The notes under the pieces are model-generated. The model had not been told where the DNA came from and searched no databases. It worked only from the letters and a program-made list of their open reading frames with translations. From a virus (lineage: Duplodnaviria; Caudoviricetes), in the IMG/VR virus record IMGVR_UViG_3300049485_000050, positions 1 through 57,072 of that record: DNA of 57,072 nucleotides; one strand, written 5' to 3'. Position numbers and translations under genes: made by a program. Shown here piece by piece: positions 1 to 57,072 of the stretch (positions within the stretch are counted from its first letter, which is position 1; each line of letters starts with the position of its first letter).

Positions 1-589
1 TGTCGGTGACATGCCGATAGTTCCGCGAAATAATCTCAACTAAATCATTGAGTAGATGCGTGCGTATCTGCGCGAAAGCACCGGAACGCACAACGTTCAT
101 GCCACCGGCAAGTACACCGATCATGTTTCCATCGGCGCAGGTTTGTACCCAATCACCAGGCATACAGCTCGTAGGCTCTGCCGGCAGACGATAATTTCCG
201 CCTGTACCTAGCAGATCTTTGTTTTGCCCTTCGCCACCAAAACCACTTACGTCCGCTACGGAAAAAGGTGTAGTCGCAGCAGGTTGGTTATTCAGGCGTG
301 TAACTATGCCGAGAATAATAGGGTCGCCGAATTCATATGACACCAAGACTTCGGTACCGGGTTCTAGCGCAGATATTTGACCTGGCGTAGAACGTAAACG
401 AGGTACGCCCGTTATAGCGCCGCGGCGCGTGTGCACCGTTGACGTGTACGTGTCTGCGTTATACGAAATTATAGTCCCGTATTCACCAGAACGTGCATGT
501 CCGCCAACACCCCCGTGGCGTCCACCGTCTGTCGTGGCATTGGGGTCGCGTGAACTTCCGTTTATCTGTTGGGGCAGTAAAGCAGTCAT
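1..589 (-). CDS. Putative baseplate spike/hub protein with N-terminal OB-fold (3' end outside window)
   Basis: Not in the ORF track. Manual translation from ATG at 589: MTALLPQQ...GEYGTIISYNADTYTSTVHTRRG...LEPGTEVLVSYEFGDPIILGIV, resembling gpV/gp5 OB-fold N-termini. Lies downstream of sheath and tube. Confidence 0.55.
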   Translation of the reverse strand, partial: MTALLPQQINGSSRDPNATTDGGRHGGVGGHARSGEYGTIISYNADTYTSTVHTRRGAITGVPRLRSTPGQISALEPGTEVLVSYEFGDPIILGIVTRLNNQPAATTPFSVADVSGFGGEGQNKDLLGTGGNYRLPAEPTSCMPGDWVQTCADGNMIGVLAGGMNVVRSGAFAQIRTHLLNDLVEIISRNYRHVTD

Positions 590-602
590 GCCCCACTTTA
601 AC

Positions 603-968
603 CTACTGCGGAAAGTAGTGGTACGGGTCTTCCGACGTGTCAGGTACTTTTTTATTTAGGTACGCCTGAGACAATCCGAACCCCGATAACGCACCTAAAC
701 TGCTACCAATTACTGGTGCGTTTTTAGCAAGTGTACCGGGATTAGCACGGGCGGCGTCATCTAACAGGGCAGGGGACAGTTTATGTCCCAGAGCTCCACC
801 CGCACCGCCTGCCAGCGCGCCCATTAAAAAGCCCTGACCTTTGCGGTCTTCAGGTGCAAGTACCCGGCCCGCAACGCCGCCTAATACAGCACCTCCCAAT
901 AAACCGGGATATAGTCCGAGTTTTACCAGGAGTGTTTTACAGCCTTGGTTGTAGGCGTACGGGGGCAT
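603..968 (-). CDS. Small glycine-zipper protein, probable virion internal protein
   Basis: Start re-assigned to ATG 968 (MPPYAYNQGCKTLLVKLGL), which overlaps the upstream stop. Several GxxxG hydrophobic segments; carries the shared N-terminal YxxGxxx(A/L)LxKLG motif. Confidence 0.6.
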   Translation of the reverse strand: MPPYAYNQGCKTLLVKLGLYPGLLGGAVLGGVAGRVLAPEDRKGQGFLMGALAGGAGGALGHKLSPALLDDAARANPGTLAKNAPVIGSSLGALSGFGLSQAYLNKKVPDTSEDPYHYFPQ

Positions 969-1717
969 TAGACCGAGGCTACAGCGGACGACAAATCTTC
1001 GTTTACAGTATCGGGTATAGTGTTGTCTACGAAACCAACCACAGCGTCTAGGGTTGCTTTGGGTATATAGCTGGAGTCCCCGATTTCGTCTGCGAACCAA
1101 GGCATAAGTCGGTCGAACATGAAAGATACCTGTTCGGCGATCATGTTTGCGCCAGCTTGAATACTGATATTATAGGATTGGATCATCGTAAGCTCGGCAT
1201 AAAAACCGCCAGCGAACTGGTGAGATTTTGTGCGAAAGATAGAGCCTAGTCCGAATGGAATAAGATAAAGCTCGGAATCTAAATTGATATAGAACTTAGA
1301 GGTGAGCGCTGTTGCTGCCGGATCATCTAGGTCCTGTATAGGAAAATCTTGACTCTTGGCGTTATGGTAGAGAACCCTAAGTAGATTTCGTCCGTTTACA
1401 AACAGGCGTGCGATACTACCGTTGCCTTGCGCTTTGCCGCTGACGAAAAAAGATCGTCCAGAACCGATGGCCATGACGGGCGTTGTAGACTTTACCTGAC
1501 TGATATTCAGGTTCTGCATCATACCGATAGCTAGCAGGGAACCGAAGGCTTTACCGTCAGTTTTGTCGGATGACGCATCCGTAACGCGTGCTGGCCCCGC
1601 GAGCACCAAAGTATCGTCCGGGTGCGCCGACGTATACGCCGCATTGTCCATGACGCGCTCGACATATTGGTCTTGAAAGCGCCAACTAACTAAATTGCGT
1701 GTAATACCAAGGGGCAT
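968..1717 (-). CDS. Probable tail tube protein
   Basis: Start re-assigned to ATG 1717 (MPLGITRN) after GAGGAG. Beta-rich 249 aa, two genes downstream of the sheath; tube-like pattern IGMMQNLNISQ...GSIARLF...IQSYNISI...EQVSFMF. Confidence 0.6.
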   Translation of the reverse strand: MPLGITRNLVSWRFQDQYVERVMDNAAYTSAHPDDTLVLAGPARVTDASSDKTDGKAFGSLLAIGMMQNLNISQVKSTTPVMAIGSGRSFFVSGKAQGNGSIARLFVNGRNLLRVLYHNAKSQDFPIQDLDDPAATALTSKFYINLDSELYLIPFGLGSIFRTKSHQFAGGFYAELTMIQSYNISIQAGANMIAEQVSFMFDRLMPWFADEIGDSSYIPKATLDAVVGFVDNTIPDTVNEDLSSAVASV

Positions 1718-1730
1718 CGTGGACTCCTCG

Positions 1731-2540
1731 CTACGTATAGTAGCTTGGTAGATTCGTAAAATCGATAGGGCGCAGCTGTATTTTCGCTGAACTTGATTTG
1801 TAGTATTGCGGTTGAGAGTACACAGCCGGAGCATTGGGCTGGTATTGAGGCGTTTGGGGAGGGGGAGGCTGTGGCGAACCACTGGCTGCGCTCATTGCCG
1901 CATCGGGAGCAACCTGCGCGGCAGCAAAGCCTAAACCGCCGACTAGTTTAGCGCGGGCGATATTTTGATCGACTTTACCTAGCGGGTTCATAGGATCGGG
2001 TGCTTTAACGGCTTTAGTTAACGCATCACGCCAGCCCATACGGCTGGACCGTGTAGCCATCCGTCCCGGTGAAACGCCAGTTGTCTTTGCTAGATTTTTA
2101 AAGTGCATGCCTTTGGCGTTGCGAAGTAAACCTTCGCCAATACCGCTGGCCGCACCAAAACCCGCACCAGACAACGCACCAGAACCAAACCCGCTTGCAA
2201 AAGCACTGCCGCGTTCACCGGGCTCTGCCATCGCGGCGTTAATTCCGCCACTTAATACGCCACCCGCAAGCGCGCCCGTCGCGGTGTCCCGTATTGCTTT
2301 GTGTGCAACGCCCCGGACCAACCCCCGAGCTTTGGTTGGGTCGGCTCCTAGGTGCGTGGCCCCGCGTATCACTGCATTTTCGGCACCCTGTGCTAGGGGG
2401 TTGGTAAACTTCATAAGCCCTGTAGGCCCGTACTTACGTAAACCCGCGCCAAAAGCCTTAGCAGCCATACCCAGAAATGCCGTCTTTTCAGACGGCCTTC
2501 CAGGTACAGGCATCGCGCGAATGTCGATCTCTCGGAGCAC
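1731..2540 (-). CDS. Gly/Ala-rich glycine-zipper protein, probable virion internal/ejection protein
   Basis: GTG start overlaps the sheath stop; EKTAF near the N-terminus; long GxxxG repeats; Pro/Gln-rich tail. Confidence 0.55.
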   Translation of the reverse strand: MLREIDIRAMPVPGRPSEKTAFLGMAAKAFGAGLRKYGPTGLMKFTNPLAQGAENAVIRGATHLGADPTKARGLVRGVAHKAIRDTATGALAGGVLSGGINAAMAEPGERGSAFASGFGSGALSGAGFGAASGIGEGLLRNAKGMHFKNLAKTTGVSPGRMATRSSRMGWRDALTKAVKAPDPMNPLGKVDQNIARAKLVGGLGFAAAQVAPDAAMSAASGSPQPPPPQTPQYQPNAPAVYSQPQYYKSSSAKIQLRPIDFTNLPSYYT

Positions 2541-5278
2541 TACGCCACCAAGTGTAGACCAATTACGTTCAAGGGCTTGGGCAAATCCACCTCGACGTAG
2601 ATCTCAACGCGGTCGGCAGAGGCGGTAGATACTGCAAGAGATGTGATAGTCGCACCGTTGAGCGGCGCACCAATGCGTGGAACTCGGCGGAGCTTGAGAC
2701 TGTCCGTCGCGGTATTCACGGCCTGGCGGATGAATCCGAGTGTGTCGTTGTTGATGTTCCAGATTCCGAGGAACGGCTCAAGCACGCTGAGATAGTACAA
2801 CGATACGAAATCGAAGTTTTTGACAATAGAGTACTCGCCACTTTCAAGCGTCGAAGGATCGGTTGTCAGCTGGTGAATGCTGTACGGCAGTGAAGTCGGA
2901 GAGTTCTGCGAGAATACATACCAACCACCATCACTGAGATCAGTGAGTTGCGCTTCCGTGAAGTAGTCGCTTGAATGCGTAAGCCGACCGACTCCGGCAC
3001 CGCCGAGACGGCTGAAGCCCTGGTGACTAGGCAGTCCTGCGGTCATGCCGCCGACCATTGCACTCAGGTACCAGCCGGGCTGGGTATCCGCAGCTGCAGC
3101 TGAGCCGTCTGCATTAGCGGGCTTCGAACCATCAACGAGACCGTCGACAACAACAACGTCAGGCCAAGTCAGGATTGCGCGGCGAGAATTCAGAGACTGC
3201 GCATTCGTCACAAGCTGCGCAATTTGCTGATCCTTGCTGAGCTCGCGAATGACGCGATAACGGATCGTCCCTTGGCTGACAGCAGTGCCGGTTCCAAGAC
3301 GATTATCTGTATGCGGGAGTTCGCGCTCCAATACGCTCGTATTGTTCTGGTAAGCCCCAGACACAATGTTCGTGATCTGGAGACGTTGTTCGCTGATTAC
3401 ACTGTCGACGATGAATTGCTTGAACGTGCTTGTGAAAACACCATTCGGATTACTAGGAATCTCGATGGTATCGCCCGCAATTACACCCGCCGTGATGAAC
3501 GCAGCGTTAGCGTCATAAAGCCGCAAGAACGCAGCATCGAGGACAGCTGTAGTCACAACGTCGATACCATTTGTACCGGTAGACAGCGCAGCCGCTGCGA
3601 ATGCAACTTGAGCAGTTGCCCCCGAAGACGTGGATGCGACGAGGTTTACGGATCCTGTGAAGGTAGTTGTGACACCCGTGCCGGAATTGATGGCATCTAC
3701 AAGTTCCTGCGAACTGATGTTTGTCGAGGCAAAGTCACCATTCACAATGGTGGAAACTCCAGCAACTTCGACAATGCTAAAAATACCACTCGCGGTCGTG
3801 CCGTTTTGGACGAGGGCAATAGTACGCGCGCCTGGAGTGAGACCAGCTACGCGCGACTTAAACGTAGTTGCGGCAGCCGTCAAGAAGGCGCGGTTGTCGA
3901 CGAGTGCAATAAGGGTTGCACCCGTAGAAGGACGAGTTACCGTATAATTTACGCCGTCCGCAACTGCGATAGCTGGCGAAGGCAAGGTTTCATCGAGTTC
4001 AACCTGCGTTGCGCTATTGATATGCGCGATGGTGTATGTACCATCTACGGATGCAACAGTTTCACTTGCAGACAGCACGACCTTGTCACCCGGTCGCAAA
4101 TTGCTAGTCAACGCGTTGAACGGTGAAACTAGGTTTAGAGTCTTGATGCCGGCAGGAACGGCGCCCGTAAGGGCTTCCGTGTTAGCGTCGACATTCTCTC
4201 CTACGATCGTTGATTCCGTAGTAAGCGTGCCTGTACCAATTACTACGCGGAATTTCTGAGGTACCCCGGTGTCAAGTGCAATATTCGGATCTGCGAGAGA
4301 CTCGTTATCTGCTTTGAAGGACGCGGCGATAGTCAGACTCGTCGTAAGCAAAACAACGGCGTAAACGCTATCATCAGAAGAGATCGCATCTTTAGCTTTG
4401 TTGTATCCGGTTAGATCGTCCGAGACGACGCCGTAGAAATAAATGGGAGCAGTGCCGGCATTTTGTCGAGCTACTGACAAAGCACCTGCAAGCGGGTTGC
4501 GACTATCGATACGCCCAACCTTAGTTTCGATCTCAGTCGTAGTGTTTACGCTGTCGATAGCCTGTAGGTCCGTGCGGAACGCGCGATATTCGACGTACAC
4601 ACGAGCGTAGGCGACGACACGTGGCGTACTTCCCACGACCAATGTAACTCCGCCGAGAATTGTGATCTCGTTCGAGGCTTGGAACGTCGGAGTCACAACA
4701 AAGCTGCTGTCAATCAATTGATTGGTCAGGCGGCGCTCAACACGGTAATCGAGTGATCCTAGCGCGGCTGCGAAATTCGACGAGACGCGCAGAACTGTCT
4801 CGCTGTCCACGCTTAGAACAGTTAGCACCAAATTCGGCGTGCCGGGTGGTGCCAAACTGGGGTCTTGAACAATGAGCTTATCGCCCGCCTGTACACCTGC
4901 GGTCACAAACGTCGCGCCGGAAGATGTGAACGTATTTTCGTTTGGCGCGGTGACTACGGATACGCCGTTTGTACCCGAAGCAAGAATTACCTGAACGACA
5001 TCGAAATAGACCTTAACGGACGCGGGATCTACCCAAGCACCTGCAACGAGTCCCGGTGCGGCAGCCAAGGTAATCGCTGCTGTGAAAGCGACCGGCGGTG
5101 TGTATGTATTATCCGCGTACAGCGTGCCATACGACGATACCTCGATGGCTGTCTTGTCATCGGGGTAGTCTTGAATCTGGTACGCCGGGCCGATCACGAT
5201 ACAGTTAAGATCGGGCGTGGTAGGAGTCGCCGTTGTTGTCGCAAACTCCTGGAAAAGTAGAACAATCGGTCGTACCAT
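2540..5278 (-). CDS. Contractile tail sheath protein with inserted beta-rich domains
   Basis: 912 aa. C-terminus has a sheath-like pattern (YFTEAQLTDLSDGGWYVF...HQLTTD...EYSIVKNFDFVS...FLGIWNIN...VEIYVEVDLPKPLNVIGLHLV); N-terminal CIVIGP; repeated F.TAGV.AGD inserts. Confidence 0.85.
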   Translation of the reverse strand: MVRPIVLLFQEFATTTATPTTPDLNCIVIGPAYQIQDYPDDKTAIEVSSYGTLYADNTYTPPVAFTAAITLAAAPGLVAGAWVDPASVKVYFDVVQVILASGTNGVSVVTAPNENTFTSSGATFVTAGVQAGDKLIVQDPSLAPPGTPNLVLTVLSVDSETVLRVSSNFAAALGSLDYRVERRLTNQLIDSSFVVTPTFQASNEITILGGVTLVVGSTPRVVAYARVYVEYRAFRTDLQAIDSVNTTTEIETKVGRIDSRNPLAGALSVARQNAGTAPIYFYGVVSDDLTGYNKAKDAISSDDSVYAVVLLTTSLTIAASFKADNESLADPNIALDTGVPQKFRVVIGTGTLTTESTIVGENVDANTEALTGAVPAGIKTLNLVSPFNALTSNLRPGDKVVLSASETVASVDGTYTIAHINSATQVELDETLPSPAIAVADGVNYTVTRPSTGATLIALVDNRAFLTAAATTFKSRVAGLTPGARTIALVQNGTTASGIFSIVEVAGVSTIVNGDFASTNISSQELVDAINSGTGVTTTFTGSVNLVASTSSGATAQVAFAAAALSTGTNGIDVVTTAVLDAAFLRLYDANAAFITAGVIAGDTIEIPSNPNGVFTSTFKQFIVDSVISEQRLQITNIVSGAYQNNTSVLERELPHTDNRLGTGTAVSQGTIRYRVIRELSKDQQIAQLVTNAQSLNSRRAILTWPDVVVVDGLVDGSKPANADGSAAAADTQPGWYLSAMVGGMTAGLPSHQGFSRLGGAGVGRLTHSSDYFTEAQLTDLSDGGWYVFSQNSPTSLPYSIHQLTTDPSTLESGEYSIVKNFDFVSLYYLSVLEPFLGIWNINNDTLGFIRQAVNTATDSLKLRRVPRIGAPLNGATITSLAVSTASADRVEIYVEVDLPKPLNVIGLHLVA

Positions 5279-5321
5279 GTTTAGCTCCGGCTTGCTTAAT
5301 AAAGCAGCGTATTTGTAAGGG

Positions 5322-5350
5322 ATTATAGCGGCTAGGGTTTAGAGCAACAA
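5322..5350 (-). promoter_or_regulatory. sigma70-type promoter for the sheath operon
   Basis: Minus strand TTGTTG-17 nt-TATAAT in the intergenic gap upstream of the sheath gene. Confidence 0.6.
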
Positions 5351-5366
5351 GCAGTACGCGCTCTTA

Positions 5367-6248
5367 TTAACCAAGGACTAATTTTGCGTCCTCCCACCCC
5401 TGGTAGCGTAGCCGTTTCGCAATTGACGGGCTGAACTCTAAGGAGTTTACGTCCAAGTCAGTTAGCGGGTGGATGATATTTAATTTTATTTCACGTTTGC
5501 CGGATAGGCCTGCACGTACAAGCTCGTTTATTTCTTGCGTACGTTCCACGTCCAGCCACGTAAGCCGGTTTATCATCAAATCAATGTTGTATAGGAGATC
5601 CGTTATAACGGAGCTGGGCCGTTTTGGATACGTCAGTGATGTGGGGTAACCTATGACAACATCAATGGAAGTGGCTCCTGCATCAATTGCCGCTTTGATC
5701 GGGGTAACTGTCTGTACGCCCCCATCAACACCTAACCCGTCTATGAGCGCCACCGGTTCAAAAAAGGGAGCTAACGCAGAAGACGCTTTAATGACTGAAC
5801 GTAGATCAGGGTCACGCTCCGTGTAGACTTTGTAGTTGCTAAAGCTGCGAGTGCCAACGTGCACTGGATTATACAATGTGACGCCTATACGTAAGCGTTT
5901 TCCCGAATCTTGTATTTTAAACGGGTCAATATGCGTATCAACCAGTGAACGCAATGGTTTGCTATTATAGAGACTACGTTTATTTAATAATGCTTGAAAA
6001 ATACCCCATGGGCGCCATTTGACGTAAATATCGGACGTATCTAGTTCCGAAAATAATGCCCACAGGCGGCTGATAGCTGATTCCTCTTGCCCCTTCGGGT
6101 ATTGCGCTAAATAAGCGCCGAGCAACGCGCCTACGCTTGTACCGCAAATTATGTCATGCCGTACTTTTTTTTGATTGTACAAGTACTGTATTACACCGAG
6201 GTGATAATAACCACGGGAACCCCCGCTGCTTAATACAAGAGCGTGCAT
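5367..6248 (-). CDS. Patatin-like phospholipase
   Basis: Oxyanion loop LSSGGSRG, nucleophile elbow GTSVG, ASSA..P.F and catalytic DGG motifs. Confidence 0.9.
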   Translation of the reverse strand: MHALVLSSGGSRGYYHLGVIQYLYNQKKVRHDIICGTSVGALLGAYLAQYPKGQEESAISRLWALFSELDTSDIYVKWRPWGIFQALLNKRSLYNSKPLRSLVDTHIDPFKIQDSGKRLRIGVTLYNPVHVGTRSFSNYKVYTERDPDLRSVIKASSALAPFFEPVALIDGLGVDGGVQTVTPIKAAIDAGATSIDVVIGYPTSLTYPKRPSSVITDLLYNIDLMINRLTWLDVERTQEINELVRAGLSGKREIKLNIIHPLTDLDVNSLEFSPSIAKRLRYQGWEDAKLVLG

Positions 6249-6250
6249 TT

Positions 6251-7315
6251 TTAAATATCCGCGTAGTAGTCAATGGTCAATACATCGCCCGCTTTAGGCG
6301 CGTAATAACTCATAGTTAGGGTGTCGAATCCGCCGAGAGGTACTGACTCAGAAACTGTGTAGTCGTTACCCACGCCAACATTCTGACGGACACCGTTAAC
6401 GTAAAAGATTTCCTTTTTAGGTATGGTGTGAATAAAAGGACTACCCGTGGTATAGACGAGATTAATCCCGTTTATAGCGCCTGCCAGAGATTGTCCAGTG
6501 AGTAAATCGAGTGCAGGCCCAGGCGGCCCCGCGGGTCCAGGTGCTCCTGCGGGCCCTGCTGGTCCGGCAGGTCCAACAATACTTACGCGACTAGGAGGTA
6601 ACGGTGCACCGGGTGCTATGTCGCACGGATCGAAAACCTCACCGCGGCGAAGTGAGTTGACCGTGATATCTACGAAGTGCCCGTTAGCATCAACACCCTT
6701 GTTTGTGATGCGTTGTGCTATCTGCTGAAGCAGCGGTGCGATCGGCACCTGAGACCAACGTATCCAAAATTGGACATTGAATTCGACAGATGTGGCCCAT
6801 TTAGTCTGATCGCGCTCGTAAGGTTGTGTTGCACTTAGTGACGGGTGCGAAATATCGTAAAACCCGAAAGCGCGTTGAATTACGTCTTGGGACGCTAGAA
6901 TCATGTACTGAATAACGTCGCCAAGTACCGCGCTCTCACCCTCATCGTTGGATACGCATTCGATCGCTAGGACAGCAGTATTTAACGCACCGAAAGCTTC
7001 TTTATGGTCAGGTAACCGCACGCCTACGCGGTCACCTACCATTACTTTGCCGGGTACGGTTTGTAACCGGTTGACGTAAATCGCTGGAACTTGGTTACGC
7101 GATTCAAGTTCTTCGTTGTAACCCGTCTCGATAAGCAGATCGCTGGTGGTTAAGTCAGGACGCCAGATGAGACCCAAGCCTGCATCAATACTGAAGCGCT
7201 CGCGGATAATCTCTAGGAATATACCTTGTATAGCTAGCGGAGACCCTGCTGCTATTTTCAGCGGGTCTTGCACAAATTGTTTTGGCCGCACTAGACTGGT
7301 TTCATGGCCTGCCAT
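6251..7315 (-). CDS. Probable tail completion/neck protein paralog with collagen-like linker and C-terminal decoration domain
   Basis: N-terminal ~200 aa is paralogous to 7326..7994; (GPA)n/GAP/GPP collagen repeat; C-terminal GAINGINLVYT...FYVNGVRQ...NDYT domain typical of phage structural appendages. Confidence 0.55.
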   Translation of the reverse strand: MAGHETSLVRPKQFVQDPLKIAAGSPLAIQGIFLEIIRERFSIDAGLGLIWRPDLTTSDLLIETGYNEELESRNQVPAIYVNRLQTVPGKVMVGDRVGVRLPDHKEAFGALNTAVLAIECVSNDEGESAVLGDVIQYMILASQDVIQRAFGFYDISHPSLSATQPYERDQTKWATSVEFNVQFWIRWSQVPIAPLLQQIAQRITNKGVDANGHFVDITVNSLRRGEVFDPCDIAPGAPLPPSRVSIVGPAGPAGPAGAPGPAGPPGPALDLLTGQSLAGAINGINLVYTTGSPFIHTIPKKEIFYVNGVRQNVGVGNDYTVSESVPLGGFDTLTMSYYAPKAGDVLTIDYYADI

Positions 7316-7325
7316 ATCAACCTCT

Positions 7326-7994
7326 CTAAGTAGCTCGGCGCATAGAGTTTAGCACAGACTGCCTAAAGAGATCAGTTCCCTTAACCTGTAGACGCTGTCC
7401 AATTTGTTGTAGTAGCGGAGCTATGGGTACTTGGGACCAGTGTATCCAGAATTCGATAAAAAAACTTACAGGAGTCGACCACTTCGTTTGGTCTCTCTCG
7501 TAGGGCGTGGTTTGGCCGAGTACCGGATGACTAAAACTATACATCCCAAATTCGCGTTGAATAACATCTTGAGACGCAAGCAACGTAAATTGTACAATAT
7601 CGCCGATAATAGCGCTCTCACCCTCGTCATTGCTAACACACTCTATAGAGAAATCTACGCGCATCAACGCTTTGAATGCTTCGAGATGGTCCGGTAAATG
7701 TACACCAGCACGGTCACCTATACTCATCTGCGTGGGAGTCGTCTGTAGCCGTGAGACATAGACAGCAGGGACTTGATTACGCGTTTCAAGTTCTTCGTTG
7801 TACCCAGTTTCAATTAGGATGTTCGTGAGTGTTGGATCTTCGCCCCATTTCCAGTCCAATCCGGCGTCTGCATTGAAACGCTCACGAAGTATTTCCAGGA
7901 AAATACCCTGTACAGCGAGCGAAGACCCTGCTGCGACCTTTAAGGGGTCTTGTGCAGTTTTAGGTCTGACAGCACTTGTCTCATGTCCTGCCAT
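7326..7994 (-). CDS. Probable tail completion/terminator protein
   Basis: Lies between neck genes and sheath; high similarity to the adjacent gene (MAGHETS..., IETGYNEELE.RNQVPA.YV, IECVSNDEGESA, PYERDQTKW). Confidence 0.5.
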   Translation of the reverse strand: MAGHETSAVRPKTAQDPLKVAAGSSLAVQGIFLEILRERFNADAGLDWKWGEDPTLTNILIETGYNEELETRNQVPAVYVSRLQTTPTQMSIGDRAGVHLPDHLEAFKALMRVDFSIECVSNDEGESAIIGDIVQFTLLASQDVIQREFGMYSFSHPVLGQTTPYERDQTKWSTPVSFFIEFWIHWSQVPIAPLLQQIGQRLQVKGTDLFRQSVLNSMRRAT

Positions 7995-8828
7995 TTAGTA
8001 CATCACCGGTACAGTCTCTCTATTGACCGTAAGTCGGTGCTCGATAGAATCTTTACTGAGCTCACTAATAACGAGGGCTTGGTGTACTATCTCTCGACGT
8101 AATTCCGTCTGTGATTGCTGTTGTACCAAGTATCGCTGGTTAGCGTGCTTGGTGACGAGTAGGTCACCAGGGTCGATGTTTGGGTATGCAAGGCAAATGA
8201 CACGTACTTTTGTTGTGTCGGTCCAACCTTGTGGCGACATCTGCGTATCTGAGTTTGGTGCGAGGAAACGTACCTTCATTTGCACGGGTGCCGCGAAACC
8301 GCCATCGAAACCCACGCCGTAGCAGCTCTCGCATTTACTGGCTGTGACCTTTTTAGTTAACAAATCGAAGCATTTCTTACAACGAATGCCCCAGTGCAAG
8401 CGTTTAAGCAGGTACGTAGGTACTCCGTTGAATTTAAGTGAAACGCCGAGGTCGCGCTGCATTTTACGGTGTAGCCGCGCTAACCTGGGTGGTAGATCTG
8501 TCCCTACGTCTGATACGGCAGTAGCTGTTTCACCGGTACTGGCAGTGGCAGATACGCGGTAATAAATGGTACGAACCAACGATAGGAAATTAACGTTTTC
8601 GCGAGTATCTCCGGTGCTAGCGGCGGGAGTATCTCTATACTGGTCAAAAAAGTAATAAGACACTACATGGTCACGAACAAGCTCAAACGGTCCTTCGGGA
8701 CTTACAGAGCGTTCAATTTTAAATTCAATAGTTGCAGAGGGTGGGCTGCTGATATCCCATTGTACAAAGACGCCCGTATCTAGCGGTGAGCGATAAATCG
8801 GGGTCATATCCGTGATTTTGATTTGCAT
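7995..8828 (-). CDS. Probable neck/head-closure protein with Fn3-like N-terminus and CxxC...CxxC
   Basis: VQW...FKIERS...GPF...YYRVSAT Fn3-like pattern; RCKKC...KCESCYGVGFDGGF; YPNIDPGDLLV; synteny. Confidence 0.55.
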   Translation of the reverse strand: MQIKITDMTPIYRSPLDTGVFVQWDISSPPSATIEFKIERSVSPEGPFELVRDHVVSYYFFDQYRDTPAASTGDTRENVNFLSLVRTIYYRVSATASTGETATAVSDVGTDLPPRLARLHRKMQRDLGVSLKFNGVPTYLLKRLHWGIRCKKCFDLLTKKVTASKCESCYGVGFDGGFAAPVQMKVRFLAPNSDTQMSPQGWTDTTKVRVICLAYPNIDPGDLLVTKHANQRYLVQQQSQTELRREIVHQALVISELSKDSIEHRLTVNRETVPVMY

Positions 8829-10243
8829 TATACGCCCGGACTTGACGCTACCGAGTTTGCGCTAGGGTCAAGCGTAGATGTATCCATAGGTAAATCATTA
8901 AAACGAAATGCTTTATTGATTTTATCGGTAGGCGCCATCGGATCACCCTCTACTTTGCGCAACCCAACAAGACTCCCACCCGGAAAGCCTAGATAATCAC
9001 CAGGGGTTTGGTCGTTGAAAGACCCTGGCGATTTATCGATCAGCGTGGACCCGATATCGAAGCCAACCTTTTTAGGTCCGCCATTCACTGTCTTTAGGAC
9101 TTTCTCCTTAAAATCCTCGAAAGGCATAGCGCTCATTTTTCTAAAGAATCGCGCGTCCGAGTAATGGTCGAGGAAACCTTGTTTAGCCGTCTCGGCATTT
9201 TTAAAGCCAAGCATGCATTTCTCTTCGTCGATCTGTTTGAAGTCTGGAGGTTTATTCGTAGTAACTACGTAGACCGTATCCGCGTCTTCGTTGGGACCTA
9301 CAAAACAATCAACGTGATCGCCGTCTAGGCCTTCTGTCTTACGAATATACCCGTATGGATATTTCATCAATGTCTTGCCGTGGGTGTCGTTGTGTTTATC
9401 GTACCATTCGCGGTAGTTTCCTTTATCAGTCTCGATAGAAATATCGAGGCCTTGGAAAGTAGTACGCCCGTCGAGTTTTCTAGCTGATGTTTTCAAATAA
9501 GCCGACAGACCTGTCACGGCAGGAGATACGAGATATGTAGATTGGGGCTTCGTCAAAGTTTTGATGTATTGCGCTAATTCTTCTTCTGAAGCACCCGCTT
9601 GCTGTAGTAGTTTGTAGCCTTTGTAGTCCGCGACGCCTTCGCTTAACAAGGTAGGCGCAGCGAGGCCCAACGCGAGTACAAGAGACTTCAATGCGCGTTC
9701 GGTACCTTTGCTACCCATAAGAGGACCCGCTACTAAACCGATAAACGGTGCGATAGTATGTATACCGCGAGCTATTTGGCTTTGGGCAAGGCGACCCAGT
9801 GTGCTCTCATCGAATTGCGCGTGTCCAATTTCGTGGGCGAGAATGTGAATATTCGGATCATTATCGGAGATACCGATATGCATATTGTCACTATCGCCCT
9901 GATAATGTCCGTAGTATCCGCCGCCAGTCTCATTTGCATAAGCCGCCGAGTGTACAGGTACCGGGCTGAGCTTTTTTAAATCCTCAATCGTGACAGCGAC
10001 CTTGCTCTGCCACGCGCCTGTCGGTATTTGGCGTGTTTCGTTCCAACCATCGATCTGACGCTGCTTTTCGTTCTGGTTAAACGCATTGCTTACTTGCGCT
10101 TTGGGATTGTCCAGCGTACGAAAATGCGCACGCCCCTCGTCCCCATTAGACGATGAAATACGCGAATACAACGCATCACCCATTTGCGGCTCAGTCGCAA
10201 ACTTGTAACGCATCGGCATATTAACGTATTGCTGTAAGGTCAT
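8828..10243 (-). CDS. Modular protein: HExxH metallopeptidase-like domain plus inorganic-pyrophosphatase-like (InPase) domain
   Basis: ILAHEIGHA plus downstream LLSEGVAD with two hydrophobic helices; then GLDISIET...YGYIRKTEGLDGDHVDCFVGP...DEEKCMLGF, the signature of the phage InPase-like domain. Confidence 0.75.
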   Translation of the reverse strand: MTLQQYVNMPMRYKFATEPQMGDALYSRISSSNGDEGRAHFRTLDNPKAQVSNAFNQNEKQRQIDGWNETRQIPTGAWQSKVAVTIEDLKKLSPVPVHSAAYANETGGGYYGHYQGDSDNMHIGISDNDPNIHILAHEIGHAQFDESTLGRLAQSQIARGIHTIAPFIGLVAGPLMGSKGTERALKSLVLALGLAAPTLLSEGVADYKGYKLLQQAGASEEELAQYIKTLTKPQSTYLVSPAVTGLSAYLKTSARKLDGRTTFQGLDISIETDKGNYREWYDKHNDTHGKTLMKYPYGYIRKTEGLDGDHVDCFVGPNEDADTVYVVTTNKPPDFKQIDEEKCMLGFKNAETAKQGFLDHYSDARFFRKMSAMPFEDFKEKVLKTVNGGPKKVGFDIGSTLIDKSPGSFNDQTPGDYLGFPGGSLVGLRKVEGDPMAPTDKINKAFRFNDLPMDTSTLDPSANSVASSPGV

Positions 10244-10977
10244 ACACGGGGTGCAGTCGTGGTCATGTCAGGCATTTTGGGTGCCATGTTTACGGGATTA
10301 ACGGGAGCACCGCCAGCGACGGTCGGTACAGTCGATATACGCGAACCAACAGCGCCCACTGCGTTAGGCTGTTGCGCATGCACATTTGTGCGCGAGTTTC
10401 TAAAGGCATTTTGCGCAACTGAGTGTTGCGGGCTTAAACCCGTAGGAGGTTTAATAGTTGTAGCGGGTGTAGGGCGCATACCCATGGTGGTATTACCACC
10501 GGGGCGACCACCAAGCCTCGGCACACCGAAAGCATTACCTCCGGGTTTTGGCGCCGCAATACGCATTGCCGCAGCGGCTAGTTTTGGACCGTAAGGTTGG
10601 GTCGAGGCAGCTTCAGGCGCGTAGCTCTGATCGTACTGTTCATTTGCGGTGAATGCGTTTCGCATTGCATCGCTTAAACGCTTATCACGATCTGGCAAAT
10701 GTTGATTAGCGTCAGATCCGCCGATACCATAAGTGCCGATAGACGAACCGTAGCCAAGTTCAGAACCTGTCTTTGCCGGCGAAGGCATACCAATACCAGA
10801 TTCATTTCCGGTAACAGAAGGTTCGTCGTCAATAGACTTCCAGAAATCCTGCTTCTTATTTTCGACGCCAAGGTCGAAGTTCCTAGATTGGCTTGGTGCG
10901 TATGCAATAGGTCCGACGTCAGACGTCATTCCTATTTTCATGAGCGCGCGTAAGCGGCCGAATTCATAGTAACGCAT
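10240..10977 (-). CDS. Low-complexity probable internal head protein
   Basis: Starts MRYYEFGRLRALMKIG (shared motif); internal KTG and KLA sites; Pro/Gly-rich. Confidence 0.55.
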   Translation of the reverse strand: MRYYEFGRLRALMKIGMTSDVGPIAYAPSQSRNFDLGVENKKQDFWKSIDDEPSVTGNESGIGMPSPAKTGSELGYGSSIGTYGIGGSDANQHLPDRDKRLSDAMRNAFTANEQYDQSYAPEAASTQPYGPKLAAAAMRIAAPKPGGNAFGVPRLGGRPGGNTTMGMRPTPATTIKPPTGLSPQHSVAQNAFRNSRTNVHAQQPNAVGAVGSRISTVPTVAGGAPVNPVNMAPKMPDMTTTAPRV

Positions 10978-10985
10978 CGGTATCC

Positions 10986-11465
10986 TCAGGTGTGGTGGTA
11001 GCGACTAACGTTGACGTAGCCGGAGCTCAGATTACCGTACGCGCTCTCTAGGTTATTTTGAATCTTTACCTGTTGAACTAACTGTGACCATTCTGCATCG
11101 AGCACTTGCGCGAACTGAATGTACAACGGGTATTTATCATCAATGCCGATGGGCGCGACGTCGCCATCTTGGTAAGTAGCCTGATTACGCAGTTGCAAGA
11201 ACGCACAGCTTTTAATAAGGTACGCAGCAACGCCCAAAAGCAGCACGTACTGCATATGTGGAGGCCATGACTGCGCCAGCAAATTGGTCTGTGGCGTAAA
11301 CACGTTGTACCGGGACGTGACCATTTCGATACCTTGATTGATATCGTCGCTGGTGAATTCTACCGTGTCCAGCAAGATATTGTAATCAGGGCGATCGCGC
11401 ATAAAGCGACGTACTTGATCTACCGTGAGTATTACTGGAGTACTTGGCGTGGCAACGATGGGCAT
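10986..11465 (-). CDS. Probable head-tail adaptor
   Basis: 159 aa helical protein (VDQVRRFMRD...EFTSDDI...LLLGVAAYLI...QLRNQATYQDG) downstream of the capsid genes. Confidence 0.55.
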   Translation of the reverse strand: MPIVATPSTPVILTVDQVRRFMRDRPDYNILLDTVEFTSDDINQGIEMVTSRYNVFTPQTNLLAQSWPPHMQYVLLLGVAAYLIKSCAFLQLRNQATYQDGDVAPIGIDDKYPLYIQFAQVLDAEWSQLVQQVKIQNNLESAYGNLSSGYVNVSRYHHT

Positions 11466-11471
11466 ACAACC

Positions 11472-12032
11472 TCACACGGTGATTTCGACAGTATCGGGTC
11501 CGTACTCATTAATCTTGTTGAGAACTATGGTGTAGGTCTCACCGGGTTCCACGAATACCGGCGTAAGCCACGTGCCTGTCGCTGTGGTGATTGTAGTCCC
11601 TACAGCTTTAGACAGATTACGGAGATCATAATCAATTTTCTTGTATACGCGTATCGACGCGCTAGCTACGGGGGTGCCGCCGGTAGTTACGTACTGCAGA
11701 TTGTTGGTGCCGCCAGTATTTTCATTTAATGCTACGTAGTAAAAAGTCGGCACTTCTACAGGATCGTTACCTGCTTTGAAAGGCGTAGGGGCTTCATCAA
11801 TGGCCGTATTCCCGTATCGGTCGAGAACGCGTATACGATAGTAACGGTAGATTATTTCTTGATCATCGTAGAAGAAATAGCCTGCGCTATTCCAATTGGT
11901 GCTTGGGATCTGGTGCAGCACTTGCGCACGTGTTGCGTAGGGGCCGTCCCGCCCTATATCGCTGTACAATATTTCGTAGGCGATGATATTCGGCGAGTTT
12001 GCTGGGAGCCATTTAATCTGCTGAGTGGCCAT
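11472..12032 (-). CDS. Putative Ig/Fn3-like virion structural protein
   Basis: Beta-rich; IKW...AYEILYS...YYRIRVLDRYGN Fn3-like; C-terminal V.PGETYTIV pattern. Confidence 0.45.
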   Translation of the reverse strand: MATQQIKWLPANSPNIIAYEILYSDIGRDGPYATRAQVLHQIPSTNWNSAGYFFYDDQEIIYRYYRIRVLDRYGNTAIDEAPTPFKAGNDPVEVPTFYYVALNENTGGTNNLQYVTTGGTPVASASIRVYKKIDYDLRNLSKAVGTTITTATGTWLTPVFVEPGETYTIVLNKINEYGPDTVEITV

Positions 12033-12038
12033 ATAATG

Positions 12039-12070
12039 AAAAAAGCGCGCAACATCTAAGATGTGCGCGC
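12039..12070 (-). terminator. Rho-independent terminator after the capsid operon
   Basis: Minus strand GCGCGCACATC-TTA-GATGTTGCGCGC followed by TTTTTT. Confidence 0.8.
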
Positions 12071-12096
12071 CCCTCCGTCCTAAAGGTTAAAGTGCG

Positions 12097-12516
12097 TTAG
12101 CGGCGTCGGCGCTTGACTTCGAAACCCTTACCTTCATCAGTGTCTTTCGGAGAAGTATCTTCCACGGACACGGAGCTTGCATCTGCGTCAGGCAAAGATT
12201 CAGGTACGGCATCTGGCGTAGTTTCGACAACTGGCGCAATGGGTGTTTCCACTACTGCGATAGTTTCTTCGACTTTAACCGTCTCGGCAATTTCTACAGT
12301 AGGCGCGGCAGACACTGTGACTGCACCGGCTGCATCTACTTCGATAAGTAGAAGCTGTGCTAGATACGTTTGAATGATTTGATGATTAAAGACATCAGCA
12401 TTCACACAACGTCTCTGTAGCGCACCTTTGAAAATCAAAGGCTGTCCGCCATAGTCCTTGAGTTGTGGAACCTCAAGAACACACGCACGGTTCATTTGTA
12501 GCCAGTGTAGTGTCAT
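12097..12516 (-). CDS. Hypothetical protein with acidic low-complexity tail
   Basis: ORF directly follows the capsid gene on the same strand; ends KRRRR. Confidence 0.6.
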   Translation of the reverse strand: MTLHWLQMNRACVLEVPQLKDYGGQPLIFKGALQRRCVNADVFNHQIIQTYLAQLLLIEVDAAGAVTVSAAPTVEIAETVKVEETIAVVETPIAPVVETTPDAVPESLPDADASSVSVEDTSPKDTDEGKGFEVKRRRR

Positions 12517-12522
12517 TTAGAC

Positions 12523-13452
12523 TCAGGGAATGTCGACGCGGCACATCGCAGCCGTATTGCCGATGCCGATGCCGGGAGCCGCGTAGCTATGGAAGAAGAT
12601 CATATCCGCTTCCTGCTTGATGAACAAGGTGGCATCCTGCAAGAGGAAGAAGTTTCCGAGGAAGTTCTCAGGTGCAAACATGAAGATCGAGTGCGTTCCG
12701 CCACCCTGCGCGGTGAGAATATCCGTTTTGATCGTGGTTACGACCGGAATTCCGTAGAGGCGCTCTTCTTTCTCGATGCCGTCGCGGTAATGCGCCGAGG
12801 CAATGTCATTGCCAACATCGGTTGCCGGCAAGTCGAGAGCTTCGTAGTAGGTGCTCTTGGTCATGAGCACCTTGCCGATGGGCAAGCGCCGACTCACGAG
12901 GTTCTGGAAACCACCCTTGAACGCACTGGAGTTGAAACCCGTTGCGGCAACAACCTGCGCGGGTGCCGCTGCAAGAATCGAATTGACGGTGCCCAGGAAC
13001 TTGGTGTCTTCCTGATCTGCCATGTCCTTAACGGAGTTATCCGAAAGGATCTTTCGGATATCGTTCTGGTAGGTCATGAGCTCGAACTTGCTCTTGCGGA
13101 AGCGAGCCGACTCAGTCTTACCGAAGCGCACTGCGTAACGGGGGCCGCGGAAAAGCGTACGCGTGCCGGTACCGTAGAAGGGCACGAACGTCGCAACAGA
13201 GTCAGGCTCCTTCTCGACGATCTTCTTCGGCTGATCAGTATCCTCATCACGGTCGATCTCATCGTCCGCAAGGAGAATTGGCGGCAACACTTCGCGCACG
13301 AACGCCTCTTGGCGCATCTTGGTGCGGATGAAGGCAGAGCCTTCCTCTGTTGCCTCTTTAACGCGGCCCTGTTCCAGCTTGCGAACGAAGTTCGAGTTAA
13401 TGAACTGTGCGGAGACCTTTTCTGTCTCTGTACGATATGATGCGTTAGCCAT
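12523..13452 (-). CDS. Probable major capsid protein
   Basis: 309 aa at the end of a protease-scaffold-decoration run; strong GGAG RBS; codon usage looks biased; HK97-like layout (IRTKMRQEAFVREVLPP...DMADQEDTKFL...LYGIPVVTT...GIGIGN). Confidence 0.7.
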   Translation of the reverse strand: MANASYRTETEKVSAQFINSNFVRKLEQGRVKEATEEGSAFIRTKMRQEAFVREVLPPILLADDEIDRDEDTDQPKKIVEKEPDSVATFVPFYGTGTRTLFRGPRYAVRFGKTESARFRKSKFELMTYQNDIRKILSDNSVKDMADQEDTKFLGTVNSILAAAPAQVVAATGFNSSAFKGGFQNLVSRRLPIGKVLMTKSTYYEALDLPATDVGNDIASAHYRDGIEKEERLYGIPVVTTIKTDILTAQGGGTHSIFMFAPENFLGNFFLLQDATLFIKQEADMIFFHSYAAPGIGIGNTAAMCRVDIP

Positions 13453-13493
13453 TTATTTGCTCCGTGTCCGTACTTAGCGGCCGAGGTTAAAGC

Positions 13494-13961
13494 TTAGAGG
13501 TCCATCTCAACAACAATGGTACCGTCAGTTGCCACGTTGTTGGCCAAGACCGTACCGATTTGGTGCGTCGTTGCCGTTGCGCCGTGGTCGCTCAACAGGC
13601 CGTTGCTGTACGTGACTTTCCCGTTGATGGGGAAAGACTGCGCGGTATTGAGCTTGTCGGTTTTCACCGTAAGCTTGCCGCGGAGACAAACGACCTTCTC
13701 AACGAAGATTGTCGACGTATCCACGCCGTTACCTTCAAGCACCACGTAAACAAGCGTGGGGTTGGCGGTACCTAACGTTACGTTGGCAGGAGACGAGGCG
13801 ACGTTCACTTCGCCGCTCGTATTCATGCTGACGATGTAGCCGGGAAGGAGCGTGACGGGCACACCCATAACCTTGACCGGGGGAAGAGACTGGTCGATGC
13901 CTGCATCGCCGCCCGGTTCCCAACCGCGAAGAACGTCAAACTTATCATTGAGACTTGCCAT
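13494..13961 (-). CDS. Probable head decoration/cement protein
   Basis: 155 aa beta-rich protein immediately upstream of the capsid gene; GAGGAG RBS. Confidence 0.5.
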   Translation of the reverse strand: MASLNDKFDVLRGWEPGGDAGIDQSLPPVKVMGVPVTLLPGYIVSMNTSGEVNVASSPANVTLGTANPTLVYVVLEGNGVDTSTIFVEKVVCLRGKLTVKTDKLNTAQSFPINGKVTYSNGLLSDHGATATTHQIGTVLANNVATDGTIVVEMDL

Positions 13962-13979
13962 CGAAATTCTCCTCAGCCT

Positions 13980-14342
13980 TTAGTCGTTTACGATCCAATC
14001 AAGGAAACGTTTCTCAGAATGATCGGCCGCTTCCTTGATGGTGCGCGGGGCCGGGTCACTATCCAAGTCTGCCGACCGCCCAAGGGCAACAGGAGACTCG
14101 TTATTATTTTTGGCAACCTTGAGTAAATGATCAAGGGCATTCGCATCTAGACCCGCTAATTTATTTCGCAGGTCATCCGGAATGCTCTCACCCGTAGACG
14201 CTTCATAGCGCTCGGCGAGCTTTGCAACACGCACATCGCGTTCGGCACGGACGTTCGCAGTCTTCTTGAGCTCGACCTCATCAATGTAGTCTGCAACCGC
14301 AAACAACATATCAGCGAGCTTAGCGCTACTCAGCTTTTTCAC
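13980..14342 (-). CDS. Scaffold-like head protein
   Basis: Helical; six K-x-A motifs; C-terminal RFLDWIV; located in the head operon. Confidence 0.5.
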   Translation of the reverse strand: MKKLSSAKLADMLFAVADYIDEVELKKTANVRAERDVRVAKLAERYEASTGESIPDDLRNKLAGLDANALDHLLKVAKNNNESPVALGRSADLDSDPAPRTIKEAADHSEKRFLDWIVND

Positions 14343-15031
14343 TTTGACCCTCCAGTGAGGTGCTTAAGGGCAGTTGCCGCATGGAGCATATTAGCGGCCT
14401 TTAGCATGCGAATTTGCTTAAAGCGCTTATCGTTGTCGCGAATATACGCTGCAATTTTTCGAATTTCGGAAGCAGTCTTGCCAGCAAAGCTAGGCGGGGC
14501 TTTCGATTCGCCCTTATCAGAGTCGGAATCGTCGTCATCTTCGTCAGAGTCTTTGGGCTTAGTAGGTACAGGCCCATCACCGTCGCCATCAGTGTCGCCG
14601 TCCGCGTCTCCATCATTATCTGGATCTTGCGGATTAATGCCTGGAGGCATCGCGCCCATTGACGGGTCACCGCCCATCGGAGCAGCTTGCATAGACGGGT
14701 CCATGTCCATGCCGGGGTCCATGCCCGCACCGTCATCGCCGGTAACGTCTTGTTCAGCAAGAAGTTGTTGCAGCAATTCAGGATTATTTTGGAGTTCTTC
14801 CAATAATTGCTGGACTTCTTGGTCTTGCATCAATGCCTCAAGATCGTCATCAGAGACATCATCTTGATCTGGCATTTGCTGCAAGTCTTCGGCGAATTTA
14901 CGCAATTCGCGCGCTGCCGCAGAGGTTCTAACCTTCGGCGACTTCGCGGCAGCAGTCTTTGTCACGGATGCGGTTTTCACCGACGCCATGACTTGGTCTG
15001 CTAATTCGCCGATGTCTACGTACCGGCTCAT
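14339..15031 (-). CDS. Acidic scaffold-like head protein
   Basis: D/M/P-rich centre flanked by KTAS/KTAA...GKTAS/RKIAA. Confidence 0.55.
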   Translation of the reverse strand: MSRYVDIGELADQVMASVKTASVTKTAAAKSPKVRTSAAARELRKFAEDLQQMPDQDDVSDDDLEALMQDQEVQQLLEELQNNPELLQQLLAEQDVTGDDGAGMDPGMDMDPSMQAAPMGGDPSMGAMPPGINPQDPDNDGDADGDTDGDGDGPVPTKPKDSDEDDDDSDSDKGESKAPPSFAGKTASEIRKIAAYIRDNDKRFKQIRMLKAANMLHAATALKHLTGGSK

Positions 15032-15570
15032 TGTGCCGTACGCGCCTGTTGGATAATGGCGCTAGCCGTTTGCTGTCCGATGTAATGGACGTCGGCTGCA
15101 ATCTTATGCACTTCTTTAAGCTGGTCGTTGTAGCCAGCTTCGTACTCTGCGGCGGCATTCTTCTCCATGTCTTGCACAGCCTGCGCGTACGCCGCTTGTG
15201 CTACTTTCTGGAGTTGGGCGGGGTCTGCACCGACCGCAGCTACTTTGATTTCGCCGAGCGCCGCATCGTATTGAGCGAAGCGTTCCATAAACCCGTCAGC
15301 CAGTGCTGCACCCAGGTGTTGCGCTTGCTTGATGAGTTGTGATTCCTCGGCTTGCTGCGCTTCAGCAGCCATTTTCTCCAGTGACGCCTTTGGCGTAGGA
15401 GCAGCTGCAGCAGTCTTTACCGAATTGGTCACAGCGCGGACAGTAGAGAGCATGCGCGCGGAGGCGTCGGGCTCAGGTGTACTCGGCGCGGACGCAGTCT
15501 TCTCCGTGATGCCGGCGTCAGCGGCAGACATACGGGATAAAATTCGCGCGAAAGCATTCTCTTCAGCCAT
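15028..15570 (-). CDS. Ala-rich scaffold-like head protein
   Basis: Start likely ATG 15570 (MAEENAF) after GAGGG; eight K-x-A motifs. Confidence 0.55.
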   Translation of the reverse strand: MAEENAFARILSRMSAADAGITEKTASAPSTPEPDASARMLSTVRAVTNSVKTAAAAPTPKASLEKMAAEAQQAEESQLIKQAQHLGAALADGFMERFAQYDAALGEIKVAAVGADPAQLQKVAQAAYAQAVQDMEKNAAAEYEAGYNDQLKEVHKIAADVHYIGQQTASAIIQQARTAQ

Positions 15571-15597
15571 TGGTTCCCTCACAGGGTTTCAGGTTTA

Positions 15598-15626
15598 ATC
15601 TTAGTGGTGTATCTGGGCCAATACAA
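15598..15626 (-). promoter_or_regulatory. sigma70-type promoter for the scaffold/capsid operon
   Basis: Minus strand TTGTAT-17 nt-TAAGAT in the intergenic gap. Confidence 0.55.
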
Positions 15627-15629
15627 GCT

Positions 15630-17495
15630 TTATTCGGAGCGCCTTAATATCGAATCTCCGAGAGCTTGAGTCACTGTATCGAAGTCTAGTGTAGGCCCGA
15701 GGTAAGGGCTCAGCTCATCCTGCACTTCAGCACGCTTTAGCTGCTGCATAAAGCTCGAAATATACGCGGCGTTTAACTTCGTAGGACGTTCACTAGCACG
15801 CTTTACTACGTATGCGAACGCGGTATTTGCGGCAGAACCCATCTTCTGTACAGGAGCCATCTCGGTCCAACCTGAAATAGTCTCACCTTGATCTGTTACA
15901 ATTTTAGGTCCGGCGATTGGTGTTGGACCTGTAAGCTTTTTAGCTCCGAGTAAACCCAGACCTGCTCCGACAGCTCCCGTAGCAAGACGCATAGGTCTCG
16001 GCACTCGCGAACTGTTACGTGTAGCGTATGCTGCACCGCCCAAGAGAGCACCGCTGCCTAGCAATGCGCCGCTTGTAAGCGCTTTGTCCTTGAGCCCGCG
16101 ATTGATTAACTGGTCATGCGTCTTTTGGACAGTGCCGTAGTTTGTGCTGTACTGTCCGCCGGTATTTGGGTCAGTCCAAGATAATGTATCGGTCAACGGG
16201 CGTTCAGAGTGGAACGTCGCATGTCCGGGCATTTGCCGTTGTAGATAATCCGTAGTTGGCGACGTGGCAAAGCCGAGTTTAGTGTATAAATCGGCATTGA
16301 ATATAGGCGCGTCTAACCCAGCTTCTTTGACTATGGTGTCGTAGAAACGCGGGTAGCGCTGAAACATCTCGTATATAAGGCCGAGATGGTCATTCGCCGA
16401 TTTCAATACTTTATCAGGGACGCCTGTTTTCGTCTCAGGCGCCAACTTGCTGATAAAATACTGCATGATCTCTTTAATACCCAACGGAAAGTCTAGCGGG
16501 TCTGCAGTACCAGCTACTTCCGATGGTTTGTAATTGATCATGATGCTTACAGACGCGGTGTCCGTAGGCTTATCTGAATCACGCTGTTTGGTCTTTAGAT
16601 ATTTCTCTACAAGCGAAGCGTCGTTTTTGTCTAAATTAGACACGGACAACGCAGGTTCACCCTGCAATATCTTTTCAATATCCGCAGCCTTACCGAGGTC
16701 TGCAGCTTTTTGCTGGAGATCAGTAACCAATTCGCCAAGCGCGTAGCCGCCGAGCTTGAGTTCGTAAGGGTGCTCTTTAGCAACCTTTTTCATCATGTAG
16801 CCGGTACGGTCAGCAGGGCGGAGAACCCACGAACTGTCAAAGAAATCACAGCTAGGATTAAGGGCAGAATTTACTACACCTGAATGCGGGTCTATTTTAG
16901 ACATCGCATATTTTAGATGTTCGCAATAACTTGCCCTGGTTTTGGCGCGATTACCGCAGTTATTGCAGACGTCGTAGGGAATGCGAGTTCCCATCGACTT
17001 CGCGCCGTATTCTCCGTTGGCAATCTTCTCTAACAAGTGCGGCGCTTTTGAATTGTCGAAATCTTCTACTAATTCAACGCGGTGCATTATGGGATTCCAA
17101 AATGCCTTCTTAACCCTACCGATAGCCTTCGCGGGATCACTGTTTACGTGATGCTCAAACACGTGAGCTTTTTCATAACTCTTGTAATGTTTGGTAAGCA
17201 CCTCGTCCGGTTCAATCTTACCTTTTACAGGCTTAGATGGAAAACCGTCACCGTTACGGTTTGCGCCGTAGGTCTCGTTGTCTCCAAGACCGATTACAAG
17301 TACAATAGTCTTACCCGGCTCGGGGGCTACATTTTTAATGTAATCCAGCGCGGGACTGTGCGTACTAGCAATTTTATGTAGTGACGTTGCTTCCTTTAAT
17401 AATCGTCCATTACGACCCCACGAAGACACCAATTGTACTGTTGGTTCTCCGGTGGCAAAGTTGTCGTCTAGAAGGATTATCTTGGAAGACATCAC
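15630..17495 (-). CDS. Prohead maturation protease (HK97/assemblin-like) with long C-terminal extension
   Basis: NRNGDGF, VFEHH (His), KSMG (Ser), CxxC...CEH zinc insert and FFDSSWVLRPAD; upstream of scaffold and capsid genes. Confidence 0.75.
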   Translation of the reverse strand: MMSSKIILLDDNFATGEPTVQLVSSWGRNGRLLKEATSLHKIASTHSPALDYIKNVAPEPGKTIVLVIGLGDNETYGANRNGDGFPSKPVKGKIEPDEVLTKHYKSYEKAHVFEHHVNSDPAKAIGRVKKAFWNPIMHRVELVEDFDNSKAPHLLEKIANGEYGAKSMGTRIPYDVCNNCGNRAKTRASYCEHLKYAMSKIDPHSGVVNSALNPSCDFFDSSWVLRPADRTGYMMKKVAKEHPYELKLGGYALGELVTDLQQKAADLGKAADIEKILQGEPALSVSNLDKNDASLVEKYLKTKQRDSDKPTDTASVSIMINYKPSEVAGTADPLDFPLGIKEIMQYFISKLAPETKTGVPDKVLKSANDHLGLIYEMFQRYPRFYDTIVKEAGLDAPIFNADLYTKLGFATSPTTDYLQRQMPGHATFHSERPLTDTLSWTDPNTGGQYSTNYGTVQKTHDQLINRGLKDKALTSGALLGSGALLGGAAYATRNSSRVPRPMRLATGAVGAGLGLLGAKKLTGPTPIAGPKIVTDQGETISGWTEMAPVQKMGSAANTAFAYVVKRASERPTKLNAAYISSFMQQLKRAEVQDELSPYLGPTLDFDTVTQALGDSILRRSE

Positions 17496-17980
17496 GGCCC
17501 TGTAGGCAGCCGGCCCATGGCCGGTAATTCAGGAATAGTGCTAGGGCTAAACGTATTTACTGCTTCGTCAACACCGCTAAACATGCCAGGACGCCCACGG
17601 TTCATGGCACCGCCGAGTTGACGCCCTGCCATGTTTTGGTCGGGCAGCTGCATTTGCTTGAGCAGTCCTAGAAGTGCTTGGGTTCGCGCCGGATTAGGCT
17701 TTGCAGCGGTAGGCATCGGCAGAATACTTGCCTGCTTATGCGGAGCCATCGCACCTAAGCCCTCGGCAATTTTCTTAAACTTGTAGTGGGTAGACAGCAG
17801 TTGCCGTCCCAGAGACTGGCTCGCGGTCTTAACGTCTAGAACAGGCAAACCGTACATGGTTGCAGTTGCCCTGTGTAGACCTGCAATTTTAACCTTGTCC
17901 ATAACGTGGATAAGACGCCGATTAATCGGCAAATCCGCAGTGGCGAGTTTTTGCATTAGTGCGTCGTAATTCATGGTCAA
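17492..17980 (-). CDS. Hypothetical virion-associated protein
   Basis: Translationally coupled in the head operon; KLA, KIA, KTAS, KIA and KQAS motifs. Confidence 0.55.
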   Translation of the reverse strand: MTMNYDALMQKLATADLPINRRLIHVMDKVKIAGLHRATATMYGLPVLDVKTASQSLGRQLLSTHYKFKKIAEGLGAMAPHKQASILPMPTAAKPNPARTQALLGLLKQMQLPDQNMAGRQLGGAMNRGRPGMFSGVDEAVNTFSPSTIPELPAMGRLPTGP

Positions 17981-18549
17981 CCCATTCCGCCAGCGCGAGA
18001 TACAGACTGTTCCGCGTCAGCTAGTGTTTTTAGCGTGGCGTAACTCGGACCTGCGCCGTACAGAGCAGACTCACGCAGGAAGGCGCGGGTGGCATTCGGG
18101 TCTGCTGCTAGATGCGGCGCGAAACGCTTCATTGTCTGGTAGCTGGAGTTAACAAGCTCAGGGTCGGCTTTAGCAAGTATTGGATCTTCACCTAGAGATG
18201 AAAATACTTGATCATGCATAGGCGCCAAGCCCTTAAGAGCATTCGTACGGAACTTCTGTTCGCCAGACAATTGACCCATTTGCTTGCGTTCGGCTTCGAG
18301 GCGGTCGGACGTCTGGTCGAAGCTGTCTAAAGCTTTACCAACACCCCATGCACCGGCACCAAGTGCGCCGGCACTCGCCACGTTTTTAGCAACGTCAGGC
18401 AGAATATTAGACCACGGGCTAGGGGCCGCATTAGCGGCAGCCCCTAGCGCGCTAGCTTGCTTGAACAACGTTCTTGGAATTAGCTTGAATGCGGCGCGCT
18501 TGGTGGGCGACGCTGCAATCTTTGCGACAGTCTCGTCAAATCGGCTCAT
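17977..18549 (-). CDS. Hypothetical virion-associated protein with one Gly-rich hydrophobic helix
   Basis: Coupled ORF; KIAA and KQAS motifs; AGALGAGAWGVG segment. Confidence 0.55.
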   Translation of the reverse strand: MSRFDETVAKIAASPTKRAAFKLIPRTLFKQASALGAAANAAPSPWSNILPDVAKNVASAGALGAGAWGVGKALDSFDQTSDRLEAERKQMGQLSGEQKFRTNALKGLAPMHDQVFSSLGEDPILAKADPELVNSSYQTMKRFAPHLAADPNATRAFLRESALYGAGPSYATLKTLADAEQSVSRAGGMG

Positions 18550-19544
18550 GACAGCGCCTCCAGCTTGGCGATACCTGCAACAATCGTTGCAACCTTCTCA
18601 GACTGCGCAACAGCATCAGCCAGCAGTGAGTATTCGAAAGCCCTGTCGTCTACAAAACCGGCAGTCTTTTGCAGGGTTTCAAAATTGTAAGTCATAGCAG
18701 GCATGCGCATGCTGCGACGCAATTCGGTCAACAGCGGCGCTACACGTTCACCATGCAGCGCAGCAGCGTTCTTCTCGAATGTAGAAAAAGGTACGTCTTG
18801 GTAAATACGCGCAAAGCGACGCTTGAGCGTCTGAAGCGTATCTCCGTAGACCATTTCACTTGCCATTTTTTCATGGCGGAGATGGTCGAGGGTTTTGCGC
18901 ACTGTACGCCGATCTACTTCGCGATGACGCTCGCTCGCCGTTTTAATAGGTTCAAAAGAATCGTTTATATGCTTGCGCATCGCTAACAACGCATGATTGT
19001 CGTGGTTAGGAAACTGAGATTTAGCTAAATCCAAACTCCGCGTATACTTATTGTCAGGAGCGTTAGCTAGATCATTATGGCGGTGCATAAACATGAGATC
19101 ATCATCTGAGACCTGCTTCTTACCCATCAGGCTGAAGTTACGATCGTCATCATCGTAGTAGCCTTTATGTGCATCAAAGGCATCTAGTGCAGCTTGTTTT
19201 ATCGAAGTCTCTTCGCGAAGAGAACGATACTCTGAGAAATAAGCTACGGCGTTAGCAGGCTCCGACACTGCCGCTTCTTTGATATTGTCGGCAAACACTT
19301 GATCTGCATCCGCGACATCGAATTCAACAATACGATCTGAAGCGGTTTTGTCTTTCGACTGGAATAACTTATTGAACGTCGTATTGTTGGAGCTCTCACA
19401 GAGTCTACGGACTTGCTCTTGCGACATATCCATAGACGACGCCAGCTTGCGAATGCTGTCGTTCAGCGGTATTTTCTGTTGGACTAGATCGTCAGAAATG
19501 GCCTCAGCCATTTTCTTGTAATCATTTTCAGTAATATGTGCCAT
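18546..19544 (-). CDS. Hypothetical virion-associated protein
   Basis: Coupled ORF with ten K-x-A motifs. Confidence 0.6.
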   Translation of the reverse strand: MAHITENDYKKMAEAISDDLVQQKIPLNDSIRKLASSMDMSQEQVRRLCESSNNTTFNKLFQSKDKTASDRIVEFDVADADQVFADNIKEAAVSEPANAVAYFSEYRSLREETSIKQAALDAFDAHKGYYDDDDRNFSLMGKKQVSDDDLMFMHRHNDLANAPDNKYTRSLDLAKSQFPNHDNHALLAMRKHINDSFEPIKTASERHREVDRRTVRKTLDHLRHEKMASEMVYGDTLQTLKRRFARIYQDVPFSTFEKNAAALHGERVAPLLTELRRSMRMPAMTYNFETLQKTAGFVDDRAFEYSLLADAVAQSEKVATIVAGIAKLEALS

Positions 19545-20263
19545 CAGTGCACCACCTTATCCGCGCCGAGGTCATCGACAGTACGGTTACCGCGCGTCTC
19601 TTCAAACTTGATGTGAAGACTCTCGGCGTCTTCATCACGCAGGTTGTCGTTGCCGAGGATAGCTCGGGCACACTCCAGCGATATTTTAGCGTACTTTGCA
19701 GCCTCGCGCGCTAGCTTGCCTGTAATAAGCTGACCGCGATGTTCCATCGATCTGAAGTACGCATCAGTCATGATTGTCTTCACGACATCTTGCGCAGGGA
19801 CTTCGCCTTTATTACGGCAGAATTGCCACTGCAAGGCGCCTAGTCCTTGGTGGTAAGCAATTCGGTAGTACGCTTTGTACGGGTGGTCTTCAGGTATTTC
19901 CTGCATGAACACGATGAGCTCAAGCTCTGTGCGAAACACACCTGTATCGAAGAAAATATGCCTGTAGAAGCTCACTTCTTCGGGTGGCATGGACAGCGCT
20001 TCCGCCACTGCGAAGTCATTCTTGGATGCAATCAAAAATGACTCAAGAATGCTGCGGATAGAATCCGTCCTAAATACTAGGATCGGGTAATTAACTATCT
20101 CGTCTATGCTATGGCTCGACGACCATGGCCGCAATGGACAGAGTTTATTCAAAGCTTCTGCGCCATGAAACGCTACGTACAGAGACCGCTCACTGTCGGT
20201 GTCTGGTACGCAGCGCTTCTGCGCAAAGGCTTCGTATCGGTGACGCGGGTTAGGCGATCGCAT
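19544..20263 (-). CDS. Hypothetical protein
   Basis: 239-aa ORF coupled to both neighbours. Confidence 0.6.
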   Translation of the reverse strand: MRSPNPRHRYEAFAQKRCVPDTDSERSLYVAFHGAEALNKLCPLRPWSSSHSIDEIVNYPILVFRTDSIRSILESFLIASKNDFAVAEALSMPPEEVSFYRHIFFDTGVFRTELELIVFMQEIPEDHPYKAYYRIAYHQGLGALQWQFCRNKGEVPAQDVVKTIMTDAYFRSMEHRGQLITGKLAREAAKYAKISLECARAILGNDNLRDEDAESLHIKFEETRGNRTVDDLGADKVVH

Positions 20264-23200
20264 TCGTGTCTAACATTGTTGAATTGTGCGTCATCGACAG
20301 CACAAGTTTACCTAGACCTTGGAACGTATCACGCATTTGCGTCTCTAACTCGATATATGTAGTCTCACCCAGTTGTTCTTTGATCTGGGATTCCTGCATA
20401 TAGAGCGTGAGCAGCGTACGTCCCAAGTCGTCAATACTTGACTCAAGGTTCGAAGCGTACTGCGACGTCAAGCCCTTTAACGTGCCGTTGCGCGCGAGCG
20501 AAGCGATTGTACCCGCGTCAAACGCGCCAGTTTCGTGCATATCCCCTGCATTCTCTAGAAACGCAGGGTTAATCTGCGAAGCAATCTCTTCAGACGACGG
20601 TTGCTCCGTGCGCATAATGGGATATTGCGGCTCTTGTTGCGCATTGGGATCTGCGTTTGGGTCCATACCCATTGCTGGATCCATGCCTTCAGGCATCCCT
20701 TGCATGCCAGGGTCGCTGCCCATTTGCGAAGGGTCTTGCTGCATACCGGGGTCTTGCGGCATGGCCGGCGCAGGCATTCCATCTTGCGCGGGGTCAGCCG
20801 GTTGCCCCGTCTCAATTTCTTGCGCACGCTGTTGAACAGTAGTCAGCACGTCAAGCTGTGCTTGCAGAGCAGTCATCTGTTCTTGCAGGCTCTGCATTGA
20901 TTCCGAAAAAGCCTGGTCAACTGCCGAGGGTTGTGATGCTGCTGGCGCAGCAGGAGCCTGCTGCATAGCAGGGGGCATGCCGGGTGGCGCAGCTTGCGGG
21001 GCAGGTGCAGCAGGTACCGGTTGCTGCATAGCCGGTGGACCGCCCATCGGGGTTTGCGGCGCTGCTTCGCCTTGTGCAATTTTAATGCGGTATTTGAGAC
21101 TTTGATACGTAGAGGGCGTTACGATATACGAACGACATACGCCCGTATGCGACGCAATTTTCAACATTGCTTCGGCAGCAGACGCGTGTACTTTGTAGCG
21201 TGAAGCAATCTTAAAGATAGCTTCCTTTTTCGTATCAGTACGGTCGCCGTCTACGGAATACATGCTCTCGCCAGCATCGCGAACAACAGCCTCGTGGACG
21301 CCCATCGAGCCCAACGCGTCGAGTACGATATGGCTCAACGCGTCCGCTGTTCGCAGGAAATCCTCAGCAGGCTTATCGTCCTTTAGACTGACCCACTTCC
21401 AGCTAGCCGGAATAACCACGAGATTCTGGTCGCGCAATTTCATCGGGCGATTACCCGGAGAGCGCGGGTCCATCACGAAGGCTTTGGCTCCCCAACCTCC
21501 TTCATTACTGATCTTGCCGCGCACCACACCGTCAGTGCCTACGGAGAGCTCAGTAATTTCTACAGGCTTGGTGCCGTGATACTGCGCGCCGCGCTTAGAG
21601 ATAAACGCGCCGGTACCCTTAGAAGGCTTGGCAGTTCCCTCTGTGAGTACAGCTTTGTACACGCCTGAACCCTTTAGGAAGTTCTCGGATACCTGTTCGC
21701 CCATGAGCTGGTTTGTCATCACGTAATTGCCGTCTTCGAGAATGGCAAGACGGCTATATTTGTGCGAGCGTTCGATATCGCGTCCGTTACAGTCAAAACC
21801 GTACAAGCTCTCAGGCTCTTTGTTGTACGTGGTCTTGGGGACCTTGTTTTGTAGGCGCTTAACGCGACTGTCTTCCTTGGGAAAAGTAAAGCGATCTTCG
21901 CTTAGAAGATCAAACGGCTCAGTAATTACCAATGCGCCTGTAGGAGCGCCCTTGGTTGTGTAGAGCCTGTAAGGTCCCGAAGACAGCGTGTCTTGGAAAT
22001 GCTGGTACTTTTGTACTTGCACAGCCAAGTTGAGCGAAGGACGTGTATCTTTAAAGTAATAACCCCGCATCAGAACGCCGTTAAACGCTTCAGGTGCAGC
22101 TTCACCGAAAAGGTCGGTGTATTCTTTCGCGCGCGTCGCTTTATCCGCGATATACAGCGCACCGCCCGTATGCGAAACACCGGCAGTCTTGTGCGTCAGC
22201 GCTTTGATAAGCTGCTGTTCGCCGTAGAGCTCTGCAGCCTTTTTTAGTAGGCGTGGATTCGCGTCCAGTACTTTCGCGAATCCTTCTTTGACCTGATTAG
22301 GCGCCTTTTCTAGAAATTCAACGAGCTTAGGCGCATACGCCTTAGACTTCTGCGCATGCTTGAGCATTGAGGTAATGCCGTCCTCGTACGACGCATATCG
22401 CGACATCGCAGACATAGGGTTGGCGAGCGCTGAAAGCGCGCTGCCCACAAAACCGGGCTGCTGTTGGCCTGTGTAAGGGTCGACTTCCTTTTCCCGAGTA
22501 TTCATAATTCCGCCAAGAGCCGCGCCTGTGTAGCGTCCGGCGGCCTGCCCGAGTCCGGGGGATATATTACCGCCTGATTGGATAGCTCCTTGGCGGCCAA
22601 TTATCGCGCCGATAGGTCCGGCCAATGCGCCGCCTAACCCACCGCGAGCCGCAACGCCTGGAGCATCGCGCCAGTCTTCCCAGTCAGCGGTCATGAGACC
22701 TGAGCCGGCACCCGTCAGTCCGCCACGCACGGCGTTCGACACACCCTCATCGACCATTTGTCCAAGAGTGCGCACCGTTTCTGGATTGATGTTCGGCATG
22801 TTAAGCGATGCCGTAGTTGTCATGCCTTGCGGTTGTGCCGATGCAGCTGCAGGCGCTTGCGGCGCCCTTCCCTGTTGCGGCATTTGTTGCTGCTGCGCGC
22901 CGGCAGGAGCCATACCCTGTTGAGCTGCAGCGGTTGCTGCGTTAGGGTCTTGCATCATTTCCCACGTCTTAGTGTGGGATTTGTACATCTTGGCTAGTGT
23001 CTCTACGTCAAGCGCGTTGTTGTCAAGCGCCTGTCCCGGAGACATTTGTTGCGTGCGCTGAAACTGCTCAACGAACGTCGCCCAGATCTCAGGATTAAAT
23101 TCGGAAGGCTGGCCCGGAACCCCTGCGCCGGTACCTGGGAAAGGTCCGATAGCAATCTTGGTGAGTTTGCGGCCCAGCGGTTCTGTCGAAGACGCTTCGA

Positions 23201-23690
23201 GCCAGTTGCGCGGAGACACCGCGCTGGCGTAGCTGTAGCGACCGGTAGTCGGGGGCACCATCAGGTTGCGAATATCTACGTCAGTCGCGACCGTGTCGGG
23301 CAACTTCGCGCCGTCGCCCATTGACGAAATAGTACTTTTATTTACTTCCTCTAACCAATCGTTGTTGAGCGGAAGGAAAATATCTTGATCCTTCACGTAC
23401 ATCAAATCGAAAGGTTTGAGCTCATTTTCAGAGAGAACAACAGGTACGTAAATATAACTGCCTTCTTGCTCGATAATAAACGCGCCTACGCCCGTACCCA
23501 TCTCCGTGTCGGAATCGAGCATCTTGAACGTAACAATCTCAGGAACAAGATCCGGGAATTTACCAGAGAAAGCCTGATAGGCCATCTGACCAAACTTATC
23601 CTCAAAGATTTGTTTCTCGTCCTCGGCAGACGGCATAGCTTGCTGCGAGTTGATCGCAGGTGAAAATAAGGCGTTTTTTCGGTATGCCAT
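20250..23690 (-). CDS. Large modular probable internal head protein
   Basis: 1146 aa; globular blocks alternate with Q/P/M/A-rich linkers and a glycine-zipper block; KIA, KTAG, KIAS and KIAQ sites. Confidence 0.6.
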   Translation of the reverse strand: MAYRKNALFSPAINSQQAMPSAEDEKQIFEDKFGQMAYQAFSGKFPDLVPEIVTFKMLDSDTEMGTGVGAFIIEQEGSYIYVPVVLSENELKPFDLMYVKDQDIFLPLNNDWLEEVNKSTISSMGDGAKLPDTVATDVDIRNLMVPPTTGRYSYASAVSPRNWLEASSTEPLGRKLTKIAIGPFPGTGAGVPGQPSEFNPEIWATFVEQFQRTQQMSPGQALDNNALDVETLAKMYKSHTKTWEMMQDPNAATAAAQQGMAPAGAQQQQMPQQGRAPQAPAAASAQPQGMTTTASLNMPNINPETVRTLGQMVDEGVSNAVRGGLTGAGSGLMTADWEDWRDAPGVAARGGLGGALAGPIGAIIGRQGAIQSGGNISPGLGQAAGRYTGAALGGIMNTREKEVDPYTGQQQPGFVGSALSALANPMSAMSRYASYEDGITSMLKHAQKSKAYAPKLVEFLEKAPNQVKEGFAKVLDANPRLLKKAAELYGEQQLIKALTHKTAGVSHTGGALYIADKATRAKEYTDLFGEAAPEAFNGVLMRGYYFKDTRPSLNLAVQVQKYQHFQDTLSSGPYRLYTTKGAPTGALVITEPFDLLSEDRFTFPKEDSRVKRLQNKVPKTTYNKEPESLYGFDCNGRDIERSHKYSRLAILEDGNYVMTNQLMGEQVSENFLKGSGVYKAVLTEGTAKPSKGTGAFISKRGAQYHGTKPVEITELSVGTDGVVRGKISNEGGWGAKAFVMDPRSPGNRPMKLRDQNLVVIPASWKWVSLKDDKPAEDFLRTADALSHIVLDALGSMGVHEAVVRDAGESMYSVDGDRTDTKKEAIFKIASRYKVHASAAEAMLKIASHTGVCRSYIVTPSTYQSLKYRIKIAQGEAAPQTPMGGPPAMQQPVPAAPAPQAAPPGMPPAMQQAPAAPAASQPSAVDQAFSESMQSLQEQMTALQAQLDVLTTVQQRAQEIETGQPADPAQDGMPAPAMPQDPGMQQDPSQMGSDPGMQGMPEGMDPAMGMDPNADPNAQQEPQYPIMRTEQPSSEEIASQINPAFLENAGDMHETGAFDAGTIASLARNGTLKGLTSQYASNLESSIDDLGRTLLTLYMQESQIKEQLGETTYIELETQMRDTFQGLGKLVLSMTHNSTMLDTNAIA

Positions 23691-23693
23691 TGT

Positions 23694-23876
23694 CTACCTG
23701 GGGTTTATAATCTTTGGTGGCCGTATCGTAGCAGTCTGCATCGGCTTTCGTGCAGGTAGTTCTACGCTACTAGGGCTTTCGGCATTAAACGGGGAAAAGC
23801 CCGGAACTCCCATAGCTTGTCCAAGTTTTTCTTGGATAAGTAGAAGTCCGAGCTTTAGTGCGGCCGTAGAGACCAT
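23694..23876 (-). CDS. Small hypothetical protein
   Basis: Fills the gap between two minus-strand genes; degenerate G-x6-KLG motif. Confidence 0.5.
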   Translation of the reverse strand: MVSTAALKLGLLLIQEKLGQAMGVPGFSPFNAESPSSVELPARKPMQTATIRPPKIINPR

Positions 23877-23882
23877 GGTTGA

Positions 23883-25136
23883 TTACGCGTTCAGGTTCTG
23901 GAGACGTGTGCGCAGTACAGATAGCGATCCCATCTTGGATTCCGAGGACTCTTCTTTCTTCTGCATGAAAGCAGGAAGTGAAGGGCCTTTATCGTTTGCC
24001 TTGCCATCCCGCTTTGCGTTCTCTGAAGTAGCGCACTCAGCTTCGGCGGTCTTACGGAAGTGATCGCGGATTGAAGCAGCCGCTTCCTTCTTTGAACCCA
24101 TCGAAGAGTAAAGCGTTTCCAGATACTCCGCACGCTCTGGGACATCGAGACCCATCATAGCGCGCACGTGCGCAACCTTCTGTGTCTCAGGCATGCGCTC
24201 GGGAAGATACGGCACGACCTGCTCGGCCGTCTGCGTGAATACTCGATCAAAAGCATTTTTGGTCTGCTCGGTGATCGAATTACTACCACCGTCCGTGGCG
24301 CCCGGCATAAGCGGATGCGGCATTTCGCGACCGACAACTGCGCCAGACGGAATAGTCATTTCTGTGTTTCCGACACCGCGCTCGCCCATGCTGGCGTACC
24401 CTTCGGGACGGCGATTGAGCTCTTGTGCTGCTTCAGCGTTGTCAGCAGCAGCCGATGGCAAGTCGTTCGGATTACCGCCACCTGTGATTAGCGAGCCCGT
24501 ATCTGCTGCTTGCTTTCGCGAAACACGACGAACGATATCTGTAAACGAACCAGACTTTGCGGTCTGCTCAGTTACGGAATTTGAACCGCCATCGGTTGCT
24601 CCCGGTGCGACAGGGGAGCGTTGTTCGGTACCGACAGTGCCTTCGCCTTTGCCTTCCCAGTTACCGACGCCGCGTTCACCGAGATTCGCGTAGTTCTCGG
24701 GGCGGCGCTGCGCTTCAAGCGCAGCTTCAGCGTTGTCTGCGGCTGCACCGGGCATGTCATTCGGATCGCCGCCACCTTGATAAAGCGAACCGGTCTCAGC
24801 TGCGGATTTCTCCATGAGCGACCAAGCGTCACCTTGCGCGACTGCGACGGGGGTAGCGTCTTGAGCCGTTTTAGTAACGGACGGGCTATACTGATTTCCC
24901 GCTTGCTCGCACTGATATTCAGCCGCTTTGACGAGATTTTCGCAGAGAAAACCCGCGACCTTCATGTCGAGTTGGTCGCCATTCAGGTAAGGGTCAGGCA
25001 TTCCCGACTTATCAGCGATGTAATCCGCTGAAGCATCCGCCGCTTCCTTCGACGGGTAGACCACGACACCTTCGCGGATTAATTGCGCGTTCAGGCCCCG
25101 GACGAAGGCGCGCTTGAAAAGCGGTGAAATCGACAT
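23883..25136 (-). CDS. Probable internal head protein with two ~85-aa repeats
   Basis: AGGAG RBS; duplicated K.AA.TGSL..GGG.PND.P.AAADNAEAA...RRPE.YA..GERGVGN...PGATDGGSNS.TEQT. Confidence 0.65.
   Translation of the reverse strand: MSISPLFKRAFVRGLNAQLIREGVVVYPSKEAADASADYIADKSGMPDPYLNGDQLDMKVAGFLCENLVKAAEYQCEQAGNQYSPSVTKTAQDATPVAVAQGDAWSLMEKSAAETGSLYQGGGDPNDMPGAAADNAEAALEAQRRPENYANLGERGVGNWEGKGEGTVGTEQRSPVAPGATDGGSNSVTEQTAKSGSFTDIVRRVSRKQAADTGSLITGGGNPNDLPSAAADNAEAAQELNRRPEGYASMGERGVGNTEMTIPSGAVVGREMPHPLMPGATDGGSNSITEQTKNAFDRVFTQTAEQVVPYLPERMPETQKVAHVRAMMGLDVPERAEYLETLYSSMGSKKEAAASIRDHFRKTAEAECATSENAKRDGKANDKGPSLPAFMQKKEESSESKMGSLSVLRTRLQNLNA
24252..24809 (-). repeat. Intragenic tandem duplication (about 24558-24809 and 24261-24515)
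   Basis: Two protein-level repeats, also visible in DNA (e.g. GCTTCAGCGTTGTC occurs twice). Confidence 0.85.
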
Positions 25137-25168
25137 ATGTACCCTGCTCCTATAGCGGTAATGCGTTT

Positions 25169-25197
25169 AATATAGTGCGGTTGATTCTGCGGCCCAA
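25169..25197 (-). promoter_or_regulatory. sigma70-type promoter
   Basis: Minus strand TTGGGC-17 nt-TATATT upstream of 25136. Confidence 0.5.
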
Positions 25198-25211
25198 GGC
25201 TTTAGTTCGGA

Positions 25212-27023
25212 TTAGTACTGGCCATCTTGGCCTTCACCGAATTCAGAACTAAAGATGATGCCCGGTACGGGGCTGAGACTGTGAATGTCTGCGGTTTGCC
25301 CCTTCTGGGCCGCATCCAATATAGACTGTTTCAAGTAACGGTGCCCCAAACGTACAAGCCAGTCGGGGTTTAGTAAAGGATTTCTCGTAGCGGGTTGCAG
25401 GATTGGCGAAACAATCGGGGCTTTAAAACCTGTCTGGATCTTTGAGTAGCCCGCTTCCTTTAGTTCGTCGATCATAGGCTGCGAGATACGCGTGCCGATG
25501 AGATGGTGCAGCGCCCCCTCTGCGAGATACTTGCCCTCAGAGGAATCGATAGGTGTGTGCACAGATTTACTGCCGGCTATGTTACGCAACTTGTTGTATT
25601 CAATTACATCACCGCGTACTAAACCGTGTTCTGCGGAGTCCTCGTCATCTACGTCCTCTATGCGCACGTGATTGAGCGTAGATTTAGCGAGTACTTCAAA
25701 GTGACGGCGATCTACGTGCACGCCACTGCCTTGGTAAATATCGCTTAATTTATTTACGATGTAGTTACGTCCAGCACCGAGCCCCTTGTGCTCTACGACT
25801 TCACCAGGCTTCGGCACACCCTCGGATAGTGCATCGCCTGCATGCACTTTATCTCCAACTTTGACGATGGGTTTGAGCCCGGACATTACGTAAACGCGAT
25901 CAGTATTTACAGTAACAAAGTAACCGCCCTGAGGAGCCGTTACGATTTCTTTTACGGTGCCAGTAACCGGTGCGAGAGTCGCCTTGTTTTTGAAAGACGC
26001 AGGTGATTCGATAATCATGCGGAAACCTTCGAGGCCTCCGATATCTAGCGGGTTAGAGCCTGACATGCGTACGCCGTGCTTTGCGTTGAGCGCAAGCTGC
26101 GTGAGGGGCTCGCCTAGTGCCTGGCTAGCACGAATACCTACGTTCTCACCGACAGGATTGAGCTTGCCTGAAGTATTTAAACCCATGCATTTCTGACAAA
26201 CGCCGCGAGCTGCTTCGCATGTCATAGGTGAACGGACGATGATGTACTCTATCTTTGCCTTTTGAAGCAATGATACGATACGAGGGGCAATCAGCGTGTT
26301 TCGTGTAAATTCTCCAACGGCAACAGCTAGGAACCGATCTATAATGGCAGAGTTAGCGACTGCCATACGTAGACCATTTTTGGTCCCACAGTCAGGCATA
26401 GTAATAACTTGATCGTTCGTATTATTGACGAGAATTTTCGAGAGATCGCCAGGTTCGCTAACTTCAATGGTCCCCTTAGCTGCGGCCATGCGCGCTTCTT
26501 TGTTATTCGCCCACCACTCTGAAGGACGCAAGCCTTCTGAGTAACTGTGCGTAGTCAGCCATGCTTGAACATTATCATGCTCGTCGTTACTTGCAGCAGG
26601 AGCGCCAACCGCGCGCATTAATTGGAGTGGACTTCCACGAGACCCCGACCGTGCCATCTCGCCCATGGTTCCTGGGTGGTTCATGGCGTATGCAAGCAAC
26701 TTATCCTGCGTGTCCCGGATAATTACGTGCTTTTGTGCGTCGGTCGTACTTGCTTTGATTTTAGCTAATGCGGGTCGCGTAATTGCATTGCGTTCTTTGT
26801 ACAGCGGTGCAATGTCGTCGAGGCCTACAGAGATACCCATGCTCGTAGAAAAATCATCTCCGAGTTTCTTCACTTTGGTGATGGTTTTTACGTACTGAAC
26901 GGGGTCATCTTTAGCGAGCCTCAGCATATTCTGAAACAGGTCTTTTTTTGTGTAAATGCCCTTAGGACGATATTCGCTGGGAATAGCGCCATCCAACAAA
27001 TAATGTCCTAGGGTTTTTGGCAT
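25212..27023 (-). CDS. rpoC: Phage RNA polymerase beta' subunit, C-terminal half
   Basis: GISVGLDDI, MARSGSRGS, SYSEGL, bridge-helix region to DCGT, VRSPMTC..GVCQKCMG, trigger loop GENVGIRASQALGEPLTQLALNAKH, VDRRHFEV. Confidence 0.92.
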   Translation of the reverse strand: MPKTLGHYLLDGAIPSEYRPKGIYTKKDLFQNMLRLAKDDPVQYVKTITKVKKLGDDFSTSMGISVGLDDIAPLYKERNAITRPALAKIKASTTDAQKHVIIRDTQDKLLAYAMNHPGTMGEMARSGSRGSPLQLMRAVGAPAASNDEHDNVQAWLTTHSYSEGLRPSEWWANNKEARMAAAKGTIEVSEPGDLSKILVNNTNDQVITMPDCGTKNGLRMAVANSAIIDRFLAVAVGEFTRNTLIAPRIVSLLQKAKIEYIIVRSPMTCEAARGVCQKCMGLNTSGKLNPVGENVGIRASQALGEPLTQLALNAKHGVRMSGSNPLDIGGLEGFRMIIESPASFKNKATLAPVTGTVKEIVTAPQGGYFVTVNTDRVYVMSGLKPIVKVGDKVHAGDALSEGVPKPGEVVEHKGLGAGRNYIVNKLSDIYQGSGVHVDRRHFEVLAKSTLNHVRIEDVDDEDSAEHGLVRGDVIEYNKLRNIAGSKSVHTPIDSSEGKYLAEGALHHLIGTRISQPMIDELKEAGYSKIQTGFKAPIVSPILQPATRNPLLNPDWLVRLGHRYLKQSILDAAQKGQTADIHSLSPVPGIIFSSEFGEGQDGQY

Positions 27024-27281
27024 TTAAACGCCCCCGGCGCGCGGCAAGCCCATCTGGTAATTACGAGTTCCCGCATCGCCTGATTCCAGCGAATTCTGGC
27101 CGCTCCACGCGGGAGTCTTGTCGACGTTCTTCGCAATGGCCGGAGGGTTTGCCGCACCATTCGGATTTTCACTATCTACATCTGTTTGATCTTGCTCTGC
27201 GAATTCAGCGAAAGTATCCGCAGACATGCCTAGTTTTATTAGAGCCTGTCGGGCGCCATACGTGTAATAAGTATTCGGCAT
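27024..27281 (-). CDS. Small probable internal head protein
   Basis: MPNTYYTYGARQALIKLGM shared N-terminal motif. Confidence 0.6.
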   Translation of the reverse strand: MPNTYYTYGARQALIKLGMSADTFAEFAEQDQTDVDSENPNGAANPPAIAKNVDKTPAWSGQNSLESGDAGTRNYQMGLPRAGGV

Positions 27282-27667
27282 TAGGGCTTATCCTTTCCCG
27301 TATATACCCGGTCTAAGTTGAGGCGAGCGTCTACGAGCACGCCTATGTAATCGCGGCTCTTCTCTGCTATTTTATTTTCCCTCAGCGTTCGTATTACAAA
27401 ATCAACCGCAATAGCGTGTTTATCTGCGCTCGTTATTGGCGGTTGTTTTAGTTTTAACGCCTTGCGACTTTGTTCCTGTGCATAGGCGATACCTTTCATA
27501 ATAGCGTCGTCGAGCAACGTAGTATGTTGCTCTGTTACTGTCACACCCGTACGCTTTGCAAATTCTCGTGTGAACTTATGTGCGAGCATAATAGCTATAG
27601 GTGTAATAATAATGACTAGCGTCTGTAGGATAAAGTCTAGGATCATTTTTGTAGATGTCGTATCCAT
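27281..27667 (-). CDS. Putative holin (LL-H-like)
   Basis: One N-terminal TM helix, then AIMKGIAYAQE...K..IAVDF...LVDARL, a pattern like LL-H family holins; AAGGA RBS. Confidence 0.5.
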   Translation of the reverse strand: MDTTSTKMILDFILQTLVIIITPIAIMLAHKFTREFAKRTGVTVTEQHTTLLDDAIMKGIAYAQEQSRKALKLKQPPITSADKHAIAVDFVIRTLRENKIAEKSRDYIGVLVDARLNLDRVYTGKDKP

Positions 27668-27682
27668 AAATTAATCCTTTAG

Positions 27683-27877
27683 TTAGTCTTGTAACGTGTA
27701 ATCATCGGAAACCAAACCGCCCGCGGGTAGTCCATTCATAGCTTGAATTTTCAAATCTTTTTGACGCTGCAACTCACGCCGACGAGCCATAAATGCCGGC
27801 AAATCTTCAGGGTCTAACGCATCCAAAAAGCCGAGTTTATGTAGAGCAGCGCGCTTACCTGCGGTATAACTAAACAC
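27683..27877 (-). CDS. Small probable internal head protein
   Basis: GTG 27877 after GAGGAG gives MFSYTAGKRAALHKLGF (shared motif). Confidence 0.6.
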   Translation of the reverse strand: MFSYTAGKRAALHKLGFLDALDPEDLPAFMARRRELQRQKDLKIQAMNGLPAGGLVSDDYTLQD

Positions 27878-30800
27878 TGTGCAACTCCTCAATTTCCACG
27901 GGTGTGGTCATTTTGATGTCACCGCGTTGATACGCTTGCATTGCTTCGGCTTTAGTTTTGAATTTGTGTACGGCACCGGCGTCGACTTTGGTCGCAAGAT
28001 ACGCACCTAAAATAGCCTCATGCTTAGGAAATACCATGAGATCTGCTGCATGCTTATCGCCAAATAGTAGTTTGGACATTGTGAGATTCTGAGCTTCTTG
28101 AACAGCCGCCGCAGTTACCGGGACGTGCAGCTGCATAGCATCTCCATCGTAGTCCAAGTTTTGTCCCGTCTCCATAAAGGGATTTACACGCAGCGACTTG
28201 CCTTGAACAGGCACGGGGTAGGCTGCGACAATATTGTGTCTGTGCAGAGACGGTGCACGATTTACAAACATCGGCCGGTAAGTAATTTCATGGTTTAGTA
28301 CTGAGTTAGCTGCGGGGTGTCGGTCTTCGACCATTTTTTTGGCGTCAAGCGGCCTGTAGCCTTGTCCGATAAGCCCGCGCATTATGAACTTATCATACGT
28401 AGTCCAAAGCATGTCTTCTGGTACACCGATTTGGTCTATGTCTAGCGTATTATCCGGCGTGGCTGTGGCGCGTCCTGTAAGGTCTTGCTGGCGTCGTAAT
28501 ACCTTCTTGTGCAGGAATCCCGTTTTCGGTGAGCCAGATCCCGTGATCTGTTCGATAAAGCCCTTTATTTCGCGATTAGCGCGGCCGGGCGTCGTAGCTT
28601 TTTGCGTACCGAAAAGAGAGCCTACAGCGTCATGCAGATATTTACGCGAGTCCGAGATGACACCCGGCATCTCAGTTTCTTTGCTGTTGTGTAGCGCGGC
28701 ACTGGCAAGACCGACGTCACGGTAAAGGTAATTGATGTCTGATATCTGCAAGTCATTACCGCGACTGGACTGCACAATAGGACGCATCATCGGAGGGATA
28801 ACCGGTATTTTAGAGATAACGTACGCGTCTCCGGCCTTGGAGAAACCGTTCTTTTTAAGCCCTTCGATATATTTGAGCTTCTTTACAACACCATCTAGAT
28901 CCGACCCGCGCTTAGTGCGCGTTTGTTCGCGTAGCTCTACCGCAAGCTGGTCGAGATCTAATTTATTCAATTGCTTGCGTATCCCTGCACCACCGGAAGT
29001 ACCGATTTCGTCCTTGAGTTGCTTCTTAGACATATTCAACAGACGCCGTACCGCGTCTTCAAATACCGGATTTACAATTGGTTCAGTCAAGTCGATATGC
29101 GACCACTTTTTGCCGCTCATACCGCCGGTCAAATTGGGGTCGAATAAACCCCCAGTCTCTGGAGCTAGGTTCTTGGCATTAACCATGAACGATTTAGACT
29201 TATCCAGGCTGGGCGTACTGAGCGCACCCGTAGATAAATTTGAGGTAGCACGATCCGTCAACGGACCAAGACTTACGTGCGCCCCCTCCTTATTAACATT
29301 GATGCCCGCACCTTGAAGCATCGCCATAAATTTCTCTGTGACGAATGGCGTTTTAGGCGGCGGAGCCGGTAGGCCAAATTCATACGCACGCCAGAAATCA
29401 TCGCTTTTCTCACTTTTCAAGGTCAATGCTTCTTTCAAAACATTGCGCGCGTTATGTGCGAGAAGTGCGTTAACTTCCATTCTGCCCAGACCTTTGGCGC
29501 CTTCATCGCCGCCTTTGGTAGGCTGCAAGTTGACGTCGTAGCCGGATACACCGCGGGCTGAGTAATTGGTCTCAGTTGACTTAAATAGTTTATGGATAAA
29601 CGAACGCCCCACAAAGACGTTCGGAATGTCTTTGCCAGAAACAGGGTCGTGGACTGTTTCTTTGTCCTTAACGCCGTGCTCTTTCATGAGGCGTTTAGCA
29701 AATTCAACATTGTTCTCATTTTGAAACTGCGGGACGACAATAGGCTTGCCGATCTTCTCCGCAACTTTGCCGAGGGCCGCTTCAACAACTTGGCCGGGAT
29801 TAATGCGGCTGACGATACCTGCTGACGTGAACAGCACGTCGATAGGTTTTTTATTTTCGTCCTGTATCATTCGGTTGTCTGGAATGATTTCAGAAACCAC
29901 GCCTTTGCCGCCAAACCGATTCGATAGCTTGTCGCCGATCTTCATCGGTTCTTGCGTTCGAATCGTGACCATGACTTGACGCGTGGCGTTCGTAACGTCT
30001 TGCACGGTGGCGGGTACGAGCTTGTCCCATGTAATCGTAACGTCTCGATATGGCTTGAGCAGCGATTTGTGAAATAGGCCGAGCATGGCTTGCTCTGGCG
30101 TGGGCGCTGCTTTGCGTAAGCCTAAGATGAGCGGATCCCCCTTGTTAAAGGTAGCGCCCTTTTTAGCTACGCCATTTTCATCTAGCTTATTGAGCTGCTC
30201 CGCGCTGAAACGCACACCGTAATACGCAACGTATTTGGGCTTATTTATAATAATATCCGGGCCCTTTTGCAGGACCTCTTTGTACATATGTTCGGAAGTC
30301 AGCTTGTGCGAGGCGCCTTCACTTATAACGACCGCGTCGTTTGAGTTCTTGCCGTAGTACGCCATGTACGCAATAGACAGATTTTTAACCAGCGCGGTCT
30401 CGCCACCTTTGGTAAAGTTGGACTCGCCGAGTAGCTGGTCCTGCTTTACCTTGTCGCCGACTTTGACGTTCAAAGTGTCATGCAAGTAGGTCTTCGCTGT
30501 TAGCGGGAAGTATGTATTGTACGGAACCTTGATTAACGCAGGTTCAGCCGCCGCAGTCTTTGCGTGAGGACGAATGTAAATGTAATCGTCATCTATCTTT
30601 TCGATAGTGCCGTCAACCGACGACGACGGGGCAATTACACGCGCAATAGTGCGCTCCATGCTCTCACCCTCAGGTCCGCCACCTGCTTGTACTAGAGGTG
30701 CTTCACGGTGTACGAGCGGCAAAGCTTGTGCCTGGAATTTAGATCCCATGATCGCGCGATTGCCCTGCATGCCGTCGAGGAAAGGCACGAGTGCCGTAGC

Positions 30801-32273
30801 CGGGCTGAACATATGCGTCAGATTCGGCATGACGTAATCTACGTCTTTTTTAGCAATTGAACGCGTGTGGTCGCCTTGTAATACGTCCCAGTGCGTGCGG
30901 TGATCTTGCCCTGGAAATGCAACGTTGCTTTTAGCAAGGTCCATAACGGATACGTCTTCGAGACGCCCGTTACGTGTGTTATGCATGCGCGCGTAGAGAT
31001 TGCCTTCAGAATCTTTGTGTGCTGTTAACGCGCTATGAATATCAATGCCTGTTTTAGGACCGTCAGGCGTATGTACGGGGTCGATGACGCCGAAATGTGA
31101 ATTATGGACTTTACGTGATTCGAAAGGAATTGCTCGATCACTGCTAATCCCGCCTTCGCCAAGGGATGTTATTTTACTGGCGTAATCTAGGATCTCTACC
31201 GGGTTGATTTGCGTTGGCTGAGACGACAACGCGGCACCCGTCAAGAAACTATTTATTGATTTTGTGAATACCGAATTAGGCACCATGGACTTAATGTCTG
31301 AGCCCGATTGGTTTAGCCGGCCTGCTATTTTCTTTGCAACAGTACGACGTGCCTCTACGTCGAGACGCTCTTTGAAAAAGTCGTCTGTAGAGTGCAGCGT
31401 CTTGAATTCCAAGCTGTCACGGTCATCGGTTTTAGCAGTGCCCTTGTGTACATCGATCAGTTTCTTGCTGGCCACTAGCAACGCCTGCGCGTCAGCCCGG
31501 CCTAGGGGCATACCTAGCGTACGGCTATTTACGGCAGAATCCATCGTAGTACTGTGGAAGTAATCGCGAACGAATGCGCGCTTACCTTCAAGCGACGTGG
31601 GAGCAACCTGGTTTGGCCGTCTTATCTTGCTGACGATCTTGTTGAGAATAACGTCTTCTTTTTTGGCGGATACGTTAGAATTCGCAGCGGTGAGCTCGTC
31701 ACCCCAGTACTGTTTGATTTCAGTATCTGATGTACCTAGGATTTTCAGAATAGCGTACAGCGGAAGCTTCGAGGTCTTCGCAGTACCGCCTACTTCCATA
31801 TTTAATCGGCCAGTCGAAGGCTCCATCGCTAACCGGAAATTCGAGCCTTTGCTCAAATTGAACGCGGCTTCGAACTCACCGTTGTTACGCTCGCGTGTAT
31901 AAACGCCCGACTTCAGCCGTAACTGGTTCGGGACGTTATACTCGTTGCCGCCCACGACGAACGTGTAACGACGGGTAAAGTACGGCAGGTGAACGAGGAT
32001 GCGCTTCTGCTCGTCAGTGAGCTGCCCCGTAGCGTTGTCCCGTAGTTTAATCGTGCCGCTAATAGCTTCGTTCAGCGTTCGGCCGCTCATGAGAGCGTCT
32101 TTCTGATCACTGTTCGAGAAGTCCTTGCGGCTCACGTCTAGTCCGTGAAGTTCCAGCGTTGACTTCTTGCCGATGATGGGAAACAGCGCCTTGAGACCCT
32201 CCATAGTCTTTTGGCGGATCTGCTCGCGACGCACGTCTGCGTCCACAACTATGGGTTGTAAATTCAAGGGCAT
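27870..32273 (-). CDS. rpoB: Phage RNA polymerase: beta subunit fused to the N-terminal half of beta'
   Basis: Beta motifs (FVVGGNEY..NQL, SLGEGG...VHNSHFGVIDPVHTPDG, NRAIMGS, GDKLSNRFGGKGVVS, SRINPGQ, GRMEVNAL) run without a stop into beta' motifs (GGLFD, IPVIPPMMRP, SDINYLY, NRAPSLH, catalytic NLDYDGD at 28140-28160). Confidence 0.95.
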   Translation of the reverse strand: MPLNLQPIVVDADVRREQIRQKTMEGLKALFPIIGKKSTLELHGLDVSRKDFSNSDQKDALMSGRTLNEAISGTIKLRDNATGQLTDEQKRILVHLPYFTRRYTFVVGGNEYNVPNQLRLKSGVYTRERNNGEFEAAFNLSKGSNFRLAMEPSTGRLNMEVGGTAKTSKLPLYAILKILGTSDTEIKQYWGDELTAANSNVSAKKEDVILNKIVSKIRRPNQVAPTSLEGKRAFVRDYFHSTTMDSAVNSRTLGMPLGRADAQALLVASKKLIDVHKGTAKTDDRDSLEFKTLHSTDDFFKERLDVEARRTVAKKIAGRLNQSGSDIKSMVPNSVFTKSINSFLTGAALSSQPTQINPVEILDYASKITSLGEGGISSDRAIPFESRKVHNSHFGVIDPVHTPDGPKTGIDIHSALTAHKDSEGNLYARMHNTRNGRLEDVSVMDLAKSNVAFPGQDHRTHWDVLQGDHTRSIAKKDVDYVMPNLTHMFSPATALVPFLDGMQGNRAIMGSKFQAQALPLVHREAPLVQAGGGPEGESMERTIARVIAPSSSVDGTIEKIDDDYIYIRPHAKTAAAEPALIKVPYNTYFPLTAKTYLHDTLNVKVGDKVKQDQLLGESNFTKGGETALVKNLSIAYMAYYGKNSNDAVVISEGASHKLTSEHMYKEVLQKGPDIIINKPKYVAYYGVRFSAEQLNKLDENGVAKKGATFNKGDPLILGLRKAAPTPEQAMLGLFHKSLLKPYRDVTITWDKLVPATVQDVTNATRQVMVTIRTQEPMKIGDKLSNRFGGKGVVSEIIPDNRMIQDENKKPIDVLFTSAGIVSRINPGQVVEAALGKVAEKIGKPIVVPQFQNENNVEFAKRLMKEHGVKDKETVHDPVSGKDIPNVFVGRSFIHKLFKSTETNYSARGVSGYDVNLQPTKGGDEGAKGLGRMEVNALLAHNARNVLKEALTLKSEKSDDFWRAYEFGLPAPPPKTPFVTEKFMAMLQGAGINVNKEGAHVSLGPLTDRATSNLSTGALSTPSLDKSKSFMVNAKNLAPETGGLFDPNLTGGMSGKKWSHIDLTEPIVNPVFEDAVRRLLNMSKKQLKDEIGTSGGAGIRKQLNKLDLDQLAVELREQTRTKRGSDLDGVVKKLKYIEGLKKNGFSKAGDAYVISKIPVIPPMMRPIVQSSRGNDLQISDINYLYRDVGLASAALHNSKETEMPGVISDSRKYLHDAVGSLFGTQKATTPGRANREIKGFIEQITGSGSPKTGFLHKKVLRRQQDLTGRATATPDNTLDIDQIGVPEDMLWTTYDKFIMRGLIGQGYRPLDAKKMVEDRHPAANSVLNHEITYRPMFVNRAPSLHRHNIVAAYPVPVQGKSLRVNPFMETGQNLDYDGDAMQLHVPVTAAAVQEAQNLTMSKLLFGDKHAADLMVFPKHEAILGAYLATKVDAGAVHKFKTKAEAMQAYQRGDIKMTTPVEIEELHSV

Positions 32274-32281
32274 GCCCTGCT

Positions 32282-32311
32282 ATTATACTCGGTTTTTTCA
32301 AAAAACCGCAA
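32282..32311 (-). promoter_or_regulatory. sigma70-type promoter of the RNAP gene, probably leaderless mRNA
   Basis: TTGCGG-18 nt-TATAAT with only 8 nt between the -10 box and the ATG. Confidence 0.55.
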
Positions 32312-32333
32312 CCCTTGCTGGTAAAAGAATGTA
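32290..32333 (+). promoter_or_regulatory. Candidate phage-specific promoter, copy 1
   Basis: Palindrome CGGTTTTTT-C-AAAAAACCG followed by GGTAAAAGAATGTA; same layout as at 39061-39103. Confidence 0.5.
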
Positions 32334-32371
32334 GAGACGTATTAAAGCCACGTTTCTTTTCAGGAGGAAAC

Positions 32372-33097
32372 TTGAGCAATAGTAGCAGATTGGATGGGGA
32401 TATCCGCGTACAGGACTTGGCAGGTCCTACGTTTGCGGGTATCGATCTGCAGACAGCCAGACTCATAGTCTGGGGGGTGCATTACTCAAATATCAGTAAA
32501 GTGCTCGCATACTTGCGAGCCCGCCGATTGGAGGTCAGCAAAGAAGAGTTGTACCGTTACGCTATGACGTACCGTGCACTTTTCCGAGTAGACGTAGCCC
32601 GAGACGTACAAGCCAGCTGTTGGCACTGCGGTGATGTTCTACCTCCGATGGAGGAAGAACTTTGCGAGTGTTACAACCGGGCCGTGCCTAAGGTCTACAT
32701 CGAGCCGACTCTCCTAGCGATCGAACAGGAAAAGTTATCTTTTCCAACTACATGGCATTTGCGCCTACAAAGTGTTTATATTTGCAGCAACGATGACTGT
32801 CGTCGGCTTAATGACGTGCCGTTAGGCGTTGTTGCATCAGATTTGCGAAAGGTGCAGTTGCGATACGAACAGCAACTCGCCCAATATAATGCCGCAGTAG
32901 CTAGCGGTAATCTACAAGTTGTGGCTCCGCGCGAGCCGACCTGGCGCCCGAAGACTAAGTGCCACGCGTGTTATCAGCAAGAGCTGAAGACCGGAAGGCG
33001 CTCAAGCGCTCCACCGCCACGTGTTAATATAAAACAACGCGAACAAAGTACGCTCGCGTCTTTAATACTGTCGATTCCGCCAACTGCCGAGAGCTGA
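32372..33097 (+). CDS. Cys-rich (zinc-binding) hypothetical protein, possible regulator
   Basis: Start re-assigned to TTG 32372 after AGGAGG; CWHC, CEC, CSNDDC and CHAC motifs. Confidence 0.6.
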   Translation: MSNSSRLDGDIRVQDLAGPTFAGIDLQTARLIVWGVHYSNISKVLAYLRARRLEVSKEELYRYAMTYRALFRVDVARDVQASCWHCGDVLPPMEEELCECYNRAVPKVYIEPTLLAIEQEKLSFPTTWHLRLQSVYICSNDDCRRLNDVPLGVVASDLRKVQLRYEQQLAQYNAAVASGNLQVVAPREPTWRPKTKCHACYQQELKTGRRSSAPPPRVNIKQREQSTLASLILSIPPTAES

Positions 33098-33148
33098 TAA
33101 TGCACGTACGCCCAGTCGTCCCTGTACCGCCTATTAAGCGGTAAGGGA

Positions 33149-33180
33149 TAACCTGCCCACGCAGGTGGGTGGGCGGGTTA
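33149..33180. terminator. GC-rich hairpin between convergent genes
   Basis: TAACCTGCCCAC...GTGGGCGGGTTA; a second hairpin TACCGC-7-GCGGTA lies at 33125-33143; no long U tract. Confidence 0.45.
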
Positions 33181-33675
33181 GTCGTCGTCAGTATCGTTTG
33201 GAAAGTCTTCGACGGTATCTGGGTCTTTATCGTCTGGATCTGTCGAGGGCGTAAGAAGCTCACTCGTTGTTAAAAACGGGTGATCTTTTTTAGATCCTGC
33301 CTTCGGCTGCATCCACTCAAGCCAGATAACGACGGTGCCGTCTTTGAGGAAAGTCTCTGTCTTCTTCACTACGACGACCTCTCCGGAGAGAGATCTGTCC
33401 ATAATGTCTTTGAGCCGGTCCGACTCGTCGATATCTTCAAATATCGCAGTGCCATGATCCATGGCAGTCATTTCTTTACCGATAGTCAAGCGTGCTGACT
33501 GATATTCAAATGAATACTCAGTAGCGTTGGCGACCTTGCCTGCCGTACCCGGTGCGATTGATTTAACGAGACTTTCAAACTCAGAGCCTCTAAGTAAATC
33601 AGGCACGGCTTTTTCGTTACTGGCTATATCCGGTAACGTCTGCGCGAACTGCAGCGCTTTGATAAAATCATCCAT
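33178..33675 (-). CDS. Hypothetical protein downstream of the portal
   Basis: Start overlaps the portal stop; acidic tail. Confidence 0.65.
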   Translation of the reverse strand: MDDFIKALQFAQTLPDIASNEKAVPDLLRGSEFESLVKSIAPGTAGKVANATEYSFEYQSARLTIGKEMTAMDHGTAIFEDIDESDRLKDIMDRSLSGEVVVVKKTETFLKDGTVVIWLEWMQPKAGSKKDHPFLTTSELLTPSTDPDDKDPDTVEDFPNDTDDD

Positions 33676-35402
33676 TAAGCGGCTCCGCTGCTAAAGTCTG
33701 CTAGTGCTTGTTGTTTCTCTACAGCTTTCTGAGTAGACCAGCGGTCTTTTACAACAGCGTACATAACAGGGTCTTCTTGAGATAGTTGTGCGAGCATAGA
33801 CTTTTGAGTGCTGGGGTCTGCAGCACCCATTTGTTGTACCATTTGTTCCGCGGCGGAAATAATAGCTTGCGGATTGTAAGAAAGTCCTGATCCGGACTGG
33901 GACTCATTTTGAGCTTGTTGCGATAGCGAGTTTTGTATTTTGTTCATCTTCTTGGCGAGCTCCATTTGCATGCGAGCTTCATCAAGAGATTCTTGTAGGC
34001 GTTTTTCGCGTTCTTCGTTTATGTCAGCATCATTGAGATCGAGCATCGTGGTGTTCGAAATCATGCCGCCTGTTGCTTGTTGCAGGCCTAGCAAGAATTG
34101 CTTTTGCACGGCGTCGTCAACGAGCTTAAACGGTAAGTACTCTGCTTCTACAAATTTCCAGCTTAGAATTTTACTGGATTGTTTTATTATCCATTCCAAT
34201 TGCTCATTGAGGTGTGACGTGTACGTTTCGAGCTGATTCTCTAACATGCGCAGCGTTATAGATGAGCCTGAAAATGATAGTCCGCCGTAAATGAATTCCT
34301 TGGGAATTCCCATTGCCGCAATAATCTCTTCTTCTGCTTCTTTGATTTCACCTAGCGTAAGTAACGAACGGCCTTGGCCACCCATCATGGTCACGCCTAG
34401 GGCCGCAGGTGCGAACATAATGTGCAGAGGGTCGCGCCGCCAGCGTTTGATATTGGCGGTCATTTCTTGACGCCACTTCATCAAGTTGACCATCTGCGCT
34501 GGATCGGCTGCACCACTGATCGGTGCTGGATGCAGTACGCGAAACGGTAGTATATGCTCGAACGCTATAGCCTCGTTCGCTTTACGCAGAATAGCCGTGT
34601 AGAGAAAAAGCTTGATCGTCGTTGTTAGAGGTGGAAATCCCCACTGTGATGAGATACCCGCGGGCGGGTGAATCTTCATGTGGTAAACGGCACCATCCGC
34701 GAATTCGAATAATTTATCATCACGAATCGCCTTGAGAAACTCGATAGGCATCGTGTTAATAATGTGAGCATCGCCTTTCTCGACTTTGCTCTTTAGTTCC
34801 TGCGGAATAGTGTAGTAGTATACGGATTCATTTGTGATAGGGTTGTGGTTGATATCCATCAACTTCGGGTCCCAACGAATCACGTTAATGCGATGCTCGT
34901 CACTTGCTTTTTCATCGAGAATATCGCCCGTAGTAGTGGTATTGCAAGCAGGGCAGGTATATGAGAATGCCAAATTTTTCAGGTTGAATTTATACGTTGT
35001 CTTCTTGATTCCAGTTCGGGCATTGCATTCTTTGCAAATAAGGAAACGATTAAACGGATGGTATACGGACGTAAACGAATTTCCGTAAAGATGCAAATCC
35101 AGCCCGGACGCAATAGCGACACCTTTTATTCGTATAGACTTATTTAGTACACGTTCCCAATTTTTAGTTAATGCTTCGTCGCTGGACTGGATCATCACTT
35201 TAGTGACGGGGTACTCGGCGAATTTCTTTAGCGCTGCAAAAATATGCGCTGAATTGTAGTACAGATATTCGACCCAGCGAAACAAGTCTTTCAGCTTACG
35301 TGGAGCGAAGCCTGTTACGAAATCGAACATCGGATTGGGATGGCTGCCTCGACCGCGAGAACCCCCAGCGAGATCTAAAATTCCTGGATCACTTGTCGAC
35401 AT
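33675..35402 (-). CDS. Probable portal protein
   Basis: 575 aa; portal-like layout (KFAEYP, DLHLYGNSF, WGFPPL, EEEIIAAMGIPKEFIYGG, ISNTTML) and coiled-coil C-terminus; CxxC...CxxC insert. Confidence 0.7.
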   Translation of the reverse strand: MSTSDPGILDLAGGSRGRGSHPNPMFDFVTGFAPRKLKDLFRWVEYLYYNSAHIFAALKKFAEYPVTKVMIQSSDEALTKNWERVLNKSIRIKGVAIASGLDLHLYGNSFTSVYHPFNRFLICKECNARTGIKKTTYKFNLKNLAFSYTCPACNTTTTGDILDEKASDEHRINVIRWDPKLMDINHNPITNESVYYYTIPQELKSKVEKGDAHIINTMPIEFLKAIRDDKLFEFADGAVYHMKIHPPAGISSQWGFPPLTTTIKLFLYTAILRKANEAIAFEHILPFRVLHPAPISGAADPAQMVNLMKWRQEMTANIKRWRRDPLHIMFAPAALGVTMMGGQGRSLLTLGEIKEAEEEIIAAMGIPKEFIYGGLSFSGSSITLRMLENQLETYTSHLNEQLEWIIKQSSKILSWKFVEAEYLPFKLVDDAVQKQFLLGLQQATGGMISNTTMLDLNDADINEEREKRLQESLDEARMQMELAKKMNKIQNSLSQQAQNESQSGSGLSYNPQAIISAAEQMVQQMGAADPSTQKSMLAQLSQEDPVMYAVVKDRWSTQKAVEKQQALADFSSGAA

Positions 35403-35427
35403 GCATTTTCCCCTGTAGGAGTACGCG

Positions 35428-37332
35428 GTGACCTACACACTAAAACTCGGCTCAGTCTACGGTACTCCAGTATTTACGCTGCAATGCTTTGAAAGTGCAG
35501 TTAAAAATGTGTACGGAGCGTCCTTTTCCGGCAAAGACAAACTTTGGCGGTTTCCTGCATTTTTCCCGGTACACCAACTCGTTATGTCAGACCTGCCGAA
35601 GATGGTGGCGGGGCTACAGTACGCTCCTGAAGTAGTTGAACATGTACAAAAGCTTGCTGCGCCGGTTGCCCTACCTGAAGATTTTAGTTTCTTAACGCAA
35701 CCATACCAACATCAGCGGGACGGGGTGTTGCATTTACTACAGCGTCCCCGCGCCGCGTTGTTCTATTCGCCAGGACTTGGGAAGTGCAAAATAACTGTTG
35801 ATTTGCAGCGGATTACACAGGACCGCATGCTGATACTATGCCCGCTTGTGATGCTTGGCACGTGGGCGGAAGAGTTCAAAAAACACGGAAATATCGATGA
35901 TGTTCTAATTATTGATGGCTCTAAAAAACAAAAACAGGGCCGTCTTGCGCAAGCCCAGTTACGGGCACCCGTCGCCACAATACTTACGTACAACGTCGCT
36001 ACGTTGTACACGGATGATATACTAAAAATAGATTACTCCGCAATTATTGCAGATGAGTCGCATATGTTAAAGACGCCGTACTCTAAACGTACACAGGCGT
36101 CAACGTCACTAGCCTTACGCGCATCACGTAGAGTACTACTGTCAGGCACGCCGTCGCTAGGGTCGCCCTTCGATTTATACGCGCAGCTGCGTTTTCTCGG
36201 TACGTATTTCTGCCCTGAGAACTGGTGGCACTTTAGAAAACACTTTGGAGTATTTCATCCGAGCGAGGACGGCGAAGCAGTACCGAAAATGCTCATCGGG
36301 TTTAAGAATATGGACACGATGAATACCCGTGTCGGTCTCGTTAGCTTGAAGAAGACCAAAGAAGAGTGTTTGGATTTGCCAGATCAGCTTATTTTGGACG
36401 AATATTTTGTCGTTACAAACCCTACCAAGCGTGCGTACAACACACTCATACTAGACCACTGCTTAGGGGCGGGCGTTTCGGTACAAGAGAAAATACTTGC
36501 GGGTGAGCTGACTGTAAAAGACGGCCCTGTAATTGACCCGCACGTCATAGCTACAGAGCTCATTGTTAAGCTGAATAAGCTAGACCAGCTAGCAAGTAGC
36601 TTTGTTTATCAAGCAACAAAAAACCCGTTACTCTGTGTTGGCTGTTCTAATGCTGCGAAATGTAGCGCTGACGATATATTGCCGTACACGCCTAAATGCA
36701 CTGTGAGTCAGCGTGAACCTGCGTCCGTCGTTATGACGTACGCGGACAATTCACGCCTTGAGCGTTGTGTAGGATTACTCGAAGCTATTCTAGAAGATCC
36801 CGCTAACAAAGTGATTATTTGGGCTAAATTCATGCCTGAATTGGATGCGCTCGAAGCTGTTATAAAGGAACTAGGGAGTCAGTACGTCCGCGTGCAGGGC
36901 GGATTTACACGCGAGCAACTCACGCACGCGATGAATACGTTTAATAACGCCCCTGAATGCAGAGTATATCTCGGCCAGGTAGCTACGGGTGTCGGCGTCA
37001 CCCTAAATGCTGCTAATTACACTATTTACTATAACTTGCCTTGGAGCTTGGATCAGTATTTACAGTCGTTAGATCGTAATTATCGTATTGGTCAAACTAA
37101 AAAAGTTACAGTGTATCGGCTATTGGGCCGGCATACACTAGACGTATCTAAAGCTGCAGCTTTAGATCAAAAAATAGATTTTAGTCAACTCGTGACATCG
37201 AAGGCTGTATGCGCTACGTGTACGGATTATCACACGCGTTGTTCGAAATACAAAATAAAATTGTACGATGCGGAGTGTAAATACGACCGTGAGATGATGC
37301 GGAAAACAGCTGCAGTGGAGTTAATCCCGTGA
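35428..37332 (+). CDS. SNF2-family helicase/ATPase
   Basis: PYQHQ, PGLGK, IIADESH, LSGTP, GVGVTL, QSLDRNYRIGQ. Confidence 0.9.
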   Translation: MTYTLKLGSVYGTPVFTLQCFESAVKNVYGASFSGKDKLWRFPAFFPVHQLVMSDLPKMVAGLQYAPEVVEHVQKLAAPVALPEDFSFLTQPYQHQRDGVLHLLQRPRAALFYSPGLGKCKITVDLQRITQDRMLILCPLVMLGTWAEEFKKHGNIDDVLIIDGSKKQKQGRLAQAQLRAPVATILTYNVATLYTDDILKIDYSAIIADESHMLKTPYSKRTQASTSLALRASRRVLLSGTPSLGSPFDLYAQLRFLGTYFCPENWWHFRKHFGVFHPSEDGEAVPKMLIGFKNMDTMNTRVGLVSLKKTKEECLDLPDQLILDEYFVVTNPTKRAYNTLILDHCLGAGVSVQEKILAGELTVKDGPVIDPHVIATELIVKLNKLDQLASSFVYQATKNPLLCVGCSNAAKCSADDILPYTPKCTVSQREPASVVMTYADNSRLERCVGLLEAILEDPANKVIIWAKFMPELDALEAVIKELGSQYVRVQGGFTREQLTHAMNTFNNAPECRVYLGQVATGVGVTLNAANYTIYYNLPWSLDQYLQSLDRNYRIGQTKKVTVYRLLGRHTLDVSKAAALDQKIDFSQLVTSKAVCATCTDYHTRCSKYKIKLYDAECKYDREMMRKTAAVELIP

Positions 37333-37727
37333 AAGTAACGTTGGAATTCGAAGAGAATGATCTCAGAGAGATGCTTACAAGTTATTTCAGAGGCAATGGT
37401 TTCGCAGTAAAAAATCTTGATGAAGTATGTGATAAATTCAAGTACGCATACGCTGACGGGTTGAAAGTACAAGCAGAGATTATGACGGTAGACCCGCCCG
37501 TGCGGCAACCGACGGCAGCGTCTGTCCTACGAGGTGTCGAGGACGAAGTTGCCGACACAGCCGAAGGCGACGAAGTAATCGAGGCCGCTGAACCCATGCT
37601 GTCACTCAACGATTTAACAGATCCCTCGCCGCGCGGGCGTGTTGTCAGCCTAGCTAATACAAAGAATGAATTTGCAGATCTTATCAATGCAAGCAAACGC
37701 ATTGAACAAGAGAGGCGTAGAACGTGA
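37329..37727 (+). CDS. Hypothetical protein
   Basis: GTGA-coupled to both neighbours. Confidence 0.65.
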   Translation: MKVTLEFEENDLREMLTSYFRGNGFAVKNLDEVCDKFKYAYADGLKVQAEIMTVDPPVRQPTAASVLRGVEDEVADTAEGDEVIEAAEPMLSLNDLTDPSPRGRVVSLANTKNEFADLINASKRIEQERRRT

Positions 37728-38608
37728 TGCTTGATAGTATCGACAATGAAGAATTAGTTAAAATCCCTGTTATCGCAGAAGATGAACAATTCAAAGACAG
37801 GCTACCTAAAGGCTATCTATCAGTTTCACAAGTCACACAATTTATGAAGTGCGGAGAAGCCTACTACTACCGCTACGTTATGGGTCGCCAGGTTCCCTCG
37901 AACGTGTTTCAGGTGCAAGGGCGCGGCGTGCATAAGGCAGCTGAAAAGCTGCACCTGAGTATGATTGCAGAGGCACCTATCGGTGAGCCTGAGATGCTTC
38001 AAGCATATTCTGATTTATACGATGCTGAGATCGAGACAGCAGTCAGCGAACACAATGAGAGTGATGAGGCCGATGAAAAAGACGCCAACGATAAAGATAT
38101 CGGAATTAGGCTCACCAGGAAATATCATAAAGTGGCCTTGGGTAACGCATGTGATGCCTCTGGCAAACCCGTACCTGCGGTGCAACCTATAGCTGCTGAA
38201 CGCGTTGTGCGCGTAAATATTATTACGGAAGAAAGCCTGGTCATTCCGTTTCTAGGCGTAATCGATCTAGAAGAACGTGATGCGATTACTGACCTGAAGA
38301 CTAAAAAGAAGGCGTCTTCACAGGCTGACACGGACAACAGCTTGCAGCTGAGTCTATACGCGCACGTTACAGGTAAGCCTGTAGTGCGGCTCGATCAGCT
38401 AGTCAAGCCGACAAAGACATTGCCTGTGCGATTTATTCGTACGGAATCAGTGCGAACAAAAAATGAGGTTCTGCACGCACTTGATGTAGTATCGCAGGTC
38501 GCACAGGACATTGCGTCAGGTCGCTTCAGAAAGACCAATCCTGAAAACTGGTGGTGCACGTCTAAATGGTGCCCTTATTGGAGCGATTGCCGCGGACGGA
38601 GGCGTTGA
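37724..38608 (+). CDS. PD-(D/E)XK nuclease, Cas4/RecB-like
   Basis: LSVSQV..F.KC, G..VH, GVIDL, TDLKT, QLSLYA, C-terminal C...WCPY...C. Confidence 0.85.
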   Translation: MMLDSIDNEELVKIPVIAEDEQFKDRLPKGYLSVSQVTQFMKCGEAYYYRYVMGRQVPSNVFQVQGRGVHKAAEKLHLSMIAEAPIGEPEMLQAYSDLYDAEIETAVSEHNESDEADEKDANDKDIGIRLTRKYHKVALGNACDASGKPVPAVQPIAAERVVRVNIITEESLVIPFLGVIDLEERDAITDLKTKKKASSQADTDNSLQLSLYAHVTGKPVVRLDQLVKPTKTLPVRFIRTESVRTKNEVLHALDVVSQVAQDIASGRFRKTNPENWWCTSKWCPYWSDCRGRRR

Positions 38609-39040
38609 ATGGCTGACAACTACTGGGACAACTCGGGCGGACAGCCCAATCTGTCACGCCTGCCTATCGAAGTACGTGAGGGGATGGCTCGGCCCATCCC
38701 GATGCGCGACGATGAAGTCTACGCAGCGGTCATGATTTTCAAACAGTCGCCGGGGCTCAACCACCCCAACGGGCGTTGCAATGTGGTTGCGTATCGCACA
38801 ACAAATAACGCAGTTGTGCCGATGGACAAAGGTATTCAGTTGGACTTCTCGGAGTTCTCCGGTAAGTTCCCGCTGGCTACTGTTGTAATTGATGTAAAGG
38901 GAGCTGAACCCTTTGTAGCGAATCTCCTGCGTGCCTATGCTGAACTCGGGGGTGACGTGCAGGCTGCCGTTAAACGCGCAGGTATCACACGCACGCCAGC
39001 AGAACATATCGCCTACTTTGAAGAAAAAAGTAACGACTGA
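38609..39040 (+). CDS. Hypothetical protein
   Basis: GGAGG RBS; abuts the upstream stop. Confidence 0.7.
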   Translation: MADNYWDNSGGQPNLSRLPIEVREGMARPIPMRDDEVYAAVMIFKQSPGLNHPNGRCNVVAYRTTNNAVVPMDKGIQLDFSEFSGKFPLATVVIDVKGAEPFVANLLRAYAELGGDVQAAVKRAGITRTPAEHIAYFEEKSND

Positions 39041-39060
39041 ATTATTTTATGCCGTAAAGG

Positions 39061-39103
39061 CTTTTTATAATAAAAAGACGTCCTAATAAGGTAAAAGGAT
39101 GTA
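39061..39103 (+). promoter_or_regulatory. Candidate phage-specific promoter, copy 2
   Basis: Palindrome CTTTTTAT-A-ATAAAAAG followed by GGTAAAAGGATGTA. Confidence 0.5.
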
Positions 39104-39132
39104 CACTTCTCCGACTCTAGCTCAGGAGCTAT

Positions 39133-39294
39133 ATGGAGAAGTTCGGCGTCGATGAGACACCTAGTTTGAATAGAAAATACGGCGAAACAGATCTTGACAT
39201 ATGCCCGCGCTGTGGGGCACGGTTACAAAAACATGGACGTGTTGTTTTATGTCCAACACACGGATCAGAGCCTTTTGAACATGACGATAGGTAA
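39133..39294 (+). CDS. 53-aa zinc-ribbon protein
   Basis: Below the ORF-track cutoff. AGGAG RBS; MEKFGVDE...CPRCG...LCPTHGSEPFEHDDR. Confidence 0.7.
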   Translation: MEKFGVDETPSLNRKYGETDLDICPRCGARLQKHGRVVLCPTHGSEPFEHDDR

Positions 39295-39532
39295 ACGTAG
39301 CAGTCTTGTACGTTCTATTAGTGATTTAGTCACACAGCGCGCAAGCGTTATACGCGCGTTGTATATCGTTAGCGTTGCCACAAACGGGCCGAGAGACGAA
39401 ATACTAGCAGAGTTTCATCAAGCAGTCGGTGACGTACTTGAGGGGGTAGCGTTATCACAACTCGATCTAGCTTTCATAAATAGGATGAAAGTGAAAGAAG
39501 AGGCAGCTTGGTTAAGGGACCGCAACGAGTAA
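39281..39532 (+). CDS. Hypothetical protein
   Basis: Start re-assigned to ATG 39281 (MTIGKRS), overlapping the zinc-ribbon ORF end. Confidence 0.55.
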   Translation: MTIGKRSSLVRSISDLVTQRASVIRALYIVSVATNGPRDEILAEFHQAVGDVLEGVALSQLDLAFINRMKVKEEAAWLRDRNE

Positions 39533-39705
39533 TCAGTTACGAGTTCACGCACACTGCAAATGATCCAACAACTGTTACGCTAGTTTCGCCGTTCAGAAAT
39601 TTTCTACAGGTGGTTGACGAAATCATTCGTTGGCTACAACTACCGCATATCGTTTCCGCGTTTGCGAGTATTGTTGCGTTTTTGCGCAGCTTGTTTACGA
39701 ACTAG
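39508..39705 (+). CDS. Small hypothetical protein with amphipathic C-terminus
   Basis: Fills the gap before parB; GAGG upstream of the TTG start. Confidence 0.4.
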   Translation: MVKGPQRVISYEFTHTANDPTTVTLVSPFRNFLQVVDEIIRWLQLPHIVSAFASIVAFLRSLFTN

Positions 39706-39717
39706 GGGTTTTATTAG

Positions 39718-40728
39718 ATGCCAGCTAAAAAACGCAACGTCACAATACCATTCGAAGCAATTATTGCTGATACTGACTTCAATAGCCGCGTAGAATATCC
39801 AGATATCGAGGCTCTGAAGCAGTCCATTATGGACGATGGGTTGTTGCAGCCAATCGGAGTATCGCAGAAGAACTCCGGTTCAGATACAGAAGGACAGAAG
39901 TTTTTTCTTGTATATGGCTTTCGTCGTTATTTCGCTATTTCCAAGATTCGTGATGAGCTTGGACCTGATGCGTACGCGACGATCGATGCTGTTCTCAATG
40001 AAGGCAACCTGGAAGAACTCCGGGTACGAAATCTCAAAGAGAACATTGAACGTAAAGCACTGACTACTTTTGAAATCGCACAACAGGTCAAGCGCTTGGT
40101 GCTTGCAGGCCTGGAACAACGCGAGATTGCAACGCGTTTGGGGCGTAATCAATCGTGGGTTAGCTACCATCACAAGGTTGCAACGCAGCTGTCTACACAA
40201 GCTCAGCACGCTTTAAAAGCTGGAGATATAACGTTAGAGCAGGCGCTACACATCGCGGATGTTCCGGAAGAACAACAGAACGCGTTGGTAACGCAGGTAC
40301 TTAACGCAGATACGCGTGCAGACGTGCGTAAGCTGTTGAAGGACGCTGCAAGTGAAAATGGCAAACGGCGTAAATACACCAATAAGGGACGCCCTACATC
40401 ACGTAATCTAATGCAATGGGTTAGTGACGTGTCGTTCGAAGCCGAGTCGCGTGTAAATGACAAACACGACAAAGTTTTTTATAATGGTGTCGCTGCGGGT
40501 ATGCGCGTAGCCCTGGGTGACTTGGAGCTCAAAGAGCTCAAAGCTGTAACTAAGTACTCCGACATAAACTATCACGCAAAAGACAACAAAGCAGAGGAAG
40601 AACCAGGGTTGGAGAGTGTAGATCAGGAATCTGACGAGGACGTAGCTGCGGCTACTGCTGATGCAGCGCCTGTTAAAAAGAAGCGTGGGCGTCCAAGGAA
40701 AATTGTGACGGTTTCTAACTCTCTCTAA
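39718..40728 (+). CDS. parB: ParB/Spo0J-like protein
   Basis: LKQSI..DGLLQPI, YGFRRY, ENIERKAL, HTH QREIATRLGRNQSWVS; C-terminal AT-hook-like KRGRPRK. Confidence 0.85.
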   Translation: MPAKKRNVTIPFEAIIADTDFNSRVEYPDIEALKQSIMDDGLLQPIGVSQKNSGSDTEGQKFFLVYGFRRYFAISKIRDELGPDAYATIDAVLNEGNLEELRVRNLKENIERKALTTFEIAQQVKRLVLAGLEQREIATRLGRNQSWVSYHHKVATQLSTQAQHALKAGDITLEQALHIADVPEEQQNALVTQVLNADTRADVRKLLKDAASENGKRRKYTNKGRPTSRNLMQWVSDVSFEAESRVNDKHDKVFYNGVAAGMRVALGDLELKELKAVTKYSDINYHAKDNKAEEEPGLESVDQESDEDVAAATADAAPVKKKRGRPRKIVTVSNSL

Positions 40729-41408
40729 TTCATGCGCGCTGCGGCGTTGCGCAATTTGGATATTGCAGTCTCGCGTAACTGCCGCACGCGCTCTCCTGTT
40801 ATTTCTAATATACGCCCTATCTGCTTTAGCGTTTTAGGGCCCGTATGGATACCGAACGATGCTTTAATGATATACGTCTCACGTATAGATAAATTTGTGG
40901 TGTCGAAAAGTTTTAATAGACTTTGCTGCATCTCGATGGTGACAGCATAGCCTTCTATATTGGAATCGTTGTCACTTATAGTATTTTCGGTGAATTCCGT
41001 CGTATTAGGGACACGTATACCTTTCGCCATTGCGTGCGTTGGTACATGCACTAGCCCTAGACGACGGCTTTCTTCACGCATTTCGTGGCGTACCCACCAA
41101 CTGGCATACGTCAGAAACCGAGTCCCTGCTTCAGGTTTAAATTTGGTAAGCGCGCGAATTAATCCGATGTTTCCAGCAGCTATCAAGTCTTCTAAGGTTT
41201 GCCGTTCCATATAACTGCGTGGATGCTTGCGGGCCTCGGATATAACGTAACGTAGCGCGCCTTTGACTATTAAATCTTTTGCTTTTGCGTCTTTGGTATT
41301 CTTATATCGTTGGATGAGTTCTCGCTCGTTTTCTGCGCTCAGCATGCTCGTGGCTTCGACTTCTTTGTAATAACGAGCAAGCGAATCGTTGGACGGTTTT
41401 GAACTCAT
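40725..41408 (-). CDS. Sigma-70 family sigma factor (regions 1.2, 2 and 4)
   Basis: DSLARYY, LEDLIAAGNIGLIRA..KF..GTRFLTYASWWVR, KTLKQIGRILEITGERVRQL. Confidence 0.92.
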   Translation of the reverse strand: MSSKPSNDSLARYYKEVEATSMLSAENERELIQRYKNTKDAKAKDLIVKGALRYVISEARKHPRSYMERQTLEDLIAAGNIGLIRALTKFKPEAGTRFLTYASWWVRHEMREESRRLGLVHVPTHAMAKGIRVPNTTEFTENTISDNDSNIEGYAVTIEMQQSLLKLFDTTNLSIRETYIIKASFGIHTGPKTLKQIGRILEITGERVRQLRETAISKLRNAAARMN

Positions 41409-41488
41409 GTTTCTATCTCAGCTATTGTGCTGCTATACAGTTTGGGGTAGCTTACCAGTTCGTCAAACAGCCTTAGAGGGCATCCAGC

Positions 41489-42316
41489 ATGAGCAATGAA
41501 ATTCAGAAGTATGATGACACAATCAACAGCGTATCGACACTACTCAAAGCCTACGCAGATACCGTCTCTGATACAGCACTAGGTCTGAAGATTCAAGAAC
41601 TGTCAGACCAAACAATCACGACAGTGAAGGGTATTGAAGGCCCACAGCGCTCTCGGATCACGCAGCTGATGTTGAAACAGAACATGTCGAATTCGCCGAC
41701 GATACCATCGAATACCGCTGCCGGTCAATTGTACACATCCAAAAGTGATCATATCGGGGATAGTCTAGAATTCATCCCGATTTTCACGCACAACATGCGT
41801 ACCAAGTGGGGCGAGGACAAAGTAGAGTGTCGCTCACTTGATGCGATTACAGGTTCGAAATATGGCGAATGCGCCAAGTGTCCTTACGGACGTTATGTCC
41901 CCGATGAACGGCCTGATTGCAGCAAGGGACTGAGCTATTACGTAATGACCAGTGATTTGTCTGCACTGTACAAGATCGACTTCATAAAGACGAGCGCCAA
42001 AGCAGGCCGCGCTATTAGCCAACTGGCATCACCTCCACATCTGTGGACACGCTCGTTTATTCTGTCGTCTGAACGCGTCGTACAGCCAAAAGTCAATTAC
42101 TTCATACTCAAAGTAGCCGCGACAAACCACCGCACGTCTCCTGAGATTAGCAAGGTTTGCGACTTACTATTTGAATTCTTTCAGACAAGCTATAGAAAAG
42201 CGGTACTCGTGCAGGCTGAGTACATTAAAACGGGTGGCCTTATTGGCTCGGGTGGAATTATCCCCGCCGAAGGCGAAGAAGTCCCGCAAGAGATCAACTT
42301 CCGCGATTCGGTCTGA
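41489..42316 (+). CDS. Putative ssDNA-binding/recombination protein
   Basis: CRSLD..G...CAKCPY...C motif, beta-rich core, acidic end; located in the replication cluster. Confidence 0.4.
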   Translation: MSNEIQKYDDTINSVSTLLKAYADTVSDTALGLKIQELSDQTITTVKGIEGPQRSRITQLMLKQNMSNSPTIPSNTAAGQLYTSKSDHIGDSLEFIPIFTHNMRTKWGEDKVECRSLDAITGSKYGECAKCPYGRYVPDERPDCSKGLSYYVMTSDLSALYKIDFIKTSAKAGRAISQLASPPHLWTRSFILSSERVVQPKVNYFILKVAATNHRTSPEISKVCDLLFEFFQTSYRKAVLVQAEYIKTGGLIGSGGIIPAEGEEVPQEINFRDSV

Positions 42317-42322
42317 TTAATT

Positions 42323-42359
42323 AGCAGCGCAATATCCTAGGGTACTGCGCTGCTTTTTT
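42323..42359 (+). terminator. Rho-independent terminator
   Basis: AGCAGCGCA...TGCGCTGCT followed by a T run. Confidence 0.8.
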
Positions 42360-42361
42360 AG

Positions 42362-43177
42362 GTGCCTATGTCAAAAGCTTTGCCTTTGTTGAAATATGCC
42401 GCGTGGTCGCCTTCAAAGGCTTCTCTCGCAGGTACTTGTCCGCTAGCGTTTAAATACCGCTATGTTGATAAAATACCTACTGGCGACAAAGGTACTGCTG
42501 CAAAAGTAGGCGTGGCCGTTCATAGAGCGCAGGAGCTGCTCTTACAAGGACAGTCGATCCACGCCTGTCTCGACAACGCGATACTAGAGACAGAAGCTGA
42601 GCTCACGTACAACGATCAAGAGAAAGTGCGTTCTTTCGCACAGAACATGTTGGAGTTCCAGAAACGTATAAATAAATTCACAGTGAATAATCCTGTGAAA
42701 CAAATGTTACTGGAATCCAAATGGGCTGTTACTGCAGGATTTAAATCCTGCGAGTTCTTCGACGAGGAGGGTATCATCCGCGGCATCGTGGATATGTCCT
42801 TGGTTTTGGAGAGTGACTATGTTATCGTCATCGACCATAAGTCTGGAAGAGTCCGCCCCGCGTCTTACTATAAGACACAATTAGACTTCTATACAGTCAT
42901 GGCGCTTGCAGTTTTTCCTCATTTAAAAGGGGTTCAATGCGCCCTACACTATGTAGCCCACGGTAAACTTGAATGGGGAAGTCCTGTTACGCCTCAGTAT
43001 ATACGTGAGGTATTACAGCCGTGGTTGCTTGGCTATTTGAATAAAAAGGCTGAGCGAATAGACGCAGCTATTGCAACGCCGGGAATGCATTGCAAATGGT
43101 GCGATTTCCGTGAAATTTGTCCGTTCCGGGGGTTTAATGGCGAAGCAAGAAAAGGGGACGAAAACACCCAAGTTTGA
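42362..43177 (+). CDS. PD-(D/E)XK exonuclease, Cas4/RecB-like
   Basis: WSPS...CP..F.Y.Y, GVAVH, RGIVD, IDHKSG, QLDFY, CKWCDF..IC. Confidence 0.85.
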   Translation: MPMSKALPLLKYAAWSPSKASLAGTCPLAFKYRYVDKIPTGDKGTAAKVGVAVHRAQELLLQGQSIHACLDNAILETEAELTYNDQEKVRSFAQNMLEFQKRINKFTVNNPVKQMLLESKWAVTAGFKSCEFFDEEGIIRGIVDMSLVLESDYVIVIDHKSGRVRPASYYKTQLDFYTVMALAVFPHLKGVQCALHYVAHGKLEWGSPVTPQYIREVLQPWLLGYLNKKAERIDAAIATPGMHCKWCDFREICPFRGFNGEARKGDENTQV

Positions 43178-46100
43178 TCCGACTGAGCTTCGTAAGCTTT
43201 GGAAGCAACCTACCGAAACCTGGATGACACTACTGAATACAGTAGGTGCCCAGCAGGTAAAACATGCAGGCCAGACAATCAAGCTCCAGTGTCCGTACCA
43301 CCCGGATAATAACCCGTCGGGTACGTTGAATATATATAAAGGTCACTTTAAGTGCTTTGCATGTAGCACTTATATTGCTGACCCTATCAAGTTCGTTAGT
43401 AAGTATGTTCAAGGTAGCTATATGGAAGTGGCACGGACTTTCCGCGACCATTTCAAAATTGAGAAGCTTGATCTCAAGAAATTAGATGAAACGGAGTTGG
43501 AGCAGCACCGCATGAAGCTGCTGTGCGACGTATTTCATCGTTATTTATGCAACGTGTGGGTTGCAGATAAAGCGCCCCAATCAGCTGTAGCTACCGTCAC
43601 TTGGCTGAAAAACCGAGGCCTTACATCGATAGAAATGCTGGGCTGTATAGGTATGCTGCCCACGTCGGTTGATCTTCAAAAATTGTGTGCTCAGGCTGGC
43701 GCTAGTGAAGATGACATTCTCTGGTGTACGCGTCTCGTTGGTGATTATTTAAATGTCACCTACATGAATTGCGTCGTATATACGTACGGTTTGTCTCCCG
43801 ACAAATTGACTGCGTTTAAATTACGTATACCCGGACCGGACAAAGAGTCCGTACGGTTTATAAAGGCTGTGGATACTGCGGAGCTAGGCGCATTTGGGTT
43901 AAATATATCTGCTTTTGCTAAACACTATTCAAGTGAAAAAGTTACGCGATTTACGGCTGTAGAGGGTGAACACGATGCCCTTGCAATGGTTCAAGGCATG
44001 TTGACGCACTGCGCTGATGTAGATGAGGTAGTCATAGCGCTTGGAGGTGCCGGACACAACGGCGTCGATTTTATGCTTGACTTAGGATTTACTGAATGCC
44101 GGTTAATCGGGGATGATGACGCAGCAGGCGATCTTTATCCAACCAGTGTTCTGCCTAAGACGCGTGATGTCACCCTTCAAGTATTCAAATGGCCTCAACG
44201 TATACGCAACCATGTACCGGGTAAGATAGATCCTGACGAGGCTATAAAGGTCCACGGTTTTGATATTGTGTACCGTGAATTCTGTAATCCGAAGAATTAT
44301 GAATACGCAACACGTTGGTGCGTAGACCGTGCGAAGATAAAAATAGCTGCCATTAATCCTGACAACGTTATCGGTCTGCAGGAGGTAGCCACCGAATTTA
44401 CTGGCTACTTAAAGAATGATACTGAACGTCAAGTCTTTGCTGATGAATTCAGCAAGCTGTGCCCAAGTCTTCCTGCTAGCGAAATACTACGGTACACACG
44501 TCTTAAAGACGACTCATCCCTGGGTTTTGTAGAGAAGATAAAAGATTGGATGGGGGAGACATACCAAACCACTACGTGGGACAGCCATACAGGCGTACTC
44601 AAACTGTGGAACAAGAAACTAAAGCAGTATTTATACGTATCTGTCGATAAAGATGCTGCAATTACTCAATTCAAACGCTACACAAGTAAAGGTAGTCTTT
44701 ATTACTGGGCGCGTGACGATATCGGATTACCTTCGTACTTCCCCGACGTAGAAGCCCCTGATGCAGGACAAACTGCCTTGGATAAAACTGAAGATATGAT
44801 CGCGCGTGATGTACAGCGCGCGTACAGTATGCTTTCTGCTGAATCGGTAGATGAAGCCAAAACCCGCGTCAAAGGGCAAGGCATTCACCTTGACCATACG
44901 CAGAATGGCGCCCCGGGCTATTTTATAAATGGCAACAGTATTTACAAGCTAAAATGGTCACCTGATTTTAGTAAATTAACCGCTGTCACGGAATTAGAGG
45001 GACCGTTTGATGACGGGCAGGTGTTTGACCTAGAGCATCGCTATAACCTCATTGATGACATGCGTATAGGTTGGACGGAACTCATTAAATCACCAAAAGA
45101 TTTAATGCAGCGGCCGGTGTACAACCCATTTGAGTGTTTTCAGAAAGTACACAAGCTCATTAATCTCGGCTTTGAATTCAAAAACCAAGAAGTTGACTCT
45201 CTATACTGTGCAGGCCTGGTTTTCTATAACTACCTGTACGACGTAATGCCTACGCGGAGAATGCTTACGCATTTCTACGCGCAGTTCGAATCGGGAAAGA
45301 CGACACTTCTTTCGGTAACCTCCAACCACCTACAGTTACGAGAGTTTTCGCTATGTGACCATGCGCTAGCTCTCGATACATTCACACAAGCTGCGTTCTA
45401 CCAGACATTCACAAATACAAGACTTGTTGCCGTTTTGGATGAAATGAATGATCCGGATGATGGCTCGATAGAATCCCGTAATCGAAAACTGTTCTATCAA
45501 CGTACGCGGTCGTTAGCCACGAGTGGTTCGACTACGCTCAACCAGGGAACGGTGGACGGTAAGGGTCGCTCTTTTAATATCGCTAATACGGTGATTACTG
45601 CGAGTGGCACGCCTATACATGATCCTATGGACGAAAGTCGTTTTAACACGATTAACCTAAAAAAGAACGCCAACCGAAATAACGTGCGCCTGTTGCTACG
45701 CGCAGCATTTACCTCTACGGAGATACAAAATCTCCGCTTGAGCATATTGATTAACGCAATAACGTTAGCGCCTAACGTAGCAACGCAGTACACGTATTTA
45801 TACGACCGGTACGGCAGCCGACGCGAAGCAGATGATAAGGGTACGACGACGATACAGAACGTGGATCGTTTTACTGAGAATCTCATGCCGATGGCGGCCA
45901 TTCTCAATGTGTTTGGTCAAAACGGGCAACAGTTCATTGATAAGTACCGCGATACGCGCAAGCAGCAAGTCTACGAGCGCGCGCACAGCACGCCCGGCCA
46001 TGCGCTCATAGACACCATCCTTACGTCTAGTATTCCTTCGCGCGAAGAAGAGAATCAAATGACGACTATCAAGGCACTCCTCTTACACCCGCACGACCGT

Positions 46101-46505
46101 GAGAAGATAAACAACACAAAGGTTGGTGTTTACTATGATGACGTGTGTAAATGCCTTGGTGTAGTCTGGTCTGAAGTAAGGCTAAACCTGCTAAAGAATC
46201 ATTACAAAACAAGAACACCCTTCGCGCTTAAAGCCGAAGCAGAAACTGTCAGTGATTGGATTCTATACAAGCCCGAGGCGGATAAGCTCGGTATTACACG
46301 TCGACTCATGGCCAAAGGCATGACGAGTGCCTCAAATGTCTATAGCATTATAACCGTACAGGATCTGATCGCTCGCCACGAAGAAGCGGTGGGAGCAGAT
46401 CAAAAAGAAGAGGATGCTAGAGTCGCTGCACTTAATCCGCCGAAGGAGATTTCATTCCGTGAAGCTCCAGCAAGTGCGGTAGACCCGATGGAAGGGCTAG
46501 GTTGA
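43137..46505 (+). CDS. DNA primase-helicase (CHC2 zinc finger, TOPRIM, C-terminal P-loop ATPase)
   Basis: Start likely ATG 43137. CPYH...CFAC; VEGEHDA; GDDDAAG; Walker A variant AQFESGKTT; AVLDE; DESRF. Confidence 0.8.
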   Translation: MAKQEKGTKTPKFDPTELRKLWKQPTETWMTLLNTVGAQQVKHAGQTIKLQCPYHPDNNPSGTLNIYKGHFKCFACSTYIADPIKFVSKYVQGSYMEVARTFRDHFKIEKLDLKKLDETELEQHRMKLLCDVFHRYLCNVWVADKAPQSAVATVTWLKNRGLTSIEMLGCIGMLPTSVDLQKLCAQAGASEDDILWCTRLVGDYLNVTYMNCVVYTYGLSPDKLTAFKLRIPGPDKESVRFIKAVDTAELGAFGLNISAFAKHYSSEKVTRFTAVEGEHDALAMVQGMLTHCADVDEVVIALGGAGHNGVDFMLDLGFTECRLIGDDDAAGDLYPTSVLPKTRDVTLQVFKWPQRIRNHVPGKIDPDEAIKVHGFDIVYREFCNPKNYEYATRWCVDRAKIKIAAINPDNVIGLQEVATEFTGYLKNDTERQVFADEFSKLCPSLPASEILRYTRLKDDSSLGFVEKIKDWMGETYQTTTWDSHTGVLKLWNKKLKQYLYVSVDKDAAITQFKRYTSKGSLYYWARDDIGLPSYFPDVEAPDAGQTALDKTEDMIARDVQRAYSMLSAESVDEAKTRVKGQGIHLDHTQNGAPGYFINGNSIYKLKWSPDFSKLTAVTELEGPFDDGQVFDLEHRYNLIDDMRIGWTELIKSPKDLMQRPVYNPFECFQKVHKLINLGFEFKNQEVDSLYCAGLVFYNYLYDVMPTRRMLTHFYAQFESGKTTLLSVTSNHLQLREFSLCDHALALDTFTQAAFYQTFTNTRLVAVLDEMNDPDDGSIESRNRKLFYQRTRSLATSGSTTLNQGTVDGKGRSFNIANTVITASGTPIHDPMDESRFNTINLKKNANRNNVRLLLRAAFTSTEIQNLRLSILINAITLAPNVATQYTYLYDRYGSRREADDKGTTTIQNVDRFTENLMPMAAILNVFGQNGQQFIDKYRDTRKQQVYERAHSTPGHALIDTILTSSIPSREEENQMTTIKALLLHPHDREKINNTKVGVYYDDVCKCLGVVWSEVRLNLLKNHYKTRTPFALKAEAETVSDWILYKPEADKLGITRRLMAKGMTSASNVYSIITVQDLIARHEEAVGADQKEEDARVAALNPPKEISFREAPASAVDPMEGLG

Positions 46506-49500
46506 TGACTGACCCCGTAAGTAAGGGACAGATTTGCAAAGGCTGTCCACGCTACGAAAATCGCCGTTGCGGTAGTGGTGATAAAAGCGGACATGTTCAA
46601 GTCCTATTTATCGCGGAACAGCCTGACGACATATCGGCAAGCACCGGGACGGCGGGTACTCCTTTTCGTGGACACGGCGGAAAAGTTGTACGCTCGGCGT
46701 TAGACTTTTTAACGCGCAAGCATACTAAATACGCGCCTATTACTTGTGCATTTACATATGCGGTGCAATGTGTATCTCTAGACGACAGCGCGCCCAATAA
46801 AGAAGTACTGCACCACTGCCAACCTAACGTGCAGAGCGTGATCAAGCAGTTCGAGCCCAAAGTAATCGTAGCAATGGGTGCGACGGCTTTACGCCAGCTG
46901 GGTGTTAAACATCAATACAGCGATTCGCGCAATAAGTTCATCAAGCATTACAGCTATGAAGCACCTATTTACGTGTCTTTCAGCGAAAAAGCGCTGTTAG
47001 CAGCACCGGGGATTTTTGAGACATTCAAACTCAATCTGACCAATATATTCGATCGCGTGCTCAATGCCAATGTGCCGCAGCTTAGCCTCGAAGAACTGGC
47101 TACGCAGTACTGCGTACCAAAGACTATGGACGAGGCACTAGCTGCTTGTGATATGATTTTAGATTATTGCAGCGGTAACTTGAGCGCGGAAGATTCGCAC
47201 ATATCAGTGGATACCGAGACTAATACACTGTATGCCGAAAAGGCCACCTCGAAGATTATTGCATTCTGTTTCGGCTACGATGACGGTAAAGCAGCTACCT
47301 TGCTCTACGACCATCCGAATGCCGGTGCGGAGTATTTACGCCGGTTGCCTGAGCTTACTGTTAAAATCAAAGAGCTATTGGCTTGTCGCAAACCCAAGAT
47401 ATTTCATAACGCTAAATTCGATTTGAAATTCATTGAGCTGCGTTACGGCATACCCGTAAACGAAGTATTTTGGGATACGCTTCTTGGAGAACATTTGCTC
47501 GATGAGGACAAGAAAGGCAATTACGGCCTGAAGGTCCTCACTGCGAATCATATACCGCAATATTGTGGGTACGAAGATAGATTGTACGACTTGCTCGAAG
47601 AGAACGAAGTCGTATCTAAAGCCGACGAAGCTGGCAAAGAGCTAGAAGACCTACGCAAGATTATTGCGACGGAGCATCCTGGCTTTATCAAAGAGCTCGA
47701 AGAATACAAAGAGGCTCTCGTCGTTTACGAGACCGATAAAGTTAAATATGACGCGGCTATGCGGGAACATACCCTAGCCGTTGAAAATTATCACTTCTGC
47801 AAAGACTATCTAGCGGGCCTCCAAGCAGCTTGGTCTGTCGATATAGCCAGCTGGCAGAAGGGTAAACGCGGACGGCCCAAAAAGCCTGTCAAGTGGTTTA
47901 CCAAGCCAGAAAAACCTGAGACGCTGAAAGAGCCGAAGCATCCTAAAGACCCACGCACCAAAAAAGAGCAGCAGATTAGCAAGGACGCGGGCTTTGAGAA
48001 TATTCCCGTACACGACTTGCAGGTCTACGGTGCCGTTGACGGTGACGTAACGCGCCAACTTGCAAATATACAACTTAGGCGCATTTTCGTTGAACGGTCT
48101 AAAGTACGCCCCCTAATGCGTACGCACGCTATTCCGGCATCTCGTGTATTGGGTCGCATGGAATACGAAGGTATGCGTGTTGATCAAGCGTATATCGGCG
48201 TGCTCGAAGAAGCGCTCTCAACGGTCGTTCGCGATACCGAGCAAGAACTTTATCAAATGGTGGCTGCTACAAAGCCGCCGGGGCTCAAGTCGTTTAGCCT
48301 CAATGGCGCGCAGACGTTGGGCAATGTCTTGTACAACTGGGGCTGGGTACACCCCAATGGTAATAGACAAGACGCCTACGAGATACGCGCTGTCACTAAG
48401 ACAAACCAGCCGAGTACTTCTGAGAAAGTGCTGCGCCAGTTTGTCAGCTACGAAGACGACAAGAAAACAATACCTACAGAGTCCGCGTACTTTATCGAGC
48501 GGCTATTGCGCTATCGCAAGGCAAGCAAGGCTCGCAATACATTTTTAGCGAATGTCCGTGCACTATCTAAGCGCGACGGGTTTTTACATACGCAATTTCA
48601 TCTGAACGGTACGGGGACGGGCCGTTTGTCGTGCGTCGCCGCGGATACACAAATACCTACGTCCGTAGGTATTTTTCGTATTGCAGATCTAAGCAAACTA
48701 GATCTAACCAATATAGAAGTTTTAACCCATAAAAACCGATGGCGTCGTGTCCTTAAGGTATTTCCTAAAGGACCGGAGCACATGTATCGCGTTACAGCAA
48801 CTAATGGTAAAACAATAGATTGTACAATGAAACATAAGTTTCTAACGCCACATAGTTGGAAACCGCTACGTGATCTTACTATAGGATCTGAACTTGATAC
48901 CGAACGATTTGACCGAAGCTACTTTGTTGAAAGCCCTCACGACAAAGGGAGTACCCCAAGCGGATGCATTGAAGACCGTAGGTCTCAGCCATACGACTTT
49001 TTATCGAATGAAGGAATTCAGAGAGAAATACAAGTTAGAGTTGCGCGAGGCGTCACGGCACCGTTATGCCGAGTCAAAATTTGGAAATCGGTATGGGTCC
49101 AAGGATCAACCGAGCCAGTTAATTGCAAAGGAAGACTTGTTAGAAGCGCTTCAACTACAATTAACGATACCTGCAATAGCCAAGAAATTTTCTTGCAGCG
49201 AATTCTTAGTTCGTCGAAATATAGAATTTCACAAATTGACGCATATAGCGGCCACGGGCAGGCTTCCGTACATGCTCCGGGATTACAACCTGCATTTGTT
49301 GGCTCGAATGGAGACTTTTCAAGAGGGTCTAATCACAGCAGCGGAGAATATAGGGAACGACCCGCACCTATTCTTCGAGCTTCTACATACCGCCAACTTG
49401 CGGTTAATCGAAACGCTCTGGTTTGTGAAACGGATCGGTCGTCGGAGCGAGTACTATACAGGCAACAGCAACGGATGGTGCTGGAGCAGCAACCGCTACG

Positions 49501-50839
49501 AAGCTTGTCTCACGATTGCTTTAAAGGACGCGGGCATACCGTACCATCGTCAGTTTCCTTTACAGGAGGGTCCGGGCACTTATCTTGTGGATTTTCTGAT
49601 AGACGGATGCCTGTTTGTCGAGATCGACGGGAAACACCACACTTGGGATGCAGAAACGATTCGACGCGACAAGGAAAAAGTAGCTTTGATTGCGCAACGC
49701 GGTATTCCTTTGCTGCGATTCAAGGAAACCGAGGTATGGCGGAATACTGCCGACGTGATGAAAACTATCAAGGCAGAGCTTGTGCGTTTGAAGTCTCTAA
49801 AATCACAAGTATCGAATATCTCGGTATCCAAGAAGTCTGGGATCTCAGTGTCGAAGAAGACGAAAGCTATATCGCGCAAGGATTTGTAAATCACAACAGT
49901 TCTGACATGAATATGCAGAATGTTCCCAAGTACCTCGCGGGTTGGAACCTCAAGAAGCTGTTCATACCGGACTCCAACGAACACCTCATCGTAAACGTCG
50001 ACTACAAGGGCGCAGAGGTTCGCGTCTTTACAGCCTACGCACGCGACGAAGCACTGATCAAAGCCCTCAATGAAGGCCTAGACATGCACAGCTTTTTCGC
50101 TGCGCAGGTATTCAAGCGCCCTTACGAGATGTACGCACGCCGTGATGACGTGACGTTTATACCCGACAAAAATCTACGTCGCCTGTTGGACGTAGAACGC
50201 TCCAATATCAAACGTGTCGTATTCGGAATTCTCTACGGTGCAGGCCCAGAGAAAATCTCGGAGACAATCGGAGTCAGCGTAGAGGAAGCTAAGGCGCTTA
50301 TCGGGTTGCTCTATCAGATGTTTCCTGAAATTCAGAAATACGCTGAAATCGTCGAGATGGAGGTTTCGAAGAACCATTTCGTAGATACCCACTTCGGACG
50401 CCGTAGACGGTTCCCGCTTGCTGCTATCGCGCGACATGCCGGACGTGCTAAGCGCCAGGGTCGTAATTTCAAAATACAGTCCACAAGCTCTGATATCGTA
50501 CTCGGACAACTCATCGAAATGGACGCGCCTTTGCGTTCTGAATTCGGTGGGCGCATGTTGTTGACCGTGCATGATTCGCTGGTATTCCAATTCCCTAAGA
50601 AGTACATTCACCAACTAAGACCGTTTGTTAAAGAGTACGCTGAGGCACGCGTGACCAAGAAATATCCATGGTTACCTGTACCTTTCGCGGCCGACGTAGA
50701 AATCGGTGACAATTACGGTGAATGTCAGTCCATTGAGAAATACCTAGCACAGCACCCTATTATCCTTCAGGAAGAAGGGATTGTAGAAGAACATGAGCTC
50801 CTCACAGAACTCCGACTCGACGCATTTGAAGCAGCTTGA
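46502..50839 (+). CDS. polA: Family A DNA polymerase with N-terminal UDG-like domain, 3'-5' exonuclease and an intein
   Basis: ExoI VDTET, ExoII FHNAKFD, ExoIII YGAVD; TGRLS|SSDMNMQN; motif A VDYKGAEVR, motif B RSNIKRVVFGILYG, motif C LTVHDS. Confidence 0.95.
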   Translation: MMTDPVSKGQICKGCPRYENRRCGSGDKSGHVQVLFIAEQPDDISASTGTAGTPFRGHGGKVVRSALDFLTRKHTKYAPITCAFTYAVQCVSLDDSAPNKEVLHHCQPNVQSVIKQFEPKVIVAMGATALRQLGVKHQYSDSRNKFIKHYSYEAPIYVSFSEKALLAAPGIFETFKLNLTNIFDRVLNANVPQLSLEELATQYCVPKTMDEALAACDMILDYCSGNLSAEDSHISVDTETNTLYAEKATSKIIAFCFGYDDGKAATLLYDHPNAGAEYLRRLPELTVKIKELLACRKPKIFHNAKFDLKFIELRYGIPVNEVFWDTLLGEHLLDEDKKGNYGLKVLTANHIPQYCGYEDRLYDLLEENEVVSKADEAGKELEDLRKIIATEHPGFIKELEEYKEALVVYETDKVKYDAAMREHTLAVENYHFCKDYLAGLQAAWSVDIASWQKGKRGRPKKPVKWFTKPEKPETLKEPKHPKDPRTKKEQQISKDAGFENIPVHDLQVYGAVDGDVTRQLANIQLRRIFVERSKVRPLMRTHAIPASRVLGRMEYEGMRVDQAYIGVLEEALSTVVRDTEQELYQMVAATKPPGLKSFSLNGAQTLGNVLYNWGWVHPNGNRQDAYEIRAVTKTNQPSTSEKVLRQFVSYEDDKKTIPTESAYFIERLLRYRKASKARNTFLANVRALSKRDGFLHTQFHLNGTGTGRLSCVAADTQIPTSVGIFRIADLSKLDLTNIEVLTHKNRWRRVLKVFPKGPEHMYRVTATNGKTIDCTMKHKFLTPHSWKPLRDLTIGSELDTERFDRSYFVESPHDKGSTPSGCIEDRRSQPYDFLSNEGIQREIQVRVARGVTAPLCRVKIWKSVWVQGSTEPVNCKGRLVRSASTTINDTCNSQEIFLQRILSSSKYRISQIDAYSGHGQASVHAPGLQPAFVGSNGDFSRGSNHSSGEYRERPAPILRASTYRQLAVNRNALVCETDRSSERVLYRQQQRMVLEQQPLRSLSHDCFKGRGHTVPSSVSFTGGSGHLSCGFSDRRMPVCRDRRETPHLGCRNDSTRQGKSSFDCATRYSFAAIQGNRGMAEYCRRDENYQGRACAFEVSKITSIEYLGIQEVWDLSVEEDESYIAQGFVNHNSSDMNMQNVPKYLAGWNLKKLFIPDSNEHLIVNVDYKGAEVRVFTAYARDEALIKALNEGLDMHSFFAAQVFKRPYEMYARRDDVTFIPDKNLRRLLDVERSNIKRVVFGILYGAGPEKISETIGVSVEEAKALIGLLYQMFPEIQKYAEIVEMEVSKNHFVDTHFGRRRRFPLAAIARHAGRAKRQGRNFKIQSTSSDIVLGQLIEMDAPLRSEFGGRMLLTVHDSLVFQFPKKYIHQLRPFVKEYAEARVTKKYPWLPVPFAADVEIGDNYGECQSIEKYLAQHPIILQEEGIVEEHELLTELRLDAFEAA
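48632..49897 (+). mobile_element. Intein (422 aa) in the DNA polymerase
   Basis: Begins CVAADT after GRLS; block B CTMKHKFLT; ends VWDLSV...YIAQGFVNHN followed by Ser. Removal restores the conserved GRLSSSDxNxQN motif. Confidence 0.95.
48894..49889 (+). CDS. HTH + Vsr/DUF559-like endonuclease nested in the +1 frame of the intein
   Basis: SNRYE...L...GIPYHRQF...YLVDF...FVEIDGKHH...RDKEK...RGIPLLRF.E.EV; two HTH-like segments; AGGA 7 nt before the TTG start. Confidence 0.85.
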   Translation: MIPNDLTEATLLKALTTKGVPQADALKTVGLSHTTFYRMKEFREKYKLELREASRHRYAESKFGNRYGSKDQPSQLIAKEDLLEALQLQLTIPAIAKKFSCSEFLVRRNIEFHKLTHIAATGRLPYMLRDYNLHLLARMETFQEGLITAAENIGNDPHLFFELLHTANLRLIETLWFVKRIGRRSEYYTGNSNGWCWSSNRYEACLTIALKDAGIPYHRQFPLQEGPGTYLVDFLIDGCLFVEIDGKHHTWDAETIRRDKEKVALIAQRGIPLLRFKETEVWRNTADVMKTIKAELVRLKSLKSQVSNISVSKKSGISVSKKTKAISRKDL

Positions 50840-50864
50840 TACGAAGACGTTCGATAAGTACGGA

Positions 50865-51356
50865 ATGACGTTTATGTACCACGTGTCGACAACACATATC
50901 GACGAGTGGACTCCGCAGCTTATTACGTATACTGAAGGTGAACCAGCACGGCAAGAGTGGACGCGTACGGGCGGGACAATTAAAGTCAGTGAAGTAACCG
51001 ACGTAGTGCTAAAGGACGAGGGGTACTGTAAAATAGCGCGCCCTATTTACTTGTACTCGACAGCGGATGGGCCTTTGCTAGCCATCGCGCTAAAAAATAG
51101 CCAGGAATCAGTTGAGCTGCTAGATCCCTGCATTATTGTCTATGATGGCAAGAGCCAGTTAAACCTGTTGCCTGTTTTTGGAGTAAATCGCGTATTAACT
51201 GTATCACGTACAGCTATACGCGCTTGGCAAGCTCCAAACGAATTGCTAATCGCTGCGTACCCTAAATTTCTAATCCAGAATCGCATGTACAAATATCAAT
51301 TGCGCCCTCTCGTACCTTTCGTTACTACCCCAGAATTGACCAACGACGGGTCGTAA
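50865..51356 (+). CDS. Hypothetical protein
   Basis: ORF after polA; start uncertain (50793, 50865 or 50874). Confidence 0.6.
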   Translation: MTFMYHVSTTHIDEWTPQLITYTEGEPARQEWTRTGGTIKVSEVTDVVLKDEGYCKIARPIYLYSTADGPLLAIALKNSQESVELLDPCIIVYDGKSQLNLLPVFGVNRVLTVSRTAIRAWQAPNELLIAAYPKFLIQNRMYKYQLRPLVPFVTTPELTNDGS

Positions 51357-51536
51357 ACCAAGCACATTTCTGGTACAAGTAGATAGAGCAGCAACTCTAG
51401 ATTATCCACTGTTTCCTCCTAGTTACAGGTACGCGTTACAATATTGCGTGGCGTCGCGGGTTCTTAACCTGTTCCCCCCCACACGCGCAGTAGGTGTAGC
51501 CCGTCACCGAATAATCTATTGAGTTGCTGCTCGTTC

Positions 51537-53204
51537 CTAACTCCCGTTGTACGTAAACATCGGGTCCATCGACATAAACTTAGCGGCCATCCAGCCAAAT
51601 ATTTGCCCATGGAGACAGTCGTCGGGTTGTGACGGCGCATGCCGCCACACCTTGCGACCCTGCAGGGTGACTTCTTCATATACATTTAGCAGGTCTTTAA
51701 TCGGAATCTGCATACTGCGTAGGTTTGGGAAGATAACGCCGCGCCGTTTCAAATACATAAAATAGTGATCGATCATAGTCGTACGTTCGGCCATAAAGCG
51801 ATCGGTTCTATTCCAATAAAAGGGACGTGAATTACCGCCACCGCCACCGCTTGCAGTCCCGCGATACTGCACCTGCATAGCGCGATGAGGCCCGAGGCGT
51901 TCACGTAAGTTAGAGTTAGCGAGCGCACCCTCGCCGGCATCCCCTATGATCAGCGATACGTTGAATCTATTGCATATATCTACAATATGATCTATTACGC
52001 CTCCAGATATAGGATTCGTCTCTGGGTATATTTTGAAGTAAAGCGTACGCAGTTTGAAATTATGCTCAGTATTTCCGCTGGTAACGCCCCATACCCATAA
52101 TACTGTGCGTGACGTAGCGTTTTGTCCTCCCCCGGACCAGTCCACACCCGCTACGACGCTGCGAACGTCTGACATTAGCAAGTTGTGTGTAGGGTACTCT
52201 TGGACTTCGTACTCTTCACACATGCTCTCTAATTCTTCTTTAGATAGAAGACGCGTACCAATAGCGTCGGATGTTCCCATTACTTCGTTTTTAAATTTCG
52301 ATGGTGGGTATACAGTATGCTTGTCAAGGATACGTTTCCAGCGACTATACGCTACGTCCTGATTCCTTTGATCTGTAGGCATAGAAAGGGGTACGTTTTT
52401 AGGTAGAATTACCTGGGGTACGTGGAAGCCCTTGATGCGCTTACCTTCAAACCCTTTAGGGTAGACATGCATATCCACCCATTCTCCGTTACGGACATTA
52501 AGATACTTACCGCATTTCAAACATATAGGCCCTAGTTTGCCCAGACACTTTTCATCAACAAAAAATTGATGCGTGTTACAAGCAGGGCATTTAACAACCC
52601 ACTCGGTCTGTGTGCTCCACTGCCACAGTTGCTCAATGGTATTTTCCATTGATTTTGGAGTACCGCAATACGTCTCATACGCATAATCCGAATTAGCCAT
52701 ACATTCATTAATAACAGGTATTACCTCGTCATATAGAATATCCTGCACCTCGTCGTAAGCTACACGGTCTGCAGATACACCACGTGCACGGTCAGGGTCA
52801 TCACTCGCATACGAAAAAGCTAACTCTGAACCGTTGGTAAACATTTTCTGATATACTCGGCTAGATAATTCCTTGGAAACCCACCGTTGTCTAATATCAG
52901 GAGAGTAAAATATAGTCTTTCCGACACGTGTTTGTGAAAATTTAGTCGTTTGCTCCTGACTAGGGGCTATGAAAAAACTCTTCCAGTGGGGCGTACTACA
53001 TGCCTCCATGATCAGGAAGTTTGCGAGTGTAGTACTTTTTGCAACCTGTCGCGCGGTCTTCAATAGCATTGCTGGATATATGTTATTGTAGACGTGTCGA
53101 TAGAACGGGAAATGCTCAAGCGAGAACGGTTTTCCGTCGAGATGTAAGAGAGTAGTTACCCACTCTGACCGCCGTATTGATAAATCTGAAGCGTCCGTCA
53201 TCAT
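51537..53204 (-). CDS. terL: Terminase large subunit
   Basis: ARQVAKST (Walker A), RGVSADRVAYDEVQD (Walker B), GTPK, RNase H-like GVDWSGG, GDAG and PDDCLH. Confidence 0.9.
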   Translation of the reverse strand: MMTDASDLSIRRSEWVTTLLHLDGKPFSLEHFPFYRHVYNNIYPAMLLKTARQVAKSTTLANFLIMEACSTPHWKSFFIAPSQEQTTKFSQTRVGKTIFYSPDIRQRWVSKELSSRVYQKMFTNGSELAFSYASDDPDRARGVSADRVAYDEVQDILYDEVIPVINECMANSDYAYETYCGTPKSMENTIEQLWQWSTQTEWVVKCPACNTHQFFVDEKCLGKLGPICLKCGKYLNVRNGEWVDMHVYPKGFEGKRIKGFHVPQVILPKNVPLSMPTDQRNQDVAYSRWKRILDKHTVYPPSKFKNEVMGTSDAIGTRLLSKEELESMCEEYEVQEYPTHNLLMSDVRSVVAGVDWSGGGQNATSRTVLWVWGVTSGNTEHNFKLRTLYFKIYPETNPISGGVIDHIVDICNRFNVSLIIGDAGEGALANSNLRERLGPHRAMQVQYRGTASGGGGGNSRPFYWNRTDRFMAERTTMIDHYFMYLKRRGVIFPNLRSMQIPIKDLLNVYEEVTLQGRKVWRHAPSQPDDCLHGQIFGWMAAKFMSMDPMFTYNGS

Positions 53205-53231
53205 TGACTGTTGAACCTACGGTAGGAATTT

Positions 53232-54512
53232 ATGGCTGATAAGAAAGATATCACGCAACCTTGGGAAAAGCTCGGTATTGGACCCACAGGCATGGGGCAG
53301 ATACCAAAACTGCTCAACATTGTGTGGGCTATGCAAAAGAAGCTCACCGTATGCTTGGTTGGTGAAACAGGAATCGGTAAGACTCCGATAGTACACCAGT
53401 GGTGTAAAGAGAAGGGCGGGTTTATGTATCCGCTCAACTTTGGACATATGTCGCAAGAAGAAGTGTCCATGATCATGTTCACTGAAAAGGGCGATACATT
53501 CGACTTTGTACCCCCGCAGTGGATGCATGACCTCAATACCCAGGCGGAGCAAAAAGGCTGCGCTGTGCTGTTTCTTGACGAGTGGAATCGCGGCGATAAA
53601 GCCATGGTCAACGCGTTATTTACGCTCACAGATGAACGCCGGGTGCACAACTTTCAGTTGCACCCCAATGTCTTGGTAGTTGCTGCGATGAATCCCAGTG
53701 ATGGCAGCTACCTGGTAAATGAAGCTGAAAAAGACCACGCTATCCGAAAGCGCCTTAATTTCGTGTACTGTGTACATGACCTGCAGGCTTTCTTGGAGCA
53801 CACGAAAGTGGCGGGCTGGCATCCGCTTGTTCCGTCGTTTATCAAGGCTGCGAGCACGTACCTCTACGACGTAGGCGCGCGTGATGCAGGCAAAGCTTTT
53901 GCGTGCCCTTCGAACTGGGAGAAGGTATCGGGCATTATGAAAGCTGCCAAAAAGTCTGGCGTTGATTACGCCGATGGTGCGGTTTGCAGACTTGTTGAAG
54001 GCCAGATTGGTTTGCACGCAGCTGAGAAATTTATGGAATTCGTGCAGGACCAAAATACGCTGATTCAGCCGTCGGAAGTACTGAACGAGTACACGTACGG
54101 CTCTGCGGTGCGTGCCCGTGTTGCCGCTATTCTCAATTGCGCCATCGACAAGGACACCAAGAAGTTTGTCGAGAAAGAGAACAAGCAGAAGACGCGTGCC
54201 AGTGTTATCAGCGACGTAAGCAAGGGTGTGGCAATCGAGCTATTCAGTCTAACGCCAGAGCCTGCAGTTGTGGCTCCGCGGCTCGCGCTGTTTATGCATG
54301 ATTTACCGAACGAGCTGTTGCAAACGCTTACAACGAGTCTCGGGGAACAGTGCAAAGCCAAGGGCACAGAGGGTGACAAATACCTTGGTCGTCTGTCCCA
54401 GAGTCTTGCAAAGATCCCAGAATACAAAGGTAAAATGAAATTCATTATGGACACGATGCGCGAATATCGCGTTCGTGCAAACATGGTGATAGATGTAGAC
54501 CCTATGGCGTGA
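53232..54512 (+). CDS. AAA+ ATPase (MoxR/dynein-related)
   Basis: GETGIGKT, LFLDEWNR, VAAMNP, DHAIRKR. Confidence 0.88.
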   Translation: MADKKDITQPWEKLGIGPTGMGQIPKLLNIVWAMQKKLTVCLVGETGIGKTPIVHQWCKEKGGFMYPLNFGHMSQEEVSMIMFTEKGDTFDFVPPQWMHDLNTQAEQKGCAVLFLDEWNRGDKAMVNALFTLTDERRVHNFQLHPNVLVVAAMNPSDGSYLVNEAEKDHAIRKRLNFVYCVHDLQAFLEHTKVAGWHPLVPSFIKAASTYLYDVGARDAGKAFACPSNWEKVSGIMKAAKKSGVDYADGAVCRLVEGQIGLHAAEKFMEFVQDQNTLIQPSEVLNEYTYGSAVRARVAAILNCAIDKDTKKFVEKENKQKTRASVISDVSKGVAIELFSLTPEPAVVAPRLALFMHDLPNELLQTLTTSLGEQCKAKGTEGDKYLGRLSQSLAKIPEYKGKMKFIMDTMREYRVRANMVIDVDPMA

Positions 54513-55193
54513 TCAGCAGTTCTTGAAAGGCGCGATTTGTCGTTCGCGCATTTGAAGACGTTTGTCAAAATAAATTTGAACGGCAGCTAGGCGTGCAAGC
54601 TGAACACCTTCAGTAGTTTCCGGGTAGGGCGCATCTAGCAGGGCTTTTCCTCTAGGTGCGTCCGCCCAAGCTTTATGCATGGTAGCTGCTAATTCTTTAG
54701 CTCCCTTCGGAAGGAGCTTCGATAGCTCTACCGAAGCCATGTCGAGCGTTAGCGGTGCGATAGCAAAGCCTTCGCGGTATAACTGCACGGCCGTATAACT
54801 TATCGGTTCACGGTCGAATTCCAATGTCTCTTTTTCATACTCTTGATGTATGAGATTAGCCTCGAATACCGCCCAGTTGATATATACTACGGGCGCGTCT
54901 TCAATACCCATGTACGTAGGTTCTTCGTTGTTGAAAGCAATGCAAGTTGCTTCGAAGGCGTTCGCGTCGTACCAGAAACGCCCTGTGGTGAGTAGAGAAC
55001 GAGCGGCCATGATCTGCGAGCGGTTGCCAATAGGCACGTCTACTTTTTGATGATTGAGCTCAATCCAGAGAGTCTGCGGTTCCCAGTTGAGCCAGTCGTT
55101 ATCAAAGAGACAAAACATGGCCTTCATGCACGCACTCGCGCACGTCTCATCGAGCCGCAAAGCTTCGCGCGCTAATTTGTCGTGCTCACCCAT
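54513..55193 (-). CDS. Hypothetical protein (late-gene strand)
   Basis: Start likely ATG 55193 (MGEHDKL), coupled to the upstream gene. Confidence 0.6.
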   Translation of the reverse strand: MGEHDKLAREALRLDETCASACMKAMFCLFDNDWLNWEPQTLWIELNHQKVDVPIGNRSQIMAARSLLTTGRFWYDANAFEATCIAFNNEEPTYMGIEDAPVVYINWAVFEANLIHQEYEKETLEFDREPISYTAVQLYREGFAIAPLTLDMASVELSKLLPKGAKELAATMHKAWADAPRGKALLDAPYPETTEGVQLARLAAVQIYFDKRLQMRERQIAPFKNC

Positions 55194-56178
55194 TGGTGAC
55201 GTAATCACGCAGTGAAGATTTCACATCAAGCGGCAGCGTCTCGAACACTTGCTTGAAGGACATAGGATCGCCGGACTGTGCTACCTGAGCCAGCTCGGGA
55301 GCATCTACTTGCTGCCAGACTTCCTCAGGCAGCTGCATAAGTGCTGAACAAGGCACTTGCACGCCTGCCACGTCGCACATATCTTCCGCTATTTTTTCCG
55401 TATTGAACACGGTCTGCAGCGGGTCGGGAATCTTACGGTCGTAAAACTTCGTAAGTCCTGCGGTCTTATCGAGCTCTGCAATAACGACTGCAAGCTTTAC
55501 CAAATCACGTCGGTTGGTAATCACGTTGGGCATTTTGTGCGTAGCGCTAGCTAGCTTTTCGAAAGCTACTTTGTGCGCAGGCTCGGTCGTCGCATCTGCA
55601 CGCGCTTCAAGCCAATCGCGGATCAGTGCAGGATTACTCACCGTAGCGCCTGCCATTTTTAACGAAAAGGGACGGAGCGTCACGTTATGCTTTTTAGCAG
55701 CTGCGTACAGTCGACTAAACGCGTCAGCCCGCTTTTCGAGCGTGATCAAATCGTAATCGCGGTGAAGTACTTCTTCAGCTACTTTGACCTGTGTAGCACT
55801 ATCTAAAGGTAGACGCTTGCTCTCAGGCAGCGCGTAGGTAGTTTCGACCGCACTCGCGCATTTCGTAGGCGAAAATACTGACTCGCCGATACTGTACACG
55901 GCGCGCGCTGTTTCCAGTTTAGCGTCCACATGCGTAGGTACAAAAGAACCGACCTTACTGCGGTAAAAGATACTAGCAATACAATCCTCACGTGTATGTA
56001 TTGGGAAGCGTCTTTCGTCTTCCCACGCGAATGCGGTGCTTGGCAGATTATCCGAGGCTACTTTCGCGGTATCAAATGACGCTGTTTTTAGCATTTCACG
56101 AGCAAGGGGGAAATCACGCGTAAGCACGTGCAGATGTGCGTAGACCGGATCACCATTGTACTGGTCGATAATTGTCAT
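55186..56178 (-). CDS. Probable virion head protein rich in K-x-A motifs
   Basis: Ten K-x-A motifs; internal repeat FAWEDERRFPI / YALPESKRLPL; TATAAT 6 nt upstream of the ATG. Confidence 0.6.
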   Translation of the reverse strand: MTIIDQYNGDPVYAHLHVLTRDFPLAREMLKTASFDTAKVASDNLPSTAFAWEDERRFPIHTREDCIASIFYRSKVGSFVPTHVDAKLETARAVYSIGESVFSPTKCASAVETTYALPESKRLPLDSATQVKVAEEVLHRDYDLITLEKRADAFSRLYAAAKKHNVTLRPFSLKMAGATVSNPALIRDWLEARADATTEPAHKVAFEKLASATHKMPNVITNRRDLVKLAVVIAELDKTAGLTKFYDRKIPDPLQTVFNTEKIAEDMCDVAGVQVPCSALMQLPEEVWQQVDAPELAQVAQSGDPMSFKQVFETLPLDVKSSLRDYVTNG

Positions 56179-56204
56179 GGCTTGATTATAGTAGCAGGTG
56201 TGAG

Positions 56205-57072
56205 ATGGGAACAGGTTTAGAAAATACTATCTTAGATAAAAAACTGTCCGTAGATGAGGCCATAGCTAAGGGACGTGACTCGGTCGCGGATGCGCTCACA
56301 TACTTGACTAGCAACCAAGTCAAGAATTTCTACGCACGTGTCATCAATTTGATGGACCGCTACGCTATTCCCGGCATGGGTACGATGGGTGTGAGTGTAC
56401 AGCGTGGGCGTTACATCTTTATTTACGACCCACTCTTCGCAGCTACAGTGTCCTACGAGGAAGTCTGCGCGACTTGTGAACACGAGGTTCTGCACTTAGT
56501 GCTGGAGCAGATTCCCCGTTCTCTCACGTTACGTAAGATTTTCTCTTCAGATGATGACGTTTCGTTATTTGATATAACCAGCAACTTGGCAGTCGATCTA
56601 GCTGCTAACGAACTGCTAGCACGTTCATGGCCCAAAATTAAGCACAAGGACAAGCCACTTGGCGCGTGGGTTACGCCTGACAAGTATGATCCGCCGTTGC
56701 CAGCTGACTTATCTTACGAGAATTATCATCGATTACTCATGGAACTCTTGAGTAATCGTCTTACTACTTCGCCAACGCAGCTGTATAAACTGGCGAAGCA
56801 GATACTAAAAGATAAGACCGATAAAGTAAAAAGCACCCTCAATAACCCGAATGAAGCAGATCCGTCGAAAGATGATGAGCAGGGCGGCGGTGAAGGTGAG
56901 AGTGACAAGCCAGGGCCGGAAGACGGTGAGGGCGAAGGTCAAGGCGACGAGCCCGGTGAGGGTCAGAGTGGATCTGGGCAAGGGTCGGGTAAAGGCCAAG
57001 CGCCTGACCCAACAATGAGCCCCGAGGAACTCGCGCAGGAGATCGGTGACCTCGACCCGGTAGACTGTAAAA
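56205..57072 (+). CDS. DUF2201-like metallopeptidase (typically VWA-associated), truncated by the window end
   Basis: Not in the ORF track. Manual translation MGTGLEN...TMGVSV...YDPLF...EHEVLH...NLAVDLAAN followed by a G/E/D-rich linker; typical partner of MoxR-type ATPases. Confidence 0.8.
   Translation, partial: MGTGLENTILDKKLSVDEAIAKGRDSVADALTYLTSNQVKNFYARVINLMDRYAIPGMGTMGVSVQRGRYIFIYDPLFAATVSYEEVCATCEHEVLHLVLEQIPRSLTLRKIFSSDDDVSLFDITSNLAVDLAANELLARSWPKIKHKDKPLGAWVTPDKYDPPLPADLSYENYHRLLMELLSNRLTTSPTQLYKLAKQILKDKTDKVKSTLNNPNEADPSKDDEQGGGEGESDKPGPEDGEGEGQGDEPGEGQSGSGQGSGKGQAPDPTMSPEELAQEIGDLDPVDCK

Follow-up and report, generated by a model that had tools for sequence, protein, structure and literature searches.

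The window analysed here (the whole stretch of 57,072 nucleotides) is a 57-kb fragment, 32% complete by CheckV, of an uncultured tailed phage of about 160-200 kb that is a relative of Salmonella phage Arash. Two open reading frames on its minus strand encode proteins that, judged from their alignments, jointly contain all the catalytic elements of the bacterial core RNA polymerase, distributed over a fusion of beta with the N-terminal half of beta-prime (chain 1) and a separate C-terminal half of beta-prime (chain 2). The coordinates of these and neighbouring features are given in Table 1.

Table 1. Features of the polymerase locus and its surroundings in the window
Feature	Position	Strand	Properties and basis
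Chain 2	25212..27023	-	603 aa; C-terminal part of beta-prime, carrying the bridge helix, trigger loop, second zinc site and a family-specific C-terminal tail
Small ORF, 85 aa	27024..27281	-	N-terminal motif; same family as 69-aa ORF
Small ORF, 128 aa	27281..27667	-	One hydrophobic helix near the N-terminus, identified by visual inspection of the sequence
Small ORF, 69 aa	27683..27892	-	N-terminal motif; same family as 85-aa ORF
Chain 1	27870..32273	-	1467 aa; complete beta (residues 1 to ~998) running straight into the N-half of beta-prime (~999-1467)
Beta-prime N-half of chain 1	27873..29279	-	Clamp, clamp helices and catalytic double-psi barrel; alignments and AlphaFold2 model
Catalytic motif NLDYDGD	28140..28160	-	Chain 1 residues 1372-1378; three Asp kept
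Clamp helices (coiled coil)	28608..28742	-	Model helices 220-241 and 244-262, pLDDT about 88-93
Lost beta-prime zinc ribbon site	29088..29153	-	Chain 1 residues 1041-1062; 32-column gap
Beta part of chain 1	29280..32273	-	MAFFT alignment with Salmonella beta
Portal protein	33675..35402	-	Lies upstream of the polymerase as a conserved neighbour; the Arash gp204 portal is 33% identical
Sigma-70-family factor	40725..41408	-	227 aa, regions 2 and 4; Pfam, NCBIfam and Arash gp196 homology

Anatomy of the two chains

Pfam places Rpb2 and Rpb1 domains on the same 1467-aa protein (Rpb2_3 at residues 355-418, 43.2 bits; Rpb2_6 at 613-921, 136.2 bits, E 2e-39; Rpb1_1 at 1117-1245, 44.7 bits; Rpb1_2 at 1322-1399, 71.6 bits), and one chain therefore holds both double-psi barrels. 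By phmmer against PDB sequences, residues 23-996 match cyanobacterial beta 30-1059 (E 3.9e-73), while residues 1091-1461 match B. subtilis beta-prime 169-539, as also seen by alignment. A MAFFT alignment matches the whole beta part to Salmonella beta 22-1342, whose last residues are reached at residue ~998; three enterobacterial beta stretches (Salmonella 230-367, 938-1049 and 1126-1156) are missing from the phage part. Beta-prime residues ~20-540 (Salmonella numbering) follow with no linker and with the zinc ribbon missing, all 7 aligned phage sequences being gapped over 32 columns where Salmonella beta-prime has its Cys-rich stretch with four Cys. An AlphaFold2 model of residues 960-1467 (pLDDT 78.1, pTM 0.57) retrieved beta-prime and gamma chains as its top Foldseek matches (E ~1e-27, TM 0.46-0.53).

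Chain 2 carries Rpb1_5 at residues 164-324 (75.6 bits), matches beta-prime 644-1090 over its residues 48-461 (PDB phmmer, E 2.1e-39) and aligns with Salmonella beta-prime from residue 573 to the end. In this alignment its bridge-helix region spans residues 170-204, the second zinc site of Salmonella beta-prime has all four of its Cys matched by Cys in the chain, and the trigger-loop helices are kept with the large enterobacterial insert missing. The beta and beta-prime parts match PHROG families built like whole beta and beta-prime (E 6e-75 and 2.3e-51) far better than they match phiKZ-type subunits (E 1e-17 or weaker). Across 122 proteins, namely the two window chains and the 120 homologues listed, the catalytic motif reads NLDYDGD in 88, NMDYDGD in 10, NADYDGD in 9, NLDFDGD in 6 and NADFDGD in 1, with none in the remaining 8.

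A preliminary description, made from the sequence alone, had proposed this same partition, with both barrels and a catalytic NLDYDGD on the first ORF, bridge helix, trigger loop and second zinc site on the second, the N-terminal beta-prime zinc-binding domain deleted, and the fusion junction near 29260-29320. The ORFs, Pfam, phmmer and alignment results agree with it on each of these points, the alignment putting the junction at base ~29280. It is extremely improbable that the fusion is an artefact of a frameshift, misassembly or missed stop joining two genes, and we found no point in favour of this. Of the related IMG/VR loci, 79 contain the junction, and the frame stays open across it in every one; base 29280 is bridged without indels by contigs of 4 out of 4 sequencing runs (one of which may be the source sample), and the same layout is common to two cultured phage lineages.

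Gene neighbourhood, family and origin of the split

A homologue search scored 7998 proteins, 788 of them at E<=0.001, and the 120 homologues listed are 50-98% identical over residues 900-1467. The two-chain layout is common, a fusion relative being encoded on 369 IMG/VR stretches, 80 of which were kept for locus analysis. Among these 80 split-type loci we found a portal homologue in 77, beta-prime C-half in 61 and sigma in 37, arranged in the order sigma, portal, fusion, a gap of 552-5735 bp, and beta-prime C-half, with the portal upstream of the fusion in every portal-bearing locus but one. As previously proposed, the polymerase is embedded in the virion gene block, lying inside the head genes between portal and capsid. 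The gap in the window holds three small ORFs, two of them sharing an N-terminal motif and belonging to a family with members in 46 of the 61 related gaps, which matches the earlier account of two motif-bearing genes plus one other. The 128-aa ORF (family seen in 15 loci) had been called holin-like; it has no Pfam or PHROG match, and apart from its hydrophobic helix this label is unsupported.

All 13 near-complete split-type relatives carry a single Rpb2_6 locus and a single Rpb1_2 locus, which share a frame, and the two-chain enzyme is probably the only multisubunit RNA polymerase of the phage, a statement drawn from relatives because the window is a fragment.

The sister group consists of single-chain beta-beta-prime polymerases of ~2000-2100 aa, found at 427 or more IMG/VR loci (a minimum) in uncultured phages of ~160-200 kb. 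In 103 of the 120 longer homologues listed a chain-1-like part is followed directly by a chain-2-like part, and 76 of 78 IMG/VR loci with both parts are in a single frame with no stop. These proteins are collinear with chain 1 plus chain 2 (33-38% and 29-34% identity), end in the same C-terminal tail as chain 2, show the zinc-ribbon deletion of the window in a consensus of 12 relatives, and have a portal homologue in 67 of 80 loci. The single-chain genomes searched likewise gave no alpha or omega match above cut-off. They differ in being one chain and in a catalytic motif that is mostly NADFDGD (74 of 120 listed) as opposed to NLDYDGD. In a quick tree of the beta-prime N-terminal region with two cellular outgroups, 23 out of 23 split-type entries fall into one 25-entry cluster nested among 21 single-chain entries; the cluster has an SH-aLRT of 89, sits on an unstarred branch and contains one single-chain entry. 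By collinearity and this quick tree, the split enzyme is shown as a presumptive descendant of a single-chain phage beta-beta-prime polymerase of the sister phage group, and not as the re-partitioned cellular-like enzyme that the preliminary description envisaged. The single-chain family is large and barely described; we found no paper that describes the two-chain layout or names the single-chain polymerases, which may overlap the ‘mReC’ clade of PMC7481178.

Sigma factors, assembly and packaging

The window also encodes a sigma-70-family gene that had been overlooked in the preliminary description. Its product scores above cut-off for Sigma70_r2 (45.9 bits) and Sigma70_r4 (35.5 bits), both seen in the six-frame search too, reaches 77.7 bits against the NCBIfam sigma-70 superfamily model (cut-off 42.9), and is 41% identical to Arash gp196. 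A canonical sigma was found in 11 of 11 split-type UViGs (9 above cut-off) as well as in Arash and D69. Among 13 single-chain genomes it was picked up at E<=0.01 in only 3 (2 above cut-off) and is therefore no universal partner of the polymerase family. All 12 split-type and 12 of the 13 single-chain near-complete genomes encode a divergent sigma-like protein of the Arash Gp10 type; of four such proteins tested, two exceed the Sigma70_r3 cut-off, and most models give scores under the curated sigma cut-offs.

The clamp helices are where sigma region 2 usually docks, and their basic face would contact region 2.2. The coiled-coil fold persists in the model, and the basic face differs in sequence, Salmonella R275 being Ala in 19 of 27 family members and R278 and R281 likewise not kept. 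On the sigma side, a Q-E pair precedes the conserved G-N in the aligned cellular SigA chains, and in its place 23 phage sigmas have A or S followed by A, N or Q. On sequence grounds these changes are consistent with a co-adapted pair, although the non-conserved basic residues fit an absence of sigma docking equally well. Consensus sigma-70 promoters are not enriched between 23000 and 42500 (19 found versus 21.0 +/- 4.5 in shuffles).

Taken together, we consider it likely that this is the phage's probably only multisubunit RNA polymerase, a two-chain crab-claw free of alpha and omega, directed by phage sigmas and packaged in the head. The two chains would assemble into the usual crab-claw, with the covalent beta-beta-prime link and tightened interfaces taking over the roles of omega and the alpha dimer, for which no relative appears to carry genes. 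Promoter choice would come from the phage sigma-70-family proteins, both the canonical one ~8.5 kb upstream in the window and the divergent clade-wide one. The polymerase would be packed in the head, enter the cell with the DNA and transcribe the early genes, and the same enzyme would presumably serve later genes because it is the only set.

Each part of this reading has a competitor. The phage sigmas might redirect the host polymerase, as in T4 and SPO1, with the phage enzyme using an unrelated specificity factor or none, like phiKZ and AR9. The unkept basic clamp residues and the absence of a canonical sigma, at E<=0.01, from 10 of the 13 single-chain genomes speak for this, as does the probable pairing of sigmas with the host enzyme in large phages that lack their own polymerase, described in PMC7824862 and PMC13282480. 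We nevertheless think it unlikely, since 24 of the 25 near-complete genomes searched have the Gp10-type protein alongside the polymerase, the loss of the Q-E pair argues against a good fit to the host core, the AlphaFold2 model still has the clamp coiled coil, and Gp10 occurs with both chains in Arash virion preparations (467 spectra, next to 3516 for Gp206 and 1210 for Gp216; PMC10585845). Use of the phage sigmas by the phage polymerase is thus the reading we favour.

As to assembly, the earlier finding of no alpha or omega gene in the window holds, a six-frame Pfam search at E<=1 giving no match to PF01000, PF01193 or PF01192. Among near-complete relatives, alpha was above the Pfam cut-off in 0 of 26 (PF01000) and 0 of 13 (PF01193) and omega (PF01192) matched in 0 of 26, alpha models of this kind being ones that might overlook a very divergent phage alpha. 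The suggestion of possible alpha independence stands as far as phage-encoded alpha goes; a host alpha dimer, and perhaps omega, could still be borrowed for assembly. An alpha-type platform is needed by all cellular multisubunit polymerases, according to PMC7598289, and both parts of the window enzyme are much nearer to cellular than to phiKZ-type subunits by PHROG. Against this, the same source has jumbo-phage enzymes functioning without alpha, and transcription started from the virion would need alpha in the particle, when the near-complete relatives searched have no alpha gene. Borrowing is thus quite improbable in our estimation, and we infer an alpha-independent enzyme.

Virion packaging, also put forward previously, would by analogy extend to the window phage from one relative, Arash, whose homologues were detected in virion preparations by mass spectrometry. 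It is rather doubtful that the polymerase is merely encoded among late genes and that the Arash spectra reflect contamination by an abundant protein. The Arash authors (PMC10585845) do concede possible carry-over of abundant proteins, and their 116 proteins scored as virion-associated include ribonucleotide reductases and ligases. However, Gp206 is the most abundant protein by spectra, exceeding the major capsid protein (1333), and portal and polymerase keep their order within the head module across identities of 40-99%. There is also one polymerase set per genome, so that a phage reliant on it would need the enzyme at the start of infection, unless the host polymerase makes the early transcripts.

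Comparison with known systems

Cellular rpoBC fusions (NCBIfam PRK09603 and PRK14844) likewise join the beta C-terminus to the beta-prime N-terminus, but they are ~2840-2890 aa, include the entire beta-prime and function together with alpha and omega; the window scores far below their cut-offs (131.8 versus 5372 and 122.2 versus 4632). The cyanobacterial and plastid rpoC1/rpoC2 genes are cut in the same stretch past the catalytic barrel. Chain 2 is in register with NCBIfam rpoC2_cyan from near the profile start (protein 122-316 versus profile 123-333), and chain 1 stops short of the end of gamma, at about position 550-560 of its ~620 residues. In contrast, gamma is unfused to beta, and alpha, omega and the zinc ribbon are present in the cyanobacterial enzyme. 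By alignment with Salmonella beta-prime, ~29 residues are missing at the cut in the phage and its single-chain kin alike, so the phage cut looks independent of rpoC1/rpoC2.

The jumbo-phage polymerases of phiKZ and AR9, as presented in PMC7598289, are also two-barrel phage enzymes without alpha or omega, with beta-prime cut after the catalytic barrel and one form packaged. They differ in that both beta and beta-prime are cut, giving 4-5 chains, whereas the window beta is fused to the beta-prime N-half; they come as two enzyme sets per genome versus one in the window's relatives, and show no sigma by sequence whereas the window's phage type has sigma-family genes. By PHROG, the window sequences lie far closer to cellular enzymes.

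The closest known systems are the cultured relatives, Salmonella phage Arash (Gp206, 1525 aa, and Gp216, 606 aa) and Vibrio phages D69, D148 and D181, which had been overlooked in the preliminary description. The Arash paper (PMC10585845) labels the two proteins beta and beta-prime and contains no word starting with ‘fus’. These phages share the two-chain partition, the order of portal, fusion, gap and beta-prime C-half, the lost zinc ribbon, a canonical sigma nearby, the Gp10-type protein and the lack of alpha. They differ at the level of identity, which is 32-36% for chain 1 (36% over 98% of the query for Arash gp206) and 29-30% for chain 2 (29% for Gp216), and Arash further has nine genes between its polymerase genes as opposed to three in the window, and a catalytic motif that starts with Ala.

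Anatomy and spread of the two-chain polymerase

The polymerase of the window is a real, conserved and functional-looking enzyme, whose complete catalytic core is divided between two chains and is conserved under selection across hundreds of phages. Chain 1 (1467 aa) carries the Pfam domains Rpb2_3, Rpb2_6, Rpb1_1 and Rpb1_2, and chain 2 (603 aa) carries Rpb1_5. The beta double-psi barrel with its flap lies at residues 613-921 of chain 1 (Rpb2_6, 136.2 bits versus a cut-off of 23.4), and the beta-prime barrel (Rpb1_2, 71.6 bits) holds the three-Asp motif NxDxDGD as NLDYDGD at residues 1372-1378. Bridge helix, trigger loop and second zinc site are found in chain 2 (Rpb1_5, 75.6 bits), with all four Cys of the zinc site aligned to those of Salmonella beta-prime. 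Residues 23-996 of chain 1 match residues 30-1059 of a cyanobacterial beta (E 3.9e-73), and residues 1091-1461 match beta-prime from several phyla. When aligned with MAFFT, the beta part covers Salmonella beta from residue 22 right up to its last residues, missing just three stretches of the enterobacterial protein. Beta ends at residue ~998 (base ~29280) and beta-prime follows directly, starting from its residue ~20 and lacking the N-terminal zinc ribbon, where all seven phage sequences aligned show a 32-column gap at the Cys-rich ribbon. In Salmonella beta-prime numbering, chain 1 stops near residue 540 and chain 2 starts near residue 573, the latter keeping both trigger-loop helices, lacking the large enterobacterial insert and ending in a C-terminal tail that is conserved family-wide. 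Against the rpoC equivalog TIGR02386 the beta'N part scored 207.5 bits and chain 2 scored 186.9 bits, both below the cut-off of 963.5. An AlphaFold2 model of residues 960-1467, built on a 27-sequence alignment (pLDDT 78.1, pTM 0.57), contains the clamp coiled coil and the barrel, and in Foldseek it is matched best by beta-prime and gamma chains. Domain matches, alignments and the predicted structure therefore agree with the preliminary description, which had claimed a beta+beta'N fusion holding both double-psi barrels, a separate beta'C and a deleted beta-prime N-terminal zinc domain.

In a word-indexed search with residues 900-1467, 7998 proteins were scored and 788 of them reached E<=0.001. 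The 120 matches listed are 50-98% identical to the query, nearly all with Rpb2 and Rpb1 domains, and are mostly 1459-2133 aa long, three shorter ones coming from contigs of 3.5-5.2 kb. Relatives of the fusion are encoded on 369 IMG/VR stretches, of which 80 were kept; in 79 the alignment crosses the junction, every time within a single open frame, and the eightieth stops short of it. Both motifs are present in 72 of these 79 loci and motif variants in 4, while 3 are cut by contig ends. Logan contigs from four sequencing runs span base 29280 with zero indels, one run being possibly the source sample and the three others holding relatives that differ at ~5-9% of positions over the junction-bridging pieces. 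A stop or frameshift at the junction, which would have spoken against the fusion, was seen neither in the 79 open loci nor in the contigs of the four runs. Over 25212-32273 these runs (X1-X4) comprise a freshwater-sediment metagenome with 99% of the sampled words, possibly the source, and freshwater-sediment, freshwater and sediment runs of three other studies that hold the relatives.

Representative genomes of 185,579 prokaryote species yielded just two such loci, both on 130-170-kb MAG contigs and most likely mis-binned phage. The locus had no megablast match in the phage collection, and its cultured relatives are Salmonella phage Arash and the Vibrio phages D69, D148 and D181. A faecal 'Bacteriophage sp.' (MT836236) was considered as having the same layout and rejected, its beta and beta-prime lying in separate frames.

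Gene neighbourhood

The window (57,072 bases, the whole IMG/VR virus record) has a CheckV completeness of 32%. On its minus strand a block of head and tail genes runs from ~35.4 kb to base 1, collinear with Arash by tblastn, which places both polymerase genes inside a virion module, as had been proposed from their surroundings. The beta+beta'N ORF, the separate beta'C ORF downstream and the portal gene upstream together form an Arash-like layout. The terminase matches PF03237 (32.6 bits versus a cut-off of 22), and the capsid protein has no Pfam match.

Features of the window that bear on the polymerase locus
Feature	Position	Strand	Remarks
Patatin-like phospholipase	5367-6248	-	PF01734, 108 bits; within the tail/structural block
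471-aa virion-block protein	8828-10243	-	InPase domain PF18823, 117.4 bits
Major capsid protein	12523-13452	-	42% to Arash gp226 (tblastn)
Prohead-protease-like protein		-	head/tail block
1146-aa protein		-	head/tail block; N-terminus similar to Arash gp218
Tail-region homologues of Arash		-	head/tail block
417-aa protein	23883-25136	-	directly after beta'C
Chain 2 (beta'C, 603 aa)	25212-27023	-	29% to Arash gp216 (tblastn)
Gap genes	27024-27892	-	small, motif-bearing
Chain 1 (fusion, 1467 aa)	27870-32273	-	36% to Arash gp206 (tblastn)
119-aa ORF	32107-32466	-	looks spurious; overlaps the fusion start
Pre-fusion stretch	32274-33177		~900 bases between the 165-aa gene and the fusion start
Cys-rich 260-aa ORF	32315-33097	+	no Pfam match
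Terminator-like hairpin	33060-33036	-	strong; in the pre-fusion stretch
Portal	33675-35402	-	33% to Arash gp204 (tblastn)
Sigma-70-family ORF	40725-41408		41% identical to Arash gp196
SNF2 helicase, two PD-(D/E)XK nucleases, ParB, primase		+
Intein-bearing family-A DNA polymerase (1445 aa)	46502-50839	+
Large terminase	51537-53204	-	beyond the plus-strand gene set

The 417-aa protein has an internal repeat of ~100 residues, and homologues occupy the same place in 47 of the 80 loci. It holds the position of Arash Gp217, a 'DNA helicase' credited with 1148 spectra in virions in the available part of the Arash study (PMC10585845); similarity to Gp217 was not detected. The pre-fusion stretch has no minus-strand ORF longer than 46 aa bar the 119-aa one, and the Cys-rich ORF on the opposite strand has tblastn matches in 9 of the 80 loci. 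Rfam gave no match over the whole window. The family-A DNA polymerase begins with a uracil-DNA-glycosylase-superfamily domain (residues 31-169) and its polymerase domain is broken by an intein (742-1132); polymerase genes of relatives are likewise broken by inteins and homing endonucleases. The InPase domain of the virion block recurs in three relatives (P0044, P0112 and P0120), where it is inserted in the beta part of the fusion itself, between Rpb2_3 and Rpb2_6. This double occurrence suggests, at the level of sequence, that pyrophosphate removal and a packaged polymerase may be functionally tied.

Single-chain kin and the origin of the partition

A search for longer homologues of chain 2 returned 290 proteins at E<=1e-20 among 7995 scored, and 103 of the 120 listed are single chains of ~2000-2100 aa, some made longer by inteins. 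At most a few residues separate their chain-1-like part (33-38% identity) from the chain-2-like part behind it, and they have in common with the split type both the zinc-ribbon deletion and the C-terminal tail. The single-chain type is encoded on at least 427 IMG/VR stretches; the two parts share one stop-free frame in 76 of the 78 loci that hold both, and 67 of the 80 kept loci have a portal homologue. When the beta'N part was searched exhaustively, 1293 representatives scored E<=1e-30; classed by coordinates, the best 150 of them include 57 built like the window's and 51 that are single-chain or carry inteins, the rest being mostly fragments. A seeming class of unfused whole beta-prime (7 of the 150) was rejected: in the three inspected, the last part of beta precedes beta-prime, which marks them as probable remnants of single chains truncated at the N-terminus, and 14 entries with beta'N alone may be fragments likewise.

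A quick IQ-TREE phylogeny covered 50 rows of the beta'N region under LG+C20, with two cellular sequences as the root, and grouped the phage enzymes in a single clade (SH-aLRT 100). The 21 single-chain rows are basal. A 25-row cluster takes in every one of the 23 split rows (among them those of the window, Arash and D69), one fragment and one long-branched single-chain row; its support of 89 is not that of a starred branch. Three split forms in the tree set carry inteins, and in Arash and D69 the motif starts with Ala. With single chains basal and split forms together, the most plausible origin of the partition is a probably single event that cut a single-chain phage polymerase in two. The preliminary description had spoken of a re-partitioned bacterial-like enzyme; its anatomy stands, but this origin for the partition probably does not. 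The long-branched row within the split clade, P0365 (a single-chain polymerase of 2015 aa), may have arisen by re-fusion, may be a product of assembly, or may simply be misplaced in the tree.

The gap between the two polymerase genes is variable (552-5735 bp), never empty, and filled with small motif-bearing genes, which suggests gene insertion as the cause of the cut. The N-terminal motifs of these genes are of two types, Y..G..AAL.KLG and MPFKS.AQRR (seen in the window and in related loci L013-L092), and 46 of 61 gaps hold members of the family to which the 69- and 85-aa ORFs of the window belong. The N-terminal motif could be a head-targeting signal.

Assembly, sigma factors and known systems

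As had been claimed, alpha and omega genes are absent from the window, which has no match to PF01000 or PF01193 (alpha) or PF01192 (omega). Among near-complete relatives, none of 26 matched PF01000 above the cut-off (13.4 bits in genome G016 lies below it), none of 13 matched PF01193 above the cut-off, and none of 26 matched PF01192. A PF01193 match in genome G001 (14.2 bits) was dismissed as chance, since the 126-aa ORF in which it falls has a hydrophobic N-terminus and overlaps another frame. Every one of 13 split-type genomes has one beta barrel and one beta-prime barrel, in the same frame of a 1449-1621-aa protein, which argues for one enzyme and not for a virion/non-virion pair like that of phiKZ. 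In cellular enzymes the beta C-terminus and the beta-prime N-terminus are adjacent, so that a covalent beta-beta' link may aid assembly, and natural cellular fusions of the two exist (NCBIfam PRK09603 and PRK14844). By analogy with jumbo-phage enzymes, we infer that the two chains would assemble without alpha and omega. The polymerase would be packed in the head and injected, its promoter specificity being supplied by phage sigma-family proteins.

Virion data come from one relative. In the part of the Arash paper available to us, Gp206 (the chain 1 counterpart) has the most spectra in virion preparations (3516), and Gp216 (the chain 2 counterpart) has 1210 and the sigma-like Gp10 467; that text makes no mention of a fusion and warns that abundant enzymes might be carried over (PMC10585845). 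Among the relatives, both chains are reported in virions just for Arash.

The sigma-70-family ORF of the window matches regions 2 and 4 (45.9 bits versus 24 and 35.5 bits versus 24.1) and TIGR02937 (77.7 bits versus a cut-off of 42.9). A Pfam region-2 match was found in all 11 near-complete split-type viral genomes, 9 of them above the cut-off, as well as in Arash and D69. Gp10-type proteins, a second and divergent sigma-like family whose genes lie outside the window's reach, were found in all 12 near-complete genomes of the split type and in 12 of the 13 of the single-chain type; Sigma70_r3 exceeds its cut-off in 2 of 4 tested, with many further sub-threshold sigma matches. Two results count against the proposed mode of action: a canonical sigma was detected in just 3 of 13 single-chain genomes, and a scan of 23000-42500, around the locus, showed no excess of consensus sigma-70 promoters. 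A complex prediction of the window sigma with the beta'N part, with a score of 0.00 and a mark of 0.32, speaks neither for nor against such a partnership. Sigma region 2.2 and the first clamp helix touch in holoenzymes, and if they do so here both sides have changed together. In region 2.2, the solved cellular SigA chains aligned have Q-E ahead of a conserved G-N, whereas the window sigma has A-A and 23 family sigmas carry A or S at the first position and A, N or Q at the second. Three solved beta-primes and Salmonella share the same first clamp helix, whereas the phage helix has lost most basic residues (e.g. Salmonella R275 is Ala in 19 of 27 family members).

We tentatively propose, as a reading somewhat less probable than its negation, that this phage clade carries a self-contained and insulated transcription machine: a core of one or two chains, without alpha or omega, packed in the virion with its own sigmas. 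Both partners at the region 2.2/clamp-helix interface would have changed, sigma from Q-E to A-A and beta-prime from Arg to Ala, making phage sigma and phage core a match for one another while neither fits host parts. Gene insertion would have cut a whole beta-beta-prime chain in nature, and, if the reading is true, no smaller sigma-dependent bacterial-type holoenzyme would be known. At ~2070 residues in two chains or ~2050 in one, without alpha, omega or zinc ribbon, this compact bacterial-type enzyme is attractive for structural work and orthogonal expression systems. The cultured Arash and D69-type phages open alpha-free assembly, sigma-core specificity and protein injection to direct tests, and the single-chain/split pair offers a dated natural experiment in the cutting and joining of polymerase genes.

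A literature search found no description of the fusion layout or the single-chain family, so that the layout, although already in public genomes, is as far as we found undescribed in print. One published clade compared with the window is mReC, whose entry rules, in the part of the source available, ask for NADxDGD and for matches to both beta and beta-prime, neither shorter than 800 aa (PMC7481178). The window, with NLDYDGD and a beta'C chain of 603 aa, lies outside these rules, and single-chain relatives with NADFDGD could belong to mReC. The same partial source makes no mention of fusion within mReC, and gives its capsid protein as matching PF07068 (just 8 capsid proteins in 97 contigs) and its terminase as matching PF03237 (PMC7481178).

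Phage multisubunit polymerases have so far been known as the many-piece, sigma-less phiKZ/AR9 type. Reviews, in the portions available, describe jumbo-phage enzymes of many chains without alpha, omega or sigma, with beta-prime cut after the barrel at the cyanobacterial site (PMC7598289), and up to 2026 separate large phages into those with a polymerase but no sigma and those with a sigma but no polymerase (PMC7824862, PMC13282480). The presence of both in one phage family breaks this division. Whereas the phiKZ/AR9 type has beta in two or three chains, two sets per genome and no sigma homologue, the enzyme of the window has beta whole and fused, one set in 13 of 13 relatives, and sigma genes alongside.
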